The notes under the pieces were generated by a model. That model was not told where the DNA came from. It saw only the letters and a list, made by a program, of their open reading frames with translations, and made no database searches. A stretch of 64,000 bases of DNA from a virus (Duplodnaviria; Caudoviricetes): positions 32,001 to 96,000 of the IMG/VR virus record IMGVR_UViG_3300024058_000001; one strand, written 5' to 3'. Position numbers and translations under genes: made by a program. Below, in pieces: positions 1-64,000 of the stretch (the first letter of the stretch is position 1; every line of letters starts with the position of its first letter).

Positions 1-128
1 GATTACACAATCTTCTATTTCATCGTCAGGATCACGACCCTGTGCATCACACACTTTTCTAAATTCACACAATATGCTTTCTAGATTAGATTTTAAGTCA
101 GCATATTTTTGGAATTCTTCCGCCTCGC

Positions 129-449
129 TCATGGCTTCCTCGCCTTGTTTAGGGCTTGCTTGGCCTTAGTGCGTAATAAATCTGCCCATCTTTGTGCCTC
201 TTCATGCTCTGGATAAAAGACATCTCTATTTTTATCTGCTATCCACTCCAACGCCCCCTCAAGCGTAGCAATCCTAGCCTCTGCGGTGGTGAGTTTGGAT
301 TGATATTCTTCTGCTTCCGACCACGGAGGTCTGTTTGCAAACTTCTCAGCCTCGGCCAATCTCTCTCGTAGGTTGGTGCGTTGAGCTTGGAGCTTGGCAA
401 TCAAAGCCTCTTTAACATCTACCGAACCGAATGGACGCTCCTTACTCAT
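129..449 (-). CDS. Hypothetical coiled-coil protein
   Basis: 106-aa ORF; start overlaps stop of 446..628. Confidence 0.6.
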   Translation of the reverse strand: MSKERPFGSVDVKEALIAKLQAQRTNLRERLAEAEKFANRPPWSEAEEYQSKLTTAEARIATLEGALEWIADKNRDVFYPEHEEAQRWADLLRTKAKQALNKARKP

Positions 450-628
450 GATCTCACCTTTAGGGTTAGTTCATTATCAAACATAAACACTGACTTAGCT
501 TCTCCATCTAAGAAATACCTGACCTCATACTGCATTCCAATATGTTGAATCCAAATAGACACTATCCTACCAGGTCTTTCTATCTCGTCTATTACAACTG
601 TATCTCCCATTTTAAATTTAAAGTCCAT
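446..628 (-). CDS. Small SH3/KOW-like beta-barrel phage protein
   Basis: FKFKMGDTVVI...GRIVSI...YEVRY...FDNEL pattern. Confidence 0.55.
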   Translation of the reverse strand: MDFKFKMGDTVVIDEIERPGRIVSIWIQHIGMQYEVRYFLDGEAKSVFMFDNELTLKVRS

Positions 629-872
629 ATCTTATCCTTCGTGATAAATCTCTTTCAAATGTTGCTTTTACTTCAAGCCATATCTTCTCATCCATATCCA
701 TCCCAAGTTTACCATTTGTATCATTGATCTCTTTGATAATAAACCTCTTATCATCATCAGAGAGATTGGCTTCTAGTAATGCCTTGGCAATGGCTGATAC
801 AATGTAAGTGCTTCTGCCTAATGCATAACGAAATGCTGCTATATAAACTAAGTTATCTATGTCTCTAGACAT
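618..872 (-). CDS. Hypothetical phage protein
   Basis: AAFRYALGRSTY motif; AAGGAG RBS. Confidence 0.65.
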   Translation of the reverse strand: MSRDIDNLVYIAAFRYALGRSTYIVSAIAKALLEANLSDDDKRFIIKEINDTNGKLGMDMDEKIWLEVKATFERDLSRRIRYGL

Positions 873-1018
873 TGTGTTCTCCTTGTGTCTTTTACAAATC
901 TTCCACAGCTACATCGTGGTGGATATGGCCAGCCATGCTCAGGACAATTTTGGTTAGGTTCTACTGCCATAATATCACAACTACAGGTTTTATCTTCTTT
1001 GCAAATATGCGCTTCCAT
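857..1018 (-). CDS. Small Cys-rich protein (not in ORF track)
   Basis: Manual translation MEAHICKEDKTCSCDIMAVEPNQNCPEHGWPYPPRCSCGRFVKDTRRTQCLET; GGAGA RBS; first ORF after the promoter at 1078-1106. Confidence 0.6.
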   Translation of the reverse strand: MEAHICKEDKTCSCDIMAVEPNQNCPEHGWPYPPRCSCGRFVKDTRRTQCLET

Positions 1019-1077
1019 TAATTCTCCGTTTATAGCCTTAAGTTTTTTGTATATATTTTATTTATCCCTATAGTACA

Positions 1078-1106
1078 ATTATATCACAATAGACGTGATT
1101 TGTCAA
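1078..1106 (-). promoter_or_regulatory. Consensus sigma70 promoter
   Basis: Minus strand TTGACA-17nt-TATAAT, with an ATCAC-N7-GTGAT inverted repeat over the spacer. Confidence 0.9.
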
Positions 1107-1110
1107 GGGG

Positions 1111-1254
1111 TTATTTATTCCTCCGCTTGCTTTGATCCTTCCTGCCACAGGCTCTACACTTTGACCCTTTACTTACTAATGCTCTGTCGCATGAATAGCA
1201 CCAGTACTTACCTAGTTTTGGTGCTGTTTTCTTTATCCTGTTGCTTTTGTTCAT
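1111..1254 (-). CDS. Small zinc-ribbon protein (not in ORF track)
   Basis: Manual translation MNKSNRIKKTAPKLGKYWCYSCDRALVSKGSKCRACGRKDQSKRRNK (two CxxC). Confidence 0.55.
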   Translation of the reverse strand: MNKSNRIKKTAPKLGKYWCYSCDRALVSKGSKCRACGRKDQSKRRNK

Positions 1255-1432
1255 TTGAATAATCCCAGGTGTACGTATCACCATTAGTAAATGTAATCCT
1301 GCAGTCTTCCTTCTTGTCTCTATGCATAGCTCTATGTCTGGCTATCCCAAGATGATGAAATTCTTTACGACATGTATGGCAATAAGTTGTTGGAAGTGTT
1401 GGCCTGTATGTAAATTCGTTTTCTATTTTCAT
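1208..1432 (-). CDS. C2H2-like zinc finger protein
   Basis: CHTC...HRAMH. Confidence 0.55.
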   Translation of the reverse strand: MKIENEFTYRPTLPTTYCHTCRKEFHHLGIARHRAMHRDKKEDCRITFTNGDTYTWDYSNEQKQQDKENSTKTR

Positions 1433-1626
1433 TTCTTTATATCGTCCTTCTTAGCCTTTTCTGCATGAAAATGCTGCTTACATAGGCTCTTACCGTTGTA
1501 CATGAAGTGTGCAGCATTACATTCGATGCACTCTACGCATATAAACGATGTGGTTAATCGACATGGTACTGCATTATCCATATCTGAATTACCTATATTC
1601 ATACCATCTTTAGGATCAATCATCAT
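1429..1626 (-). CDS. Small Cys/His-rich hypothetical protein
   Basis: CIEC...CKQH; overlapping starts and stops with neighbours. Confidence 0.5.
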   Translation of the reverse strand: MMIDPKDGMNIGNSDMDNAVPCRLTTSFICVECIECNAAHFMYNGKSLCKQHFHAEKAKKDDIKK

Positions 1627-1958
1627 GATTTATCCATATCTTCAATTGTCTTACCCAGTGCTTCACTGCCTTCGTTAATCTCTTTATCACAATTGCGCCC
1701 ATATTCACGAAGTAACCCAACACACGGCCTAAGTGCTTCATTCTTAATAGCTATCAATTTATGCAGCCTAACAATTTCATCTTCGTATGTTTTTCTAATT
1801 TGCTCTATTTCTTCGCTCATTGCTTTCTCCTTAAGCTTGGATTTAAACCATTTGAATACATTATCCGTATCTGCCACCATTATACGTTTAACTGATTTGC
1901 TATCCAGTGTATCAGAGATAACAAACTTATCATAAAATTGCTTCTTAAGACTTTTCAT
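1623..1958 (-). CDS. Hypothetical protein
   Basis: 111-aa ORF coupled to neighbours. Confidence 0.55.
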   Translation of the reverse strand: MKSLKKQFYDKFVISDTLDSKSVKRIMVADTDNVFKWFKSKLKEKAMSEEIEQIRKTYEDEIVRLHKLIAIKNEALRPCVGLLREYGRNCDKEINEGSEALGKTIEDMDKS

Positions 1959-2434
1959 TTGTTTTTCCTCAATTGAGAGTTATATCGAATAAGTGTTTTA
2001 ATATTAACAGGCTTAAAATCCCAAACATCGACGCCTACGTTAACGATAGTGCCTTTATGCTTCCATTTCTCATGCACGTGACCACATAGTTGTAAATCAT
2101 AATATGGCTTTGAATCCGCTGGATAGTGTGCCATATGTACTTTAACACCAAATCCTTCATATACTATCTCTTTAGGGAATGACTTAAACAATTGATTCTT
2201 ATCATGATTACCCCAAATAAAAATTTTATATCCTTTGAGCCTACTAATCCAACTTGCTACATCTTTGTGAAAACAAAAGTCACCTAAGAAATAGGTTGTA
2301 TCATCTGCATCTACAAGTTTATTAAAATTTGCAATAAGAGCTTGATCCATCTCATCGGCTGACGTAAACGGCCTATCGCAATACTTTATAATGTTATCAT
2401 GACCTAGATGCCAATCAGATGTAAACCAAATCAT
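1955..2434 (-). CDS. Calcineurin-like metallophosphoesterase
   Basis: SDWHLGH, LGDF, GNHD, HYP, GHVH motifs. Confidence 0.9.
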   Translation of the reverse strand: MIWFTSDWHLGHDNIIKYCDRPFTSADEMDQALIANFNKLVDADDTTYFLGDFCFHKDVASWISRLKGYKIFIWGNHDKNQLFKSFPKEIVYEGFGVKVHMAHYPADSKPYYDLQLCGHVHEKWKHKGTIVNVGVDVWDFKPVNIKTLIRYNSQLRKNK

Positions 2435-2861
2435 TTTTTATCCCTTTCTGTTGTTTTAATATGCCATCCCCATAAACAATTAGTACATACCCAATACATG
2501 GTGTCTGGCATTTTGGCTCTCTTATCTATGCCTTCTGTTGCGCCACAATTAGGACATTTATGCTGTGGCCTTTTCTGATCGTTCATTTTATGTACAAAGT
2601 AATGCTAACAATAAAAGAAACCACCACTTTGTTCCTGAATACAGATATAATGACACAGCAAGTGCTATTGTAATCATACTAAGTAGCCAGTCTTTCATGA
2701 TCTTTTTTTTCTTTTTCTTTTTATTCTCACAAGCTCAGGTGGTGCACAAACGTTACACTGGCCACAACTATCATATTCACATTGTTTACAATGCGGTGCG
2801 CTGCATACCATACATTCATATGAAGCTATTCGCTTAGAATGTTCAATGCAATATTGTTTGT

Positions 2862-3401
2862 TCATACTTTTACCTTCTCTCCAACCTCTTTTATGAAGTA
2901 ATACCCATCTCTAATTAGCGTTACATAATCAAGCTTGCATACTTCGCGTGAATCAAAGGGAATCGTTATATAATGCCACCCACTAGGAGATTTATGAGAC
3001 TTCATTAAATTCCCCATTGGAATTCTTTTAGATATTTCGTATAATTTATTTTTGTCCTCTGTGTCGATATCAAGCATGAACTGCTTTTGTCCATAGATAC
3101 ATTCTTTTTGTAACAGGGCAGTACGCCATTGAGAATCAACATAAGAGGCCATTTCAGGATGATAAATAAGTTGCGCCATAAGAACCTTCAGGGCCTTCTG
3201 TACATCCCTTGCATTAACTGTTCGATGAATACGCCAATATCCACCCTTTTGCTTCAGGATAGCTTCCAAGCGATCTACCTCATCACCATATCCTTTATCT
3301 ACTGTGCGTATGCACTGGGATTTCTCTCCATGTGTAGGTCTTGCTAAAGCAAGTAAAATATGTACATAATCCGTTTCTATACGAACTTCTCTGTTACTCA
3401 T
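2862..3401 (-). CDS. Hypothetical protein, possible AEP (primase-polymerase) fold
   Basis: FMLDIDT and KSPSGWH resemble AEP motifs I and II. Confidence 0.4.
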   Translation of the reverse strand: MSNREVRIETDYVHILLALARPTHGEKSQCIRTVDKGYGDEVDRLEAILKQKGGYWRIHRTVNARDVQKALKVLMAQLIYHPEMASYVDSQWRTALLQKECIYGQKQFMLDIDTEDKNKLYEISKRIPMGNLMKSHKSPSGWHYITIPFDSREVCKLDYVTLIRDGYYFIKEVGEKVKV

Positions 3402-3598
3402 GACTTAAATATATCCTTTTTTAGTTTCTCTTTGTAATCGTCAAGACTAAGAGAACCATCAGGATTTAAAGAATCTTCGTACCATTCCCAATTGTCAACA
3501 CCACCAACTTCTAATCTATCAAGTTCTTCCTGGGCACATTTAAGGGAAAGGTATTCTTCCTTTGTTATTGTTATATCTTCACTCATATAATCCACCAA
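3398..3598 (-). CDS. Conserved small phage protein
   Basis: LEVGGVDNWEWY motif. Confidence 0.6.
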   Translation of the reverse strand: MVDYMSEDITITKEEYLSLKCAQEELDRLEVGGVDNWEWYEDSLNPDGSLSLDDYKEKLKKDIFKS

Positions 3599-3848
3599 AT
3601 ATGTATACCATATTACTCATGATTTATCCTTTCTTACGCTTGCAATGTAAACAATGCAAAAGCACAGCTATGTATATAACTAATGCGTGTAATATAGCAT
3701 GTGAAATAAAGCCTATGATTACTAATGCTATCCCATTCATAATTTCTCCTTTTTAGCTCTATCACTTTCTTTTCTTAGCTCTCTAAAAATATCTAAAATA
3801 CCATATGTGCCTTTAGGTAGCTTCTTAGCCTTAGTTGATAGTGTTACT

Positions 3849-4124
3849 TTAGCTTTGTTCATCTTCATCTCCAATCTTCGATATAGTTCTTTTATATTCA
3901 GATATTGGCATCTTTCGTTGTGCTTCTTTTGGCAATACATATTCTATCCATGTGCTACATCTAGAACAAGAACTATAAAATCGTTTTACTTGCCAATATT
4001 CTAATTTCTCTAAATCACATGGCCCGTCTTTACTTTGAAATCCATCAATGTTGTACTTGCAATTAGGGCACTTAATCTTAAAGTTAATATAGTCGAACAT
4101 AGACATAGTAACCACCCACCACAA
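3849..4124 (-). CDS. Zinc-ribbon protein (probable start at MSMFDY)
   Basis: CPNC...FQSKDGPC...CSRC. Confidence 0.55.
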   Translation of the reverse strand: MWWVVTMSMFDYINFKIKCPNCKYNIDGFQSKDGPCDLEKLEYWQVKRFYSSCSRCSTWIEYVLPKEAQRKMPISEYKRTISKIGDEDEQS

Positions 4125-4410
4125 TTACTATAAGGCTTACTACTTTAATTATTAACCAGAATGCTAAAACTGCAAACATTTTAGTTTTATTAGTATAATA
4201 CATGTTATAATCAGGCACTTTATACAAATTGTTTACATCTCCACTATGATAATATAATTCTGCTTTCCATTCAGGATAATCTTTTGTAACATCCCCTCGT
4301 TTACATTTGACATTTTGCACACCCCAACATGATTCTCGTTTATACCAACCCACATTAGGTAACTTTACTATATGCTTTGCGATGAACTCGTCCATCTGTT
4401 TATTATTCAT
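4084..4410 (-). CDS. Hypothetical membrane protein
   Basis: C-terminal hydrophobic helix. Confidence 0.5.
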   Translation of the reverse strand: MNNKQMDEFIAKHIVKLPNVGWYKRESCWGVQNVKCKRGDVTKDYPEWKAELYYHSGDVNNLYKVPDYNMYYTNKTKMFAVLAFWLIIKVVSLIVIVVGGYYVYVRLY

Positions 4411-4699
4411 TGTCTTTTAGCTCCCTGTATTGTGCATCTTCAACATCGACTTTATCATAAGTTTTTTCAAATATTTCGTTCTTACATGGATAAAACTCTC
4501 CCTGTATACCTTTAATAATCCACCATGTTGGAGGACAGCCCATAATCCCTTCAATAGTTTTTATAAATGTTCTAGGAGATTCTTGATAATCATAAAAGAA
4601 ACTTTCTCCTGCAAATTTTCTACATTCATCAAATGATTCTTTAGTTCCTTTAAATTGTACTGCTTCAATTACTACAGGTTTCTTTCTATATAGAGCCAT
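4403..4699 (-). CDS. Conserved phage protein (RKKPVVIEA family)
   Basis: YRKKPVVIEAVQF...WIIKGIQGEFYPCKNEIFEKTY. Confidence 0.75.
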   Translation of the reverse strand: MALYRKKPVVIEAVQFKGTKESFDECRKFAGESFFYDYQESPRTFIKTIEGIMGCPPTWWIIKGIQGEFYPCKNEIFEKTYDKVDVEDAQYRELKDNE

Positions 4700-5041
4700 T
4701 ATAGCATCTCCTCAAATAACTTTCTAAATGGTTTACACATTTTGTCCAAACGTTTTTCTATTTCTTTTCTAGCTTCTTTACCTTCTTTTACTTCGCGTTT
4801 AATATATGTATGCCCATTTTTGTATTTGATTTCTTGGCTAATAAATATAGCTTCATTTTTTATTCGTGATCGCATTTAATTCATTCTCCCCACAATTTTC
4901 TTTAGCCTAGATTTTGATAAGTTAAATTCCACATGTTTGTGATCTATGTATACAACAACAGTAACACTTTTTGGATTTTCATAGTACCAAATATCTTCAG
5001 TTATTTTCTTTGGAACTCGTCTATAATATGGCATATCTTTG

Positions 5042-5314
5042 TTATTTCTCGTCGTCATTTTGAGCCTCCACAAACAATATTTTTAAATCATTCAAAGCTT
5101 TACTAATTGCTTCTGCTTTATTCTTTTCTGATAGTATATCATCTTTGTACTTTACTAAGATTAGTCTGATTTTCTCGGTGTATTCAACGATATTAACACT
5201 TACCTTTTTATCAGATAGTTCACTTAGCCATAAAGCTAAACGATACTTATTAGTAACAGTAAGCGGAGTCCCTGTCTTTATACGATTGATTACATCCAGT
5301 ATCTTATTGTTCAT
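5042..5314 (-). CDS. Hypothetical protein
   Basis: 90-aa ORF in operon. Confidence 0.5.
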   Translation of the reverse strand: MNNKILDVINRIKTGTPLTVTNKYRLALWLSELSDKKVSVNIVEYTEKIRLILVKYKDDILSEKNKAEAISKALNDLKILFVEAQNDDEK

Positions 5315-5517
5315 TCTTGTGTACCTACAATAGTAATTAAGCCATATCTTTTGCAGTCTTCTCTTTGACAGAACATCAAAGGATTGCCAGTATAAGTATT
5401 ATTATTGACTAAGATATGGCTACATTCGATGCACTTCATTTTTATATTGTGACCGCTTAAGCCAGGTCTTATAACCTTAGTTTTAGGTAAATTTAAATGT
5501 CTATTTAGTTTCTTCAT
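5311..5517 (-). CDS. Small zinc-binding hypothetical protein
   Basis: CIEC...CQREDC. Confidence 0.5.
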   Translation of the reverse strand: MKKLNRHLNLPKTKVIRPGLSGHNIKMKCIECSHILVNNNTYTGNPLMFCQREDCKRYGLITIVGTQE

Positions 5518-5553
5518 TATTCATTATCTCCTGTTAATTGTATAGTTTCACAT

Positions 5554-6438
5554 TTAGGACAAATTATCTTGTACATGAATTTCTCCTCCATGTCCTTGTA
5601 CTTCATAGTATAAATAGTCTACTCTTACTCTATGATATTCCTTGCCCCATTTGTTTGATTCGCTTACTTCCATGAAGCGATTAAAGTTCTCTTTCGCTTC
5701 ATACACCCTAAATTGCGAAGGTGGATGTGCGCTAAAAAAGTGTATAAAATCAGGTAACTTGTCTATTGGTATTGTGGCCAATTTCTCATTATATTTTATT
5801 ACTGCTTCTGCTGGATAACCTAGCTTTGACAAATAATTCATTGCTCTACCATCTGCCTCTACTTCGGCACTTTTACTAAATTGTTGCTTAATATAAGGAG
5901 AGCTTACTTCAAAACCTGATAACATACCTGATGCTGCACCTGCAGCAGATCCTAAATATCCACCTGTTGCACTAAGTCCAATTTTTGCAATTTTGTTTAT
6001 TTTAAACTTTTTTCCCTTTTTACCTGATTGATAACGTAATGCAGTAGTATGTCCTATTTCATGAGCTAACACTGCAGCAAGCTCTGCTTTTGAATCTATA
6101 AAAGAAAATAGCCCTGTTGATATATAGATATAACCACCAGGAAAAGCAAATGCTTCTACTCTTGGTTCTTTTATTACAAAGAATTGCCAAGGTAGATGAG
6201 GGCGTTCACTTATCCTAGCGATATCTTTGCCCACTTTGGTTACATAATCATTAATTATTTCATCTTCAATAAATACGACATCTTTTTTAAATTGTTTACT
6301 TTGATCTACACCTGACCTAATTTCTTCTAAATCATACATATTAAGAGGAATATCATCACTAATAATACGCATTCTTTTATCTGTACATCCTAATAATAAA
6401 AAACTTACAATTAACATTACTAATAAAAGCATTCGCAT
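5554..6438 (-). CDS. M48-family zinc metallopeptidase lipoprotein (BepA/LoiP-like)
   Basis: Lipobox LLLGC; AFAFPGGYIYISTGL; ELAAVLAHEIGH; FSKSAEVEADG; FFSAHP. Confidence 0.9.
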   Translation of the reverse strand: MRMLLLVMLIVSFLLLGCTDKRMRIISDDIPLNMYDLEEIRSGVDQSKQFKKDVVFIEDEIINDYVTKVGKDIARISERPHLPWQFFVIKEPRVEAFAFPGGYIYISTGLFSFIDSKAELAAVLAHEIGHTTALRYQSGKKGKKFKINKIAKIGLSATGGYLGSAAGAASGMLSGFEVSSPYIKQQFSKSAEVEADGRAMNYLSKLGYPAEAVIKYNEKLATIPIDKLPDFIHFFSAHPPSQFRVYEAKENFNRFMEVSESNKWGKEYHRVRVDYLYYEVQGHGGEIHVQDNLS

Positions 6439-6440
6439 TA

Positions 6441-6701
6441 TTAGTATGCCTTATGTAATAAATCTATTAAATGTTGTATCTTTGTAAAAAAAGATGATTC
6501 TCCAGTATCTTGAATAATATAAGGACTAACCTGTCCATCTAATGTTAAATGAGAAGTAAGAGTTAATGTATATTCACCGTTAATTTCAGTTAATGTAATT
6601 GTAGGTACTAATAAGCTAGAGTCATATCGCCTACGATAATGTTCTTTTGCCTCTTCTAAAATAAAATCTGCTTTTCTTTGCATAAAAGTAATAAAATCCA
6701 T
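6441..6701 (-). CDS. Hypothetical protein
   Basis: 86-aa ORF, coupled to neighbour. Confidence 0.5.
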   Translation of the reverse strand: MDFITFMQRKADFILEEAKEHYRRRYDSSLLVPTITLTEINGEYTLTLTSHLTLDGQVSPYIIQDTGESSFFTKIQHLIDLLHKAY

Positions 6702-6913
6702 TATATAACACCCATCTCTTTGTTTAAATATTGTTCTATATCATTAAGAGTAATTAAAGAATCAGACAAATTATACCTATCATTCTGTCCAGGAATATCA
6801 AAGTCAAGACGTTCTAATTCTGCTATAGCATCGTGGAGTTGTCCCATTATCTTGAATATCTTATTACGCTTAATCCTAACAAATTTAGAAATAGATAGTT
6901 TTTTATTTTTCAT
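6701..6913 (-). CDS. Hypothetical protein
   Basis: 70-aa ORF with AGGAG RBS. Confidence 0.55.
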   Translation of the reverse strand: MKNKKLSISKFVRIKRNKIFKIMGQLHDAIAELERLDFDIPGQNDRYNLSDSLITLNDIEQYLNKEMGVI

Positions 6914-6967
6914 GATTTAGCTCCTGTAGTTTATTTTTGTAACTTATTCTACCACAATTTAGTACTA

Positions 6968-7507
6968 TCATACCTTATCCAAGCAACATTTCTTGTATTT
7001 TTTACCACTGCCACAAATACAAGGATCATTGCGTCCTATTCTTAATACATTCTTTATTGTTCCGCATATAGCATGATCAAAATAAAGAATACCATTTGTA
7101 TGATCGATCTCATGCTGTATAACAACTGCTTCTATATCTTCTACCATAGATTTATGTTCTTCTAATTCTTCGTCTTGGTATGTAAAAGTAACATGTTTAT
7201 ATCTATCTGTTTGCTTTGACTTCTTAGGAAAACTCAAACATCCTTCTTTAGAAAATACAAATGGTTCTTCTCTGCTTACTATCTGTGCATTACATGCAAA
7301 CAGCCATTGACCTGAAGGAAACTTTACTAAAAATGCTTGTCTATGTATCCCAATTTGTGGTGCAGATACTCCATATGCTCCTTCTTTAGGAAACATCCCC
7401 AGTAATGCTTCTTTTAAGTCTGTTGCTTGCTCCTTGGTTTCCACTGGTTTGCAAGTCTGTCGTAAGAATTCTTCGCTGTAAAGTGGGAACTGCTTTAGTT
7501 TTATCAC
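6968..7507 (-). CDS. def: Peptide deformylase with C-terminal SEC-C zinc motif
   Basis: AYGVSAPQIG, EGCLS, QHEIDH; C-terminus GRNDPCICGSGKKYKKCC. Confidence 0.93.
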   Translation of the reverse strand: MIKLKQFPLYSEEFLRQTCKPVETKEQATDLKEALLGMFPKEGAYGVSAPQIGIHRQAFLVKFPSGQWLFACNAQIVSREEPFVFSKEGCLSFPKKSKQTDRYKHVTFTYQDEELEEHKSMVEDIEAVVIQHEIDHTNGILYFDHAICGTIKNVLRIGRNDPCICGSGKKYKKCCLDKV

Positions 7508-7727
7508 GTATTACATCCTCGTTTTGCTGTTCATTTACTATATTCTTTACTCGTATAACGAATAATGTATTTCTAATTTGGGGATCGTTCTTTATCTTAT
7601 ATATTATTTTATTCGTCATATCTCTTATTTCATTAGCTTCTTCAAGTCTATTAAAATTAACATTGCACCCGACACACATAATGCATAATGCTAACAATAT
7701 AGTTAATACGTTAGTCTTCTTCATCAA
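7386..7727 (-). CDS. Putative lipoprotein
   Basis: Signal with lipobox-like CVGC; 3' end overlaps def by ~120 nt, so the C-terminus is uncertain. Confidence 0.5.
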   Translation of the reverse strand: MMKKTNVLTILLALCIMCVGCNVNFNRLEEANEIRDMTNKIIYKIKNDPQIRNTLFVIRVKNIVNEQQNEDVIRDKTKAVPTLQRRILTTDLQTSGNQGASNRLKRSITGDVS

Positions 7728-7913
7728 CAGAAAACTCAGTATCCAAGAACTTTTCTAAAAGCTCTTTTAAGTAATGTTGTTTTTCATATCCACAAAGTTT
7801 ATAATGCCGTCTTATATCTATCTTTAAATCATTAAGATCATTAAGATTTTTTTCCATCTTTTTTCTCCTTCACCTTTTTTTGATTAGCTTCTTCAAGTCG
7901 ATCAAAATTAACA
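7632..7913. repeat. 31-bp direct repeat (7632-7662 / 7883-7913)
   Basis: attagcttcttcaagtc(ta tt/ga tc)aaaattaaca, 2 mismatches. Confidence 0.8.
7711..7857 (-). CDS. Small hypothetical protein (not in ORF track)
   Basis: MEKNLNDLNDLKIDIRRHYKLCGYEKQHYLKELLEKFLDTEFSVDEED; AAGGAG RBS. Confidence 0.5.
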   Translation of the reverse strand: MEKNLNDLNDLKIDIRRHYKLCGYEKQHYLKELLEKFLDTEFSVDEED

Positions 7914-7930
7914 CTAATAGACTAACTAAA

Positions 7931-8485
7931 CTATGAATTAGGGTCAATCTCACATTTGCCTTTTTTATGATCCTCTTCAAACTTCTTATTGAATTTATCA
8001 AACAGCACTCTTTGGTCACGTATTTGTATGCACACATTTTTTATTACTGCATCTAAATCAATAAAATCTTCATCTGGAGGAGGTTTTGGTATTGAAGTTG
8101 CTACAAATACAATATCATTACCTTTACTTTTACGTGGTACATTCCACGCATCAAATTCTTTCATTCCTGGCAATATCTTGTAGAGTATCTTGCGTATATC
8201 TTCTAAGCTTAGATTAGCCATACCAAACTTATCCCATTTAATATCCTGTTTTAAGCATGCATCTAACCAGCCAATAACACGCTCTAAACCTTGAGGAAAT
8301 GCATAAGGAGACTGCCTAACAGCAGTCCATGCTAATGCCCCTGTAATATCTTTTCTAAAGGTAATACGTTTTTCTTTCCATGTACTGTTTTGTTGATTAG
8401 GTACATCTTTTAACACAGCTTTTATCTCCTTAAGTAAACTATCAGGATTCTTTATGTTTACAATTGGATATTTTTTTCTATTCAT
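7931..8485 (-). CDS. Hypothetical protein
   Basis: 184-aa ORF directly after the promoter at 8506-8534, with RBS. Confidence 0.7.
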   Translation of the reverse strand: MNRKKYPIVNIKNPDSLLKEIKAVLKDVPNQQNSTWKEKRITFRKDITGALAWTAVRQSPYAFPQGLERVIGWLDACLKQDIKWDKFGMANLSLEDIRKILYKILPGMKEFDAWNVPRKSKGNDIVFVATSIPKPPPDEDFIDLDAVIKNVCIQIRDQRVLFDKFNKKFEEDHKKGKCEIDPNS

Positions 8486-8505
8486 GTTTATCCTTCCTTA
8501 TTAGT

Positions 8506-8534
8506 AGTATAACACAGAAGACTGTACTTGTCAA
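8506..8534 (-). promoter_or_regulatory. Sigma70 promoter
   Basis: TTGACA-17nt-TATACT with extended -10 TG. Confidence 0.85.
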
Positions 8535-8797
8535 GCTACTATTATCCAAAAATTAGAATCTTTTGAGCTAAATCAATAGCCTGGTTTAAAAGAGTAAGTG
8601 TTATTCCCACAGCTTTTGGTGCTAACTTCAATAGTGACCATAACATGTGTAATCCTCCTTATAAAGGCTTTAATTTATCCTTGTTTGTCTTAAATTTATC
8701 TGTACGACCTGTTTTAAGCATATCTTGTATATCTTCTTTAATCATTTTAATAAGTTCTTGAATAAGTTCTTTAGGTGTATCAAAGACTATATGGCGT

Positions 8798-9166
8798 TCA
8801 TAAACTATGCGTTTCATTAGTGCCACCTTGTTTAAGCCGTATATGTGCAAATGCAGACGATTTATTATTAGACTTCGGTTTGTTATGTTTTCTTACAAAT
8901 TGCTTCGTTTTAGGCTTTTCAATAGCTTTTATATCAAGATTTGAATTCCTATATATGCTACCTTTATAGTTATCAGCACTACCACCTGGGCCATACATTA
9001 TGTCCAATGTTTGATTAAGATCCTTTGTCAAATTAAACCAATAATCAAATTTCTTTTTCCACTTCTTATAATGAGCAGGATATCTAAGCTTAATTAATTT
9101 CTCTTCTATTGCAATCCTGAGTTGATCATGTAATTGAGTATTAAATGATGTATGAGTTTTTTTCAT
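8798..9166 (-). CDS. Hypothetical basic protein
   Basis: 122-aa ORF. Confidence 0.55.
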   Translation of the reverse strand: MKKTHTSFNTQLHDQLRIAIEEKLIKLRYPAHYKKWKKKFDYWFNLTKDLNQTLDIMYGPGGSADNYKGSIYRNSNLDIKAIEKPKTKQFVRKHNKPKSNNKSSAFAHIRLKQGGTNETHSL

Positions 9167-9171
9167 AATGT

Positions 9172-11340
9172 TTATTCCACTGACCTATTTTCTAATCGAA
9201 ATCCAGTAACAGAATTTTCTACTTTAATATTACCATGTCGTATTCGTCCTAATATATTTCTAAAACATATACTACCCGAACCAAATTGAAATAATTGTAT
9301 TTTATAGTTTGTAAGAAGGAAAAATTTTATATCTTTAAAAGAAGCTATAGTTGCAACCAATGGTGTTTCATCTTCTGCGGTAGATGCAGCTAATTCTTGA
9401 CTAATGTACAAAGATTGAAATGCTTCTTCATCCCCTATCCCTGATATCTCTGAATCAACAAAAGTTGATGTAAGTACTGGCATTACTTTAACCCATGCAT
9501 TTAGCATTCTTTTAAAATCAATTTCATAATTAGGCCCTCCTAATGGAGCATCTAAGTCATCTAACAATACAATTAATGATGGTTGTAAAGTAAAATCACC
9601 TGTAGAAGGGCCAAAATTAATGGATTGGTTAAAACCCAAACCACCAAATCTATAGCCATCTTCTGTTTGAGTTACAGAGTCTTGAAATTCTGGTAAAAAA
9701 GAGTTTACAATTATATCTAATGCTGCCTGATTCTCTAAAAAAAATATTCCGATGTTTAAATTATTAGTCTGAGTATTTGCAATTGTAAAAGGAGAAGATG
9801 GATCAAGCGGTAATGTAGTAACTGATCTATCAAAACGTAATTGCATTTCTAGTATAAAAGTTCCTGCTATATCAGGATCTTCTATCTCTGTTAAACCTGC
9901 ACATACTCCTGATCCTTCTAAATCATCTGTATCACCATGTGCATAATCTTCTAATTCTTCATCAATAGTTACTTTAATGTCTTCGTGCCATTTAAAAAGA
10001 TTAAGATCAGTAATATCAAAACTAGGTTTACTTAATCCAGGAAAAACGACATCATCATGCAATTCTCTTAATGTATTACCACTTGCTGAAATTCCACCAT
10101 TTGGATCAAGTAAACTTGACACAAATACTATATTACCTTTAGGTTCTACAGGAGCTACGTTACCTTCAAGTCCTATGATAGAAAACGAATTACCTGTAGT
10201 AGTTGGAGTTCTACAAGAAAAAAGCTGTGGTTCTAATGCAGCAAAATTACCTTCTGCTAAAGAACTAGCCAAAGAAGTCATTTTAAATATTTTATTTGCA
10301 AGTGCTTTAACTGTGGGAACTGGTTCTCCTGGCAAAGTAACACCATTTAATATTTCCAGTTTTGCTTCAGTAGAATTAGTAAATTCTACAGATATTTCTG
10401 TAATAGAAGGAAAACTATCTAAACATGCTTGATTGGGATATGTTCTTTCAATTGGAATATTTAGTTTTTGAAACGTCATTAAACGCCACCACCCTTGATT
10501 TTCTTCTATTGCATCAAAGTTTACTGGCCCGTGTAATTGCTTTGCTGGTGGTTCAGCATCTAAAAGAGTTTGAATTTGTTCAGTTTCTGCTTTTACACGT
10601 ATTTGCAAATCAGTAGGAAAAATAGCTGTTCTTGTAAATACTAGACCAGGAAATTCAGGTAAAGTGGATTCAATTTCAAATCCCACATCACTAACACTAT
10701 AATACTCAAAAAATAGAGCACCAGGTACTGTATGACGTAAATCTTCAATATGAATTGCTCGTAAAGGTGTATTTGGTGGTAAAGTAGGAGAATTCGTTAC
10801 GTCTTCTTGATTCACACTATCTGGAAGTCTAAATGTTCCAATAACCGTTCCATCTTTATGTATATATGGTCTACCACGATCTATATCTGTCCATTCATCC
10901 TTAGCTTCATCATTAGGCCCAGGTTCTACAGGGTCTTGATTAGGATCAACACTAAAATAAGTAGATAATTCGGAGCCAATTACACTTAAAATCTTTTCAA
11001 CAGATTCCCGTAACTCAACTATATGTAATACTCGTACATTGTTCCCATCTATCTCTGAAAAATCTGTGAGAAATTCTCCTGCAATTCCAACCTGTATTTC
11101 TTCTAGTGTTCTTACTTGTTGTAGTTCTCGAATATGAACACCTTTAACTCTATCGGCTCCTATAAATTCAGGCCCACTAAATCCCAATGGGCCAGTCCTA
11201 AGAGGATCATCTGTCCATCGTGGTACAGGCAATCCATTATCGTCTGTCCCTAATGATCCTTGTTCAAAACCAATAGTTTCTTCTGCTATATCGCCAATTC
11301 GTGAATGACACGTAGGACAAAGTAAATCGAATGCAGCCAT
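9172..11340 (-). CDS. Tail-tip / receptor-binding protein
   Basis: Last gene of the tail module; repeated WTD...[KR]xxHIxELR motifs; acidic, beta-rich. Confidence 0.6.
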   Translation of the reverse strand: MAAFDLLCPTCHSRIGDIAEETIGFEQGSLGTDDNGLPVPRWTDDPLRTGPLGFSGPEFIGADRVKGVHIRELQQVRTLEEIQVGIAGEFLTDFSEIDGNNVRVLHIVELRESVEKILSVIGSELSTYFSVDPNQDPVEPGPNDEAKDEWTDIDRGRPYIHKDGTVIGTFRLPDSVNQEDVTNSPTLPPNTPLRAIHIEDLRHTVPGALFFEYYSVSDVGFEIESTLPEFPGLVFTRTAIFPTDLQIRVKAETEQIQTLLDAEPPAKQLHGPVNFDAIEENQGWWRLMTFQKLNIPIERTYPNQACLDSFPSITEISVEFTNSTEAKLEILNGVTLPGEPVPTVKALANKIFKMTSLASSLAEGNFAALEPQLFSCRTPTTTGNSFSIIGLEGNVAPVEPKGNIVFVSSLLDPNGGISASGNTLRELHDDVVFPGLSKPSFDITDLNLFKWHEDIKVTIDEELEDYAHGDTDDLEGSGVCAGLTEIEDPDIAGTFILEMQLRFDRSVTTLPLDPSSPFTIANTQTNNLNIGIFFLENQAALDIIVNSFLPEFQDSVTQTEDGYRFGGLGFNQSINFGPSTGDFTLQPSLIVLLDDLDAPLGGPNYEIDFKRMLNAWVKVMPVLTSTFVDSEISGIGDEEAFQSLYISQELAASTAEDETPLVATIASFKDIKFFLLTNYKIQLFQFGSGSICFRNILGRIRHGNIKVENSVTGFRLENRSVE

Positions 11341-11342
11341 AA

Positions 11343-14300
11343 TTACTCCAGATACCTAGCGAATGGCCCTGAATCTTGTGGTTGCTTAGGAAGTTCTTCT
11401 TTAGCTGATGCCAGCGCCCGTGATGCTTGTGCTAATTCGCTAGTTTCAAAATTTAATATAAATAATTTTCTTATTTTTTCTCTAGGATCAGATTGTCGTA
11501 CACCTGGTTCTTTTAGTAACGGAAGAATAACAATATTTTGAACAAATTTTTCACTTGTAAGTTGGACGATTGTAGTAAATCCATTTACAAAACTATGAGT
11601 TACTGATCCTACTTCTAATTTCAAGTTATTGACATTTACAGAAGACCGTAAATCTATAGTTTCGTCGCCTATTACTGTAATAGATCCACTAACTTGTGGG
11701 TCTTTTAAACGTGCTAGTTCCCCATCCGCTCTTGTTTGCATTCTTTTTAATATATCTTCTTCATTATTAAACCCTGTAACCGAATCCTTAAGGATAGCAT
11801 ATTGACCATCCGTGATAGACCTGCAACGTTTACCTGTACCTGCTGTTACTTTAGGTGGATCAGCATCAATAGTAAACTCTACTTCTATAGGCCCAGTTGT
11901 AAAAAAGTAATCTAGTAACACTCTAACCTTTACTAAACCTTCAGGATCTCCCTGAATACCAACACGGGATTTCAATACCCTGCCTACCTTAGTGCTAGGT
12001 GCCCAAATTTTAGGAATTTCTTCTAAACTAACTCTTACGGCATCTTTTCCTCGGTACTCTAAGGACGCACCAATCGGTTGTCTTTCAGTGCTATATCTAT
12101 TAATACTTCGTATAATAGGTCGTAGTTTTAAATCGTTTGCTGAAAAGTTTCTAGTATTTTTAAACGAAAAAGCCCGTCCTCTACTTTTGTCAAACAATGA
12201 GGTACCAAAATTAGAATTGCCAGAAGATGAATCATTAGACGTTCCTGTAAATGTTGTAGTTCGTTGACCTGTATCCTGACCTGTCAATGTTGGATTTCCA
12301 CGATCATCAAATCCTACAGTTAATTTTTCTCCTGTATCTGGATCAATAAATGTATCTCCTGATCTAGCTCTTTTCTTAATTGATCCACCCTTATTTTTAA
12401 AAGTTACTGTTTTATTAGCAGAATTAGTTTCAACTTCTATTTCTGATCCCTTACTAAATTTAAATGTACTATTTTGTTCTTTACCAAAAGAACTAGAAAA
12501 ATTTCCTAATTCTGTTATACCAAAATCATTTAAACTAACTTGAATGTTATCGTCAAATCTCACAACAGGACGTTCTTTTTGAAAACCCAAGACTTGAATA
12601 TCTCTAATATTTTTACCGCTAAGATCAAACTGCAATGCATGTCTTCCAGCTTTACCGACTGTATCAATAAAACTAGAAATACGAACAGTTTTCCGTATTT
12701 GAATAGGAGCACCAATTACTGTAATATTATCTATTGTTTCTAATTCTGTTTCTTGAACATCATAACTAATAATATTTTTTCCAAAATTAAATGTTCTTGT
12801 CGTAAACCCACCCGACCCAAAATTATATACAGATGTTATACCTGTCGACATATCATGATAAAGTTTTGCATTTCCAACTTTGTTTAATACAAGTTCGGCT
12901 GCTTCTAATGTAGTTAAATCGGTTATATCAATCAATCCAGGAAAATCTGTAGGCCCGTTGGTAATTCCTAAGTCTTTAAGAATTTGGTCTGCATTACGAA
13001 AAAATAAGATTTCTGAAGTATTAGAAGAAACATTGGGCAATCCCTTGATTTGTGCTGCTCTTAATTTACCCTCAGTAACTTGATTATCTGCTTTTACTTT
13101 TACTACGTTAAATACTGTAATTCCTTCATCTAATTCTTCTTCAAATAAAGCTTTTTCTGTTAATTCGATAATAGTACTATGACACGTATAAATAACTCTA
13201 AATCCTCCACCTTCGTCTAACGCATCTGCTTTAGTGGTAATAAATCCTCTAAAAACAAGTCTGCTATTGATTAGTACATCTATATCATCGTTTATAGCAG
13301 GATCACCACCTGGCCTAAAATCACGTGGTAAACTAAATGATGCGGTTGACAAGTTACTTCCAAAGCCTAATCTAACTTGTTCCAATATAGCAGTAGATTC
13401 AGGAGTTCCGTTTATTTTTACTACATACGTTGGACTACTGAATCTTTCTAAATCTTTATTAAACGTAGGAGTAGCCGTTGCTTCGTTTGAATTAGGACTT
13501 TCTTGTCCTAATCCGTTAATTCCTCTAACTATAAATGTAACTGCAACACCTTCCGTTTGACCTCCAACTTGATAAGATGTACCTTGTACGGGAAGGCTAT
13601 TTACTTTTACAAATGTAGGGCCTGTATCTTTTCTAAATATGTTAAAAAATGCATTGGTTGCTGTCCAAGTTAGATTAATAGTATCTGAATTTCCTCCGTC
13701 TACTGCTATTAAACCTGTAGGAGCAGAAGGAACATCATTATCTACAGTTGTTTCAATATTTTTATCAATTTCTATATTTTTATCCATTTGTATAGTTGCA
13801 AAGAAATCTAATGGTTCTTTTATAAATCCGTTAGAGTCAATTGTTTCTTCATTTGTAACAAAAATAATTGCATCAGAAAATATTTCTTGATCACCAATTA
13901 AAATGATTTTAGCATCTATACTAATATTTTGAGTAGAAGTTTCTCCTACAAATGTATCAGTAAGTATAGTTTCTTCACGTTCTATTTGTATAACACCTTC
14001 TGCAAAAATAATCTGAGTTGTAATCTCTCCTACAAATGCATCTGAAGTAATAAGCTTTGTTTGAGTTGAAGTAACAATTGCATCAGATGTAATAATTTCT
14101 TCATTAGTAACTACTTCGGCCATTAATGTAGCAAAACATAAATCTACTAATGATCCCGATATTTTAAACCAATTAATACCATCTTCTGTTTTAACTGCAT
14201 CTCCTCTTAAATAAAGTAAATCTAATGAATTTTTTGCATTTTCAAATTCATATCTGTTACTTGCGTCATGAGGAGCAGATTTAAATACAACTGCATATAG

Positions 14301-16295
14301 TACATTTTTTTGTAATAAAGGAGCTTGTGGTATTGTAGCTCTTGTAACAGGAGTACTTTTAGATGTTGCAAATTCAGATTTAGCGATAGTTGTTGATCCA
14401 ATTACTACACCATTAGGAAAACCATTTGTTGTTTCTTGTATTTCAATATCCATATCTCCTAATGTTCCACTATCTACCTTTAATACCGAAAACCATATTT
14501 GAGTAAGGGCTGCTGTTTCACTAGAAGTAAACGTTTGACCTACTTGAGCCGTACCAAGTTCATCATTTAAATCTGCTAGAGAAGATTGAAAATTAAATCT
14601 TCCCATTTGAAATTGATCAATAAATGGATTAACTTGTGCTTCCATTCTAATAACAATCGAACCATCGGCTAATGTAAGACTACTCCAAAGCCCAGGTTCA
14701 AATTTAATAAAATGATTACCTCCAGTCATTAATCCATCTGGACTAAATCCTGTTGTTACTACAAAATAACGATAAAAGTTTGAAGTACTTGCAGGAGTAG
14801 CAGATTTTAAAGTAATAACATATTCTATACCTGCAGTTAATACTGGCTTAGTAATAAAATTTACTGTAGTTTTTGGTGGTGAAGAAGTAAACGAAGTTGG
14901 TAAATCAGCAGGAGAAAATGCTACAGATTCAATTGGAATTCCATCGGGTACACCAGCTACTATTGTTTCTAGACTAATAATTAAATCAGAGGGAGCATTA
15001 CCATTTTCAGCTATTACCAAATCTACAGAATTTAATTTTCCTGTAATTGACGGAGTAAAGCTTTGACCAGCAGAAAAACCCGCATGAATTCGATGTATAT
15101 TGTTAAAGCTAAATGCTGCAAGTGCTATATTATCAATTCTAGTAGGAATTTCCAGTATCTGTGTTTGAGAAGAAACAGTATGAGTCCCTATAGGAGCAAT
15201 TTCAGCATCAGAATTTATATTTTGGGTTATTTCTACTTCTTCTGCCATAAACGTAGCAAAACCCAAATCTTGGTTAGGAAGCTCACCCCAAGATGTTCCA
15301 TCATTTGCTTGAACTGCACTTCCAGGACTATAATGGTTATCTGTACCTCTACCAAAAAATCTATAATTATTAACATCATTATGTGTTGCAGAAAATACAA
15401 TAGCATATTTGGTACCTGATGTTAATACAGGCTTTTCGGGAATAAAAACTTCGTAAACATCAGAGGGTATAACTGTTAATGTAAAGTCTTGCGGTCTAAT
15501 TTTTCCTTGTGCTTGTATAACTGATCCAATTATTGTACCATTAGGAAGACCACCTGTAGTTTCTTGAATCTCTATATTTAAATCTCCTAATGCACCTATA
15601 TTGTTTTTTATTGCAGAAAATTGAATCTTTTCAAGTTTTGCAGTTACGCTAGGCACAAAAGTTTGTCCAATTTTTCTTGTACCTGCTACATCATCTAAAC
15701 TAGTTACTGTATCAGTTCTAGTAATATTAAATTGATCTATGAATGGAGTAAAATCCACATCCATAGTAGTAACAAAACCTATATCTTCACTTTCACGTGG
15801 CGTACCTGTAAAACTTGGACTACCAAGAAATAACTCTCCATCTGGATAAATTTCGCTAGTTGTAACAGACATTTTTTTAAATCTTACCCCATAAAAAACA
15901 AAATTTGGAAATAAAGGTTGAAAAGATTTTAATGTAATTGCATATTTAACACCTTGTTGCAAAGGTATACTTGGGCTAAATACAACTGTTGTTGGAAGGT
16001 TAGCATCAATTCCAAAAAAGTTAGGATCTACAGGAACTGAAGAAGCTGATAAACTAGTACTACCTAATACAATTCCACTAGGTCTAGGAGGAATCTGACT
16101 ATCCATAGTTTCTATAGCAATTACTAAAGGAAATGTATAAAGACTCAAATTTCCTGGAAATCTAGAAATAGTCAAATCTATAGATACAAGATTACCCGTT
16201 ACTCCAGGAGTAAAACTCTGTGCAGCGCTACTACCATCATCAATATCTATTCCTCCTGATGATACAGCAATTGATATTTGATCTCTTTTTGGCAT
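11343..16295 (-). CDS. Large tail-tip/hub protein with four N-terminal beta-sandwich repeats and an FN3 domain
   Basis: Four (A/G)Q[ST]F.[PS]....L..[IV] repeat domains; FN3 signature APTGL...INLTWT...NSNEATATP; C-terminal hub-like region (VGSVTHSFVNGFTTIVQL). Confidence 0.7.
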   Translation of the reverse strand: MPKRDQISIAVSSGGIDIDDGSSAAQSFTPGVTGNLVSIDLTISRFPGNLSLYTFPLVIAIETMDSQIPPRPSGIVLGSTSLSASSVPVDPNFFGIDANLPTTVVFSPSIPLQQGVKYAITLKSFQPLFPNFVFYGVRFKKMSVTTSEIYPDGELFLGSPSFTGTPRESEDIGFVTTMDVDFTPFIDQFNITRTDTVTSLDDVAGTRKIGQTFVPSVTAKLEKIQFSAIKNNIGALGDLNIEIQETTGGLPNGTIIGSVIQAQGKIRPQDFTLTVIPSDVYEVFIPEKPVLTSGTKYAIVFSATHNDVNNYRFFGRGTDNHYSPGSAVQANDGTSWGELPNQDLGFATFMAEEVEITQNINSDAEIAPIGTHTVSSQTQILEIPTRIDNIALAAFSFNNIHRIHAGFSAGQSFTPSITGKLNSVDLVIAENGNAPSDLIISLETIVAGVPDGIPIESVAFSPADLPTSFTSSPPKTTVNFITKPVLTAGIEYVITLKSATPASTSNFYRYFVVTTGFSPDGLMTGGNHFIKFEPGLWSSLTLADGSIVIRMEAQVNPFIDQFQMGRFNFQSSLADLNDELGTAQVGQTFTSSETAALTQIWFSVLKVDSGTLGDMDIEIQETTNGFPNGVVIGSTTIAKSEFATSKSTPVTRATIPQAPLLQKNVLYAVVFKSAPHDASNRYEFENAKNSLDLLYLRGDAVKTEDGINWFKISGSLVDLCFATLMAEVVTNEEIITSDAIVTSTQTKLITSDAFVGEITTQIIFAEGVIQIEREETILTDTFVGETSTQNISIDAKIILIGDQEIFSDAIIFVTNEETIDSNGFIKEPLDFFATIQMDKNIEIDKNIETTVDNDVPSAPTGLIAVDGGNSDTINLTWTATNAFFNIFRKDTGPTFVKVNSLPVQGTSYQVGGQTEGVAVTFIVRGINGLGQESPNSNEATATPTFNKDLERFSSPTYVVKINGTPESTAILEQVRLGFGSNLSTASFSLPRDFRPGGDPAINDDIDVLINSRLVFRGFITTKADALDEGGGFRVIYTCHSTIIELTEKALFEEELDEGITVFNVVKVKADNQVTEGKLRAAQIKGLPNVSSNTSEILFFRNADQILKDLGITNGPTDFPGLIDITDLTTLEAAELVLNKVGNAKLYHDMSTGITSVYNFGSGGFTTRTFNFGKNIISYDVQETELETIDNITVIGAPIQIRKTVRISSFIDTVGKAGRHALQFDLSGKNIRDIQVLGFQKERPVVRFDDNIQVSLNDFGITELGNFSSSFGKEQNSTFKFSKGSEIEVETNSANKTVTFKNKGGSIKKRARSGDTFIDPDTGEKLTVGFDDRGNPTLTGQDTGQRTTTFTGTSNDSSSGNSNFGTSLFDKSRGRAFSFKNTRNFSANDLKLRPIIRSINRYSTERQPIGASLEYRGKDAVRVSLEEIPKIWAPSTKVGRVLKSRVGIQGDPEGLVKVRVLLDYFFTTGPIEVEFTIDADPPKVTAGTGKRCRSITDGQYAILKDSVTGFNNEEDILKRMQTRADGELARLKDPQVSGSITVIGDETIDLRSSVNVNNLKLEVGSVTHSFVNGFTTIVQLTSEKFVQNIVILPLLKEPGVRQSDPREKIRKLFILNFETSELAQASRALASAKEELPKQPQDSGPFARYLE

Positions 16296-16296
16296 A

Positions 16297-16776
16297 TTAG
16301 TTCACAACTATTCTTCCGTCTTTGTGTATTTTCATTATCCTTTTATGATTTTTTTCATTTTCGTCTGTATATTGGAATCCTAAATAATAAACATGTTCAG
16401 GTGTACCAACTTCTACTAGATTATTTCCAAATGTTCTTGTTACTTCCCTATAATAAATAAGCCGATATTTGTAAGGATTTTTCCTTAGCATATCGGCCCT
16501 GGGCTGTAATCGTTCACTAGCAGTCTTCGCTGTTTCGATTGTTCCTTTTTCTAAGTCAACAATGTAACTAAGTCCATCAGCTTCTTGTAATCCAAAAAGC
16601 TGTAACTCATCCTGCCTTTCTAGTACATCTTTAAATAGTCTCTCTTTATCGCCTTCAAATTGATTTATTGAACTTCCATCTTTAAACACTGCAAACCAAG
16701 GTAACGTTATCATGTTAACCATGTTAGCCTCCATTAAATTTGGGATATTGTATTGTATTACAAATACCCCTAGCAA
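16297..16776 (-). CDS. Hypothetical tail-module protein (probable start at MVNMITLPW)
   Basis: GGAGG RBS precedes the internal ATG near 16722. Confidence 0.6.
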   Translation of the reverse strand: MLGVFVIQYNIPNLMEANMVNMITLPWFAVFKDGSSINQFEGDKERLFKDVLERQDELQLFGLQEADGLSYIVDLEKGTIETAKTASERLQPRADMLRKNPYKYRLIYYREVTRTFGNNLVEVGTPEHVYYLGFQYTDENEKNHKRIMKIHKDGRIVVN

Positions 16777-16796
16777 CTAGCATTGAATTGCCAGGG
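16768..16796 (-). other. Intergenic stem-loop after 16802..17266
   Basis: CCCTGGCAATT-loop-AGTTGCTAGGG. Confidence 0.55.
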
Positions 16797-16801
16797 TCTT
16801 A

Positions 16802-17266
16802 TTAAGTCTCGTCGTATTTCAACGTAAACGTCTTCTGGTTAACTGCACCAGGAGGAGTTGAAACAGTTGTCTGTAACTGCAAGGTCATGTAACCCGAAAA
16901 ATCAGGATTACCTGCAGGAGCAGCAGGAGTTAAAGCTGCGCCTTCAGTTGTTGGAATATCAACCGTTGCAACAATAGACGTAGTGTCAGTAGGAGTAGCA
17001 AAAGTCGCATCAACTGCTGCTTTAATTGCTTCACCAGTAACAAACGTACCTGCTGATTTGAAAAAACGCAAATTAGCAATAGACGTAAATGTTCCAGAGA
17101 ACCTTCCACGAAGCCACTTCTCAAAGCTATTATTACCAGCCGTGATAGGGTCGTTAGTAGGTACAATGTTAACTGCATCTACACTACCGAAATTCGCATT
17201 AGCGATTCCGTTAGTTACTGTTTCAGCTACTGTATTGCTTTCACTGAATTCAAATGTTGCTGCCAT
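16802..17266 (-). CDS. Virion structural protein (tail-associated)
   Basis: Thr/Ala-rich beta protein, strong GGTGGTGA RBS, tail-module context. Confidence 0.6.
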   Translation of the reverse strand: MAATFEFSESNTVAETVTNGIANANFGSVDAVNIVPTNDPITAGNNSFEKWLRGRFSGTFTSIANLRFFKSAGTFVTGEAIKAAVDATFATPTDTTSIVATVDIPTTEGAALTPAAPAGNPDFSGYMTLQLQTTVSTPPGAVNQKTFTLKYDET

Positions 17267-17294
17267 GATTAAATCACCACCTTTCTTTTATAGG

Positions 17295-18428
17295 TTATCC
17301 TTTAAATGATACTCTTATCCGAAATCTTATATTTAAAATTCCAGATGGACTAGCACTTGTAGGAGGAGTTATACTTAAGTTAAGAAGTTTCGCATTATTA
17401 GATGGAATAGGATTTTCAAATAAATGAACGATTTCTTGTCCAATCAGTGAAAATGTCGTTTCTGCATCGTCTTCTATTTCATATTCATAATCTATTAGTA
17501 CATCTTCTGTAGCAGAAGGCAGAGCAGTTCCTAATGTAATTTCCCCTGATATTCCATCAAATGTCCCACTTGTAAAAAAGTTAGTTCCTAATCTATTAGG
17601 ATCACTATTTAAAAATACACCAACAACTGCTATAAGGGGAGTATGACTAACAGTAACAGTTGTATCTGTATCAGATGTTTGTCTTTCTAAATCTACTATT
17701 ACAGGATTACTAATAATTCCGCTTGATTGTACACCAAACCAATCTTGTGATGCAACTTCTGAACCAAAGTCTTTTACATTTGGCGAATATGTTACAGTAA
17801 TATTTTGAGTAGCTGGAGGGATTTTACCTGTTACTCCGTCCCCAAATGATAATAATCCACTTGCAAAACTAAATGTGTATATCTCATCCGTAGAACCAAA
17901 TCCTGCTAAATTATCTACCCTTGTATATACAATTCCGCCAACTCGTACAATTAAAGGGTACAATACGTCATCATCTAAAACAGGAGGAAATGCAACAGTA
18001 AAGGTTTGGCTTGCTGCTCCTGTACTAGCACCTTGCAATTCATCAATAAGTTCTAATGATAAAATTCGGAATTGAATATCTCTAGCATCTACAGATTCAA
18101 AACCTCCACCTTTATCATTAAACAATTGAAAAGGATTATCAGGATGCTGAAATTCTTCTCCAGCTATTACACCTGTAAACACTAAAGGATTGCTCTCTAT
18201 ACCTACCTCCACAGTTGGAGCCGTAGATGCAAATAGCTTTAAATCAGGTTCATTTTTAGTAATCTGTGCATCAGAAAATATAGTCTCTGTAAATTCCACT
18301 AAAACTATAGAATCTGATTCAACAGTTTGAGTAGTAATAAGCTGTATTGTTGCATCAGACAGTAAATTTTGTGTTACTGTACCAAAAATAGTTGCATCTG
18401 ATGTAACATTCTGCTGTACTGTAGGCAT
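17295..18428 (-). CDS. Baseplate/tail-tip structural protein
   Basis: SFGDGVTGKIPP..NITVTY motif; N-terminal SDAxI repeats. Confidence 0.55.
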   Translation of the reverse strand: MPTVQQNVTSDATIFGTVTQNLLSDATIQLITTQTVESDSIVLVEFTETIFSDAQITKNEPDLKLFASTAPTVEVGIESNPLVFTGVIAGEEFQHPDNPFQLFNDKGGGFESVDARDIQFRILSLELIDELQGASTGAASQTFTVAFPPVLDDDVLYPLIVRVGGIVYTRVDNLAGFGSTDEIYTFSFASGLLSFGDGVTGKIPPATQNITVTYSPNVKDFGSEVASQDWFGVQSSGIISNPVIVDLERQTSDTDTTVTVSHTPLIAVVGVFLNSDPNRLGTNFFTSGTFDGISGEITLGTALPSATEDVLIDYEYEIEDDAETTFSLIGQEIVHLFENPIPSNNAKLLNLSITPPTSASPSGILNIRFRIRVSFKG

Positions 18429-18429
18429 A

Positions 18430-18858
18430 TTAGACGTTTTGCTCCAATGTATTTGGAATTTTAATTGTTATATTGTAATCTTGTATATTACCATGTGTTT
18501 GTTCTTGAAATTGAATACCATCTGTTGCTATTTGTCCGTCATATCGTAAATGCCTAGTCGGGCTAAGTATATGCAATTGCCCTGGGCCAACTTGTATTCC
18601 ATTAATTAAATTATTTCTGAGTGTTTCCATATCATCCCAACTATTTGTTTTATTGAATAGAACACCCTTTAGTTCAATAGTACGTTCATTTACCCCAAGT
18701 TCTTGTACAATTGCGCCATCTAATAAAGGTACAATCAATCTAGCAGTTCGTTTACCAGGCGTAGGTCTAGTAATAAAAGGATTAGGAAAAAATGTAAATG
18801 TTCCTTGATCCCCATTAACACCTCTGCGCCATTCTACTGTTACTTTAACTGTGCTCAT
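18430..18858 (-). CDS. Distal tail protein-like
   Basis: Immediately after the tape measure; ERTIELKG motif; size. Confidence 0.55.
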   Translation of the reverse strand: MSTVKVTVEWRRGVNGDQGTFTFFPNPFITRPTPGKRTARLIVPLLDGAIVQELGVNERTIELKGVLFNKTNSWDDMETLRNNLINGIQVGPGQLHILSPTRHLRYDGQIATDGIQFQEQTHGNIQDYNITIKIPNTLEQNV

Positions 18859-20504
18859 TATCCAAATGTATCCTGTGCGCGTTCTTCTCTACCTGCATTA
18901 GTGGCCTCTCGTCTTATATTGTTTAGTTTCGTATTAACAGCAGCCTGTGCTCCCTCTCTAGTTGCTTCTTTAATATCTTCTGATGATATACTAAGATTTA
19001 CTATTACATTAGATAAAGGTTTCAATGCTGCTTCGATTGCACCACCTAAAAAATCTCCAATTTCTGATCCAAGCTTTAATATACCGTCTAATCTTCCTTT
19101 AAATTTTGATAAGGATATATCAGCATCAGTAATCGCCCCGTCTACCGCAAGAAATTCGTCAAAGGATTTAGTAATAAGCTTATTTGATTCTAATTGTTGT
19201 TTAATTAAAGCAAAAAAATCTTCTCCAATTTGCTTAATAGCTTCTGTAGCAGTTAAGCCACCTTGTCTAAAATCCTTAAATTGTTGTGCGATATCTCCAA
19301 ATATTCCAGTTATACCATCTGCTCCCTTTTCTCGTTGTAGCTCTTTAAGTCTTTTTTGACGTTCTTTAAACGTATCTTCTTCTGTTTCTGTTGTTGCTCT
19401 TATTTCATCTCTTATACCCTGTTGAAAAAATCTAAATTGATTGCCGAATTCCAATTGCTCTGCTGTTAATGTTGAAAGTCCCGCACGTTGAGCTTGTAAT
19501 AATAGAGCATCTGCTTTTGTAACATCTCTAGCTAATTGTTGACGTTCTATACGGGTTTTCCCTAACCTTAATGATTGTAACTCTAATGCTTTATTAAAAT
19601 CAAATATTTTGCTAGTAGTAGAACCAATAGCATCATCAACATCTTGATTTTTAAATGCATTGACTAAAGCTTGTGCAATTCCAATAGTACCCTCACCTGA
19701 AATAAGTGCTTTTGTTGCTCCTTTTATTGCTCTTGTAAATTTAAGATTAATGACATTTGATGCTATAGCAATATCTGTAGTAAACTTATTGAAAGCAAGT
19801 CCAGTTTTACCTGTTTCTTTATCTAGTTCGTCTTGAACATTAGCTAAAATTTGTAATTTAGAAGCTAAAGTGTCAGTTTCATCTGCTGCTGCTCCACCAA
19901 ATTTTTCCGCTAATTTATCCAGCAATGTACCTTGACGAATTGCTGCCTTGATGTCTGCCCGTCTTAAGTCTGTTAATTGCAGAAGAACCCGAATATTACC
20001 TTTTTGAGCAAGATTTAATATGCGAGTTGTAGTAGTTAAATCTCGACCAGTTGCTGCAGCCACATCTTGTGCTACAATAACAGTTTTTTGTGCCTTTTCT
20101 AAGTCTCTCGTAGATTGCAACGCAATGGTAGTAGCTCGTTGTACATCTTGAACAGAAAATCTAGTGGTACGGGCCGTTTGTTCCGCACCACGTGTGATTA
20201 AAGCAGCACTCTTTTCGCTTTCTTCGCCCACTAATCGTAATTGTGTGCGTAATCGTACAAACGATGCTTCTGCAGATATTGCTTGTTGATTTGTTTTAGT
20301 AAATCCAACAGCAGCTTTTGCAATTGAAGAAACAAGAAAAATACCTGCAGCAATGCCTAGCGTTTGAGCACTAAACGCAATAGACGCAAGAACACCCGCA
20401 AGCTTTAGCCCTGTGCCAATTACACCTTTAAAACCAGCTTTTGCAGCGTTAAAGCCTGAAGCATCAAATTTTGATGAAATTCTAAAAAGTAAACTACTAG
20501 CCAT
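18858..20504 (-). CDS. Tape measure protein
   Basis: Ala/Gly/Leu-rich helical protein; VAQDVAAATGRDL, EKFGGAAA; follows the frameshifted chaperone. Confidence 0.85.
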   Translation of the reverse strand: MASSLLFRISSKFDASGFNAAKAGFKGVIGTGLKLAGVLASIAFSAQTLGIAAGIFLVSSIAKAAVGFTKTNQQAISAEASFVRLRTQLRLVGEESEKSAALITRGAEQTARTTRFSVQDVQRATTIALQSTRDLEKAQKTVIVAQDVAAATGRDLTTTTRILNLAQKGNIRVLLQLTDLRRADIKAAIRQGTLLDKLAEKFGGAAADETDTLASKLQILANVQDELDKETGKTGLAFNKFTTDIAIASNVINLKFTRAIKGATKALISGEGTIGIAQALVNAFKNQDVDDAIGSTTSKIFDFNKALELQSLRLGKTRIERQQLARDVTKADALLLQAQRAGLSTLTAEQLEFGNQFRFFQQGIRDEIRATTETEEDTFKERQKRLKELQREKGADGITGIFGDIAQQFKDFRQGGLTATEAIKQIGEDFFALIKQQLESNKLITKSFDEFLAVDGAITDADISLSKFKGRLDGILKLGSEIGDFLGGAIEAALKPLSNVIVNLSISSEDIKEATREGAQAAVNTKLNNIRREATNAGREERAQDTFG

Positions 20505-20733
20505 TTGCTATCCTGTAAGTGGTTCTTCCTTTTCTTGAATTTGACGGAATATTCTCCATCTGTTTTTCTACGGTGCGTACTGCTTCTTTGTTTTGTTCTG
20601 CTAACATAGCAGTTAAAACACGCATTTGTTCAGTTGTTAAATCGTCTGTATATTCCGTTTTAAATACTTTGTATCTATAGGAGTTTGCCACGTGAAACGG
20701 AGCTAAAAAGTATGGACTCCTTATTAGTTTTTT
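20497..20733 (-). CDS. Tail assembly chaperone, -1 frameshift extension (gpGT-like C-terminal part)
   Basis: The -1 frame from the slippery site reads KKLIRSPYFLAPFHVANSYRYK... continuously into ORF 20497..20691. Confidence 0.8.
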   Translation of the reverse strand, partial: KKLIRSPYFLAPFHVANSYRYKVFKTEYTDDLTTEQMRVLTAMLAEQNKEAVRTVEKQMENIPSNSRKGRTTYRIANG

Positions 20734-21290
20734 ACTTCTTCATCCGTTAATACAAAATACTTTTCCCATCTATTATACAGATCAAAAATAGTCAATTCAT
20801 CTATTTGAGCGATTTCTTCTAAAGATTTAAAGTACCGAATCGTTTTATCATTTTTTTGTTTCAAGGCACAAAAAACCGTCATATATCGTTCTTCAGCAGC
20901 TATGCGAATTAATTGCACATCAGGATCAAATTTATATCGACTGAAATGCACAATTGCTTCAGTAATAGCAGCCTTGACATCATTTAAATCACGCCAAGTC
21001 ATAGGAAGTAAAATACCTTCTATTTTATCTTTCTCAAATTCTGCTAGTTGTTCTTCAGCAAATTGCTTTTTTTCGTTAAGGATTTTAATTTGTTTTTCGT
21101 CCTTAACTTCGCTTAACTGCTCGTCTATGCGTATAGCATTATCTTGCAATGTTTCGACGGACGATGTATGACGGTAAACACTAACCTCCAACGGAGGATT
21201 GTTTAATTTTTGATACGCTTTTGTTGCAACCTTCTCTTTAACTAAACTATCTACTAATTTCTTAGAATTAACTTTTTCTTCAGTATTCAT
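20724..21290 (-). CDS. Tail assembly chaperone (gpG-like)
   Basis: Between tail tube and tape measure; ends GTA AAA AAC TAA. Confidence 0.8.
   Translation of the reverse strand: MNTEEKVNSKKLVDSLVKEKVATKAYQKLNNPPLEVSVYRHTSSVETLQDNAIRIDEQLSEVKDEKQIKILNEKKQFAEEQLAEFEKDKIEGILLPMTWRDLNDVKAAITEAIVHFSRYKFDPDVQLIRIAAEERYMTVFCALKQKNDKTIRYFKSLEEIAQIDELTIFDLYNRWEKYFVLTDEEVKN
20727..20733 (-). promoter_or_regulatory. Programmed -1 ribosomal frameshift heptamer A AAA AAC
   Basis: X XXY YYZ heptamer immediately before the stop; -1 frame open into the next ORF. Confidence 0.85.
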
Positions 21291-21310
21291 TGTAGCCTCC
21301 CGATTTATTT

Positions 21311-21355
21311 TGAAGGGGGGAATAGCAAGGCAATTAGCCCTGCTATGCCCCTTCA
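21311..21355 (-). other. Long stem-loop after the tail tube gene (no U-tract on coding strand)
   Basis: TGAAGGGG..ATAGCA.GG / CC.TGCTAT..CCCCTTCA. Confidence 0.7.
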
Positions 21356-21375
21356 GTATGTATACTGATTATTTT

Positions 21376-22137
21376 TTAAGAATCAATATATGTAGTAAAA
21401 GCTTCAAAAACGTCATCTGTAGAAAAATCAGCTTCAGGAATTGTAATAGTACTACCTACTAAAGTAGCATTATCAAATTTGTCACCATTTTTCAATACAA
21501 GAATTAACGCTTTGCCATTTAAATCTGCATCCGCAGCTTCAACAGCCTGTGGAGTATTGTCTGTATCTGCCTCAAAATTACCTGACACAAGTGCAGCAAC
21601 TTTATCAGCTTGTGAATTTGAATTGCCTTGAGCAAAAGCACTAGAACCTGATCTCAAAAGTCGACTATATTCTAAAGCCACACCTTTAAGTCTTAGTACG
21701 TTTGTAGACGTACCATCACGGGTAATAGCACCTTCTTCTCTTACAGGTTCACCTGTAGCAGAACCTCTAATCCTTGTAAACTTACAAAGAACCGACTGAA
21801 AAATAACACTATCAGAAGGTCTACGAATATTTAACATAATCGTAATTTCTTTATAATTAGCAGGATCATCCACTGTAGCAACTGCACTTGGATCTAAATC
21901 ATTAATAGACGTATCCACTAGTTTACTATCAGTATCAAAATAATTAAAACTAATTTCTACGCCATCAAAATTTGTCACAATAGCAACTGCTTCGGCTGAA
22001 TCAAATTCAAAAATTCTTCGTTCATCAAATGCTGGAGTATAGTCAAAATTCTGCGCCAACGGCACACGAACTGCACCATGACTCTGACTTACTAATTCCA
22101 GCAGTGTATTTGTTCCAACAACTGTTTCAATGCCCAT
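21376..22137 (-). CDS. Major tail (tube) protein
   Basis: Position between terminator-like gene and chaperone; strong RBS; downstream hairpin. Confidence 0.7.
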   Translation of the reverse strand: MGIETVVGTNTLLELVSQSHGAVRVPLAQNFDYTPAFDERRIFEFDSAEAVAIVTNFDGVEISFNYFDTDSKLVDTSINDLDPSAVATVDDPANYKEITIMLNIRRPSDSVIFQSVLCKFTRIRGSATGEPVREEGAITRDGTSTNVLRLKGVALEYSRLLRSGSSAFAQGNSNSQADKVAALVSGNFEADTDNTPQAVEAADADLNGKALILVLKNGDKFDNATLVGSTITIPEADFSTDDVFEAFTTYIDS

Positions 22138-22152
22138 TTATTTCACCATCCT

Positions 22153-22785
22153 TTAATTTATCTCTGTATCTGAGTTTAGATTTTGTGTTACGTTTAACTG
22201 TTGACCTAATTCGTTCCAAAACACTCTAATCAGGAGTATGTATCTTTTTACATTTTGGTTTTCTTGATCTACAATAAACTTTTCGTTAATTGAGTTACTT
22301 TCTTTATCAAGCTCTATAAACCCTATTACGGGTTTATTAGGATTGCTATAATCCCTTAATTGAATTGTCGACACATCGGGAGTACTAGTGTGACCAGCAT
22401 TTGTAAGTGCAAAAATAACTCTATCACGCAAATTTCTTACTACGCGAGTTGAACCTGTAAATGTTTCACTATCTTGCGAAATACAGGTTATTTCAATAAG
22501 TGTTTGATTACGAACACCAAAAATTGGAGAGCCATCGGGAGAATGACCAATCAATTTATCAAACGCTCGTTCCCCTAAGTTAAATAATCCTCTTTCTGTT
22601 GTGCTAATTGCAGGAAACTGTTGGGGAGCAATTGGATAGTCGAACACCCAAAAAAATTCTTCGCCACTGGGTAATGGTGGACTACCCAAATGCCCTCCGT
22701 CTATATTTTCAATAAGCCAATTGTTAAAAGAGGCCATCAGGTTTTCTTTTCCTGAACTATGTACGAAACCTTTTGGAACTGGCAT
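22153..22785 (-). CDS. Tail terminator / neck protein
   Basis: Position; FPAIS motif. Confidence 0.55.
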   Translation of the reverse strand: MPVPKGFVHSSGKENLMASFNNWLIENIDGGHLGSPPLPSGEEFFWVFDYPIAPQQFPAISTTERGLFNLGERAFDKLIGHSPDGSPIFGVRNQTLIEITCISQDSETFTGSTRVVRNLRDRVIFALTNAGHTSTPDVSTIQLRDYSNPNKPVIGFIELDKESNSINEKFIVDQENQNVKRYILLIRVFWNELGQQLNVTQNLNSDTEIN

Positions 22786-23396
22786 TATATGTCAATCTCC
22801 GTAACCTTTGGAGGGCGCACAACTTTTCCCTCTTTTTCCATCTTCTTTAACCATTCTCCATAAAATTTAGTAAACCATAATTCCCCTGCATAACGTGCTC
22901 TTGTAGTAAAATGTACACCTTTACCAAAATCCATTGCATCTTTATATGGTACTTGATTATCAACTGCTATCTCTTGTACTGCAGGAGTTTTATCTTCTGC
23001 AACACTAGATGCTTTCCCTTCTGCAACCGAACTTGCACTAAAATGATATTCTTTATGATAAGGAGTTTTATTGGATTTTTTAAATGGATCATATAACGAT
23101 GTATCTTTAATTTGTCTACTATAATCTATTGTGTATTTATCTAAAATAGCAGTCCAACCACCGCGCAATTTTCCTGTATCCATAGGAGTTACTCTTATTA
23201 AATATTTATGTATTTCAAATACTAAATTTCTGTATAATTCTAAATTATATTTAGAAAATCTTTTAATAGATTTTTCAATTTCTTTTGTTTCTTTAATGTT
23301 CTCTATAGTAAGAGTAACTTTAAGGGGGCCACTTCTTTGTCTAGAACGTTGTTCCGCTTCTGATTTTATATTTACACCAAAAACTGTTTCACCCAT
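22785..23396 (-). CDS. HK97 gp10-like tail completion protein
   Basis: TPMDTGKLRGGW...NQVPY motif. Confidence 0.75.
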   Translation of the reverse strand: MGETVFGVNIKSEAEQRSRQRSGPLKVTLTIENIKETKEIEKSIKRFSKYNLELYRNLVFEIHKYLIRVTPMDTGKLRGGWTAILDKYTIDYSRQIKDTSLYDPFKKSNKTPYHKEYHFSASSVAEGKASSVAEDKTPAVQEIAVDNQVPYKDAMDFGKGVHFTTRARYAGELWFTKFYGEWLKKMEKEGKVVRPPKVTEIDI

Positions 23397-23827
23397 TATG
23401 CATTCCCCACTTTTCTAAATATATATCCAAATAAAACTTCTTTACCTATAATTGAATGAGTATGAGATTTACCTACTATACGATATTCATGCTTTTCATA
23501 AATAATTCTATCGCCTTCACTTTGCCCGCCAATTTGCTCAGTAGTATCTATAATATTAAGTTTTTCTGTAAGAGTAACAGAAATATCGCCTAATTGATAA
23601 AGTCCACCAGAATATAATACATCTTGTTGACTAACACTATTAATAACTGCTTTTGCAGGTTTTCTACTAAATCCTAGCTTGGGTTGTATTCCTCTTGCAG
23701 GATCGCCTGGATCAGCTATACCAGTAAACTTTTTAATGATAATAGGCTCTCCATAAGGTACATTAGTACTTGCTAATGCATCATCAATAAATTTCCTATC
23801 TTTATCACTAAACTGTTCACCAGCCAT
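23396..23827 (-). CDS. Head closure / head-tail joining protein
   Basis: GDRIIYEKHEYRIV motif; position. Confidence 0.6.
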   Translation of the reverse strand: MAGEQFSDKDRKFIDDALASTNVPYGEPIIIKKFTGIADPGDPARGIQPKLGFSRKPAKAVINSVSQQDVLYSGGLYQLGDISVTLTEKLNIIDTTEQIGGQSEGDRIIYEKHEYRIVGKSHTHSIIGKEVLFGYIFRKVGNA

Positions 23828-23829
23828 AT

Positions 23830-24600
23830 TTAAACCTTCTCATCTGTTTCAGGTTGTTGATATTCTTCTTCTTCTTTTTTTTCTTCTTTTTTTGGTTCTT
23901 TAGGATCGTTTTTTCTAATTTCATCTTTCCTTGTAAGCATAGTTTTTTTAGTCTCCCTAATTTTTTGTTCTAATGCAACTCTATCTCCGCCAGTAGTTTT
24001 TAATCTTTCATTAGATAACATTTCTTGTTCTTCTGCATATTTACTGGATATAGCTGACGATTTAATAGCATTTCCATCATATTGATAATTGCAACAATTA
24101 TTCCAATCAACATCATCTGTAATAATTTTGCAAGTACTTGGTTGTTGAAATCTTATACAACGTATGCATCCAAAACCTTCATCTCTCTCATCGTATCCAG
24201 CTTCTTCTTTTAATAATCTAAAAGGATTTGTTTGACTAGGTTTTGCATTTGGCCCCGTCATACGTAATTGACAAGTACCTTCTGGTTCTATATGTCCTAG
24301 AACATTAGTGCATTCGCCTGTTTCTGGAATGTACATACTACAAGTTACACATTGATATTTTCCTTCTATATCATCTGTAACTAAGACAACCATTTTGCCA
24401 TCGCCTAACATAATATTTCTTTTTTCAATTGCTTTTTCAAACTCTTCTTTTAAAATAGATACTGATTCATTCTTAACAAACAAATGGACAAATCTTCTAC
24501 CACCATCTGTTACTGTTGTACCTTTTCTAATTGTGTTTAATTGTTCTTCCGTAACATCAATACGATAACCTTTAATTATAACTGAATATATTTTGCTCAT
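23830..24600 (-). CDS. Protein with shared N-terminal domain and two HiPIP-like Cys4 repeats
   Basis: CVTCSMY...CTNVLGHIEPEGTC and AGY...CIRCIRFQQPSTCKIITDDVDWNNCC; N-terminus homologous to 45814..48114. Confidence 0.55.
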   Translation of the reverse strand: MSKIYSVIIKGYRIDVTEEQLNTIRKGTTVTDGGRRFVHLFVKNESVSILKEEFEKAIEKRNIMLGDGKMVVLVTDDIEGKYQCVTCSMYIPETGECTNVLGHIEPEGTCQLRMTGPNAKPSQTNPFRLLKEEAGYDERDEGFGCIRCIRFQQPSTCKIITDDVDWNNCCNYQYDGNAIKSSAISSKYAEEQEMLSNERLKTTGGDRVALEQKIRETKKTMLTRKDEIRKNDPKEPKKEEKKEEEEYQQPETDEKV

Positions 24601-25346
24601 TAGCTTATCTCCGCATCAGATAATATTGCTTGAATAGTTTGTTCACCTATAAATGCATCGTTTGATATTGTTTCAATATTTATTATCTTAGGTAAAATTC
24701 GATTAGTCTTATTGTAATGCCGAAGCATTTGTAAATCAGATAATAATTGTGCTTCATTATCTTGAATTATTTGATTTGTTTGACTAACAATATTAGATTT
24801 ATTAATTGTACGTCCACCAACACTTACACTAAAGAAATCTTTTGATTCTAAAATTAAAGCTCTTAGTACATTAGTATAAAAACGTTTACAAATAGCAGGT
24901 CTATAATCTTCAGGAATATTATCTTGATCAACAGGTCTATATATTAAAACTGATATTTCACTAGCAGAATGACTAGCTATTTGGAATAACTGTGGATCAG
25001 TAAAAGGAAAGAATGTATATGTTGCTATCAAGGATTCATCGGTAGTTAGTGGAGTAAGTAATACAACACGTCCACCAATAAAATCAATAATATAATCATC
25101 TGTTTCAAATAGCAATTCTGATACACCAGTAATATTATTAAGTTTCTTTATCTTTGGTTTGGGAACAGCTTGCCAGTTACCGTTCTTTGCATCAAAAACA
25201 CCATTAGATGAATCAAACGGACATAATTCTTCGTCCACTACGCTACATAACAGTTTAGTTAATAGCACATCTTTACACAATTGTGTAATCTCTGTTATAT
25301 CATCAGGAATTGCTATTGATGGATCTAAAAAGATAACGTCAGACAT
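24600..25346 (-). CDS. Head-tail connector/neck structural protein
   Basis: DYIIDFIGGRVVL motif; FSVSVGGRTINKS adaptor-like C-terminus. Confidence 0.5.
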   Translation of the reverse strand: MSDVIFLDPSIAIPDDITEITQLCKDVLLTKLLCSVVDEELCPFDSSNGVFDAKNGNWQAVPKPKIKKLNNITGVSELLFETDDYIIDFIGGRVVLLTPLTTDESLIATYTFFPFTDPQLFQIASHSASEISVLIYRPVDQDNIPEDYRPAICKRFYTNVLRALILESKDFFSVSVGGRTINKSNIVSQTNQIIQDNEAQLLSDLQMLRHYNKTNRILPKIINIETISNDAFIGEQTIQAILSDAEIS

Positions 25347-25356
25347 TTGTTACTCC

Positions 25357-25938
25357 TTAATTTCCTATGACGTTGTGTGTTCCGTTAGCGAACACCACAA
25401 GATCATGTGTTTCTCTAATAATACCTGTCTTAAAAAATTCTATTAAATACAATGCAGCATCTAAAAACACAGTTGCATTCCCTGAAGCATCTGTTTGTGC
25501 AACAGCAATAGCAACTGCAGGATTGGATTTGTCAAATATTCTAATTTGAGCATTGGGAATAGGAACAAGTGTAACTGAATTCTTTACAGTTACTGTAACT
25601 GCAAATGCTCCAGAACCTGTCGTACCATCAACTGGCACAACTCTGTATTCTTCTGTTGCCACAGTTGGAATTCCATCTATAGTAGTATTAAACGTAGTTA
25701 AATATTTTGTAAAAGATGCATTAGATGCAATAGGAAATTTAAAAAACCACCTGTTAGTGGCACCAATTCTAGTCATAGCAGTTGATGCTAAATCTTCTTC
25801 TTCAGGCCCCCCATTAATATGAGAGATCCTAACAGTAGGCGTAGTATAATCTGCAGGAAATGTTGGTTCACTTCCTGACAGTCTTAGCACTGTTAAGAGT
25901 ATAGTATTTTCTTGACTTTGATTAAATTCAAATCCCAT
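25357..25938 (-). CDS. Structural protein with C-terminal carboxypeptidase-regulatory/Ig-like domain
   Basis: VTVKN...PIPNAQIRI...TDASGNATVFL..ALYLIEFFKTG. Confidence 0.55.
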   Translation of the reverse strand: MGFEFNQSQENTILLTVLRLSGSEPTFPADYTTPTVRISHINGGPEEEDLASTAMTRIGATNRWFFKFPIASNASFTKYLTTFNTTIDGIPTVATEEYRVVPVDGTTGSGAFAVTVTVKNSVTLVPIPNAQIRIFDKSNPAVAIAVAQTDASGNATVFLDAALYLIEFFKTGIIRETHDLVVFANGTHNVIGN

Positions 25939-25960
25939 TAGTTATCACCTTTACTTTATT

Positions 25961-26392
25961 TTAGACTATTTCTGCTCCAGCTTGAATAAACTTAAATTTG
26001 CTAATATCATCTAGTACACATTGATGCTTGATCAAATCAGCAAGGGTAGTTGCGTCTATAACACCCTGTTTTGCTTCGTTAACGTATTGCTCTGTTAAAT
26101 CTTTAGCAATTTTTACAGGATTAGGTGCATTAGTATCAACCCATACAATTTCTTTTGATCCATCGTTCTTCTGTCTCCATTGTTCTCTATCTGTTCGATC
26201 TGTGGGGATATCGGCTAATTCCACATCTTCATATGGTAAATCCTTTTGGGGAGTACCGTCAATAGGATGATTTAACTTAGCTGTTTGTCTAGTCATTAAA
26301 TCTGCATCAGTTTCTCCTGGTAGTCTAGCTTTCTCTGCAAATTGGGTAATTAGCACTGATCCATCTGGTTTTTTAAATATGCGTATTTTCAT
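25961..26392 (-). CDS. Tail fibre assembly chaperone-like protein
   Basis: DIPTDRTDREQW motif; directly downstream of a fibre gene. Confidence 0.55.
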   Translation of the reverse strand: MKIRIFKKPDGSVLITQFAEKARLPGETDADLMTRQTAKLNHPIDGTPQKDLPYEDVELADIPTDRTDREQWRQKNDGSKEIVWVDTNAPNPVKIAKDLTEQYVNEAKQGVIDATTLADLIKHQCVLDDISKFKFIQAGAEIV

Positions 26393-26414
26393 AAATACTC
26401 CTTTTTAATGTTTA

Positions 26415-27746
26415 TTAATGATTTCCTACAGCCATTACACCAACGTTATCTCTGTCTGATTCACTACCATTATTGTCACGAATTGAAACATCTACACTAT
26501 CTGTAAATATGCCAAACCCTCCGGTACTATCAATAGTAACATAACCAACAGCCTTTCCTGTTCCAGCTATTACGTAATTTGCATCAGCAAAATCAATGTC
26601 CCAGTTTATTGTAGCTTCCCCTGTTCCTCTGTCCGTTATACTAGATACATTATAACTATCTACTAAAGTTGCTGTACCTGATGCTTGATCGTAATGAATC
26701 CATCCTTGTATTAACTGCTTTGCAACTGATTCATATGGATGTTGTGCATACGATATTGCTGTATCACCGTCTACTATACACATACCATCAAAGTAAACAG
26801 TTGTAGTATTTCCATCATTTGTCAATCGTAGGTTTATATTCGTCGCAGATGCATCAATAGTACGTGTCACAGAAATAAATTCCCATGCACCGCCACCAGT
26901 ATGATACGGAGAATTTGAACTTCCTCCACTATCACCTAATAATAAACGTCCTGCATTTGCAGCAGTTGCTCTTATCCAACACGAAAAAGTTAGATCACGA
27001 CCTCTGAAAATCGTGTTCTCCGAAGTAGTAATAACGGGTATAAAAAAACGACTTAGAGAGTTCCCACTTGCATCTGATAGCAACGCAAGAGAAAATTCAC
27101 CAAATAGAACATTCCCTGCACCAGATTCCTGAGAAACTGATCCACCATCAAGCAACGTCCACGCATTAAGCGCATCTGGTGGAACACTTGTCCCATTTCC
27201 CCATTGACTGAAATTTCCGTTTTCTATTAAATTTGTAAATTGTTGGGTTTCTCCACCTGATAATCCCGCAGCAGGTGCATCTTTAAATATTGCATTACCT
27301 GTGCCAGTGTCTTTTGTTAATATTTGTTCATTAGTAGCACCAGCTACATCTGTAATCTTATTTACTGCTGTTTGTCTAGCATCGTTTATCCAAACTGATC
27401 CGTTAAATCTTAAGAAATCATCAGTAGTAACGGATGTTAGAGTAACATCAGATAAGTCATTAAATGCTGACGCACCTGATACATCAATAGTAACTACACC
27501 TCCACCATCATCTGTTAGCTTTCCGTTTGTAACATTAATTGTAGTGACATTCGATACATTTGGTGCGCCGTCTGTCTCTTTAACTGTTAATGGTGTTCCA
27601 GTAAGATCAAGTGATACTTGTCCCCCACTTTGATCCGTAAGCTTCCCGTTAGTTACACGAATAACCGAAACATTGCTTACTACAGGACTGCCATCTTCTT
27701 CTCTTACTGTAACAAATTGTGTTGAACCTGTAAAACCTTGTGACAT
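26415..27746 (-). CDS. Tail fibre protein with carbohydrate-binding-like domain
   Basis: Two N-terminal TVxExDGxPxVSNV repeats; NLIENGNFSQW CBM-like domain; SYNVSSITDRGTG C-terminal fibre domain. Confidence 0.7.
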   Translation of the reverse strand: MSQGFTGSTQFVTVREEDGSPVVSNVSVIRVTNGKLTDQSGGQVSLDLTGTPLTVKETDGAPNVSNVTTINVTNGKLTDDGGGVVTIDVSGASAFNDLSDVTLTSVTTDDFLRFNGSVWINDARQTAVNKITDVAGATNEQILTKDTGTGNAIFKDAPAAGLSGGETQQFTNLIENGNFSQWGNGTSVPPDALNAWTLLDGGSVSQESGAGNVLFGEFSLALLSDASGNSLSRFFIPVITTSENTIFRGRDLTFSCWIRATAANAGRLLLGDSGGSSNSPYHTGGGAWEFISVTRTIDASATNINLRLTNDGNTTTVYFDGMCIVDGDTAISYAQHPYESVAKQLIQGWIHYDQASGTATLVDSYNVSSITDRGTGEATINWDIDFADANYVIAGTGKAVGYVTIDSTGGFGIFTDSVDVSIRDNNGSESDRDNVGVMAVGNH

Positions 27747-27937
27747 GATTTATCTCTCCAATTTTGTCTATTTATTAAGACCTAGAATTTTTTCAAGAAT
27801 TTCCAAACGAGCACGTATATCTTGACTTAAATCTGAATTTTTATCAATAACATCATATGCAATTTGAGCTTCAGTTTGAATTTGTTGTATTGTTTTTTTA
27901 TTTGTAATCTTTTTAATAGTCATAATTATACTCCAGT

Positions 27938-28267
27938 TTAAGTAACTTCTACTCCAAATAAATTAAAAGATAGAGTAGCCAAAGTTGCTAATACTCTAAC
28001 AACATCGGTTGCTGCCAAAGTAATTCCTAATGTAGCAGTAAACGTCTCATTACCAGGAATTGCAATATCGTAATAAATATACTGTTCATCTGAATCTACT
28101 GCTCCAGCAACTGCTATAGAAATTCTAAAAGACGTAGCAGTAGAACTACGATTTGCAACTGTTATTGAACTTCCTGTAACAGATGTACTACCAGGCACTG
28201 TATAAATATCTGTAAGCGTAGCTGCCAAAGGGTTTGATTGTCCTAAAACTTTAAGTGTGTCAGCCAT
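27938..28267 (-). CDS. Virion structural protein
   Basis: KVLGQSNP...YTVP...GITLAATDVVRV...FGVE pattern of small fibre-associated proteins. Confidence 0.6.
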   Translation of the reverse strand: MADTLKVLGQSNPLAATLTDIYTVPGSTSVTGSSITVANRSSTATSFRISIAVAGAVDSDEQYIYYDIAIPGNETFTATLGITLAATDVVRVLATLATLSFNLFGVEVT

Positions 28268-28268
28268 A

Positions 28269-28664
28269 TTATCCTCCCATTGTTAGAAATAGTCTTCCAA
28301 AACTTGCAGGTGCTGCCACAGGAGTATCACTAGTTCCTGTATTAATCCATACACGTTTATCAGTAACACTAGAAATAGATCCACCTGATGTAACAACCTC
28401 TGCAATAGGAATCCGTCCAGACGTAAAGCCTGATGTATTAGTCGAAGCAACTCCAACAGACGTTATCTCCACAAAATTTGTAGTATTATTAGTTAATACA
28501 ACATTTTGAGAAGACGCATTTGTAATAACATTGTCATCACGTATACGGCCAGCTTTAACAGTTAAATTTAAACCTGATGCAGCTAGGGGCCCAAAGTCTC
28601 TAAGATCATCAATTAAAACATCTAAATCTCTAATTTGTCCTGAACGAACTTCTGTACGTGCCAT
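28269..28664 (-). CDS. Virion structural protein, paralogous to a domain of 29092..31257
   Basis: AGRIRDDNV...FVEI...SGFTSGRIPIAEV..DKRVW. Confidence 0.65.
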   Translation of the reverse strand: MARTEVRSGQIRDLDVLIDDLRDFGPLAASGLNLTVKAGRIRDDNVITNASSQNVVLTNNTTNFVEITSVGVASTNTSGFTSGRIPIAEVVTSGGSISSVTDKRVWINTGTSDTPVAAPASFGRLFLTMGG

Positions 28665-28669
28665 TTATA

Positions 28670-29017
28670 TCATCCTTTTTTCTTAAATTTCTTCTTGAAT
28701 TCGTCTTTAGTAATCTTTTTATCAACATCTTTCTTAAGGGCTACTTTTTGTGCAATAATTCTGTCTTTGTTTCTTTGTTCTTTCATTCTAAGTATATTAG
28801 TATCGTTTTGATATAATGCCCATTCTCGCATAGTTCTTTTTAAATAATCTTTAGCACCTTGTAACTTTAATACTTGTTCTTTGTAACGAGCAGCGTCATC
28901 TTCTGCTTCTACTAGTTTTATTACTGCACTTCTATAATCTTTATCTAATTTTTCTAATTTATCGTTTGCAAATTCCCCAAAATTCCATCTTCGAGCTTCA
29001 TTAATATTGTCAGACAT
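28670..29017 (-). CDS. Coiled-coil hypothetical protein
   Basis: GGAGG RBS; heptad-like composition. Confidence 0.6.
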   Translation of the reverse strand: MSDNINEARRWNFGEFANDKLEKLDKDYRSAVIKLVEAEDDAARYKEQVLKLQGAKDYLKRTMREWALYQNDTNILRMKEQRNKDRIIAQKVALKKDVDKKITKDEFKKKFKKKG

Positions 29018-29046
29018 TGTATTGTCCTCCAGCTTTTAGTTTTTGT

Positions 29047-29070
29047 GGGGTAGGGCCGAAGCCCTACCCC
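29047..29070 (-). other. GC-rich hairpin with C(UUCG)G tetraloop
   Basis: GGGGTAGGGC-TTCG-GCCCTACCCC on the minus strand, followed by an A-rich tract. Confidence 0.8.
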
Positions 29071-29091
29071 GTATTAATTAAATTTTAGCTA

Positions 29092-31257
29092 TTATGGTTT
29101 TCTGTAAGAAACAAGCACTTCGTCGCCAGATAAAGGAGCAGAATTAAATGTAATCGTAGCTCCAGAGATGGTGTAGTCGTCAGACCCACCCTCATTCTGA
29201 AGAATACCATTCAAGTATACTTCCTCTGTTCCAGCAGTAGGTGTGTTCGCAAGAACACCAGTAGTATCTGCGCCATCAAAATCAAACGCCACGTCTTCAC
29301 GTGTAATAAAGTTTGATTCCGTAAGACCTCCACTACCAGCACTTTCTGCGTCCAACCATGCTCGTCTGTCAACAATTGCCGTAATGTCGCCTGAAGCAGC
29401 AGTAACTTCTGCAAGCGGAATGCGTCCAGCCGTAAAGCCAGAAACATTATTCGATACAGTACCGCTACCGTCTACTTCGACAAATGACACGTCATCATCA
29501 GCTACAGTGGTAGTACCAGCACTTACTGCGGTAACAACGTTATCATTTCTAACGGTGCCTGCAGCAAAATCAGCAACTAGTCCTGTACCTTCTGTAACTT
29601 GAAGATCACTAAGATGGTCTACATCAACTGCACCAGACACAATTTCGTCTGAATCGACAGAATCAGTAGCCAGTTCATTAGCTGTAATACCACTAGCTTT
29701 AATACGAAGAGTATCCGCATTAATTTCTATTGTGGAGTCATCAACATTTACGTCAAGTTCTCCGCCAGCAGCTTGGCCTAAACCAAGACCAGCAATATCG
29801 GCATTAATAGCATCCTTATCTACTGAGTCAGGAGCGTAATGCTCTGCATCAATAGAATCTGCTACGTAATGCTCACTGTCAATTTGGTCGTCGCCAATCT
29901 TTGCGCTAGTAACCGCATCAGCAGCCAGTTGAGCCGTATCAATACCTAAATTTTTAACATTCAAGGTATCGGTAGTAATCTCAATAGTGGTATCATCAAC
30001 ATTTACGTCGAGTTCGCCACCAGCAGCTTGACCTAAGCCAAGACCTGCGATATCAGCATTGATTGCATCTTTATCAACTGAATCAGGAGCATAATGTTCG
30101 GCATCAATAGAATCAGCCACATAATGTTCGCTGTCAATTTGATCATCAGCAATCTTCGCACCAGTCACAGCATCAGCAGCTAATTGAGCAGTGTCAATAC
30201 CTAAATCTTTAACATTTAGGATATCAGCAGAAATCTCAATAGTAGAATCATCTACTCTAACACTAAGTGTGTTACCAGACTTTAGAAGACCATCACCAGC
30301 AGTAATTTGGCCTGCACCAGAAAACTGGGCAAACTCCAAAAACTTGTTAGCTTTGCTACTAGTTAGTGTAATAGGATCATTGGCAGTAAGAACAAAACCA
30401 TTATCCTTATTAACTGTACCTTCCTCAATGAAGGTAAACAAACCAGCAGTGACTTCAGCATCAGTATCGGCATCGGTAGTACGAGTAAGAGTCAACGTAG
30501 TTGACGTTCCACCAGTAACTTCCCAAAGACCATTGTAAACACCGCGAGTAGCTTCTGTGCCACCTGCATCGGTTGTTTCATCTGAAGCCGTTTCAGCATC
30601 TTTAATGAGAATTCTATTTCCAGAAACAGGCTCTACCCCGTCAATAAGACCAAGGGAGGCACCTGCACTTAAACTAGAAATCGTCATAACCCCAGTAGCA
30701 CTGACAACATCAATAGTAACACTTGAAGTCCAGTTGGAATCAGAATCTGTAGCCATACGAGCAGAAAGTTTAACATCTAAACCTTGTGCAACGCCATCTA
30801 CATAAAGTTTGTTAGCTGCGTCAGTGTCAACCAACGGAGTTTTAACTCTAATTGTACCACTAGGAGAAAAATCATACGTTGCCGTAAGATCAAGCTCCGA
30901 AGCAGTAACAGCATCAGTCGCAATTTCATTTGACGTAATGCCACTAGCTTTAACCTGCAATGTATCAGCAGAGATTTCAATAGTAGAATCATCGACGTTA
31001 ACCGATAAAGCACTACCTCCACCACCACCTAAGCCATCGCCAGCTACAGAAGAGTTAAGCTGTGTTCCAGTAATACCTGCGTCTTTGACTTTGAGTACAT
31101 CTGTATCAATCGTCAGTGTACTATCATCGTCATTAACTTCTAAAGCAGCGCCACCGCCACCAACTAAACCATTACCAGCTACAGAAGTGTTAAGTTCTGT
31201 CTCTGTAACAGTTGCAGCTTTAATTTGTACATTTCCTCTAATTTGTGTAACAGCCAT
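29092..31257 (-). CDS. Abundant fibre/decoration protein with internal repeats
   Basis: Repeated VDDSTIEI..D.L.VK units; AANKLYVD motif; 85-aa tandem duplication. Confidence 0.7.
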   Translation of the reverse strand: MAVTQIRGNVQIKAATVTETELNTSVAGNGLVGGGGAALEVNDDDSTLTIDTDVLKVKDAGITGTQLNSSVAGDGLGGGGGSALSVNVDDSTIEISADTLQVKASGITSNEIATDAVTASELDLTATYDFSPSGTIRVKTPLVDTDAANKLYVDGVAQGLDVKLSARMATDSDSNWTSSVTIDVVSATGVMTISSLSAGASLGLIDGVEPVSGNRILIKDAETASDETTDAGGTEATRGVYNGLWEVTGGTSTTLTLTRTTDADTDAEVTAGLFTFIEEGTVNKDNGFVLTANDPITLTSSKANKFLEFAQFSGAGQITAGDGLLKSGNTLSVRVDDSTIEISADILNVKDLGIDTAQLAADAVTGAKIADDQIDSEHYVADSIDAEHYAPDSVDKDAINADIAGLGLGQAAGGELDVNVDDTTIEITTDTLNVKNLGIDTAQLAADAVTSAKIGDDQIDSEHYVADSIDAEHYAPDSVDKDAINADIAGLGLGQAAGGELDVNVDDSTIEINADTLRIKASGITANELATDSVDSDEIVSGAVDVDHLSDLQVTEGTGLVADFAAGTVRNDNVVTAVSAGTTTVADDDVSFVEVDGSGTVSNNVSGFTAGRIPLAEVTAASGDITAIVDRRAWLDAESAGSGGLTESNFITREDVAFDFDGADTTGVLANTPTAGTEEVYLNGILQNEGGSDDYTISGATITFNSAPLSGDEVLVSYRKP
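29746..30255 (-). repeat. 255-bp (85-aa) tandem intragenic duplication
   Basis: ATTTACGTC recurs at 29746 and 30001; near-identical amino acids. Confidence 0.85.
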
Positions 31258-31320
31258 TATTAAATCACCCCATATTTTATTTTTATTTTTGTTTCATTTT
31301 CATGTTCGGGTGAATTTTCA

Positions 31321-31599
31321 TTACGCTTTCACTTGCTTGTTCACATAGCCAGCCCCGTGACACTTGGAGCATTTGGAATATCCATGTCTCAAATTCGCTT
31401 TACATTCGCATCGTTCAATCACATTATCAGTTTCTAAGTTTTTAAAACATTCTCTAAGGTTATTATAAAATGCATCCATAACCTGTTTTTTAAAATACCT
31501 GTATTCATCGGAGCTTTTCCCGAACTTAAACTCTCCGATTCCTAATATTTCTTTCATTTGTGTTAAATTATTTAAAAATATACATTCAGATATGTTCAT
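31321..31599 (-). CDS. Zinc-finger hypothetical protein
   Basis: CECK...CSKCHGAGY. Confidence 0.6.
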   Translation of the reverse strand: MNISECIFLNNLTQMKEILGIGEFKFGKSSDEYRYFKKQVMDAFYNNLRECFKNLETDNVIERCECKANLRHGYSKCSKCHGAGYVNKQVKA

Positions 31600-31603
31600 A
31601 TGA

Positions 31604-31858
31604 TTATAACCTTTGATAAACCACAGTAATACGATCAGGATCTACTCCACCTGTAGGAGAATTTATAAATTCAAATGATTGATTTGTCAATATATTATAA
31701 TCTTCATTTACTAATAATTCCAAACCATTCAATTGAACTTGTAAAGAAGCACCAACAAACGTGAAGCTTGTGGTAAATGTTTTATTTGCTCCATCAATTG
31801 TTCCAAATGCTTCTTCTTTAAATATTAATATTCCACCACGTAATACGGCCATATTCAA
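31604..31858 (-). CDS. Small structural protein, paralogous to the C-terminal domain of 29092..31257
   Basis: IDGANKTFT...VQLNGL...DY...P...DRITVVY. Confidence 0.65.
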   Translation of the reverse strand: MNMAVLRGGILIFKEEAFGTIDGANKTFTTSFTFVGASLQVQLNGLELLVNEDYNILTNQSFEFINSPTGGVDPDRITVVYQRL

Positions 31859-31873
31859 TCCTCACGTTCAGTT

Positions 31874-32734
31874 TTAAACCCTAATTCGTTTATACGGGGA
31901 TAAACTCGTAAGTGCCCCCTCCGTTAGAGATTTTACATGTGCGCTATACGGAAAATCTCCATATGATTTAGGAAATCCTTCAGATGTTAACGACATCGCA
32001 CTTGATCCAGCAAATATTCCTTTTGTAGATAGAACAGCAGCAGCTACAATTCTTGCACATGCACTTCTTATTTCCCTTGGCAAAGATTCTAGATTTTCAT
32101 ATCCATAATCGTACTCAAGTTCGATATTTTGAAATCCTCTTAAAAATGTATAATTCCAAAAAGGTACTGCTTGATTTTCTAAGAATAAGATTCTAGGCGG
32201 GATAATCACAGTCCCTTTTGCCATATCAACAAATAAATCTGCTCTTTCGTATTGTAAAGTCGTATTATTAAAATTTGCTGTGTTACCACTTGCAACTTTT
32301 ACATCATCTGGAACAGTATCCGTTTCAGGAAATGTAAAAGGAGGCACTACTACATCATCAATAGGTTCTACTCCGCCCCTATTACCTACGTCTGTGCCTA
32401 GTGTGTCTATATTGTTTAAATGAAAAGGTCTTTTAAATTCAAACCATTGTACGGCTGGAATTAATCTTAAAATAGCTTTCCTTATAAATCTTATGGGTCT
32501 GTGGCGTAATACCATATTAGGCGTACCACTACCGTCATAAAATTCATTAGTAGTGGTCAGGTCAAAGTTCTCTCCAATGTATCTATCTATCTCTCTCTTA
32601 GCCCAAGGAATAAATTCAGTTTCTATAATCTTGTCTAGAGTAGTAGGCATATCTGAAACGTCTAATCCTGCCATCCACATTTTTGCGTCATCAATTGTGC
32701 AGTAATTAAAACCCATATCATTTTCCTTTTTCAA
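31874..32734 (-). CDS. Head-tail adaptor (gp6/gp15-like)
   Basis: Follows the capsid gene; YCTIDDAK...REIDRYIG...YDYGYENL..LPREIRSAC. Confidence 0.75.
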   Translation of the reverse strand: MKKENDMGFNYCTIDDAKMWMAGLDVSDMPTTLDKIIETEFIPWAKREIDRYIGENFDLTTTNEFYDGSGTPNMVLRHRPIRFIRKAILRLIPAVQWFEFKRPFHLNNIDTLGTDVGNRGGVEPIDDVVVPPFTFPETDTVPDDVKVASGNTANFNNTTLQYERADLFVDMAKGTVIIPPRILFLENQAVPFWNYTFLRGFQNIELEYDYGYENLESLPREIRSACARIVAAAVLSTKGIFAGSSAMSLTSEGFPKSYGDFPYSAHVKSLTEGALTSLSPYKRIRV

Positions 32735-32746
32735 ATTAGTTTTTTA

Positions 32747-32776
32747 GCGGGGAAAAGGTTTTACCCTTTCCCCCGC
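32747..32776 (-). other. Stem-loop after the capsid gene
   Basis: GCGGGG..AAAGG / CC.TTT.CCCCGC, followed by an A-tract on the coding strand. Confidence 0.75.
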
Positions 32777-32822
32777 ATTAAAACTTATGTATTATTCCAA
32801 TGTTATCATTAACGTAAAGCTA

Positions 32823-33833
32823 TTAGGCTCCGACGTTTATGATTTTTCCCTGGAACGCCTCTGCGGTCAACTGCAGAACGGTAAACTCAGCAACTAAAGT
32901 ACGATAAGCGGATTGAAGTAAAGCAAGATCAATCGAAGATAGTGGCATTAAATCCACCATCTGGATTGCATTACCATCTTCAAGAACTGTCTTGTCATCA
33001 ATAACAAGAATAAAAGCATTACCCGCATCGGGAGTGATGTATCTTGAACCGATTACATCAACAACACCGAAAGGAGACAGCCAACGAGTAACCGAAATTC
33101 CCGCAGGAATATCAGCCATCGTGCCTGCACCAGCCTGGAAGAGTCTGTAAAAAGAACCCAACACAAGCTCGTTAAACTTCTGTAAGTCACGATAAGACAT
33201 GACTACAGCTTGAGGCTTACCACCCACCGTTACAATATTTTGTTCGACTGTAGTAATGTCGGACAGAGCTAAAGGAGAACCAGTATTATCAAGCACGTTA
33301 TCCGTGATTTGCTTTGCTAATCCATCGAATTGAAGACCAGTACCAGTGGAAGAATCTCCATTGATAATAGCCCATTCCTCCATGAGAGCAACGTTAAGCA
33401 TCTTTACTTTTACTTGATGTTTCTTAATGTCAGTGTAAGTTCCACCAGCCATTTGCTCGAAGAACGAAACATTAACGGTATCACCAAGAGAAGTATACGG
33501 AGCCGACCTAAACTTATAGTTAGGCTGACTTGCTTGAGGTAGTCCACCCTTTTCAAAAAATCCCTGTTCTGGAGCAGTACCACCCAAAAACAAATGTCCA
33601 GCAGAATCGGCTCCCGTTGAAACTGTGGGAGTCAATTGATACCAAGCATGGGCTTTTCCATTACCAGCGATTCGATTAAAACGATTACGTAAGGGAGTAT
33701 CAGTAGGAGCCATAATTGCCATTTCAGCCTGCAAGTCTTCACGGACTAGCAAAAGACCGCTAACATCTGTGGAAGAAATTGCTTTCTGAATGTCATTAAT
33801 AGCTTGCTCTACTATTTGCGCGTTATAATTCAT
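32823..33833 (-). CDS. Major capsid protein (HK97 fold)
   Basis: After the protease-scaffold; DTPLRNRF, EEWAIINGDS...FDGLAKQI; strong RBS; 336 aa. Confidence 0.9.
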   Translation of the reverse strand: MNYNAQIVEQAINDIQKAISSTDVSGLLLVREDLQAEMAIMAPTDTPLRNRFNRIAGNGKAHAWYQLTPTVSTGADSAGHLFLGGTAPEQGFFEKGGLPQASQPNYKFRSAPYTSLGDTVNVSFFEQMAGGTYTDIKKHQVKVKMLNVALMEEWAIINGDSSTGTGLQFDGLAKQITDNVLDNTGSPLALSDITTVEQNIVTVGGKPQAVVMSYRDLQKFNELVLGSFYRLFQAGAGTMADIPAGISVTRWLSPFGVVDVIGSRYITPDAGNAFILVIDDKTVLEDGNAIQMVDLMPLSSIDLALLQSAYRTLVAEFTVLQLTAEAFQGKIINVGA

Positions 33834-33889
33834 TGTATATATTCACCACCTTTCTTTTATAGGATACGCCTAGCCTTTAACGTTCTATG

Positions 33890-35821
33890 TTAAAGGGCTT
33901 TACCGAACTTAGCATCAAGCATCTTATTGACAACATTGTCTTTAAAACGCTCTTGATCGGGGGTCAACTTTGTTCCTTCTACACGCCATTTGGTTACAGT
34001 ATCAATATCTTTCTGTAGAGTATTATCTACTTTACCATCAGCATCTAGACTTTTTTCAATCTTGAACTTTCTCGGCTTAGGTTGACGCATTTGCTGTTCT
34101 ATCCCATCGAATCGCTTTCTCAGCGAATCCACTGCATCTACTACTTTTGATAGATCGTTCTGTGATCCATCGGCTTTCCTACTTCTTCCTGCTAAATAAC
34201 CTGCACCAGCAGCAGCGCCAACTTGGGCGCGACGACTACGAACTGCACGACCTGCAATATGCGTCATAGCTGCACGTGAACGTGCTACGTCTTTTACTCT
34301 AGATGCACCAGTTTTTACTTTCCCTGCCACACTTCTCGCTTGGCCTGGAACTTTACTAGCTGCACTACGAACTGCACCAACTGCGCGTTGTCCTACTGTG
34401 CGTCCTGCACTAATTGCGCGTTGTCCTAATTTACGACCTGCTCTAAGAGCTGCCATTGCAGCACTGCCTAAAGCTTTTTCTGTTGCTTCATCATCATCTT
34501 CATAATTCTTTTCTGTATCCTCATCGCCTTCTGGTTCCGTATCTTCATACGGATATGCACCTTCAGGATCTTGAGTTTGAGCATCTACAGTAGCGGGATG
34601 TTTACCAGGATATTTATCACCTTCGGAATCATGGCCATCTTTTTCGACCTCTTCTTCCGTTTCATCGTGATCTTCCTTTTCAAATTCTCCCTCTACTTCT
34701 ACATAATCAGCCTTTTCTGGATCGTCATCACCATATGGATAGTTGCCTTCGGCGTGTTGATTTTGTGGATCAACATCCGCAGCAGCTCCTGAATCTAAGG
34801 GATCAGTCTCCCCCAGGTCTGGATCTGATGTCGAACCTTTAGGCGTTCCTTTTGAACCCTCAATGGGTTTATAAGCACCTTCATATGCTTTGTCGATAAT
34901 ATCGGCAAGATTTGTGACAACCTCTACCAATGCATCGACTTTCTTATTCAATTCATCTATTTTCACGTTATTCCCTCCTCGGTAAACGTCTTTTACATGC
35001 GATTCAAATGCAGAACCTAATACTTCTTGAGCTTTGTCAAGTACTGCATCTGTTTCTTCAGTTACTAAATTATACTTCTCCATAGTTTCTAATGCCCGAA
35101 CTGCATGAACTTTATCTGGCATTGGAATTAATCTTTCCTTTGTTACTACTGAATCTTTAACAGACTTTCTAATAACACCAAAGTCGTCATCACTCAGTTT
35201 TTCTAATTGTTCTGTGTTTAATACTTTTCTAACCAACGAATCTGCTTTTTCTCTATGTTCCTTAACTTCTGTAAAAAGTGGATCGGTAGCTTCTGTTATA
35301 ACAACTTTCTTGATATCCTCAACAATTTCTGTTTGATAAGGTATACCATTAATGCTTTTTATTAAAGAAAAAGAACATCCAGGATTTGCAGGATTATCTA
35401 CTAGAGATAATTCATTAAGCTTATACTTGGTAATTCTACTAATATTTCTTGAACTACCAGTATCTAAGTCTTTAATTACTTCTTGTACCTTATTTACTGT
35501 TTGTCCACCAATAGAAAAACCATTCAAAATCCCTTCTTTAATCTTTTCCCATGTGTCACCTGCACCCTTCGATATATAGGCTTCTATCCAAATTTTCTTA
35601 GTATCATCATTTGGAGTAATTTCTATAGCCTTGCCTACCGCTTTGGCTTCGTGCATCTCACGGATATTTCCTTGCCATTTACTAAATGCTTCCTTGCTAC
35701 CATTATAGTCAACTATCTCGTTTTGTTTATCAATTTCCTCAGTAGTTGCCCAACCAGCGACTGTACGCTTTTCTGTATCTATTTTCTCAATAGGTACGTA
35801 CAAATTAAACTTAGTGCTCAT
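33890..35821 (-). CDS. Prohead protease (HK97/XkdF type) fused to scaffold, with a cationic insert
   Basis: NIREMH..KAVGK, GFSIGG, ELSLVDNPANP; acidic middle; coiled-coil C-terminus. Confidence 0.9.
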   Translation of the reverse strand: MSTKFNLYVPIEKIDTEKRTVAGWATTEEIDKQNEIVDYNGSKEAFSKWQGNIREMHEAKAVGKAIEITPNDDTKKIWIEAYISKGAGDTWEKIKEGILNGFSIGGQTVNKVQEVIKDLDTGSSRNISRITKYKLNELSLVDNPANPGCSFSLIKSINGIPYQTEIVEDIKKVVITEATDPLFTEVKEHREKADSLVRKVLNTEQLEKLSDDDFGVIRKSVKDSVVTKERLIPMPDKVHAVRALETMEKYNLVTEETDAVLDKAQEVLGSAFESHVKDVYRGGNNVKIDELNKKVDALVEVVTNLADIIDKAYEGAYKPIEGSKGTPKGSTSDPDLGETDPLDSGAAADVDPQNQHAEGNYPYGDDDPEKADYVEVEGEFEKEDHDETEEEVEKDGHDSEGDKYPGKHPATVDAQTQDPEGAYPYEDTEPEGDEDTEKNYEDDDEATEKALGSAAMAALRAGRKLGQRAISAGRTVGQRAVGAVRSAASKVPGQARSVAGKVKTGASRVKDVARSRAAMTHIAGRAVRSRRAQVGAAAGAGYLAGRSRKADGSQNDLSKVVDAVDSLRKRFDGIEQQMRQPKPRKFKIEKSLDADGKVDNTLQKDIDTVTKWRVEGTKLTPDQERFKDNVVNKMLDAKFGKAL

Positions 35822-35842
35822 TTTTACCTCCTAGATTTAAAT

Positions 35843-35867
35843 CGGGAGGGGTATAAATCCCCTCCCG
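35843..35867 (-). other. Stem-loop upstream of the protease gene
   Basis: CGGGAGGGG-7nt-CCCCTCCCG. Confidence 0.75.
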
Positions 35868-35881
35868 TTGGAACTGTTAAA

Positions 35882-36073
35882 TTACGTAACAGTAATAGCT
35901 TTGGTCACGCCATCAACACGGACTTGCAAAACATCAGTGTCACCGCGATACCACATATCACCATCCCGAAGATCATCTGGATCAGCATCCAACGGGATCA
36001 AGTGCATCTGTTGCACATTTACTTTATTCCACTCTTGCTGAAGTTGCGGATTCTCTTGTGAATTCTCGGCCAT
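35882..36073 (-). CDS. Small capsid decoration/fibre-like protein
   Basis: Very strong AAGAGGAGGA RBS; DPDDLRDGDMWYRGDT motif. Confidence 0.55.
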   Translation of the reverse strand: MAENSQENPQLQQEWNKVNVQQMHLIPLDADPDDLRDGDMWYRGDTDVLQVRVDGVTKAITVT

Positions 36074-36111
36074 TTTGGTTTCCTCCTCTTTCTAGTATAC
36101 TATAGTATATT

Positions 36112-36411
36112 CTATTTGCATTTCACACAAATAGATTTACCGTTTGAAACGGTAATTCTGTGTACTACTTCTTTACAAACATCACAAACTAACGGTCTTT
36201 TTTCTCCAATACCTGAAAATATTAAACCGCTTCCTATTGCAGTTGAAGATTCGGCCCTTCTTATAAGTTCTGGATTATCAGATTTACATTCAAACTTTGA
36301 ACCGTCATCATGTTCAACAACAAAAGTCTTTTCGCCTGTACGTCTAACTTTCTTTGCTACTGAATCTTCTTTAATTTTACCTGTAGTATTTGTATTACGA
36401 ATAAAACTCAT
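36112..36411 (-). CDS. Zinc-ribbon (FmdB-like) protein
   Basis: CDVC...CVKC. Confidence 0.5.
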   Translation of the reverse strand: MSFIRNTNTTGKIKEDSVAKKVRRTGEKTFVVEHDDGSKFECKSDNPELIRRAESSTAIGSGLIFSGIGEKRPLVCDVCKEVVHRITVSNGKSICVKCK

Positions 36412-36641
36412 TTTATCTTTCCGTGAGCCTTTAAATTATACCATGCATTAAATAAGCCTCTTACACTTGCAAAACCACTACCCATAGATTTACTACTTAA
36501 TGTTACTGCCTTGCCTATTTTTCCCAAGTCCTGTGGTCTTTCTACATAATCCAGCAATCCGTTTTCTACAGATTCTGTAACAAATCTTCGGATTACGGGC
36601 TGCCAATCTAAATCTTGTTCTTCTACTACAAAGTATTCCAT
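36408..36641 (-). CDS. Hypothetical protein
   Basis: Coupled ORF. Confidence 0.55.
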   Translation of the reverse strand: MEYFVVEEQDLDWQPVIRRFVTESVENGLLDYVERPQDLGKIGKAVTLSSKSMGSGFASVRGLFNAWYNLKAHGKIK

Positions 36642-37525
36642 TATCTTCTCGCAGTCGTGTCATGATCACAACGACAGTTACCTAAACAATCGTTAGTTCC
36701 CCACTCATCATCAAAATCCTGTATAGTCATCCATCTTCCTGAATTTTCTAAGCAACCTTCGCAAACTGGACCACCTTTACCTTCATTAGGATGAATCGTC
36801 CATACCCCGCCTATAGGTTTAAAATGTCCTAGTTTTGGATCAGCTATAGCAAATGCAGCAACAGTTCCAGAAACAACTAACCCGAATGCAGCTAATGCAT
36901 ACATTTTTGCTCTAGCACGTTTAGGTTCTTGTATTTTTTCTTCTATTGCTTCTTCTAATTCCTCAAAGCTGTGATATTCTCTATCCATTAGTATGTCTAA
37001 TGCCTCTTCTAGATTAGTAGCAAATGCAACTAAATAAACTTCGTTTTCGTCTAACCGTTCCTCAATTATTTCTTCATCTGTTTTAGAAAAACTATCGTCT
37101 AATTCTTGATTGCTAATTACTTGACCACGAAGTTTACCAAGTCTAAAACCATCTTCAAATCTATTACGTGCTTCATTACTTAATCGTCTTCTTAATTCTC
37201 CGATTCTTCCTCTAGCAATTAATTTGCGTCTATCACTTATAGTAACTTGTTTTTCTAGTCCTTCTTTAAGATCTTCTTTAACTTTATCAAATATATAATC
37301 CCAAATATTTTCAATTGTACTTCTATATCTACTAACTATTTTATCAGCTTGCTTTGTAACTTTTGGAGCAATAAGTTTTCTCTTAAAAATATCTCTAGGA
37401 TCATTATCAAATTCGATGGATGATATGCTAGGGTAAGAATCAATAGTAGTTATAAACTTTACATTATCATTATAAATCTCTCTGGCTTCTACTAAAGTTA
37501 TCGGGGAATCAAATTTTAATATCAT
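36641..37525 (-). CDS. Mu gpF-like minor head morphogenesis protein
   Basis: C-terminal VCEGC...CLGNCRC. Confidence 0.7.
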   Translation of the reverse strand: MILKFDSPITLVEAREIYNDNVKFITTIDSYPSISSIEFDNDPRDIFKRKLIAPKVTKQADKIVSRYRSTIENIWDYIFDKVKEDLKEGLEKQVTISDRRKLIARGRIGELRRRLSNEARNRFEDGFRLGKLRGQVISNQELDDSFSKTDEEIIEERLDENEVYLVAFATNLEEALDILMDREYHSFEELEEAIEEKIQEPKRARAKMYALAAFGLVVSGTVAAFAIADPKLGHFKPIGGVWTIHPNEGKGGPVCEGCLENSGRWMTIQDFDDEWGTNDCLGNCRCDHDTTARR

Positions 37526-37575
37526 GGCATTCCATTATCTTTTTTCATTAGATTATAAGAATCATTTAAATTTCC

Positions 37576-38748
37576 TTACTTTATGCTTTCTCGTAACAAT
37601 TTAATTTCGTTTAGTGTTGCACCCGTATTTTTAGCAATTGCCTCTAAAAGTTTGAGTGTAAGGATATCCACATTTCCTGTGTTAACTCCTATGGAACCTG
37701 GATTTGGTTTATTTACTTCCGTATCCTTTTTCTCTACCTTTTCAACTTTCTTCTTAGTCATAATATTTTCCTTTAGCGTTAAAATAGTGTATTATATTGC
37801 CACTCATACTTTATATTATCATACTCCATCTTCCGTATCCCATATATATCCTAAATCCGTCAAATTAGTACGAAAATTTGTTTTACAAACACTATCTGTA
37901 ACTGTATCTTCTTCGATTACATTAAGATCAATAGGTTTTAAATCAAGAGTTGCAGTTACACGCTTAGTGGTTTCATTGACACCATCATAATCTGCTTCAG
38001 TGATAGTAGTAATAGTAATAACTAAATCAGACATTTCTCCCCCTCGAAATCACAGTAACTTCTATTGATCCACTAAATTTTGTTTTAACTCTAAATTTAG
38101 CATTTGTTTTTGTAACTATTTGTTTATAAACAGGAAAAATACCAGAATCTTCCATTGTTAGTTGAACAGCAGGGACTCTATCAAAAGGAACCGAAAACGT
38201 TATAGTGGCAGTTTTTGTATTATTAAACGTTAACGTGTAGTGCTGTATATCTGTATTAATAGCTAAATGTTGTGGCATTATATTATCTCCTCGTCTGTCT
38301 TTAATTTAGTTGTTACAAGAGATCCAGCAGAATCAGGCAAAACATTCCAATATTCGCCATCAGGTGCAATTTGAAAATTCTGTTTCAATTTGTTTAGTAA
38401 TTCTGAACAATTTTTTAAAAACTCATCTCTTTCTATTTGTGTATATAGCAAATCGAGATTAGCCGTAGTTTCTGTAGAGGGCCATACATAATGCTGTATT
38501 AATTTTTTCTTATCATCATCGGAATACGTTGCCCAGTTGGAAAATATAGATATTAGTTCATTTCTGAAATTCTTGTAATTACTAACAGCTTTCATTCCAT
38601 GATTACACCAATCAGAAATACTCGTAAGTTCTGTATATCCTGCTGAAACAGTAACTTCGTGTTTAAATCTTGGATTAGATTCTTGTGCAGAATCATAAGT
38701 AAGAACTTCTCCTGAAAAGTCTACATCATTTCTTTTAGTTAGTTTCAT
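37576..38748 (-). CDS. Four small hypothetical/structural ORFs (37576..37761, 37819..38034, 38027..38278, 38278..38748)
   Basis: Tightly coupled ORFs; 38027..38278 has an H-type-lectin-like ITFSVPFDRVPAVQLT. Confidence 0.5.
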
Positions 38749-38750
38749 AA

Positions 38751-39662
38751 TTACGCTCCTATACTAAACATTGTACAGATTATTGATGGAGTAGCTGGTA
38801 TTGTGGGTGGGCCAACTTCTAATGCTGTGAATTTTAATCCTAATCCTACTGAAGTACTTGTAACTCTTTGCATCAGCCTTACTTTATCACCAGCATCTAA
38901 TACTATTGTGATTCCTAAAACAATCACATCAGTAGCCGTGTTATCGCTAACCGATACGATAATATTAGAGTTAGGTTCATCTACAAACCCGCTACCACGA
39001 TCTACTTGTAAAAACATATTCAATGCCTGTGAAGATCCTCCAGAGGACTTTCCGACTTGAGGTTGTGGCAACATAAAGTACTTTCCAGCCGTATCTATTG
39101 TAATTTCACCTGGATTAACGGTTGTGCTATGAGTCATTCCTGCTATATCATCTTGAGTATTATATGTAATAACAACAGGGGTTGTTACAGTTGGTTCTTG
39201 ATCTACACTGCTACTTAATTGTGCAAATATACCAGAACCACCGCCACCGCCCAAATCTGCTATTGATTGCACCGTAACTTTCTTTATATTGAACGAATCT
39301 GATGCATCAGCAATCAGAACTTCATCTGTTGGGGCTGCTGTAACCGATGCTTCAGGGTTGATAGCCACATCAAACGTTCGATTGACTGAAATATCCCCGC
39401 CTCCTACAAGCCCATCTCCTGCGATAAGAGTAACTGCTGTATGATCAATGTGCTCATTGGGGATAAAGTTCAACAATAGATCATGGTCAATACTTGTTTG
39501 GTCAACATCAAGCGTAAGGTCTTCATCTCCACCGTCATTTGTTTCAACAACGGTCAACTTAGTACTACCCGCAACGATCTTACTAAGTAAAAAATCGGGT
39601 GTGGAATCGTTAGACGTAACCCTTACCTTATTTGATTCCTTTTTACTAAGTGTAATAGCCAT
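38751..39662 (-). CDS. Fibre protein with C1q/BclA-like C-terminal beta-sandwich
   Basis: AGDGLVGGGDI; ITIDTAGKY...LDAGDKVRL. Confidence 0.6.
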   Translation of the reverse strand: MAITLSKKESNKVRVTSNDSTPDFLLSKIVAGSTKLTVVETNDGGDEDLTLDVDQTSIDHDLLLNFIPNEHIDHTAVTLIAGDGLVGGGDISVNRTFDVAINPEASVTAAPTDEVLIADASDSFNIKKVTVQSIADLGGGGGSGIFAQLSSSVDQEPTVTTPVVITYNTQDDIAGMTHSTTVNPGEITIDTAGKYFMLPQPQVGKSSGGSSQALNMFLQVDRGSGFVDEPNSNIIVSVSDNTATDVIVLGITIVLDAGDKVRLMQRVTSTSVGLGLKFTALEVGPPTIPATPSIICTMFSIGA

Positions 39663-40486
39663 TATACTGTTACCAACATTTCAAATGGAACTGTTGCAGC
39701 AGACGACGAAACGGCAACCGCACTGTGATTTGCCTCAATACTTAGAGATTGTCCAGGAAGAACTGTTTTTGTGTTCGCTCCACCGTCAAAACTCACAAGT
39801 AGATTATTTGATGCATCGAGATTATCTATTAGGATTGCCTTTGAGGTTCCAGTAAATGTTACGTTAGCGGGAGTTGTCGTAGCGGTTCCGTTATGATGCT
39901 CTGCGACTCCTGCAGTACCAGCACCACCAGCACTATCCACCACCTTAAGATCATCTCCAGTAAAGATTAGTTTATCAGTCTGCGCCTTAATAGCTGCAAG
40001 AGTAATTTCTGTCGCTCTCGTAGCTAACGTTACTTCACTGGCTCTTGTCGCTAGTGTTGTCTCACTTGCCCTCGTAGCTAATGTTGTTTCGCTTGCCCTC
40101 GTAGCTAATGTTGTTTCAGTTGCAAAATCTACAGCTAGTAATGCAGCTAAAGTTGTTTCTGTTGAAAAATCTGTGGTTAATAAAGTAGCTAATTTACCAT
40201 CAATCAATAGAAGTGTATCGTCTGTAGCAGGATTAATAATTGCAGCAGCAATATTTTTTAAGCCAACTGGATCAACACCACCGCCACCGCCACCAGATAC
40301 ATCTAAACTAGCAGTCCCATCACCATTATCTGTTGCAGACGCTGGCAAATAGCCCACAACTTCGTTACTTTCTACAATAGGGAAGACTAATACTGAAGAT
40401 GATTTTCTATTTTCATCGTATGGAAACGCTGGTAATTTTTTACTTACGTTTTTCTTTGGATCAATCGCCATATTTATTTCCTCCAA
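39662..40486 (-). CDS. Fibre/decoration protein with ETTLATR repeats
   Basis: Tandem A[ST]E[TVI]TLATR; small beta C-terminal domain. Confidence 0.6.
   Translation of the reverse strand: MEEINMAIDPKKNVSKKLPAFPYDENRKSSSVLVFPIVESNEVVGYLPASATDNGDGTASLDVSGGGGGGVDPVGLKNIAAAIINPATDDTLLLIDGKLATLLTTDFSTETTLAALLAVDFATETTLATRASETTLATRASETTLATRASEVTLATRATEITLAAIKAQTDKLIFTGDDLKVVDSAGGAGTAGVAEHHNGTATTTPANVTFTGTSKAILIDNLDASNNLLVSFDGGANTKTVLPGQSLSIEANHSAVAVSSSAATVPFEMLVTV
39992..40123 (-). repeat. 27-bp coding tandem repeat (about 5 units)
   Basis: ATETTLATR ASETTLATR ASETTLATR ASEVTLATR ATEITLAAI. Confidence 0.85.
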
Positions 40487-40933
40487 TTAATTTCATTAAA
40501 TTTTTTATCCAATTTGTTTTTAAATTCTTATTATGAACCAAAATAAATCCGTCTCTTTTTAAAAGTTCTTTTGCAATATTTTCTGAAACAAGGACTATAT
40601 TTTTACCATCATTGTTATGCGCTGCAAAATTAATAATTTTTCCATTAATTTTTATAGCTGATATTCCACTAGTACATTTAATGCGCTTCATTATTTAACT
40701 CTCCTATCTAACGTCATAGCATCATCACGAAAATCCATTTCAAATCCTGACTTTACATTTTTAATCTTATAAACTTCTGTATGAAGTTCATCTTTAAGAA
40801 ACTCTAAAACTTCGTATATTGCTGTATTATCACTACTAAGAATTACTAAATCTCCTTTATTGAACTTATGAGATTTAATTCGTTTCGTAGATTTCCGAAA
40901 TAATCCCTGCTCTATACTTCGTATCGATTTCAT
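40461..40933 (-). CDS. Two small hypothetical ORFs (40461..40691; 40691..40933 SH3-like)
   Basis: KFNKGDLVIL...YEVL...YKIK in the latter. Confidence 0.5.
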
Positions 40934-41468
40934 TATAAGCCTCTTTTAGCGATTTATGCTTAGTCTGAAGTTGAAATAAATTTGTCGTAATTTGCGCCAT
41001 TGCTTCATTATTATGCGCGTTTCTCATATGATTATAAAAAAAATGAACTAATTCGTGAAATAACACCCATTCGTCCCCATTATAAATAATGATATCTTTA
41101 CCTATTAATTTATCTAAATTTACTCCTGCATGATATCTACCGTTATAAAATTTTCCGATAGCCGTAGGTGGATCATCTAAGGTCTCGGCTAAATAAATTC
41201 TAACCTTACTATTTACTTTATCAGCCGAAAAGAATTTCTTAAGAACTCCGTACATCTGTTCTGCCGTTTCTGCATCTGCTGCATACGAAATAATATGGTC
41301 TGTTTCTTGAGTAACTTTTGTACTAACTAGATTATAATCTTTAAGTTCTATTCTAAATCTTTTACCTGGATTAATATACAATAATATAGAATAGCAAAAT
41401 AATATAACTAAAATAACTCTAATTACTATTTTTCTTAACTTAACCACTATCGTCCTCATCAAATCCAA
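40875..41468 (-). CDS. Membrane-anchored HEXXH zinc metallopeptidase-like protein
   Basis: N-terminal TM helix; VLFHELVH...NEAMA. Confidence 0.65.
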   Translation of the reverse strand: MDLMRTIVVKLRKIVIRVILVILFCYSILLYINPGKRFRIELKDYNLVSTKVTQETDHIISYAADAETAEQMYGVLKKFFSADKVNSKVRIYLAETLDDPPTAIGKFYNGRYHAGVNLDKLIGKDIIIYNGDEWVLFHELVHFFYNHMRNAHNNEAMAQITTNLFQLQTKHKSLKEAYNEIDTKYRAGIISEIYETN

Positions 41469-43230
41469 TTCTTAAATCTGCGTCTATTCCTTGTTTTCTT
41501 AATTCTTTTACAGTTTTATCTACTAATTTATTTTGTTCTTTATATTTCTTTTTTCTATTAACCGAAACTTTTATAGTATTAGTACCATCTGAAATAGAGG
41601 GAGGTACCGCATTTTCCATTGTAGGACGACCTGCATCGCCATCAACTTGTTGTTCAGGTTCAGGCCCTGGTTGCAATCCAAAAGGATCGGTTCTCTCATT
41701 TTGTTGAAATCCTCGATTAGGCATACCGCCTAATTCATCAAGTTTATCAATATCTTTAACTGGAACCATACCAACACCAGTTTTAATCATTTGTTCATCT
41801 CCGCCCTCAATGGGCTTCTTACCAAGTTTCTTTCTTCTTTCATTAATTGAAATAACACCAGAATCCATGTCAAGTCTGTCAACCTGCGATTGCTGGATAT
41901 CGTCTTTTAGCTCTGCACTTTGCCATTCAAATTTTACATCCTGAAAACCAAACTCTGCCTTTACAATCTCTTCATTAAAAAAAGAAGCTAACAAATTTAA
42001 AAGTGTTTTAACTCCTCTTGCTTGTGATAGCTTTGCTTGAACTTCAGCGGTAGTACGGTGAAAGTCTAAGACAAACCCTATGTCCTGTGGGCTTATTCCG
42101 TATACCGCGCATTTAATGGCAACTGTCCATTTTAAATATTCCATCATTTGCATGTCTCTATTAGACTGCACACGCATAGGAATAAAATCTAATTTGTCAG
42201 ATCCTGATGTAATTAATAGTTTATGAAGACCACCTCGACCTTGTACTTCTTGTTCCCATAAATTTTGAAACATCTGTCGTTGGTCTTCAGATACATTTTC
42301 TCCAAGATTTAGCACACCAGGAGGAACATTAGAATTTTTAAAATAATCAATATTATATTCATCTGCATATAAACTTGCAGTAATAATATACGCAGCTACT
42401 TCTAATGGAGAAACACCATAGCCAGTTTGTTGAGGATTTTGAGATATATATAGTAATTCGTCATTTGTAAATTCTGCACGAATTACTCCTTTATCTTCCC
42501 ATACATATGCAGGTTCTGGTGCTTTAGGTATCGTTCTATCTTCATTTCTATAAATCTTTACTTCTTGTCCTGGTAATGGATAAATCTCCGCCAAATTTCC
42601 AAGATAATCATAATTTTTTACAATAACACCAGAATCGTAAATTAAAATATCATCTAAAACTAACTCTAATAATGTTCTAAATGTTGTTTCTGTTTGATTT
42701 GGATGCTCTAAAATACACTTAACTTTGTATTTATGTTCTTCTGCATTCTGTTTAACTCGTTTTGCCCACGCCTTAAAAAACCATCTAACGGCTTCTCTTT
42801 TTGCTTTTTCATCTATAGCCTTTTCAATAATTGGAGGAAGACTACTTCGTATTTCATCTTGTATTTCTTCTGGTAAAATTTGAGATTTAAACGGAGGAAG
42901 ATCATATCCATAAGGATTAAGAGAAGTTAAAATAGATTCTTCCCACCTATCCAATTCAGCCTCTAAATTATCGGTATCAGGGACTATATCCCATTTAGTC
43001 TGACTAATAAATCCTTTTATTACTCTGCGAATAGCCCAAGTAACTGGATCAGTATTCGCTAATCGCCCTAATGTTGCAGCACTCAGAGTAAATTGTCGCT
43101 GAACTTTTTTACCAGTGGTATTATTAAGAAATCTAAACATACCTTTGCGAGGTACGGGTTCACCACGACCTGGATCAAGCTTTAGTGCTTTACTAAAGGT
43201 ATTCTGAATTTTCTTAATTAAGTTTGCCAC
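41440..43230 (-). CDS. Portal protein
   Basis: GYGVSPLE, YFKNSNVPPGVL, CAVYGISPQDIG, SINERRKKLGKKPIEGGD. Confidence 0.93.
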   Translation of the reverse strand: MANLIKKIQNTFSKALKLDPGRGEPVPRKGMFRFLNNTTGKKVQRQFTLSAATLGRLANTDPVTWAIRRVIKGFISQTKWDIVPDTDNLEAELDRWEESILTSLNPYGYDLPPFKSQILPEEIQDEIRSSLPPIIEKAIDEKAKREAVRWFFKAWAKRVKQNAEEHKYKVKCILEHPNQTETTFRTLLELVLDDILIYDSGVIVKNYDYLGNLAEIYPLPGQEVKIYRNEDRTIPKAPEPAYVWEDKGVIRAEFTNDELLYISQNPQQTGYGVSPLEVAAYIITASLYADEYNIDYFKNSNVPPGVLNLGENVSEDQRQMFQNLWEQEVQGRGGLHKLLITSGSDKLDFIPMRVQSNRDMQMMEYLKWTVAIKCAVYGISPQDIGFVLDFHRTTAEVQAKLSQARGVKTLLNLLASFFNEEIVKAEFGFQDVKFEWQSAELKDDIQQSQVDRLDMDSGVISINERRKKLGKKPIEGGDEQMIKTGVGMVPVKDIDKLDELGGMPNRGFQQNERTDPFGLQPGPEPEQQVDGDAGRPTMENAVPPSISDGTNTIKVSVNRKKKYKEQNKLVDKTVKELRKQGIDADLRIGFDEDDSG

Positions 43231-43633
43231 TTTTTATCACCAGTTCTATAAGGGCTATTATATTTTTATGCTCTAATAGTTCCATTTGATTTCTATATGT
43301 TTTTCTAGCTTTCTCATCTTTGACATATGTCTTAATCAAAAAATGAACAAATTCATCTAGTTCATTAAATCTTACATGTAATAATTCATGAGCAATCGTA
43401 CTATCTAATTCTTTCGGAGATTCTAATAAAAGTTTTTTGTTTAGTTCTATGTCTGCGGTACGGGTTTCTTCATCCACGTACACCGTTGCGTATGATCCGC
43501 TAATTTTATCTTTCTTTTTTATCTTGGATGGTAATACAATATCAACCTCAAATTTGTAATCACTAATCCCAAGAAGTTTAGCGTATCGCACAACTTTCTT
43601 TTTTATATCGCTTTTTAATCTTTTTTTTATCAT
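43214..43633 (-). CDS. SprT-like HEXXH zinc metallopeptidase
   Basis: LDSTIAHELLH...LEH. Confidence 0.7.
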   Translation of the reverse strand: MIKKRLKSDIKKKVVRYAKLLGISDYKFEVDIVLPSKIKKKDKISGSYATVYVDEETRTADIELNKKLLLESPKELDSTIAHELLHVRFNELDEFVHFLIKTYVKDEKARKTYRNQMELLEHKNIIALIELVIKSGKLN

Positions 43634-43895
43634 CTCTTTTGAAATATTTCCTGCTCTTTATTTTTTTATCTTTATTCTTTTTTATTTCTTTTTCTGCAAG
43701 ATACATATCAATTAATAAATCATGAATCTCTTCTTTTGTAATTGCAGGCTTTTTAGATGCAATTTTATCAGCAATTTCCATAAGTTCACCAGGAAGTTTT
43801 TTTCTTTCGCGTGGATGAAAATAGTCACTATACATAAATATCATCTGCCTTATCACAAAGATTACCGTTACACATGTCAACGGCCACATTTCCAT
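43578..43895 (-). CDS. Hypothetical protein
   Basis: N-terminal hydrophobic stretch; basic C-terminus overlapping the next gene. Confidence 0.45.
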   Translation of the reverse strand: MEMWPLTCVTVIFVIRQMIFMYSDYFHPRERKKLPGELMEIADKIASKKPAITKEEIHDLLIDMYLAEKEIKKNKDKKIKSRKYFKRDDKKKIKKRYKKESCAIR

Positions 43896-43897
43896 AA

Positions 43898-44179
43898 TTA
43901 TATAATTCGTTCAGGCAACCAGGCTGAATATGCAGGTCTAACTCTTGGTGTATCTGATGCAATTTCGTTATCAGGTTGAGTAACCCTATTAGTCATCTGA
44001 TTTTGTTGGTGCTTTTGGCCGTGAACGATGTCCTCATTTTTCTTTTTTGGTCGTTTAATTCCTAAATCTTCTCTAACAAGTAAAAGTCCAGGAACATCTA
44101 TAGAAGTTATTTCTTTTCTAATAGTTTGAAGTTTTCCTAAATAATCTCTAAGTTGTTCTATGAATTCCAATTTGTTCAT
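43898..44179 (-). CDS. Small protein carrying a copy of the capsid protein N-arm
   Basis: IRKEITSIDVPGLLLVREDL vs capsid IQKAISSTDVSGLLLVREDL. Confidence 0.7.
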   Translation of the reverse strand: MNKLEFIEQLRDYLGKLQTIRKEITSIDVPGLLLVREDLGIKRPKKKNEDIVHGQKHQQNQMTNRVTQPDNEIASDTPRVRPAYSAWLPERII

Positions 44180-44183
44180 TTTA

Positions 44184-44501
44184 TTATCCTGTAAAATGGC
44201 TTATTACTCTAATTATAGTCCAACCTAGTCCTATAATTATAACTAATACTTTTAGTACAATAGACAAAAATTCCGAAGCCCCTTGAACTTTCAATGACTT
44301 AGTTTCTAATGGCTCTAATCTCTTACCATAAGCTTTAATAGCGTTACCATTTTCTTCTATTAAATGAGGCAAATGATTTGTAACATGAGTATTTACTTCA
44401 GTAACAAGTTTGCCTAATTCAGTAACCTCATATTTAAGACCATCTACTTCATTTTCAATATGTTTTATTCTACCTTCGTATCTATCATCTGCCATATTCA
44501 A
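44184..44501 (-). CDS. XhlA/holin-like coiled-coil membrane protein
   Basis: Coiled coil, TNHLPH motif, single C-terminal TM helix. Confidence 0.5.
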   Translation of the reverse strand: MNMADDRYEGRIKHIENEVDGLKYEVTELGKLVTEVNTHVTNHLPHLIEENGNAIKAYGKRLEPLETKSLKVQGASEFLSIVLKVLVIIIGLGWTIIRVISHFTG

Positions 44502-44504
44502 ACC

Positions 44505-44837
44505 TCACCTTGTTTCCAAAACAAATTTATATTGCTGTAAAAAATTATCCCAATCTGTAAATTTAAAAGCTTCATTATCTAACATTACATCGTATTTTGG
44601 TTTTCCAAACATTATGCTATCATATTTTATATTGTTTTTTTGAAGCCATACTTCTGTATCCATACCTAAACTAACATCTCGTTTAGAATATATTAAAATT
44701 GTATGATTTAATTGTTTCAATTTATCTAAAGCTTCTTTAGCCCCAGGTAATACTTCACACTTTGAAACTTGATCAAGTGCATGCCAATTGGATATAGGAG
44801 TACAAATAATTTTATCTAGCTCTAACGCAATAATCAT
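44505..44837 (-). CDS. HAD-like (capsule-biosynthesis phosphatase-like) protein with degenerate motif I
   Basis: IIALELDKIIC...HTILIYSKR...TEVWLQKNNIKYDSIMFGKP.YDVMLD. Confidence 0.7.
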   Translation of the reverse strand: MIIALELDKIICTPISNWHALDQVSKCEVLPGAKEALDKLKQLNHTILIYSKRDVSLGMDTEVWLQKNNIKYDSIMFGKPKYDVMLDNEAFKFTDWDNFLQQYKFVLETR

Positions 44838-44846
44838 CGCTCACCT

Positions 44847-45803
44847 CTATTTAAAATAATCAAAACTAAAACGTCTACGTCCTTCTCTTGGGCGTATTTG
44901 ACGGCCATTAACTAAATAATTTCTATATGTTGCTGTATTAAGAACTTGATAAGTATTTGCTACTCTGCTAGAAACAATTTTTCCCTCATCAAATGCCCCT
45001 AACTTAGAATCAAAATAATAAACTAAATCGCCTGGTTTAAATCGACGAAATATTCTAAACTGTTTATCTATAGCATTATCTCTCTTACTTGTCTTTGAAC
45101 GTCTTTTACCAGCAGCATAGCCTGCTGCAGGCAATGCACTTATACCTGCTATACGCGCTGTTTTACCTGCAATTCTTCTTTTACCTGCACGTGTACCCAT
45201 ACTTTGTCTAAATGTTTCTGCTTTATACCTTTGTTTACGTCCTATATTACGTACCTTAACTCCTACTGAACCTAATTTACGTCCTATTGTAGAGACTGCA
45301 CTAGCTATTCCTTTTTTTGTATTTACATTTGCAGTTGTTTCAATTCCTCTTTCATCTGACATTACAACAGGAACCTTTTCATAGCCAAGTTCTTTAAGAG
45401 CTACAAATCTATGATGACCATCTGTTACCATTTTACCAGGTTTTCCATCATGGTCAATTTCGGTATAAACTAATGGTTTAATATCTCCACTAATTTTAAT
45501 AGCGTGTTTTATTTTGTCTACCTTGTTTCGGTCTAATGTTCTATTATATGGATTTGGAAGCAACTCAGAAATGTTAATTTCTTCTATTTTTATCTTTACC
45601 ATTCTTCCCCATTGACTATTTCCGCGATGCTCACTTCTAGGGCCAATGGCAGAAGATCCTTCACTCGAAGGATTAAAATTAAAACCTTCTGCTTCAGGCG
45701 GATTAGTGCTAATAGCAGGAAATCTATATTCCCGTGTTTCAGCCTTATTTATCTGCCTAGTTAAATCTCTTAGTTGAGTCCATGTTTTCATATTTGTTAT
45801 CAT
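44847..45803 (-). CDS. Multi-module protein: QLRD leader + ParB/Srx-like domain + cationic cassette + SH3/Tudor-like domain
   Basis: LLPNPYNR...IKPL...VTDGHHRFVALKELGYEKVPV; TKK-GIASAVSTIGRKL; FKPGDLVYY. Confidence 0.7.
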   Translation of the reverse strand: MITNMKTWTQLRDLTRQINKAETREYRFPAISTNPPEAEGFNFNPSSEGSSAIGPRSEHRGNSQWGRMVKIKIEEINISELLPNPYNRTLDRNKVDKIKHAIKISGDIKPLVYTEIDHDGKPGKMVTDGHHRFVALKELGYEKVPVVMSDERGIETTANVNTKKGIASAVSTIGRKLGSVGVKVRNIGRKQRYKAETFRQSMGTRAGKRRIAGKTARIAGISALPAAGYAAGKRRSKTSKRDNAIDKQFRIFRRFKPGDLVYYFDSKLGAFDEGKIVSSRVANTYQVLNTATYRNYLVNGRQIRPREGRRRFSFDYFK

Positions 45804-45813
45804 CTTGTAATCT

Positions 45814-48114
45814 TTAAATTATTCGTGTTTTAGTTCTAGCAGCAAGATTTCTAACCCTTCCCAAATCTCGATATGTTTTGGATCTTGTAGCTGCCTGTGC
45901 TCTGCCAATTTGTTTAATTCTTCCTAATTGTTGAACCTGCTGTCCCATCATTTGCCCAATTTGTTTTCTTTCTCTAACTATTCTATTGTATTGTGCATTA
46001 AGTGAAGGCTTCTTTATTTTTTGTCCTATTGAACGTATTTTACGTCCTACTGCACGTGCTGCACTGCCTATACCTTTTTCTGTATCTTCTGTAATACCAT
46101 TCCAACCGCATCGTTTTCTTAAATTCTTTAATTCCTTTTTAATATTTTGTAATTCCATTACCTTTTTTCTTTTCTTACGTCCGTATGCTGACTTCATCCT
46201 ATATCCCATCATTCTAGCTCCTGCAGTTCCTACCTTTATACCCAAATTTCTTCTACGAGCACCTTTTGGCAATTTTCCTGCTGCGATACGAGACAAAGCT
46301 CCACCAGGACGTTTTAGTTCCGCTTTAGCACCAGCGTCAAGACCTATATTTATTAATTTATTACCTACACGTCTAACAACAGATCCCACTTTAGATCGTA
46401 AACCTTTTTCTGTATCACCATTTTTCAAATTATCTAGTTTCTTTTTAACATCTGTAATAGATACTACCTTATAACTTTTCTTAGGTTTACCAAACGCGCC
46501 TAAACTATGTGCAAGATAACTACCTTCTGCAACAGGAAGGGCCACTCTTGCTACTCGTCCCACACGTGTTCTTCCAAATTTAGCTCCTGCACGTTGGGCT
46601 GATAATCCTGCTCTACTTCTTACTCCGCGTGTTCCTTTCCATCCTGCTTTTGTTCCTGAAATTAACTTAGGAGCTAACTTTCTGCCTATTGCTAACGCTC
46701 CACGTCCTGCAGCTACCAAAGCAGCTCCATATTTTTCTACATCCTCTGTATCATCCATATCTTTTTCTATATCTGCCATTTGGTCAACTTTATCAAAAAG
46801 CTCCATAATATCATTTAGTTCTTCAGGAACTAAATACTTTATCAGTTCCTGTTGTTCTACTGGAGATGCAAATTCCAACATGTCAATGATCTCAGCAATA
46901 CTAAAATCTTTAGATAAATCCTTTGTTTGTGCACTTTTTTCTCTAAATACTCTGCCTAACAATCCTGATCCAGGTGTGTGAGCAACTGTTGTTACAGGTT
47001 TTGATGCACCAATGGCATCTCTTATTTTGCCAGTTCTAAAATCTTTAATTCCTCCACCTAAAGTTTGAGTTGTATATACTCTGTTTACTGGAATTTTTCC
47101 TACGTAAGTCTTTATTTTACCTCCAAGTTGCCTTAGCCTCTTTATACCAGCACGTCTAGTCGCTGGATGTGCTAACGCAGCAATAGCACCAAGACCTGCA
47201 GCAGCACCCGCAATACGGCCAGCTTTACCACGTTTAGAACCTTGCTCTGCTTTATTAATAATTTCCATATGACCTTTAGGATCGTCACACCATATTTTTT
47301 GTAATGAACCATCTGAACTTACCTTAGTAACAGAAACACCTTTCATTGCAGGTAAACCAAATGTTGGCTCAACTGGTTGTCCTGGTTGTCTTAATGGCCC
47401 AGGCACTTGCGCTTCTTCTGGTTCTACAGGTGCTTCAGGTACTTCAGGAACACCACCAGGTTCAACACTAGTATCTACTTGTCCTTTACAATGTGGACAA
47501 ACTACTTGTAAGGGTTTTGCTTCTTCTGGAGTTTCCGCAGATTCCTCAACATCTTCTTGAGGTTCCTCTTCTGGAAGTTCTTCTTCTCCTTCAGATCCAC
47601 CAAATTCTCCTGTTTCTAAATCTTCAGGAACTTCCTCTGCAGATTCGTCTTGAGGCTCTTCAATTACTTCCCCATTTTCATCAACAACATCTTCTTCTTT
47701 TTCTTCCTCTTCGGGCAAACGCTCTTGTGGGTCATTAGCGTTAGTTGTAGCTATTTGTTCACCAGGTTGTTCAGCTTGTCCTTGCATTTCTTGATCTGTC
47801 TGAGGATTTATATTATCTTCTACAGGTTTATCTAATACCTGTTCAGCCGTAGATTCTACCACTTCTTTTTCTTTAGGTGGTAACGCATTTTCTAATTCTT
47901 CTAACTCTTCTGGAGACATATTAGCCAATATGCCCTTTTTAATTTCATTATCAAACTCTTGTTTGCCAACATCGATTCTACCCTTGCTCGTAAATACATG
48001 AACGATTTTCTTTTGGGTTTCAGTTGTAACTTCACCCTTTTTAATAGCGTCCAAGTCAGCTTGGGTAAAGTCAAATCGTTGACCCTTTACCACGATTGTA
48101 TACACTTTACTCAT
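45814..48114 (-). CDS. Putative internal head polyprotein (acidic region + four cationic cassettes)
   Basis: Glu/Pro-rich N-half; cassettes after IINK, DVEK, DTEK, DTEK. Confidence 0.7.
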   Translation of the reverse strand: MSKVYTIVVKGQRFDFTQADLDAIKKGEVTTETQKKIVHVFTSKGRIDVGKQEFDNEIKKGILANMSPEELEELENALPPKEKEVVESTAEQVLDKPVEDNINPQTDQEMQGQAEQPGEQIATTNANDPQERLPEEEEKEEDVVDENGEVIEEPQDESAEEVPEDLETGEFGGSEGEEELPEEEPQEDVEESAETPEEAKPLQVVCPHCKGQVDTSVEPGGVPEVPEAPVEPEEAQVPGPLRQPGQPVEPTFGLPAMKGVSVTKVSSDGSLQKIWCDDPKGHMEIINKAEQGSKRGKAGRIAGAAAGLGAIAALAHPATRRAGIKRLRQLGGKIKTYVGKIPVNRVYTTQTLGGGIKDFRTGKIRDAIGASKPVTTVAHTPGSGLLGRVFREKSAQTKDLSKDFSIAEIIDMLEFASPVEQQELIKYLVPEELNDIMELFDKVDQMADIEKDMDDTEDVEKYGAALVAAGRGALAIGRKLAPKLISGTKAGWKGTRGVRSRAGLSAQRAGAKFGRTRVGRVARVALPVAEGSYLAHSLGAFGKPKKSYKVVSITDVKKKLDNLKNGDTEKGLRSKVGSVVRRVGNKLINIGLDAGAKAELKRPGGALSRIAAGKLPKGARRRNLGIKVGTAGARMMGYRMKSAYGRKKRKKVMELQNIKKELKNLRKRCGWNGITEDTEKGIGSAARAVGRKIRSIGQKIKKPSLNAQYNRIVRERKQIGQMMGQQVQQLGRIKQIGRAQAATRSKTYRDLGRVRNLAARTKTRII

Positions 48115-48250
48115 TTTAGTTCTCCTTTAGATTTTTCTTCAATTTTTGGACAAATTCGATGTTGCCAACCAATTGTTTGACCATCTTTTATTATTGGTAA
48201 AATATTTTCATCATTAATATCAAAAGTGTCTTTACACTTCAGACATACAA

Positions 48251-48454
48251 TCATTTTTTAATTCGCCTCTTAGCCAGCATATGCCCATGCAATCTGTTTG
48301 ATATATCATTGCTTATAGGAATTATTTCATAGCCTTTATCTTCTAATTCAAAAATTAATTCAGCAGTGAAACATTGGAATTCATCACCGTTAACTATATC
48401 TCTAAAAAGCTTAACTATTTTAGCTTTTTCGTTAATTTCCAGACGTATTTTCAT
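48251..48454 (-). CDS. Hypothetical protein
   Basis: 67-aa ORF in operon. Confidence 0.45.
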   Translation of the reverse strand: MKIRLEINEKAKIVKLFRDIVNGDEFQCFTAELIFELEDKGYEIIPISNDISNRLHGHMLAKRRIKK

Positions 48455-48818
48455 TTTTCTTAATTACTCTTTTCTTATTTGTATAAGGATTAACTAAACC
48501 TTTTTCTATCATTATATCATTAACAGATTTTTTGCTGTTATCTAAATATAAAAATGCAATATAACGGTCATGATATTTTCCTGGCTTCAAAGATTTCAAC
48601 ATGATTTCTTTATTTAGTATTGTTTCTTCTAAATATTTTTTTGCAGCTAAAGCCTTTTCTAAATTCTTTTTATCTTTTAATTCGTATGAATCAATACCTG
48701 CAAATCGAATTTTAATAGTACGAACAATCCTAAATCCTAAATCTACGGCTACTACAACTGTATCTCCATCAACAATTCTAGTGACCATCGCGTTATATTT
48801 AAACATTTTTTCCTCCAT
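48432..48818 (-). CDS. Thermonuclease (SNase-like)
   Basis: RIVDGDTV..VDLGF...IRFAGIDSYE...GKYHDRYIA...VNDIMIEKGL. Confidence 0.88.
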   Translation of the reverse strand: MEEKMFKYNAMVTRIVDGDTVVVAVDLGFRIVRTIKIRFAGIDSYELKDKKNLEKALAAKKYLEETILNKEIMLKSLKPGKYHDRYIAFLYLDNSKKSVNDIMIEKGLVNPYTNKKRVIKKNENTSGN

Positions 48819-50121
48819 TAGCTAGTTTTACAGCAGCAGGAATATCTATAATTCCTCTTCCTTGTTCACGATCAGCATATCCTATACCTTTAGCTGTTGC
48901 CCTTAAAAACATTTTTACCTTTTCGCCTCTATTCCTAGACTTCGGTAATTTTGCAGCTTCTATTAATAAGGCAGCAGCACCTGCAACATGAGGAGTTGCC
49001 ATAGAAGTTCCAGACATTTTTTGAAACATTGTATTATTACTGTCCACAACAGTACATTTATCTACTTTTTGATCTGCTGTTTTAACAGATGTAATACCAT
49101 CTCCATAAGGACATCCATGTTCCGCTTTAATACCACCACCAGGAGCTACAACATCAGGCTTACTTAAATTTCGGTTCCTATCTATAACAGGGCCACGTGA
49201 ACTATACGTTGGTATCCTGTTTATTTGATCAACCGAACCTACTGTTATAACTTTTTCTGCCACACCTGGAGATGATATTGTGTCGGGTCTTGGCCCTTCA
49301 TTACCTGCAGCAACAACTACAACAATTCCTTCTTCTGCTAATCTGTTGGCTTCCCGTGACATGGCATCATTTGCATGACCACCGCCACCAAGACTCATGG
49401 AAATAACATCTGCGCCCTGACTAGCTGCCCAAGACATACCTCTAATTATTCTATCTGTTGTATTGCGTCCTGATGCAGCAAGAACTTTTGCATCAATTAA
49501 CGCAACTTTTGGAGCTACACCTTTATAGGTAGAATCATTACTTGCGACTATACCCGCGCAATGCGTACCATGCCCAACTTCGTCTAATTTCCTTGGATAT
49601 AATTTGTTTTTAATTTGATTAAATAATGGAAAATAACTTTTACCTGTAAAATCTTGCCTTGCTACTACTTTTCCTTTTAAACTTGGATGATTATCATTTA
49701 TACCAGTATCTATGATAGCTACTTTTACGCCTTCACCTTCGTATCCAGCACCATGAAGATTAAAAGCACCGCATTGATTCACAGCTTTGTTCATCATAGT
49801 GTGTACTTCGACTACTTGTTCTATTTCTACATTTAAAGAATTGCTAATTCGTAGAATTTGTTTTTCTGATAAATAAGTAGGGAATTCAACAACTATGGCA
49901 TTAATACGTTTATGAACTTGAAGTATCTTCCCGCCTAATTCTTTTAATTGTTTAAAATCGAAACCAATCTTTTTAAGATATCGATAAACAAGAAATAATA
50001 GAACAAACCCCAATATAGGATGATCTGCAAAAACAGTTTTTGCTATTTTACCTACTTTTAGATAAAAAAAATATCTATTTGTAAGTAACTTTTTATCGAG
50101 GGGTTGTTGATATAAACTCAT
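48799..50121 (-). CDS. Subtilisin-like S8 serine protease with N-terminal TM and propeptide
   Basis: AIIDTGI, GHGTHCAGIVA, AAGNEG, SGTSMATPHVAGAAALL. Confidence 0.95.
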   Translation of the reverse strand: MSLYQQPLDKKLLTNRYFFYLKVGKIAKTVFADHPILGFVLLFLVYRYLKKIGFDFKQLKELGGKILQVHKRINAIVVEFPTYLSEKQILRISNSLNVEIEQVVEVHTMMNKAVNQCGAFNLHGAGYEGEGVKVAIIDTGINDNHPSLKGKVVARQDFTGKSYFPLFNQIKNKLYPRKLDEVGHGTHCAGIVASNDSTYKGVAPKVALIDAKVLAASGRNTTDRIIRGMSWAASQGADVISMSLGGGGHANDAMSREANRLAEEGIVVVVAAGNEGPRPDTISSPGVAEKVITVGSVDQINRIPTYSSRGPVIDRNRNLSKPDVVAPGGGIKAEHGCPYGDGITSVKTADQKVDKCTVVDSNNTMFQKMSGTSMATPHVAGAAALLIEAAKLPKSRNRGEKVKMFLRATAKGIGYADREQGRGIIDIPAAVKLANGGKNV

Positions 50122-50197
50122 TTATTTGTCCTCATTTTAGACAAAACAGTCTCCTCCCGCACATGAATATATTGTGCGCGGTCAAATGCTTTATCTT

Positions 50198-50971
50198 TTA
50201 TATTTTTTTTAAACGTTCAACAGAAGCTTTTAGAGACTTGATACTTTTCTTTTTAACAGGAGGAGAAACGTATTCATCCTCTGTTTTTTTTGCTTTTCCA
50301 GCTTTTTCTACTGGTCTAAGCACTTGCAAATTTGAAACTAGTTCGTGATTAAACGTGCCATTTGCCCATTTAACCATAGCAGCTTGATTACCATCCACAG
50401 CAGAATACACTTTCAATACCTGACCAACTAGTTTATTTCCACTGCGTAAAATCTTAATGACTACATCATGTACGCGAATAGAATCACTATAGTTATGTTG
50501 ACCTTGTATCTGATCAGAAAGTCGATCTTCTTCATAATAAGGTTTGTATGCCTTATTATCTGTATCAGCATATTCTTCTTTAAGATAATCACCCTTAATG
50601 GTTCCAGAATTATCTTCCGTAGGAACCTTTTCTTCTTTATTATCGGTTGTATGACGATTATCTTTGCGTGTAGGATCACCAGTACCTTGACTTTTATCAC
50701 CCGTTGCTACCACACGTTCTGGTACATCAGACATTCTGCTATATCCACCACGAAACTGATCATTTTTAAAAGCGGGTGTATTCTTAAGATCAACCCCTTT
50801 TCTAATTTCTTCAGCCGTAGTGGCTTCAAACTTCATTCCACCATATTTCATTTCAGCAAGCTTATCATACATTTCATCAACGAAAGTTTCTTCTACTTTA
50901 GTCAAAGGAATGCACTTACTACGTTTTTCAAGTATCGTATCTAACTTCTGTTTTAGCTCTTTATTGTCCAT
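50198..50971 (-). CDS. Putative internal head protein with SH3-like domain
   Basis: ILEK/IRK/VEK sites; VGQVLKV...AMVKWANGTF; C-terminal amphipathic helix. Confidence 0.5.
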   Translation of the reverse strand: MDNKELKQKLDTILEKRSKCIPLTKVEETFVDEMYDKLAEMKYGGMKFEATTAEEIRKGVDLKNTPAFKNDQFRGGYSRMSDVPERVVATGDKSQGTGDPTRKDNRHTTDNKEEKVPTEDNSGTIKGDYLKEEYADTDNKAYKPYYEEDRLSDQIQGQHNYSDSIRVHDVVIKILRSGNKLVGQVLKVYSAVDGNQAAMVKWANGTFNHELVSNLQVLRPVEKAGKAKKTEDEYVSPPVKKKSIKSLKASVERLKKI

Positions 50972-51182
50972 TTTCTATATCCTCATTCTTATTTGTACTA
51001 GCGTTTTCTCTAGTACTTTCATCCAATTTTACTATATCACGATATAAATCCCAAGTGTAGTCGCATATTGCGTCTACTTGTTCGGGTGTAATATTTTTAG
51101 TATGAATCCTTGAAGTTGCTTCGCAAACATCACGCCATTGTTCTGGAGCTTTTTCTGGTAAATTATTAAGATCAATTCTCAT
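50961..51182 (-). CDS. Hypothetical protein
   Basis: 73-aa coupled ORF. Confidence 0.55.
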   Translation of the reverse strand: MRIDLNNLPEKAPEQWRDVCEATSRIHTKNITPEQVDAICDYTWDLYRDIVKLDESTRENASTNKNEDIENGQ

Positions 51183-53038
51183 TATTTGCGCCTCAAACTT
51201 CTAAGAGTTTTAATACCTTTAAGTTTTCGTCCCATTTTAAACAATGCTATGGAAATAGGACGTTCAATTGGTTTTAAAAATTTTAATTTTGGTAATTTAG
51301 TAATTCCTCTTAATACTCTAGACGCACTAAATAAACCAACACCTAAAATTTCATTAGGTTTAATACCCAATGCTGCTAAAGTAAAAGCACTTCCTATTAC
51401 TCCTATAGCAGCATCAGAACCAAGATCGCCAAATATGCCTACTGTAGAACTAACAACTTTTGCAGTATTTCCTGCCGTACCTCTTACTATTCCTTTACCA
51501 ATATTAGTCAACTTTCTTTCGGCTCTATTAACAGAATTATTAGCCTGTGCATTAACCGATGCATCTGATAATCTAGATATGCGTTGTTCACGCCGTTGGC
51601 TTTGTCTCTGCTGTCGTCGTGTAGCAGGTTCAGGAGCTTTAGGAATTGTATCTTGTTTTTTACCTCCGCGCCCTGCCCAACCTCGACGTGCAGCTTCTGC
51701 ATGTCTAACGGCATCTCCAATCCAACCTTTTTCTACAGTTAATTTATCTAGTTTATCATAAATAATCTCAAAACTTTTTTTATGTTTAAAATATTGAATT
51801 TGACGTTCTCTGTTTTCTGCTGCACCTCTAGTAGCAAATTTTTCTTTGCGTCCATCAGAGAAATGTAATGCATATCCACTATCTTCTCTACGTATTACTT
51901 TGTCTACTCTAAGAAGTTGTTGTTCAGAATCGGATGCTTTTCTGGAAGGGTCAATAGAAGACAAAAGATGTTGTGCTTCTTCTAAGATAGGAGTAACTAA
52001 TTCGTCTGTATCTCTCTCCGTAATGATTCCCTGAATCTGACCTCTTGTTTGTAATTCTTCTAAATTATGAATAAGTTCTACTAATTCTTGTACTACTTGT
52101 CCAAGCCGTATTTTTTCTGTAGAAGCTTCGTTGCCAGGAAGTCCATCAGGAGGATTACTGTGCATATTGGGATAATCTGTAAGATTTTGACCACTATACT
52201 CTTTCCTTACTTTTTCTTTACCTTTTTCTCTAGGATTTACTGCAGACGCTGCTGCATCTTTTTTAGTTTCTTGTTCCTGATCTCCCTTGACTGACGGAAT
52301 AACATCTAAAATATTATTTAATTCTTTCTTTTCTTTGTCATTCAATGAATCAGATAATTTTTTCTTTTCTTTTTCAGATAGTTGGCCCAATTCTCTTAAA
52401 ACATTTGCAACATAATTGCCATCATCTTCAGGAGTACTAATTTGTTTCAAAAATTTTTGTGGGGGTTCTGGCTGTCTACCCTTAGGTTTAGCCCGCCTTA
52501 ACCTAGAAAGTAATATACCACTAGCAGCAATTCCAACCGCCCATTTCATTCGTGGGCTTTTAACAGCATGTACGACTCGCTGACCAGCACGACCAACACT
52601 TTCTGCAGCCTTAATTCCTCTTTGAACAACTTTCGCGCCTGCTTTTACACCTCTAATTCCCGCTGCAACTGTACGAATAACAGGCTTTGCAATTTGTATA
52701 GCTGTCGCTGCACCTAATGATAAAAGCGCAGTTCGACCTACCCAAGCTGTTCCTCGCGCTCCTCTTGCAGCTTCTGCATGTCTAGCATTATCTCCAAACC
52801 AACCACGTTCTTTTTGTACTTTTAATGATTTACTTTGACTTAAAGAATATTGAATACTTGTATTTGCAACATTACGAGTGCCTCTAGGTTTTTTGTTAGA
52901 ACTTGTCACTTGTTTGTTTTCTCTTGTATCCACAAGAATCTTATTAATTTCATCTCGCGTTACAATCTTCACGCTCTTAGTATACTTTTTACTAAGTGCG
53001 ATATCTAATTGTTTATTTCTTTCATCATCAATAAGCAT
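51182..53038 (-). CDS. Putative internal head polyprotein with two GWxGDxxRHAEAAR cationic cassettes
   Basis: VQK-ERGWFGDNARHAEAARG and VEK-GWIGDAVRHAEAARRGW; RERQIQYFKH mini-domain. Confidence 0.65.
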   Translation of the reverse strand: MLIDDERNKQLDIALSKKYTKSVKIVTRDEINKILVDTRENKQVTSSNKKPRGTRNVANTSIQYSLSQSKSLKVQKERGWFGDNARHAEAARGARGTAWVGRTALLSLGAATAIQIAKPVIRTVAAGIRGVKAGAKVVQRGIKAAESVGRAGQRVVHAVKSPRMKWAVGIAASGILLSRLRRAKPKGRQPEPPQKFLKQISTPEDDGNYVANVLRELGQLSEKEKKKLSDSLNDKEKKELNNILDVIPSVKGDQEQETKKDAAASAVNPREKGKEKVRKEYSGQNLTDYPNMHSNPPDGLPGNEASTEKIRLGQVVQELVELIHNLEELQTRGQIQGIITERDTDELVTPILEEAQHLLSSIDPSRKASDSEQQLLRVDKVIRREDSGYALHFSDGRKEKFATRGAAENRERQIQYFKHKKSFEIIYDKLDKLTVEKGWIGDAVRHAEAARRGWAGRGGKKQDTIPKAPEPATRRQQRQSQRREQRISRLSDASVNAQANNSVNRAERKLTNIGKGIVRGTAGNTAKVVSSTVGIFGDLGSDAAIGVIGSAFTLAALGIKPNEILGVGLFSASRVLRGITKLPKLKFLKPIERPISIALFKMGRKLKGIKTLRSLRRK

Positions 53039-53148
53039 TTAATAACCCATCCTATAATCATAAAATAATATCCACATATAATCAGTGCTAAATTTTTTGA
53101 AGATATGCAGCATAGTAAATCCTAAAATTATTCCTAATATAAATTTTC

Positions 53149-53451
53149 TTATGTCCAATACGATCCACCAGTGGAACTCCCTGGATAAATACTACCACCG
53201 CTACCATGTGAAGTGTTTCCTGTAATGCGTAAAGGTTGTTTTTCTTTATCTTTTAATCCACTTAATTGCGGTGGATAGGGATGTTTGGTTCTATTATCAA
53301 AAACACGTCCTCTAATATCCGCAGGATTTTTATACGGCGGAGAATAAACATCTCGTTCTACAAACATATCATATTCCGACATATGAGTTTTTTGTCGATT
53401 AATTTTAACCATCAAATCTCGTAATTGTTCTATTTTTAAAAGTCCAGGCAT
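53149..53451 (-). CDS. Small protein with QLRD leader
   Basis: MPGLLKIEQLRDLMVKINRQK. Confidence 0.55.
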   Translation of the reverse strand: MPGLLKIEQLRDLMVKINRQKTHMSEYDMFVERDVYSPPYKNPADIRGRVFDNRTKHPYPPQLSGLKDKEKQPLRITGNTSHGSGGSIYPGSSTGGSYWT

Positions 53452-53637
53452 TATTCTGTATCCAGTTTATTTTTTATTCTAACAGTATTATGTTTATGTC
53501 TACGCCGTTCAATTGTTGCTTTACAAATTTCGCAATGTTCCACAATAGCTTCGTAACCTTGGCTGGTTATGCGGATAGTAGTATTAGATGAACATGTAAT
53601 TTCGTCACAAAAATCACAATACATTGTAGCTCCTTTG

Positions 53638-55512
53638 TTAAGGTCGTTCGCCGTAACGTACTAGTTTATCTCTATCTTTTTCAGAAGGGCCAGTACCAAA
53701 ATTGCCTGTTCCTTTGAATGAAGCAAATCCAACACTAAATGTATTTTTGGAATGTTCTATACATAGTTTGGTACATCCCGCTGCTGCATCTGATACATCC
53801 TTAGAACCTTCTTTTCGACCTTCCATCATTGACCGTCTATATGATAAATCTGGATGATCTACTTTTCCATTGGACTTTCTGATTAATTCTTCACATTCCC
53901 TAATGAATATGGGGTGTTTATAGATATCAAAAAGTCCTTTGTATATCTGTTCTTTTAACGTATCATAAGCTTGGGTATTTCTATCTACAGACAATATTTC
54001 AGCGTTAATTCCCGCTTTCTTTAATATCTGTATACTATCAAGGCTTTGCCAGCCGTCAAAAGTAACCATCTTGATATTGAACCCGATGTGACTAAGACTT
54101 TGTAGAAATTCTCGAATTTCATCAAAAATAATTTCTTGTCCTGGTCTGGCTTTAATTTGTAGAATTAAATCTATAATGACAGAAGTCTGTTTCTGTCCTG
54201 TTAACCCTGATATTTGAAATCCTTCTGCTTTTGCTAAATCCTGAATATAAGATTCACTAAGTTTTACATTTTGATTGCGTAAAGCATGACCTAACGCAAG
54301 GCCACAATAATCTCCAGATTCTTTACCCTTTGCCAAATCAACATGAACAAAATATTGCTGTCCTCTTAAAGGACGAAAAAAATCTTTAAATCTTAAACCT
54401 AAAATATCATCAGTCGAAATATGATCCCCAATTACGGGATTCACTCTATTTGCATTGATGGATTCGGTAATTCTTGATTTATATTTGAAATAACCGCCTT
54501 CAGCAGTAGTGCCTTCACACTCATAAATTCTTTGAGCATCTTCAGGATTCCGTATGTAATCATCTAAAAAATCTTCTTTTGTACGTTTAGGATTCCATTC
54601 CCATGTAGCTGCTTTAACCCTATATGTTTTTTCTTCGTTCTCTGATTCAGCATATCGTATCATCATAAAATCATTGTCGTCTCTTTTGTATGAAAACATC
54701 AACGTTTTACGTTTACCGCCAAATCTTGTTTTTTGAGTTGTTGTTAAAGCCTGATGAAGCTCAGACGCTTTTTTCGGTTCAAATCCGCCCACTTCGTCAT
54801 AGGCCACTAATAAAAGATTTAATCCCTCACCTGTATACTCAACACTATCTAAGGAATACGCGGTGATGCCCTTTGGAAATATAATTTCTCTTTTCTGAAT
54901 ATCGTTCTTTAAACTAACTCCATGCTTTTCAAACCAATTATCCTTTGTGCCAGGAATTGTACAACATTTTACCATACTGGCAAAATTCTTAAAAAACACA
55001 TCTTTGGCCAATCTAGCATTAAGAGAAACATTTCCTATGTCTATCGCGGATTCGGGGCCTGTAAGATCCGTATCGTTTAGCCCCAAAAATTTCTGAGGGT
55101 TCTTCATGCAAAGAAGCCAGTAACAACAATAGGTAAAAATCTTAGCAATTGTTCGATCCTTGCCTCCGCCCTTACCAATCAATGCAATTCCTTCACTATA
55201 TTTCTCACTCCACTTAGTCGGGTCAGTTCCTAGCATTTTATCTACAAAATCTTGTTGTGCTGGATAACAAGCTTCATTCAAAAATGTTTCAAAGAACTCT
55301 CTAGAGCTAACAGGAAATTCTTCCCATATTAAATCTTTATTAGCTACTGAACCAATTCCTCCATGCGATCTACAAAATCCTGTTCCTGCATGGTCTGTAC
55401 GCCATCCAGCCGATCTTTTGCAATATTTGCCATTTTCAAGCTTGCCATTGCATCGACTTTCTACAGGGCCTGATACATTAGATTTTTGTGGAATATCCTT
55501 GTTTTCAGTCAT
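53638..55512 (-). CDS. terL: Terminase large subunit with N-terminal Cys/His (HGG-type) domain
   Basis: Walker A GKGGGKD, Walker B VAYDEVGG, nuclease HVDLAKG...SKDVSDA. Confidence 0.92.
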   Translation of the reverse strand: MTENKDIPQKSNVSGPVESRCNGKLENGKYCKRSAGWRTDHAGTGFCRSHGGIGSVANKDLIWEEFPVSSREFFETFLNEACYPAQQDFVDKMLGTDPTKWSEKYSEGIALIGKGGGKDRTIAKIFTYCCYWLLCMKNPQKFLGLNDTDLTGPESAIDIGNVSLNARLAKDVFFKNFASMVKCCTIPGTKDNWFEKHGVSLKNDIQKREIIFPKGITAYSLDSVEYTGEGLNLLLVAYDEVGGFEPKKASELHQALTTTQKTRFGGKRKTLMFSYKRDDNDFMMIRYAESENEEKTYRVKAATWEWNPKRTKEDFLDDYIRNPEDAQRIYECEGTTAEGGYFKYKSRITESINANRVNPVIGDHISTDDILGLRFKDFFRPLRGQQYFVHVDLAKGKESGDYCGLALGHALRNQNVKLSESYIQDLAKAEGFQISGLTGQKQTSVIIDLILQIKARPGQEIIFDEIREFLQSLSHIGFNIKMVTFDGWQSLDSIQILKKAGINAEILSVDRNTQAYDTLKEQIYKGLFDIYKHPIFIRECEELIRKSNGKVDHPDLSYRRSMMEGRKEGSKDVSDAAAGCTKLCIEHSKNTFSVGFASFKGTGNFGTGPSEKDRDKLVRYGERP

Positions 55513-55525
55513 ATAAGCCTAGTTG

Positions 55526-55560
55526 TGTATCGTTTTGATACAATTTTGGGAATTATACCA
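55526..55560 (-). promoter_or_regulatory. Candidate late promoter (extended -10) and inverted repeat upstream of terminase
   Basis: TGG-TATAAT at 55552-55560 without a canonical -35; TGTATC-N5-GATACA at 55526-55542. Confidence 0.5.
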
Positions 55561-55621
55561 TGAAAAACAATAGTGTCTCCCATACTATGTGCCAAAAACG
55601 GGCAAAATGACTACACTTTTG

Positions 55622-56011
55622 CTACTTTTTTTTAATTTTTTTGATTACAGACTCATTAAGGCTTATGCGCTTGTATAGGCTTCTTATCGCACGTTTTCGG
55701 AGGGTTAATACGGTTGTTCTAGCTATACCTAGCTTTTCACCTATCTCACCTTCGGTATGCTTAAAACCCCCGTCTAAGCCAAAATATAGCGTTAATACCT
55801 TCTGTTGTCTTAGGGTAAGCTCTTTTATAGCTTCTAACAAAAGGTCTATTCTAGCTTGTTGTGCATTATCAGGTTTTAGAACTTTATTCTTATTTAATGA
55901 TATTTCTATCATTTTATCTATGATTGATTTTCCAGTTTTATTTAATGTTTTATAAGGCCGTCTTTCTAACTCCTGAAAATCTACTTTAATTAATCTCTTA
56001 AGTTTTCCCAT
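55622..56011 (-). CDS. Sigma70 region-4 HTH protein (candidate late-gene regulator)
   Basis: LTLRQQKVLTLYFGLDGGFKHTEGEIGEKLGIARTTV...RAIRSL. Confidence 0.8.
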   Translation of the reverse strand: MGKLKRLIKVDFQELERRPYKTLNKTGKSIIDKMIEISLNKNKVLKPDNAQQARIDLLLEAIKELTLRQQKVLTLYFGLDGGFKHTEGEIGEKLGIARTTVLTLRKRAIRSLYKRISLNESVIKKIKKK

Positions 56012-56576
56012 GCTCCTTTACCTTTTTACTTTCATTCCACGTGTCCTCGTCGTGAACTGCAATTTTGTTGAACCCATCCATAATCCAAACCTGTTCAACA
56101 AGTTTGTAAATTTTTATAAAAATAAGTCTATTAATATTTGCTCGGAATCTTAGCGATAAAAGTAAATTAGAAACTTCTTTTAATGCAAGATGTTTTGTTA
56201 CATGTGAATTGATTAAATTAATCATCTCATTGTTTAAAGAACTAGATGCCAATTCATCAACAAATAAACTAAAAAATTTAGATTTTATATCTACTGTTGT
56301 ATAATTATCATTAGCTGTTCCTTTGTCTTCTAAATGATATCCAAATTTCAGCCACATGATAAACATATAACACGCGATCTTTAATAAATCTTTTTCTCGG
56401 TTAAGATTTTGGTATCTGTAAACATATTTGTTAATGGTTCCCAACAGCCAGTTAAACCCGTAATTATCTACCAATTCATCGGTAACTTCTTTCTTATCAT
56501 CTTTTGCATACTTCTTCCCACCATATAAAAATTGATCCTTCACAAGCTGTAAAAACGTATCTGATGATTCGGACAT
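55998..56576 (-). CDS. DUF3310/SaV-like protein
   Basis: GFNWLLGTINKYVYRY...KDLLKIACY. Confidence 0.55.
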   Translation of the reverse strand: MSESSDTFLQLVKDQFLYGGKKYAKDDKKEVTDELVDNYGFNWLLGTINKYVYRYQNLNREKDLLKIACYMFIMWLKFGYHLEDKGTANDNYTTVDIKSKFFSLFVDELASSSLNNEMINLINSHVTKHLALKEVSNLLLSLRFRANINRLIFIKIYKLVEQVWIMDGFNKIAVHDEDTWNESKKVKEHGKT

Positions 56577-56607
56577 AATTGTACGTCTCCTTTTATATAT
56601 TTTATTG

Positions 56608-56931
56608 TTAAGTGTGTGATACTGTTGCTGAAATTATCTTTCTTAATCTATTAGCTGCCTCAGTTATATCATAATCGCCTTGTTTAAAAAGTTGCAATAC
56701 TTCGTATTCATCACACGGAACTTTCTCAACCCAGTTTGTATTATTTAGTATATTCTCAAGTTGCTCATTCTCAAATTTTTTAAATGTTCTAATTCCATTG
56801 TGTGAAATACCACCTTGGACATAGTGAGTTTCGCCTTGGTCAACACCAAAGCCACCACCTGCCCATGAGCCAAGACCAAATACTTCTCCCGCTTTAATAA
56901 ACGGTAAATCATGCAACATTTTGTACCTCAT
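56608..56931 (-). CDS. Hypothetical phage protein
   Basis: YKMLHDLPFIKAGEVF motif; AAGGAG RBS. Confidence 0.6.
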   Translation of the reverse strand: MRYKMLHDLPFIKAGEVFGLGSWAGGGFGVDQGETHYVQGGISHNGIRTFKKFENEQLENILNNTNWVEKVPCDEYEVLQLFKQGDYDITEAANRLRKIISATVSHT

Positions 56932-56953
56932 AACTTCTCCTTAGTTTATATTT

Positions 56954-58270
56954 TTATTCAAAGACGGATGGATGATGATAATCTTCGTCATCATCTTTTG
57001 GTGCTCCAAATCCAACTGGCTTAATATCTTTATCTTTTACTTTGTCAAAATTTGCGTCAAACTGCTCATTTGTTAAAAGTACTTTACTACCCGATTTGGA
57101 ATCCGAATCAATAGCTTCAATAAGGGCAGCAGTAACTAATTCTCGCATATGAGCACCTGTATAACCTTGGCTATATTTAGCAATCTTATCAAAATCTACA
57201 TTCTTTACATCAAAATCTTTTGTGTAAAGTTCCAATAATTTTTTCCTTTCTTTAGCATTAGGTTTAGGTATTTCTATAACCCTGTCAAATCTACCTGGTC
57301 TATTTCTTATAGCTGATTCGATATGTTTTACATTGTTTGTTGTTGCAATAACAACTACGTATTCATTTTCAATAAGTCCATCTAATTGATTCATTAATTC
57401 CCCTAATATACCTCGATTATCCGACTCATTTCTGCTACCTCCGTATAAATCAATATCTTCTAAAAATAGAATAGTCGGTGATAGGGAACGGGCTAACGTA
57501 CAAACTTGGGCCACATGATCAGACCTAGTTAAAAATCTAGGAGTAACCCATATAAAAGAACATTTTGCCGTATGACATAAGATTTTTCCAATCATTGTTT
57601 TTCCAGTGCCAGGAACACCTTGTAAAATGATTCCTCTTTTAAACTTGACTCCCGCATCTTTATATTTATTAATATTATTAAATAGATTGTCTACGTTAGT
57701 TTTAATTTCCTTAATAAGTTTATTAGGTAAAACAATATCATCCCAAGAATATACGGTTTTTAAATCCATATGAGATAAATCTGGACTAATTTTTGCATTC
57801 TTTAAATAGTTATTATCTTCTGCATATTTTTCTAAATTGTTTAAAAATGACAATGTTTTTCCTTCATCTTTAGGAGCATAAAATAAATTCATTCCCCATT
57901 TGTCATGGCCATATAGTCCATCAAATTCTAAAACAAATTTATAATCCTCATGAGTTATAAACATATATCCTTCTGTGATACAGCGTTTAAATTTTCCTGG
58001 GCTTATTTCTATATCCTGCTTCTTTAAAGCATAATAATCATTCTCGACAATACCTATGCATTTTTCTATTTTATAATTATGCTTATTTAAAAAATCCTCA
58101 AATATTATAGCGATAAGATTTTTGTGATATGTAGATTCATAGGTTTTGCTACTAGATAGTATATCCTTAGAGGAAATACCAAGAAAATCACTGATTAAAG
58201 AAATTTGAAGGGAATTATGCCATCGTGCTTTACGATGTATATTTATCCAATCATCTTTAGTAAAATTCAT
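56954..58270 (-). CDS. AAA+ ATPase (FtsH/Cdc48-like clade, no protease domain)
   Basis: GVPGTGKT, ILFLEDID, ATTN, RPGRFDR, GYTGAHMREL. Confidence 0.92.
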   Translation of the reverse strand: MNFTKDDWINIHRKARWHNSLQISLISDFLGISSKDILSSSKTYESTYHKNLIAIIFEDFLNKHNYKIEKCIGIVENDYYALKKQDIEISPGKFKRCITEGYMFITHEDYKFVLEFDGLYGHDKWGMNLFYAPKDEGKTLSFLNNLEKYAEDNNYLKNAKISPDLSHMDLKTVYSWDDIVLPNKLIKEIKTNVDNLFNNINKYKDAGVKFKRGIILQGVPGTGKTMIGKILCHTAKCSFIWVTPRFLTRSDHVAQVCTLARSLSPTILFLEDIDLYGGSRNESDNRGILGELMNQLDGLIENEYVVVIATTNNVKHIESAIRNRPGRFDRVIEIPKPNAKERKKLLELYTKDFDVKNVDFDKIAKYSQGYTGAHMRELVTAALIEAIDSDSKSGSKVLLTNEQFDANFDKVKDKDIKPVGFGAPKDDDEDYHHPSVFE

Positions 58271-58271
58271 A

Positions 58272-58526
58272 TTACTTGACCTTTCGTTTACGTTTAGAAG
58301 GATTCAGCCATCCTTTTAGACATCTGTTTAAAGTATTTATAAATTTCCCGTTCCATTCTATTAAATCATCTATAAAGTCCAATTTAAATCCAATTTCATA
58401 CATTAATATAACTAATATACCTATTTCTAAAATGTAATAGTCGAACATGAACGTCATTAAAGAAAATAAACCAATTATAGTTGCAAAATGTATTAAAGAT
58501 GCTATAGCTTTAGATTTGAAAGTCAT
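58272..58526 (-). CDS. Small membrane protein
   Basis: Two hydrophobic segments. Confidence 0.5.
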   Translation of the reverse strand: MTFKSKAIASLIHFATIIGLFSLMTFMFDYYILEIGILVILMYEIGFKLDFIDDLIEWNGKFINTLNRCLKGWLNPSKRKRKVK

Positions 58527-58670
58527 TTCGGTTCCATCATCTTCTTTCTACGGACAACAATAACCTTATCACCTTTGATTAGATTAAACGCTTTACCATC
58601 CTTAGTAAGTATTCGCCCAATAAATTTTGTTCCATCGATTACTTCAAGAGTTTTTACCGTATGCGCTCTT

Positions 58671-59360
58671 TTATTTATGCTCTGTTTTATCATTAGATGA
58701 TACTTCTTTCTTGGTATCTTTGGCAGAATGTTTCTTTGCAGATTCTGTCATCTCTTTTTTTACTTTTTCTTCTATTTCCTTCTTAGTTTTTTCTTCTTCC
58801 TTCTTAGTTTTTTCTTCTTCCTTCTTTAAAAATTCGGCGTATTCTTTGGCATAACTGCTGTATTCTTTGGAAATAAAATCCATTAGTTGCTTGTAGTTAG
58901 GGAAAATCTTTCCTCCACAATTAAAATTTTGTCTAAGTCTTGCCAATACCCAATCATTAAATTCCACAATAGGAGCATAACTAACAGTATAAATAGGTAT
59001 ATTCTTATGATGGGCTTCTACAATTTCTTCTATAGTTCCACCGATTGGAATTTTAGGATCATAAGAAACAATAATAAATTTGGAATTATTCACACAAGTT
59101 ATATCAGCTTGTTGAATATCTCCCATTACTTGATCCCATAACTCCCATGCTCCCCCGCGCTTAAGGTTATAAAGTTTTGTTTTTTGATCCTCAATGTTAT
59201 CTGCTAGACTATTGTTACATTCCGCTGTAGTAGGATCTTGTACATGAAATTGTAATTCTACTAACTTTGAAGTTAAATCTTCACGCCATTTTACTCCGCT
59301 ATCCTTAGCAGCTTGTATTGAACCAACTAAATAACATTTTAGTTTATTCATGGTTAACAA
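58671..59360 (-). CDS. Nucleoside 2-deoxyribosyltransferase-like protein
   Basis: CYLVGSI...WRE...DP...DITCVNNS...GGTIEEI..A; KKEEEKT repeats in the tail. Confidence 0.65.
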   Translation of the reverse strand: MLTMNKLKCYLVGSIQAAKDSGVKWREDLTSKLVELQFHVQDPTTAECNNSLADNIEDQKTKLYNLKRGGAWELWDQVMGDIQQADITCVNNSKFIIVSYDPKIPIGGTIEEIVEAHHKNIPIYTVSYAPIVEFNDWVLARLRQNFNCGGKIFPNYKQLMDFISKEYSSYAKEYAEFLKKEEEKTKKEEEKTKKEIEEKVKKEMTESAKKHSAKDTKKEVSSNDKTEHK

Positions 59361-59557
59361 TGCCTCCCATTACCAGGATTTTTTTAATATATCTACTACA
59401 TCCCATACATTTTTTTCTAAATTTTTTAATCTTCGTCTAGTATTAGACCCTTCAACAACCACAACAATAAGACAAATAAAAAGTATACATTCGGTTAATG
59501 TCAATATCATTGTTTTTAAGCTCTATATGCCCTTTCTTTTAGAAACTTTCTCCCATT

Positions 59558-59824
59558 TCATTCAACAAACTCTGTTCCAGTCCACACCTTAACCTCAACA
59601 TGTGTAATTCCCAAATACCTAGCCACTGACAGCCTATGATTACCGTCAATAATAAACCAATTTACATGAATCGTAAGTGGTTCCAATATCCCCTGCTTCT
59701 TTATGCTTTCAAAAAGCTCATCGAATATTTTGTCTCCCGCCAATACGCCTGGATTTGGGGGGTATTCACACTTAATCAATTTTACAGGAACTTTCATTTT
59801 TACCGTCCTTCGTTTTTCTATCAA
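59558..59824 (-). CDS. ParB/Srx-like nuclease domain protein
   Basis: SIKKQGILEPL...IIDGNHRL..ARYLG. Confidence 0.85.
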   Translation of the reverse strand: MIEKRRTVKMKVPVKLIKCEYPPNPGVLAGDKIFDELFESIKKQGILEPLTIHVNWFIIDGNHRLSVARYLGITHVEVKVWTGTEFVE

Positions 59825-60802
59825 TTAAGAAACATACGTCTTCCCAAACGGTATAATTAATTTTCCTCTGATAATTCGGTGTATTGAAGGAAAGAAATTA
59901 CCGCTTTCATCAAAATCCACAGTTGCGAATGCATGGTCATGAGAATTTGGTTTTCCACGTTGCCACTCTGGATTAACATCTGCTAGACACCCAATAGAAG
60001 CTGCATATACAGGCAATTCTCTAACAGGTGACGGGTGCGTATAAATTTGAACTTGATGAGTATGGCCATACATTACATTCTTTCCATATTTTACTGCGTG
60101 TTGCTTTGCATGTGCATCATTGTAAAATGATCCATGAGTAAAATATAAATGGCCTAATGCAATATTATCGTTATATTGTAAAACTTTCCAACCACTTTTT
60201 GTAAGACCTAATCGACTATCAATGTCTATATGTTTCTTCCAGTAATCTCCATCCTTTTTCTCCATCAGTTTATTCGCTCTATCTTCATGGTTTCCTTTTA
60301 GAAAAACTTTAACGCAATTTGAAGGTAACACTTTTTCAATTTCAGCTAAAATCTTTGAAGCTTCTAAAAACTCTAAATCTAATTCCTTTAATTCATCCGT
60401 AGAAATATCGGGACGTTTTTGTTTGTCTTTTCCTAAAAGAGGATGATAATCCATAAAATCTCCGATAACAATACAATGTGTTGGTTTATAATCTTTACAT
60501 ACTTGAAGTGCAATATTAACTGCGGATTTACTATGATATGGAATTTGAAAATCAGAGAACACAAAGCATCGCTTTAAAGGTTGTGGCTTGGTGCTTCTAA
60601 GTACCTTGCGCTTGGGCAGAGTAACAATAGACTCGTACTCCGTTAGCATCTTTTTCTTTTCAAACTGAGTATCAATATCATACTGCCTACACCATCTTCG
60701 TATAGTCTTTTCGTCTATACTAAGAATCTCAGCTACTCGCTGTTTTGTATAGTCATGCTTTTTCAATAAATCCAGTAAACGTTTTTTAGTTGGTTTTTTC
60801 AC
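59825..60802 (-). CDS. HTH + calcineurin-like metallophosphoesterase
   Basis: N-terminal HTH; SDFQIP, GDFMD, GNHE, THG, GHTH. Confidence 0.85.
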   Translation of the reverse strand: MKKPTKKRLLDLLKKHDYTKQRVAEILSIDEKTIRRWCRQYDIDTQFEKKKMLTEYESIVTLPKRKVLRSTKPQPLKRCFVFSDFQIPYHSKSAVNIALQVCKDYKPTHCIVIGDFMDYHPLLGKDKQKRPDISTDELKELDLEFLEASKILAEIEKVLPSNCVKVFLKGNHEDRANKLMEKKDGDYWKKHIDIDSRLGLTKSGWKVLQYNDNIALGHLYFTHGSFYNDAHAKQHAVKYGKNVMYGHTHQVQIYTHPSPVRELPVYAASIGCLADVNPEWQRGKPNSHDHAFATVDFDESGNFFPSIHRIIRGKLIIPFGKTYVS

Positions 60803-60844
60803 TACTAAACCTCCTGTATTTAAGTATCTTCTGCCTATGTTCTA

Positions 60845-60873
60845 ATTGTACCACATAAGACTACATTTGTCAA
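60845..60873 (-). promoter_or_regulatory. Sigma70 promoter
   Basis: TTGACA-17nt-TACAAT with extended -10 TG. Confidence 0.85.
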
Positions 60874-62561
60874 GTTTTTACTACAGATATCTCATCGTCC
60901 TTAGTTAACTCTATACAATGGTTTAGATACTGCTTAGCTTCTGTATGGGTTATAAGCACTATCCGTTTAAACCGTGAAGTAAGCAATTCTAAAGTCTTTA
61001 TAAAGTTATGTTGCTTTGCTTCATCTAAACTTCCTAATCCTTCGTCTATTATTAAAGTTTCTACTTTAAAATTATTACGTCTAGATAGTAATTCCGACAA
61101 TCCTAGTCTAATAGCTAAATCGATAATCATACGTTCTCCACCACTATAGTTAAAATATGATCTAACTTCCAATCCATCTTGTATCGTTATTTTAAACGTA
61201 TCAACCAAATCTCCATTAACTGATTCCCGCTGAGTAACAAATTTGATAGAAATGGGTAAATCAGATAATAATTTTAGATTTTCATTTACTAAAAGGTCTA
61301 ATTCATTAATCAAATTGTCAATAATTAACAAAGGTATACCTTTATGACTAAAAGCTTGAGATAAACTAGAATATATTTCTTGTTCTTTAATTAATTGATT
61401 AATAATAACTCGGTGATCACTTAGTTTAGAAATTATATCTTTTAATTCCTTAGCGGGATTCTTTAAACTTTCTAGTTCACCTTCTAACTTGGATGCTTCG
61501 CCATGTAACCCAGTAATTTTATTCTTGTGAGATTTAATAACAAAATTCATTGTTATTAGCTTTTTGTTTGTATCCTTAAACTTTACGATTATTATTTTTT
61601 TAGAATCATCAATATGCATCTTTTTATCTAGTATATCTTGATATTCTTTTCTCAGGTTCTCTTTAATAATGTCCTTATTTGATTTATCTATATTAGAATA
61701 ACAAATTGGGCATTTTTCATTAAGTAAGTCTAATGCTGCAGCTTGGCTAGATAATCTACTAATATTTTGGTCAATGTTTCTAAGTTCCATATCTAGTTCT
61801 TTAATACGCAATACATAAGAATTATATTCTTCTTGAATACTGCTACACTTGGATTCCATCTTTTTATAATCTTTTTTAGTATTTTCATAATCTTTTAAAA
61901 TTTTACTTAATTCTGTTTGTTTAGATTTTTGTATAGACTTAACATCTGAAATCTGATGAAGGCGTTCTTCCAGATAACCACAGGCTATATCTAATTTATC
62001 TTTCTGAGTATTACTTTGCATAAATTTATCTATGCATTCCTTTTTATATTTGTCATACATATTTAATTGCAAAATATCTAGCATAACTTGAGCAGCTTCT
62101 TTTGGAGAAAGCTTAGAAAAACTGTCTGCTTCTCCTTGCTCTATACAACAACTATTTCTAAAGGTATCATAATTCATACCTAATACTTTATTAATTTCTT
62201 CTTGTGTATTCTTTAATACGGGCCTAGATAATTCCTTAGTAACCATACCACTAGAATTAAGAATATGAAAAGAAAGCTCTGTCTTTTTTCCAAGAGTTCT
62301 TTTCCTTAAAACCTTAAAGATTTTTCCATTTACATCAAATTTTATCACAGCCGTACAACTACTTTCTCCGTAATGTATCAAATCGTCACCTGCACCTCCA
62401 ATCCTTGATTTACCCCACAAAGCCCATGTAACGGATTCCTTTACTAAAGCCGACTTACCACTTCCGTTTAATCCAACTAATCCAATTAATCCTTCAGGAA
62501 AGTCTACATGAGTAAGCTTGTGAGATAAAAAATTATTTAACGATACACTTAATAAATTCAT
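60870..62561 (-). CDS. sbcC: SbcC/Rad50-like ATPase (gp46-like recombination nuclease subunit)
   Basis: GLNGSGKS, zinc hook CPIC, YSGGE, IIDEGLGSLD, LITH. Confidence 0.93.
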   Translation of the reverse strand: MNLLSVSLNNFLSHKLTHVDFPEGLIGLVGLNGSGKSALVKESVTWALWGKSRIGGAGDDLIHYGESSCTAVIKFDVNGKIFKVLRKRTLGKKTELSFHILNSSGMVTKELSRPVLKNTQEEINKVLGMNYDTFRNSCCIEQGEADSFSKLSPKEAAQVMLDILQLNMYDKYKKECIDKFMQSNTQKDKLDIACGYLEERLHQISDVKSIQKSKQTELSKILKDYENTKKDYKKMESKCSSIQEEYNSYVLRIKELDMELRNIDQNISRLSSQAAALDLLNEKCPICYSNIDKSNKDIIKENLRKEYQDILDKKMHIDDSKKIIIVKFKDTNKKLITMNFVIKSHKNKITGLHGEASKLEGELESLKNPAKELKDIISKLSDHRVIINQLIKEQEIYSSLSQAFSHKGIPLLIIDNLINELDLLVNENLKLLSDLPISIKFVTQRESVNGDLVDTFKITIQDGLEVRSYFNYSGGERMIIDLAIRLGLSELLSRRNNFKVETLIIDEGLGSLDEAKQHNFIKTLELLTSRFKRIVLITHTEAKQYLNHCIELTKDDEISVVKT

Positions 62562-62890
62562 TGTTTGTTTTCTTTATCTTTTTTATTAACCAAATCAGCG
62601 ACCATATTAGCTAAACTTTCTTTAGATACAACTTCACCCTTTGCAGCCTTAAACACTGCATCTGCATCTTCAGGATTAGTAATAGGTTCTCCAAAGGCAA
62701 CTTTAACTCCCTTCTTGTCCAATCTAGCAGTTACACTACGAATTTCATTAAGAAGATTTTTTACAAAAGCTGCCATAACATCATCGTATTTCTTGGCATC
62801 ATCCACCATTGCAGTAATTTTTAAAGGAATAATCCACGTCTTTTCTTCAGTCCAATTACGTTTATCGTCTAACGGATTTACATCGCTCAT
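62558..62890 (-). CDS. Hypothetical protein
   Basis: 110-aa ORF with GAGG RBS. Confidence 0.6.
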   Translation of the reverse strand: MSDVNPLDDKRNWTEEKTWIIPLKITAMVDDAKKYDDVMAAFVKNLLNEIRSVTARLDKKGVKVAFGEPITNPEDADAVFKAAKGEVVSKESLANMVADLVNKKDKENKQ

Positions 62891-63204
62891 AATTTTTTCC
62901 TCTCTTTTGGTTTATTTTTATTTATTTTGTCGTTCTACGTTATCCATGTAATAGGTTACTAAAAAACTAAGAACAGGTACATATACAAAGATCCATTCTA
63001 GAATTTCAGTTTTTGCAGCTAAATACCCAGGTAAAACTAGTATTACAAAAACACACATAAATAGAAGTATTCTTGTCAATGTATTATTCATCTTCTGTTT
63101 TCTCTCTAATCCAATCTTTTTTCTTGTTTATTTGATTTTTCTTTTTATTAGGTTTAACTCTAGTTCTTGGATTTATTTTCCATGTATGCCTGGGCTTAGG
63201 TTTT

Positions 63205-63921
63205 TTATTGTTTGTTGGCATGCTCTATACCTTGTAAAATAATCTTAAAAACTCCAGGATTAAAATAATCGTTATGATCATAATCTGTGCTATGACTGTT
63301 ATGGATTTCTAAACCTGAAAATGGCATAATCCTTGGAGTTATTCTATCTGTCTCGTCGTCTGTTAAAAATCCCCAATATCCTAAATGCCCAAACGGTGGG
63401 GGAGACATCCGTACTACTGTATCACCATGACTAGAAAAATTAAAACAAGCCTTAATTTGTTTATTTTTTAGTAGATTGTCTATCTTACTTTTTTTAATAT
63501 GGGCTGAAACCACTGAACCAATTAAAGTAATAGATTGAACACGTAACGCACGATTTCTACGCAACATTTTAATTGTAACCCAGGTACCATAAGAATGACC
63601 AACAATATGTATACGGGCACCAGGATTTGCCTTTTTTAACTTTAATAGATACTTCTCAAACTTACTAATTGCCCAATTATCAGGTAGATGGTCTAATTTT
63701 AGTTTTTCAAGCAAAGGAACAAGCCATCTTCGTATCCATGATTTAACTGGCGTTAGATATCCAAAACTAAACAAACGATATTCCATTATTTTTTCATCGA
63801 ATTCATCTAGATAATGCTCCTTTATCCAGTTGCCAAATACATGTTGCCAAACGTCTGTATTCTTAGCATCAGTTAATATTCCATGTATACTTACAATAAT
63901 AGTTTTCTTAACCATTGCCAT
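63205..63921 (-). CDS. Alpha/beta hydrolase
   Basis: SIHGI, VGHSYG nucleophile elbow, D..V, HNDYF. Confidence 0.85.
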   Translation of the reverse strand: MAMVKKTIIVSIHGILTDAKNTDVWQHVFGNWIKEHYLDEFDEKIMEYRLFSFGYLTPVKSWIRRWLVPLLEKLKLDHLPDNWAISKFEKYLLKLKKANPGARIHIVGHSYGTWVTIKMLRRNRALRVQSITLIGSVVSAHIKKSKIDNLLKNKQIKACFNFSSHGDTVVRMSPPPFGHLGYWGFLTDDETDRITPRIMPFSGLEIHNSHSTDYDHNDYFNPGVFKIILQGIEHANKQ

Positions 63922-64000
63922 TAACCTCCGAAATAAGTTTTAAACCCGCATTAATTATATCTTCTTTTTCAGTTTCGTCCATTTGTTTGTCCTTAAAATA

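Follow-up and report, generated by a model that had tools for sequence, protein, structure and literature searches.

To our knowledge, only T4 and the giant phiKZ-like phages have well-studied internal head proteins. In T4, IPI, IPII and IPIII (and Alt) are encoded among the head genes, loaded into the prohead core, trimmed by gp21, a protease that cuts after Glu, and retained on the DNA. About 1000 molecules of internal protein are packed with the T4 DNA, and their lysines touch phosphates (PMC3012670). HK97 offers a second point of comparison in gp4 and the capsid delta domain: its S78 protease cleaves at K103/S104 (PMC10275583), and it is not known to have internal cargo proteins or cationic cassettes. 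A third is provided by the polyvalent proteins, for example DdrB/DarB of phage P1. Head packaging and proteolytic processing have been proposed for such proteins, and portal and terminase genes accompanied by ParB_N, nuclease and peptidase genes have been reported as the setting of those packaged in heads (PMC5512222).

The 64-kb window analyzed here is a portion of the complete record of an uncultured phage of about 105 kb (104.6-104.8 kb; GC 35%), a genome about 9-11% longer than those of relatives (104.6 kb vs 93.8 and 96.2 kb). One of its ORFs, P0001 (766 aa), is a genuine gene, with a ribosome-binding site judged good (AAAGGAGA, 7 nt upstream of the ATG) and an overlap at ATGA with a 47-aa ORF upstream. 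It lies between the terminase and portal genes and is accompanied by ParB_N, SNase and SprT-like genes; this neighborhood, in which head genes are joined by genes for ParB, a nuclease and a peptidase, is the one described for polyvalent proteins. However, polyvalent proteins are recognized by at least two distinct effector or enzymatic domains, and P0001 has none that can be recognized; its repeated units are disordered polycations, a component for which a term search of PMC5512222 gave no description. The logic of the T4 internal proteins is proposed for P0001, with several differences. No sequence relation was found in PHROG, Pfam and HMMER searches, the protease is of the HK97-type S78 rather than the T4-type gp21 kind, the junctions end in Lys where gp21 sites end in Glu, a short N-terminal targeting peptide is missing, and basic units follow one another in a single precursor, with the same unit also present as an insert in other head proteins, among them the scaffold. 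By analogy, the chances appear even that P0001 works like the T4 internal proteins while standing outside their family. The S78 protease is like that of HK97, but it is joined in one polypeptide to a long separate scaffold, unlike in HK97. P0001 is read here, with a probability of about 0.5, as a head-internal cargo polyprotein that the prohead protease would cut into DNA-associated polycations; head packaging, cleavage and DNA binding are the steps that we infer.

Table 1. Positions in the window of P0001, its parts, and the related genes and cassettes.
Feature	Coordinates	Strand	Net charge	Basis or remark
Neck/tail-region protein, 256 aa	23830..24600			headed by N-domain paralogue
Protease-scaffold protein (S78)	33890..35821	(-)		carries one cassette
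Scaffold cassette	34166..34474	(-)	+20	in S78 protease-scaffold; inserted after A-T-E-K
Peptidase_S78 (HK97-type prohead protease) domain	35327..35821	(-)		domain match; proposed processing enzyme
Portal	41440..43230			
ParB_N protein	44847..45803	(-)		carries one cassette
ParB cassette	45069..45311	(-)	+19	in ParB_N protein; after N-T-K-K
P0001	45814..48114	(-)		766 aa
Cassette 4, residues 681-766	45817..46074	(-)	+20	charge map, AF2; hydrophobic moment of start 0.78
Spacer 3, residues 653-680	46075..46158	(-)	+2	charge map, alignment; spacer 2 duplicate; ends D-T-E-K then G
Cassette 3, residues 571-652	46159..46404	(-)	+22	charge map; amphipathic-helix start, hydrophobic moment 0.63
Spacer 2, residues 548-570	46405..46473	(-)	+2	charge map, alignment; ends D-T-E-K then G
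Cassette 2, residues 462-547	46474..46731	(-)	+17	charge map
Spacer 1, residues 397-461	46732..46926	(-)	-15	charge map; acidic and helical; ends D-I-E-K and D-V-E-K
Cassette 1, residues 294-396	46927..47235	(-)	+18	charge map; Gly/Ala hydrophobic helix; type common to 618-aa family
Beta-hairpin segment with degenerate G-W-F-G-D...H-A-x-A-A copy, residues 254-293	47236..47355	(-)	0	AF2, motif comparison
Second conserved Pro/Gly motif, V-P-G-P-L ... P-T-F-G	47356..47406	(-)		homologue conservation
Acidic, Pro-rich disordered linker, residues 61-253	47356..47934	(-)	-52	charge map, AF2; 25 Pro
C-P-H-C island, 14 residues	47473..47514	(-)		best-conserved stretch of P0001
N-terminal domain, ~60 residues (1-60)	47935..48114	(-)	+3	paralogue, stand-alone homologues
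Peptidase_S8 subtilase	48799..50121			two genes upstream of P0001
618-aa head-cluster protein	51182..53038	(-)		carries cassettes A and B
Cassette B of 618-aa protein, C-terminal, basic/hydrophobic	51185..51652	(-)	+22	charge and motif; after second motif G-W-I-G-D
Cassette A of 618-aa protein	52463..52756	(-)	+18	charge and motif; after G-W-F-G-D motif
Terminase	53638..55512			

A charge map confirmed the division of P0001, made in a sequence-only reading of this DNA, into an acidic, Pro-rich front half and four basic cassettes, and the coordinate ranges given there for the cassettes agree with the map. The disorder claimed for the Glu/Pro-rich N-half corresponds to the disordered linker. The cassettes are 82-103 residues long, with net charges of +17 to +22 and at most 3 acidic residues apiece. 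The spacers had been called acidic or helical, which holds for spacer 1, whereas spacers 2 and 3 are of mixed charge. With a sequence-charge-decoration of -45 (shuffles 0.3 +/- 1.4), P0001 is an extreme blocky polyampholyte. Its AlphaFold2 model has a mean pLDDT of 47, with helices within the cassettes, and cassette 4 with spacer 3 is the sole confidently modeled part (long helices, pLDDT 70-90). No domain is seen across the junctions; a single fold across the boundaries is what the sequence-only reading had named as evidence against itself. The N-terminal domain alone gave an unusable AlphaFold2 model (pLDDT 55) and no usable match in the ESM Atlas. Stand-alone proteins of 65-93 aa also consist of a domain of this type, and its paralogue within the window is located among neck/tail genes, not head genes, which counts against the main reading. 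The C-P-H-C island is kept in all four homologues, the 191-aa form differing at one residue.

Few relatives of P0001 were found. Full HMMER against 1.84 billion representative proteins returned 7, none of them named, and a scan of IMG/VR with the P0001 alignment matched a single record, L003. No match was obtained by tblastn against 50,697 phage records or in a scan of JGI metagenomes, and a word-indexed search of 5.8 billion proteins returned the protein itself only. P0001 belongs to no PHROG or Pfam family, with no recognizable enzymatic or effector domain, and its matches among PDB sequences were chance matches to the acidic tract. The literature that was searched contained no description of a protamine-like capsid protein in phages.

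Duplication of a cassette with its spacer, also proposed in the sequence-only reading, is borne out by spacers 2 and 3, which score 63 in a Smith-Waterman comparison (shuffled 22.7 +/- 4.5; z = 9; 0 of 500 shuffles) and share DNA blocks of 77-82% identity that lie 306-330 nt apart. The DNA word noticed at both DTEK-G junctions is an exact 14-mer, at 46073 and 46403, found only these two times in the window (0 expected). Spacers 2 and 3 are homologous, as diverged duplicates. The cassettes themselves are not alike over their full lengths (Smith-Waterman against shuffles, z -0.8 to 2.1; no phmmer match). Because neither comparison was significant, the idea of four copies of one repeat was dropped and replaced by that of a common start motif and a common composition. 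Likeness is confined to the first 20 residues, aligned on the Lys before them: it is strongest between the starts of cassette 4 and the ParB cassette (z = 6.7; 10 of 20 residues identical), followed by cassette 4 and the scaffold cassette (z = 5.1) and cassette 3 and the ParB cassette (z = 4.2). The sum of pairs gives z = 5.7 (0 of 5000 shuffles), and the best ungapped 20-mer pair falls at offset 0,0. Two cassettes differ from this pattern. Cassette 2 is preceded by D-V-E-K-Y, not T-E-K-G, and its start is unlike the others, and cassette 1 is of a different type, a module common to the 618-aa head protein family, in which the G-W-F-G-D...H-A-x-A-A motif stands before cassettes.

As a class, the cassettes were defined by a 70-aa window with a net charge of at least +14, no more than 4 acidic residues and a Gly+Ala content of 20% or more. 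In this phage the rule selects 7 windows, all within four head-cluster genes, and none in about 190 other ORFs; in two complete relatives (about 93.9 and 96.2 kb) it selects none. The scaffold cassette is missing from 6 of 6 protease-scaffold homologues compared. P0016, a protein with 76% identity to the 618-aa one, carries an additional cassette, whose insertion point lies exactly after V-D-K and whose last residues are V-T-K. In the relatives, ParB_N sits in proteins of 965-1503 aa, which have modules in common with the 618-aa protein. P0001 itself has a 191-aa homologue without cassettes and a 276-aa homologue probably without them. From these comparisons the cassettes look like add-on modules, and their being dispensable in relatives counts against the main reading. 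The 191-aa homologue is as acidic as the front half of P0001, so the acidic half is older than the cassettes and serves a function by itself.

The sequence-only reading also held that acidic parts neutralize basic ones. In the scaffold this is supported: the charge of the linker, net -17 here and -9 to -16 in relatives, is maintained despite the +20 cassette by a hyper-acidic tract directly upstream, and the minimum 60-aa charge is -22 compared with -8 to -13 in relatives. It is not general: no acidic partner accompanies the cassettes in the ParB-like and 618-aa proteins, and P0001 as a whole is net +17. This compensation bears on the view that the C-terminal half of P0001 is a tolerated low-complexity expansion, never cleaved and with no specific role. 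The view would suit the lack of homologues of cassettes 2-4 among the 1.84 billion representative proteins (HMMER), the cassette-free close relatives and the different overall sequences of the cassettes. It is nevertheless very improbable given 473 codons kept open in a 35% GC genome, a composition class restricted to four head genes, junctions and starts conserved in register, and the charge compensation in the scaffold.

The cassettes might instead be loading or assembly elements, not DNA counter-ions, that pair with acidic tracts of the scaffold and P0001 in an electrostatic, coacervate-like core, drawing the ParB-like, 618-aa and 766-aa cargo into the procapsid, with the pieces perhaps degraded or expelled at maturation. 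Cassettes do occur on otherwise unrelated cargo-like proteins, the scaffold of this phage combines the strongest acidic tract with a cassette, the blocky charge pattern of P0001 would suit such a core, and T4 loads its cargo by a short capsid-targeting sequence (PMC3012670). However, a tag needs neither 80-100 residues nor four copies per protein, and the ParB-containing proteins of relatives are loaded without such cassettes. We consider loading as the whole function unlikely; it is only partly a rival, since it could precede the proposed cleavage as an earlier step.

The recurring junction had been taken for a processing site, and comparison with relatives supports the resemblance. T-E-K stands at the cassette starts of P0001 and the scaffold, a motif defined post hoc from window data; the protease-scaffolds of six relatives, which are cassette-free, were left out of its definition. 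In their scaffold parts T-E-K before A/G/V occurs 7 times, where 0.6 were expected (0 of 5000 shuffles), an enrichment that stems partly from internal repeats, with two of the six lacking any T-E-K. Relatives of the 257-aa head-cluster protein show D-T-E-K and A-T-E-K again, and in 6 of 6 phages compared the capsid protein, encoded at 32823-33833 in this phage, has a conserved Lys near residue 17 with Ala/Ser-Ile after it. Plain T-E-K is not enriched across the proteome of the window (13 seen vs 12 expected). The protease domain matches Pfam S78 at 22.6 bits (threshold 21), and the HK97 cut between Lys and Ser fits cuts after the T-E-K Lys before G/A. Duplicated cassettes could also simply carry their junction along by inheritance. 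Because they begin at a likely S78 protease signal, with no clear site ahead of cassette 1, the cassettes are probably excised within the capsid, to remain with the DNA.

Another protease could be considered for this step, as a Peptidase_S8 subtilase (E 1e-60) is encoded two genes upstream of P0001 and phage families with an S8 domain are found within very large proteins (phrog_3677). The subtilase is conserved in relatives without P0001 or cassettes (L005, L013) and was rejected as the main processing enzyme for that reason. Moreover, an N-terminal hydrophobic anchor and an apparent propeptide-type segment, read from its sequence, resemble those of exported subtilases, and the scaffold fused to the S78 protease contains the junction motif as well. 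Processing by the subtilase rather than the prohead protease is the most improbable of the readings considered.

Tandem cationic amphipathic units with spacers and an acidic pro-region are also known from antimicrobial-peptide precursors (magainin-type, apidaecin-type) secreted by animal cells. These carry a signal peptide, are built of units of 20-40 residues and are processed at dibasic sites, whereas P0001 is a phage head gene product with no signal peptide, mutually dissimilar units of 82-103 residues and E-K then G junctions. The released peptides could, in a similar manner, act on membranes: after leaving the head together with the DNA, or on release when the cell lyses, they would insert into the host envelope or permeabilize it. 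The moments of the cassette 3 and 4 starts are comparable with those of magainin (0.51) and an LL-37 segment (0.78) in the same calculation, cassette 1 and the 618-aa protein have Gly/Ala hydrophobic stretches with G-x3-G spacing, and the cassette of homologue P0005 resembles glycine zipper 2TM (PF05433; E 0.0017, 18.7 bits, below the 24.2 cut-off), a family with no match in P0001 itself in the Pfam search. The amphipathic starts and Gly/Ala stretches suit membrane as well as DNA binding, which weighs against the main reading. An action on membranes is nonetheless quite improbable: the N-terminus of P0001 is hydrophilic, the long cassettes are poor in Leu/Phe/Trp and have a mean hydrophobicity below 0, the gene lies in the head block, not a lysis block, and one cassette copy is found within the scaffold. 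The best 19-residue hydropathy is 1.37 in P0001, under the usual transmembrane level, and 1.58 in the 618-aa protein, and a transmembrane reading was not adopted. Nothing points to the toxicity that the sequence-only reading had ascribed to the peptides, and an antimicrobial-peptide role gained no support.

If P0001 is a head-internal cargo polyprotein, it would be made late with the head proteins and enter the procapsid interior together with the protease-scaffold, an enzyme that must be in the procapsid, so that its cassette supports a head-internal role. Candidates for targeting are the N-domain, the C-P-H-C island, or pairing of cassettes with acidic scaffold tracts. Before cleavage, basic tracts would be offset by acidic ones. 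The HK97-type S78 prohead protease would then cleave after the Lys of the [D/A]-[T/V]-E-K sequences ending spacers 1, 2 and 3, releasing three polycationic peptides, largely helical or disordered, of about 86-110 residues and net charges of about +19 to +24 each, and leaving a 461-residue front piece of about -46. After cleavage and DNA packaging, the polycations would remain on the DNA as counter-ions and the acidic fragments would be displaced; the polycations might also be co-injected, coating the DNA. Adenovirus pVII and pX/Mu are likewise Arg/Ala-rich DNA condensers whose precursors are trimmed in the particle by the viral protease. The analogy is functional only, as adenovirus is a virus of eukaryotes and neither its capsid lineage nor its protease is related.

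Should this reading be true, an HK97-type phage would have built a T4-like internal system from a protease-bounded, disordered polycationic cassette, usable in tandem or inserted in unrelated head proteins, with acidic tracts adjusting the net charge. As a tag or cargo design for loading capsids this would be simple and transferable, and it would provide a candidate cleavage motif for an S78 protease clade of poorly charted specificity. With at least 7 cassettes here and 0 in close relatives, it would also offer a natural experiment on protein counter-ions in relation to DNA packing density and ejection. Tentatively, and with doubt, the cassettes could be seen as a 'phage protamine', a polycation module that is mobile and bounded by protease sites. 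It would have spread by insertion, within one phage lineage, to at least four head proteins with the scaffold among them, and would be excised in the capsid and neutralize DNA charge, so that about 9-11% more DNA could be packed into the capsid. The capsid protein of the relatives is 74-78% identical to that of this phage and of the same length.

In P0001, the 766-aa protein under study, an N-terminal domain of ~60 residues is followed by a linker with a net charge of -52 and 25 prolines. A sequence-only reading had proposed four tandem cationic cassettes behind this acidic half, and the charge map bears out both the picture and its coordinates: cassettes 1 to 4 carry net charges of +18, +17, +22 and +20 and no more than 3 acidic residues each, and charge segregation lies well past that of shuffles (sequence charge decoration -45 vs 0.3 +/- 1.4). 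Of the spacers, described as acidic or helical, spacer 1 is acidic (-15), but spacers 2 and 3 are not (+2 each). Spacers 2 and 3 are homologous (z = 9) and matching DNA blocks occur at 306-330 nt spacing; hence a spacer together with its cassette underwent tandem duplication, as had been suspected. The DNA said to recur at both D-T-E-K/G junctions is a 14-mer present exactly twice within the 64 kb, and a third copy (83%) codes for the D-I-E-K close to where spacer 1 ends. Over their full length, homology among the four cassettes is not demonstrable; cassette 1 differs in type from the others. AlphaFold2 (full protein, three-sequence alignment) gave a mean pLDDT of 47, with the linker as coil and the cassettes as low-confidence helices; confidence is restricted to residues ~640-766, modelled as long helices, and no folded domain bridges any boundary, which leaves the proposed segmentation standing. 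Taken as helices, cassettes 3 and 4 begin with strongly amphipathic stretches (hydrophobic moments of 0.63 and 0.78, respectively), and a role of the peptides on membranes is one rival explanation.

Nearly all genes lie on the minus strand, and the gene order from terminase to portal, with the protease-scaffold and capsid protein downstream, places P0001 among the head-morphogenesis genes of an uncultured tailed phage. The portal is only 25-31% identical to those of known phages. A strong ribosome-binding site precedes the P0001 ORF, which is linked through ATGA overlaps to two small ORFs upstream: the P0001 start overlaps the stop of the 47-aa ORF, whose start in turn overlaps the 67-aa stop, and by sequence the three make a translationally coupled chain. 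The 47-aa ORF, with C-x2-C ... H-x2-C spacing, is possibly a small zinc-binding protein.

Head genes in order along transcription, then two further proteins and the parts of P0001
Feature	Position	Remark
Large terminase	53638-55512	
618-aa unknown protein	51182-53038	
257-aa unknown protein	50198-50971	
Peptidase_S8 subtilase	48799-50121 (-)	
SNase-like nuclease	48432-48818	
Two small ORFs	67-aa 48251-48454; 47-aa 48111-48254 (-)	between SNase-like nuclease and P0001
P0001, 766-aa ORF	45814-48114	
ParB_N protein	44847-45803 (-)	
Five small genes		between ParB_N protein and portal; SprT-like protein last
Portal	41440-43230	
Peptidase_S78 protease fused to scaffold	33890-35821 (-)	further downstream of portal
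Major capsid protein	32823-33833 (-)	further downstream of portal
93-aa protein	43898-44179 (-)	
256-aa protein	23830-24600 (-)	among neck/tail genes
P0001 part 1	residues 1-253	conserved acidic head-cluster protein
P0001 part 2	residues 254-461	module in common with 618-aa family
P0001 part 3	residues 462-766	three cassettes, type also in scaffold and ParB proteins

A fixed rule (70-residue window, net charge >= +14, acidic residues <=4, Gly+Ala >=20%) has seven matches in this phage, four in P0001 and one each in the protease-scaffold, the ParB_N protein and the 618-aa protein, and none in the remaining ~190 ORFs. Cassettes are thus a class confined to head genes. The 618-aa protein additionally has a more hydrophobic C-terminal basic block. 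The C-terminal half of P0001 could also be regarded as a neutral low-complexity expansion; the first 20 residues past the junction Lys, aligned in exact register, resemble one another significantly across genes (z = 5.7 for the sum of pairs). The start of cassette 4 resembles those of the ParB (z = 6.7, identity 10/20) and scaffold (z = 5.1) cassettes, and cassette 3 that of ParB (z = 4.2), with DNA still alignable (mean column identity 73%), while the start of cassette 2 lacks similarity to this common start.

Relatives were drawn from 12 IMG/VR loci with portals 47-64% identical to that of the window phage. The cassettes appear to be add-ons. In 6/6 protease-scaffold homologues, the sequences to either side of the window phage's cassette align, yet the cassette is missing. 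In locus L003, the P0001 version has 191 aa (shortened N-domain, acidic linker, conserved C-P-H-C island, then stop) and is followed by a 108-aa protein equivalent to the window ParB protein without ParB_N and cassette; conversely, the window protein corresponds to this one (L003:910-1236) with a ParB_N domain and cationic cassette between its N- and C-terminal parts. Three other loci (L005, L006, L013) have a 110-aa gene directly after the SNase gene, lack both P0001 and a separate ParB gene, and carry ParB_N within a protein of 965 or 1503 aa that follows the terminase. The closest P0001 homologue, P0004 (60% identical), ends at residue 276, just past the second conserved motif, and is probably also without cassettes. 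Two relatives with complete genomes (93.9 and 96.2 kb) yielded neither a P0001 homologue nor any cassette-like window. Unique sequence amounts to 104.6 kb in the cassette-bearing genome vs 93.8 and 96.2 kb in these two, whose capsid proteins are 74-78% identical to its own and of equal length; with three genomes only, and GC also differing (0.35 vs 0.41 and 0.45), the larger genome alongside cassettes is a lead rather than a result.

Altogether, the comparisons with L003, P0004, another homologue (P0005) and the 618-aa family show P0001 to be a composite of three parts (see table). P0005 has one cassette plus spacer, and this part matches a module of P0018, a 618-aa family member (41% identity, E 5e-45); P0001 residues 233-285 also align to the family (E 1e-6). 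Every basic/hydrophobic block in that family has a G-W-F-G-D...H-A-x-A-A motif in front of it, in most cases after E-K or K/R, and P0001 has a degenerate copy ahead of cassette 1. Another member, P0016 (76% identical to the window 618-aa protein), carries an extra cassette exactly after V-D-K, with V-T-K at its end.

It had been proposed that acidic parts neutralise toxic or sticky peptides until cleavage. The scaffold supports an offset of the cassettes by acidic tracts: the variable linker has a net charge of -17 despite the gained +20 cassette (-9 to -16 in six relatives), because a far more acidic tract just upstream makes up for it (minimum 60-residue charge -22 vs -8 to -13 in relatives). 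However, the ParB and 618-aa proteins lack such a tract, and P0001 has a net charge of +17. The scaffold linkers of this phage and its L009-L014 homologues also share a repeated T-Q-[D/E]-P-x-G-x-Y-P (<=3 per protein).

Plain T-E-K is not enriched in the window proteome (13 seen vs 12 expected), and 3/13 copies directly precede cassette starts. In the four cassette proteins, [V/T/L]-E-K-[G/A] is over-represented (4 vs 0.64; 22/5000 shuffles), a pattern set after seeing the data. Relatives without cassettes are a fairer test, and the scaffold linker of a protease-scaffold fusion is where self-processing would be expected. The protease-scaffolds of six cassette-free relatives contain T-E-K before A/G/V 7 times in their scaffold parts vs 0.6 expected (0/5000 shuffles), with some copies within internal repeats and 2/6 relatives having none. 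Relatives of the 257-aa protein repeatedly show D-T-E-K and A-T-E-K as well. The HK97 prohead protease, of the same family as the phage's S78 enzyme, cuts at K103/S104 (PMC10275583), and the capsid protein keeps Lys then Ala/Ser-Ile near residue 17 in 6/6 phages compared. Based on the linker enrichment, the HK97 cut and the conserved capsid Lys, we infer that E-K followed by G/A is the best candidate prohead protease site. Processing by the S8 subtilase is a rival possibility.

The most economical reading is that the cassettes are head-internal, protease-released polycations that would stay with DNA. Since the scaffold contains one copy, they would be located within the procapsid, where the S78 protease would free them at E-K sites; the flexible polycations (~86-110 residues) would then stay with incoming DNA, and the acidic pieces would be displaced. 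Alternatively, the cassettes may mainly be electrostatic loading elements. T4 internal proteins are packed with DNA at ~1000 copies, their lysines touching phosphates (PMC3012670), and similar packing is proposed for the P0001 cassettes; however, there is no homology, and protease type and putative cleavage site differ. Polyvalent proteins, proposed to be head-packaged and proteolytically processed, are described as encoded beside ParB_N, nuclease and zincin-like genes (PMC5512222), a setting that P0001 shares, but P0001 has neither homology to them nor effector domains. It therefore belongs to neither family. An analogy with antimicrobial-peptide precursors breaks down over the signal peptide, the length of the units and the type of site. 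The observed cassettes in P0001 are real, and the polyprotein reading is plausible; both the scaffold motif and the charge balance support it independently. The role now proposed is that of head-internal polycations associated with DNA, in place of toxic peptides.

Several neighbouring features were also recorded. The subtilase, kept in L005 and L013, has an N-terminal hydrophobic stretch and a propeptide-type-looking segment ahead of its catalytic domain, and may be membrane-anchored or exported. The 256-aa protein begins with a P0001 N-domain paralogue (36% identity, E 3e-10) and continues through a Cys-rich stretch to a tail rich in Lys and Glu; P0001-type N-domains are also found elsewhere as stand-alone 65-93-aa proteins. 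The 93-aa protein and the capsid N-terminal arm have V-x-G-L-L-L-V-R-E-D-L in common, with a Lys at similar distance ahead of it that is kept in relatives. The source record (104,771 bp, window at bases 32001-96000) is a single-contig virus rated complete, with only ~127 nt common to its two ends. The first 40 nt of this genome and of one cassette-free complete relative (G001) reappear 127 nt before the respective end, and the 'direct terminal repeats' of both records look like circular-contig assembly overlaps, not true terminal repeats.
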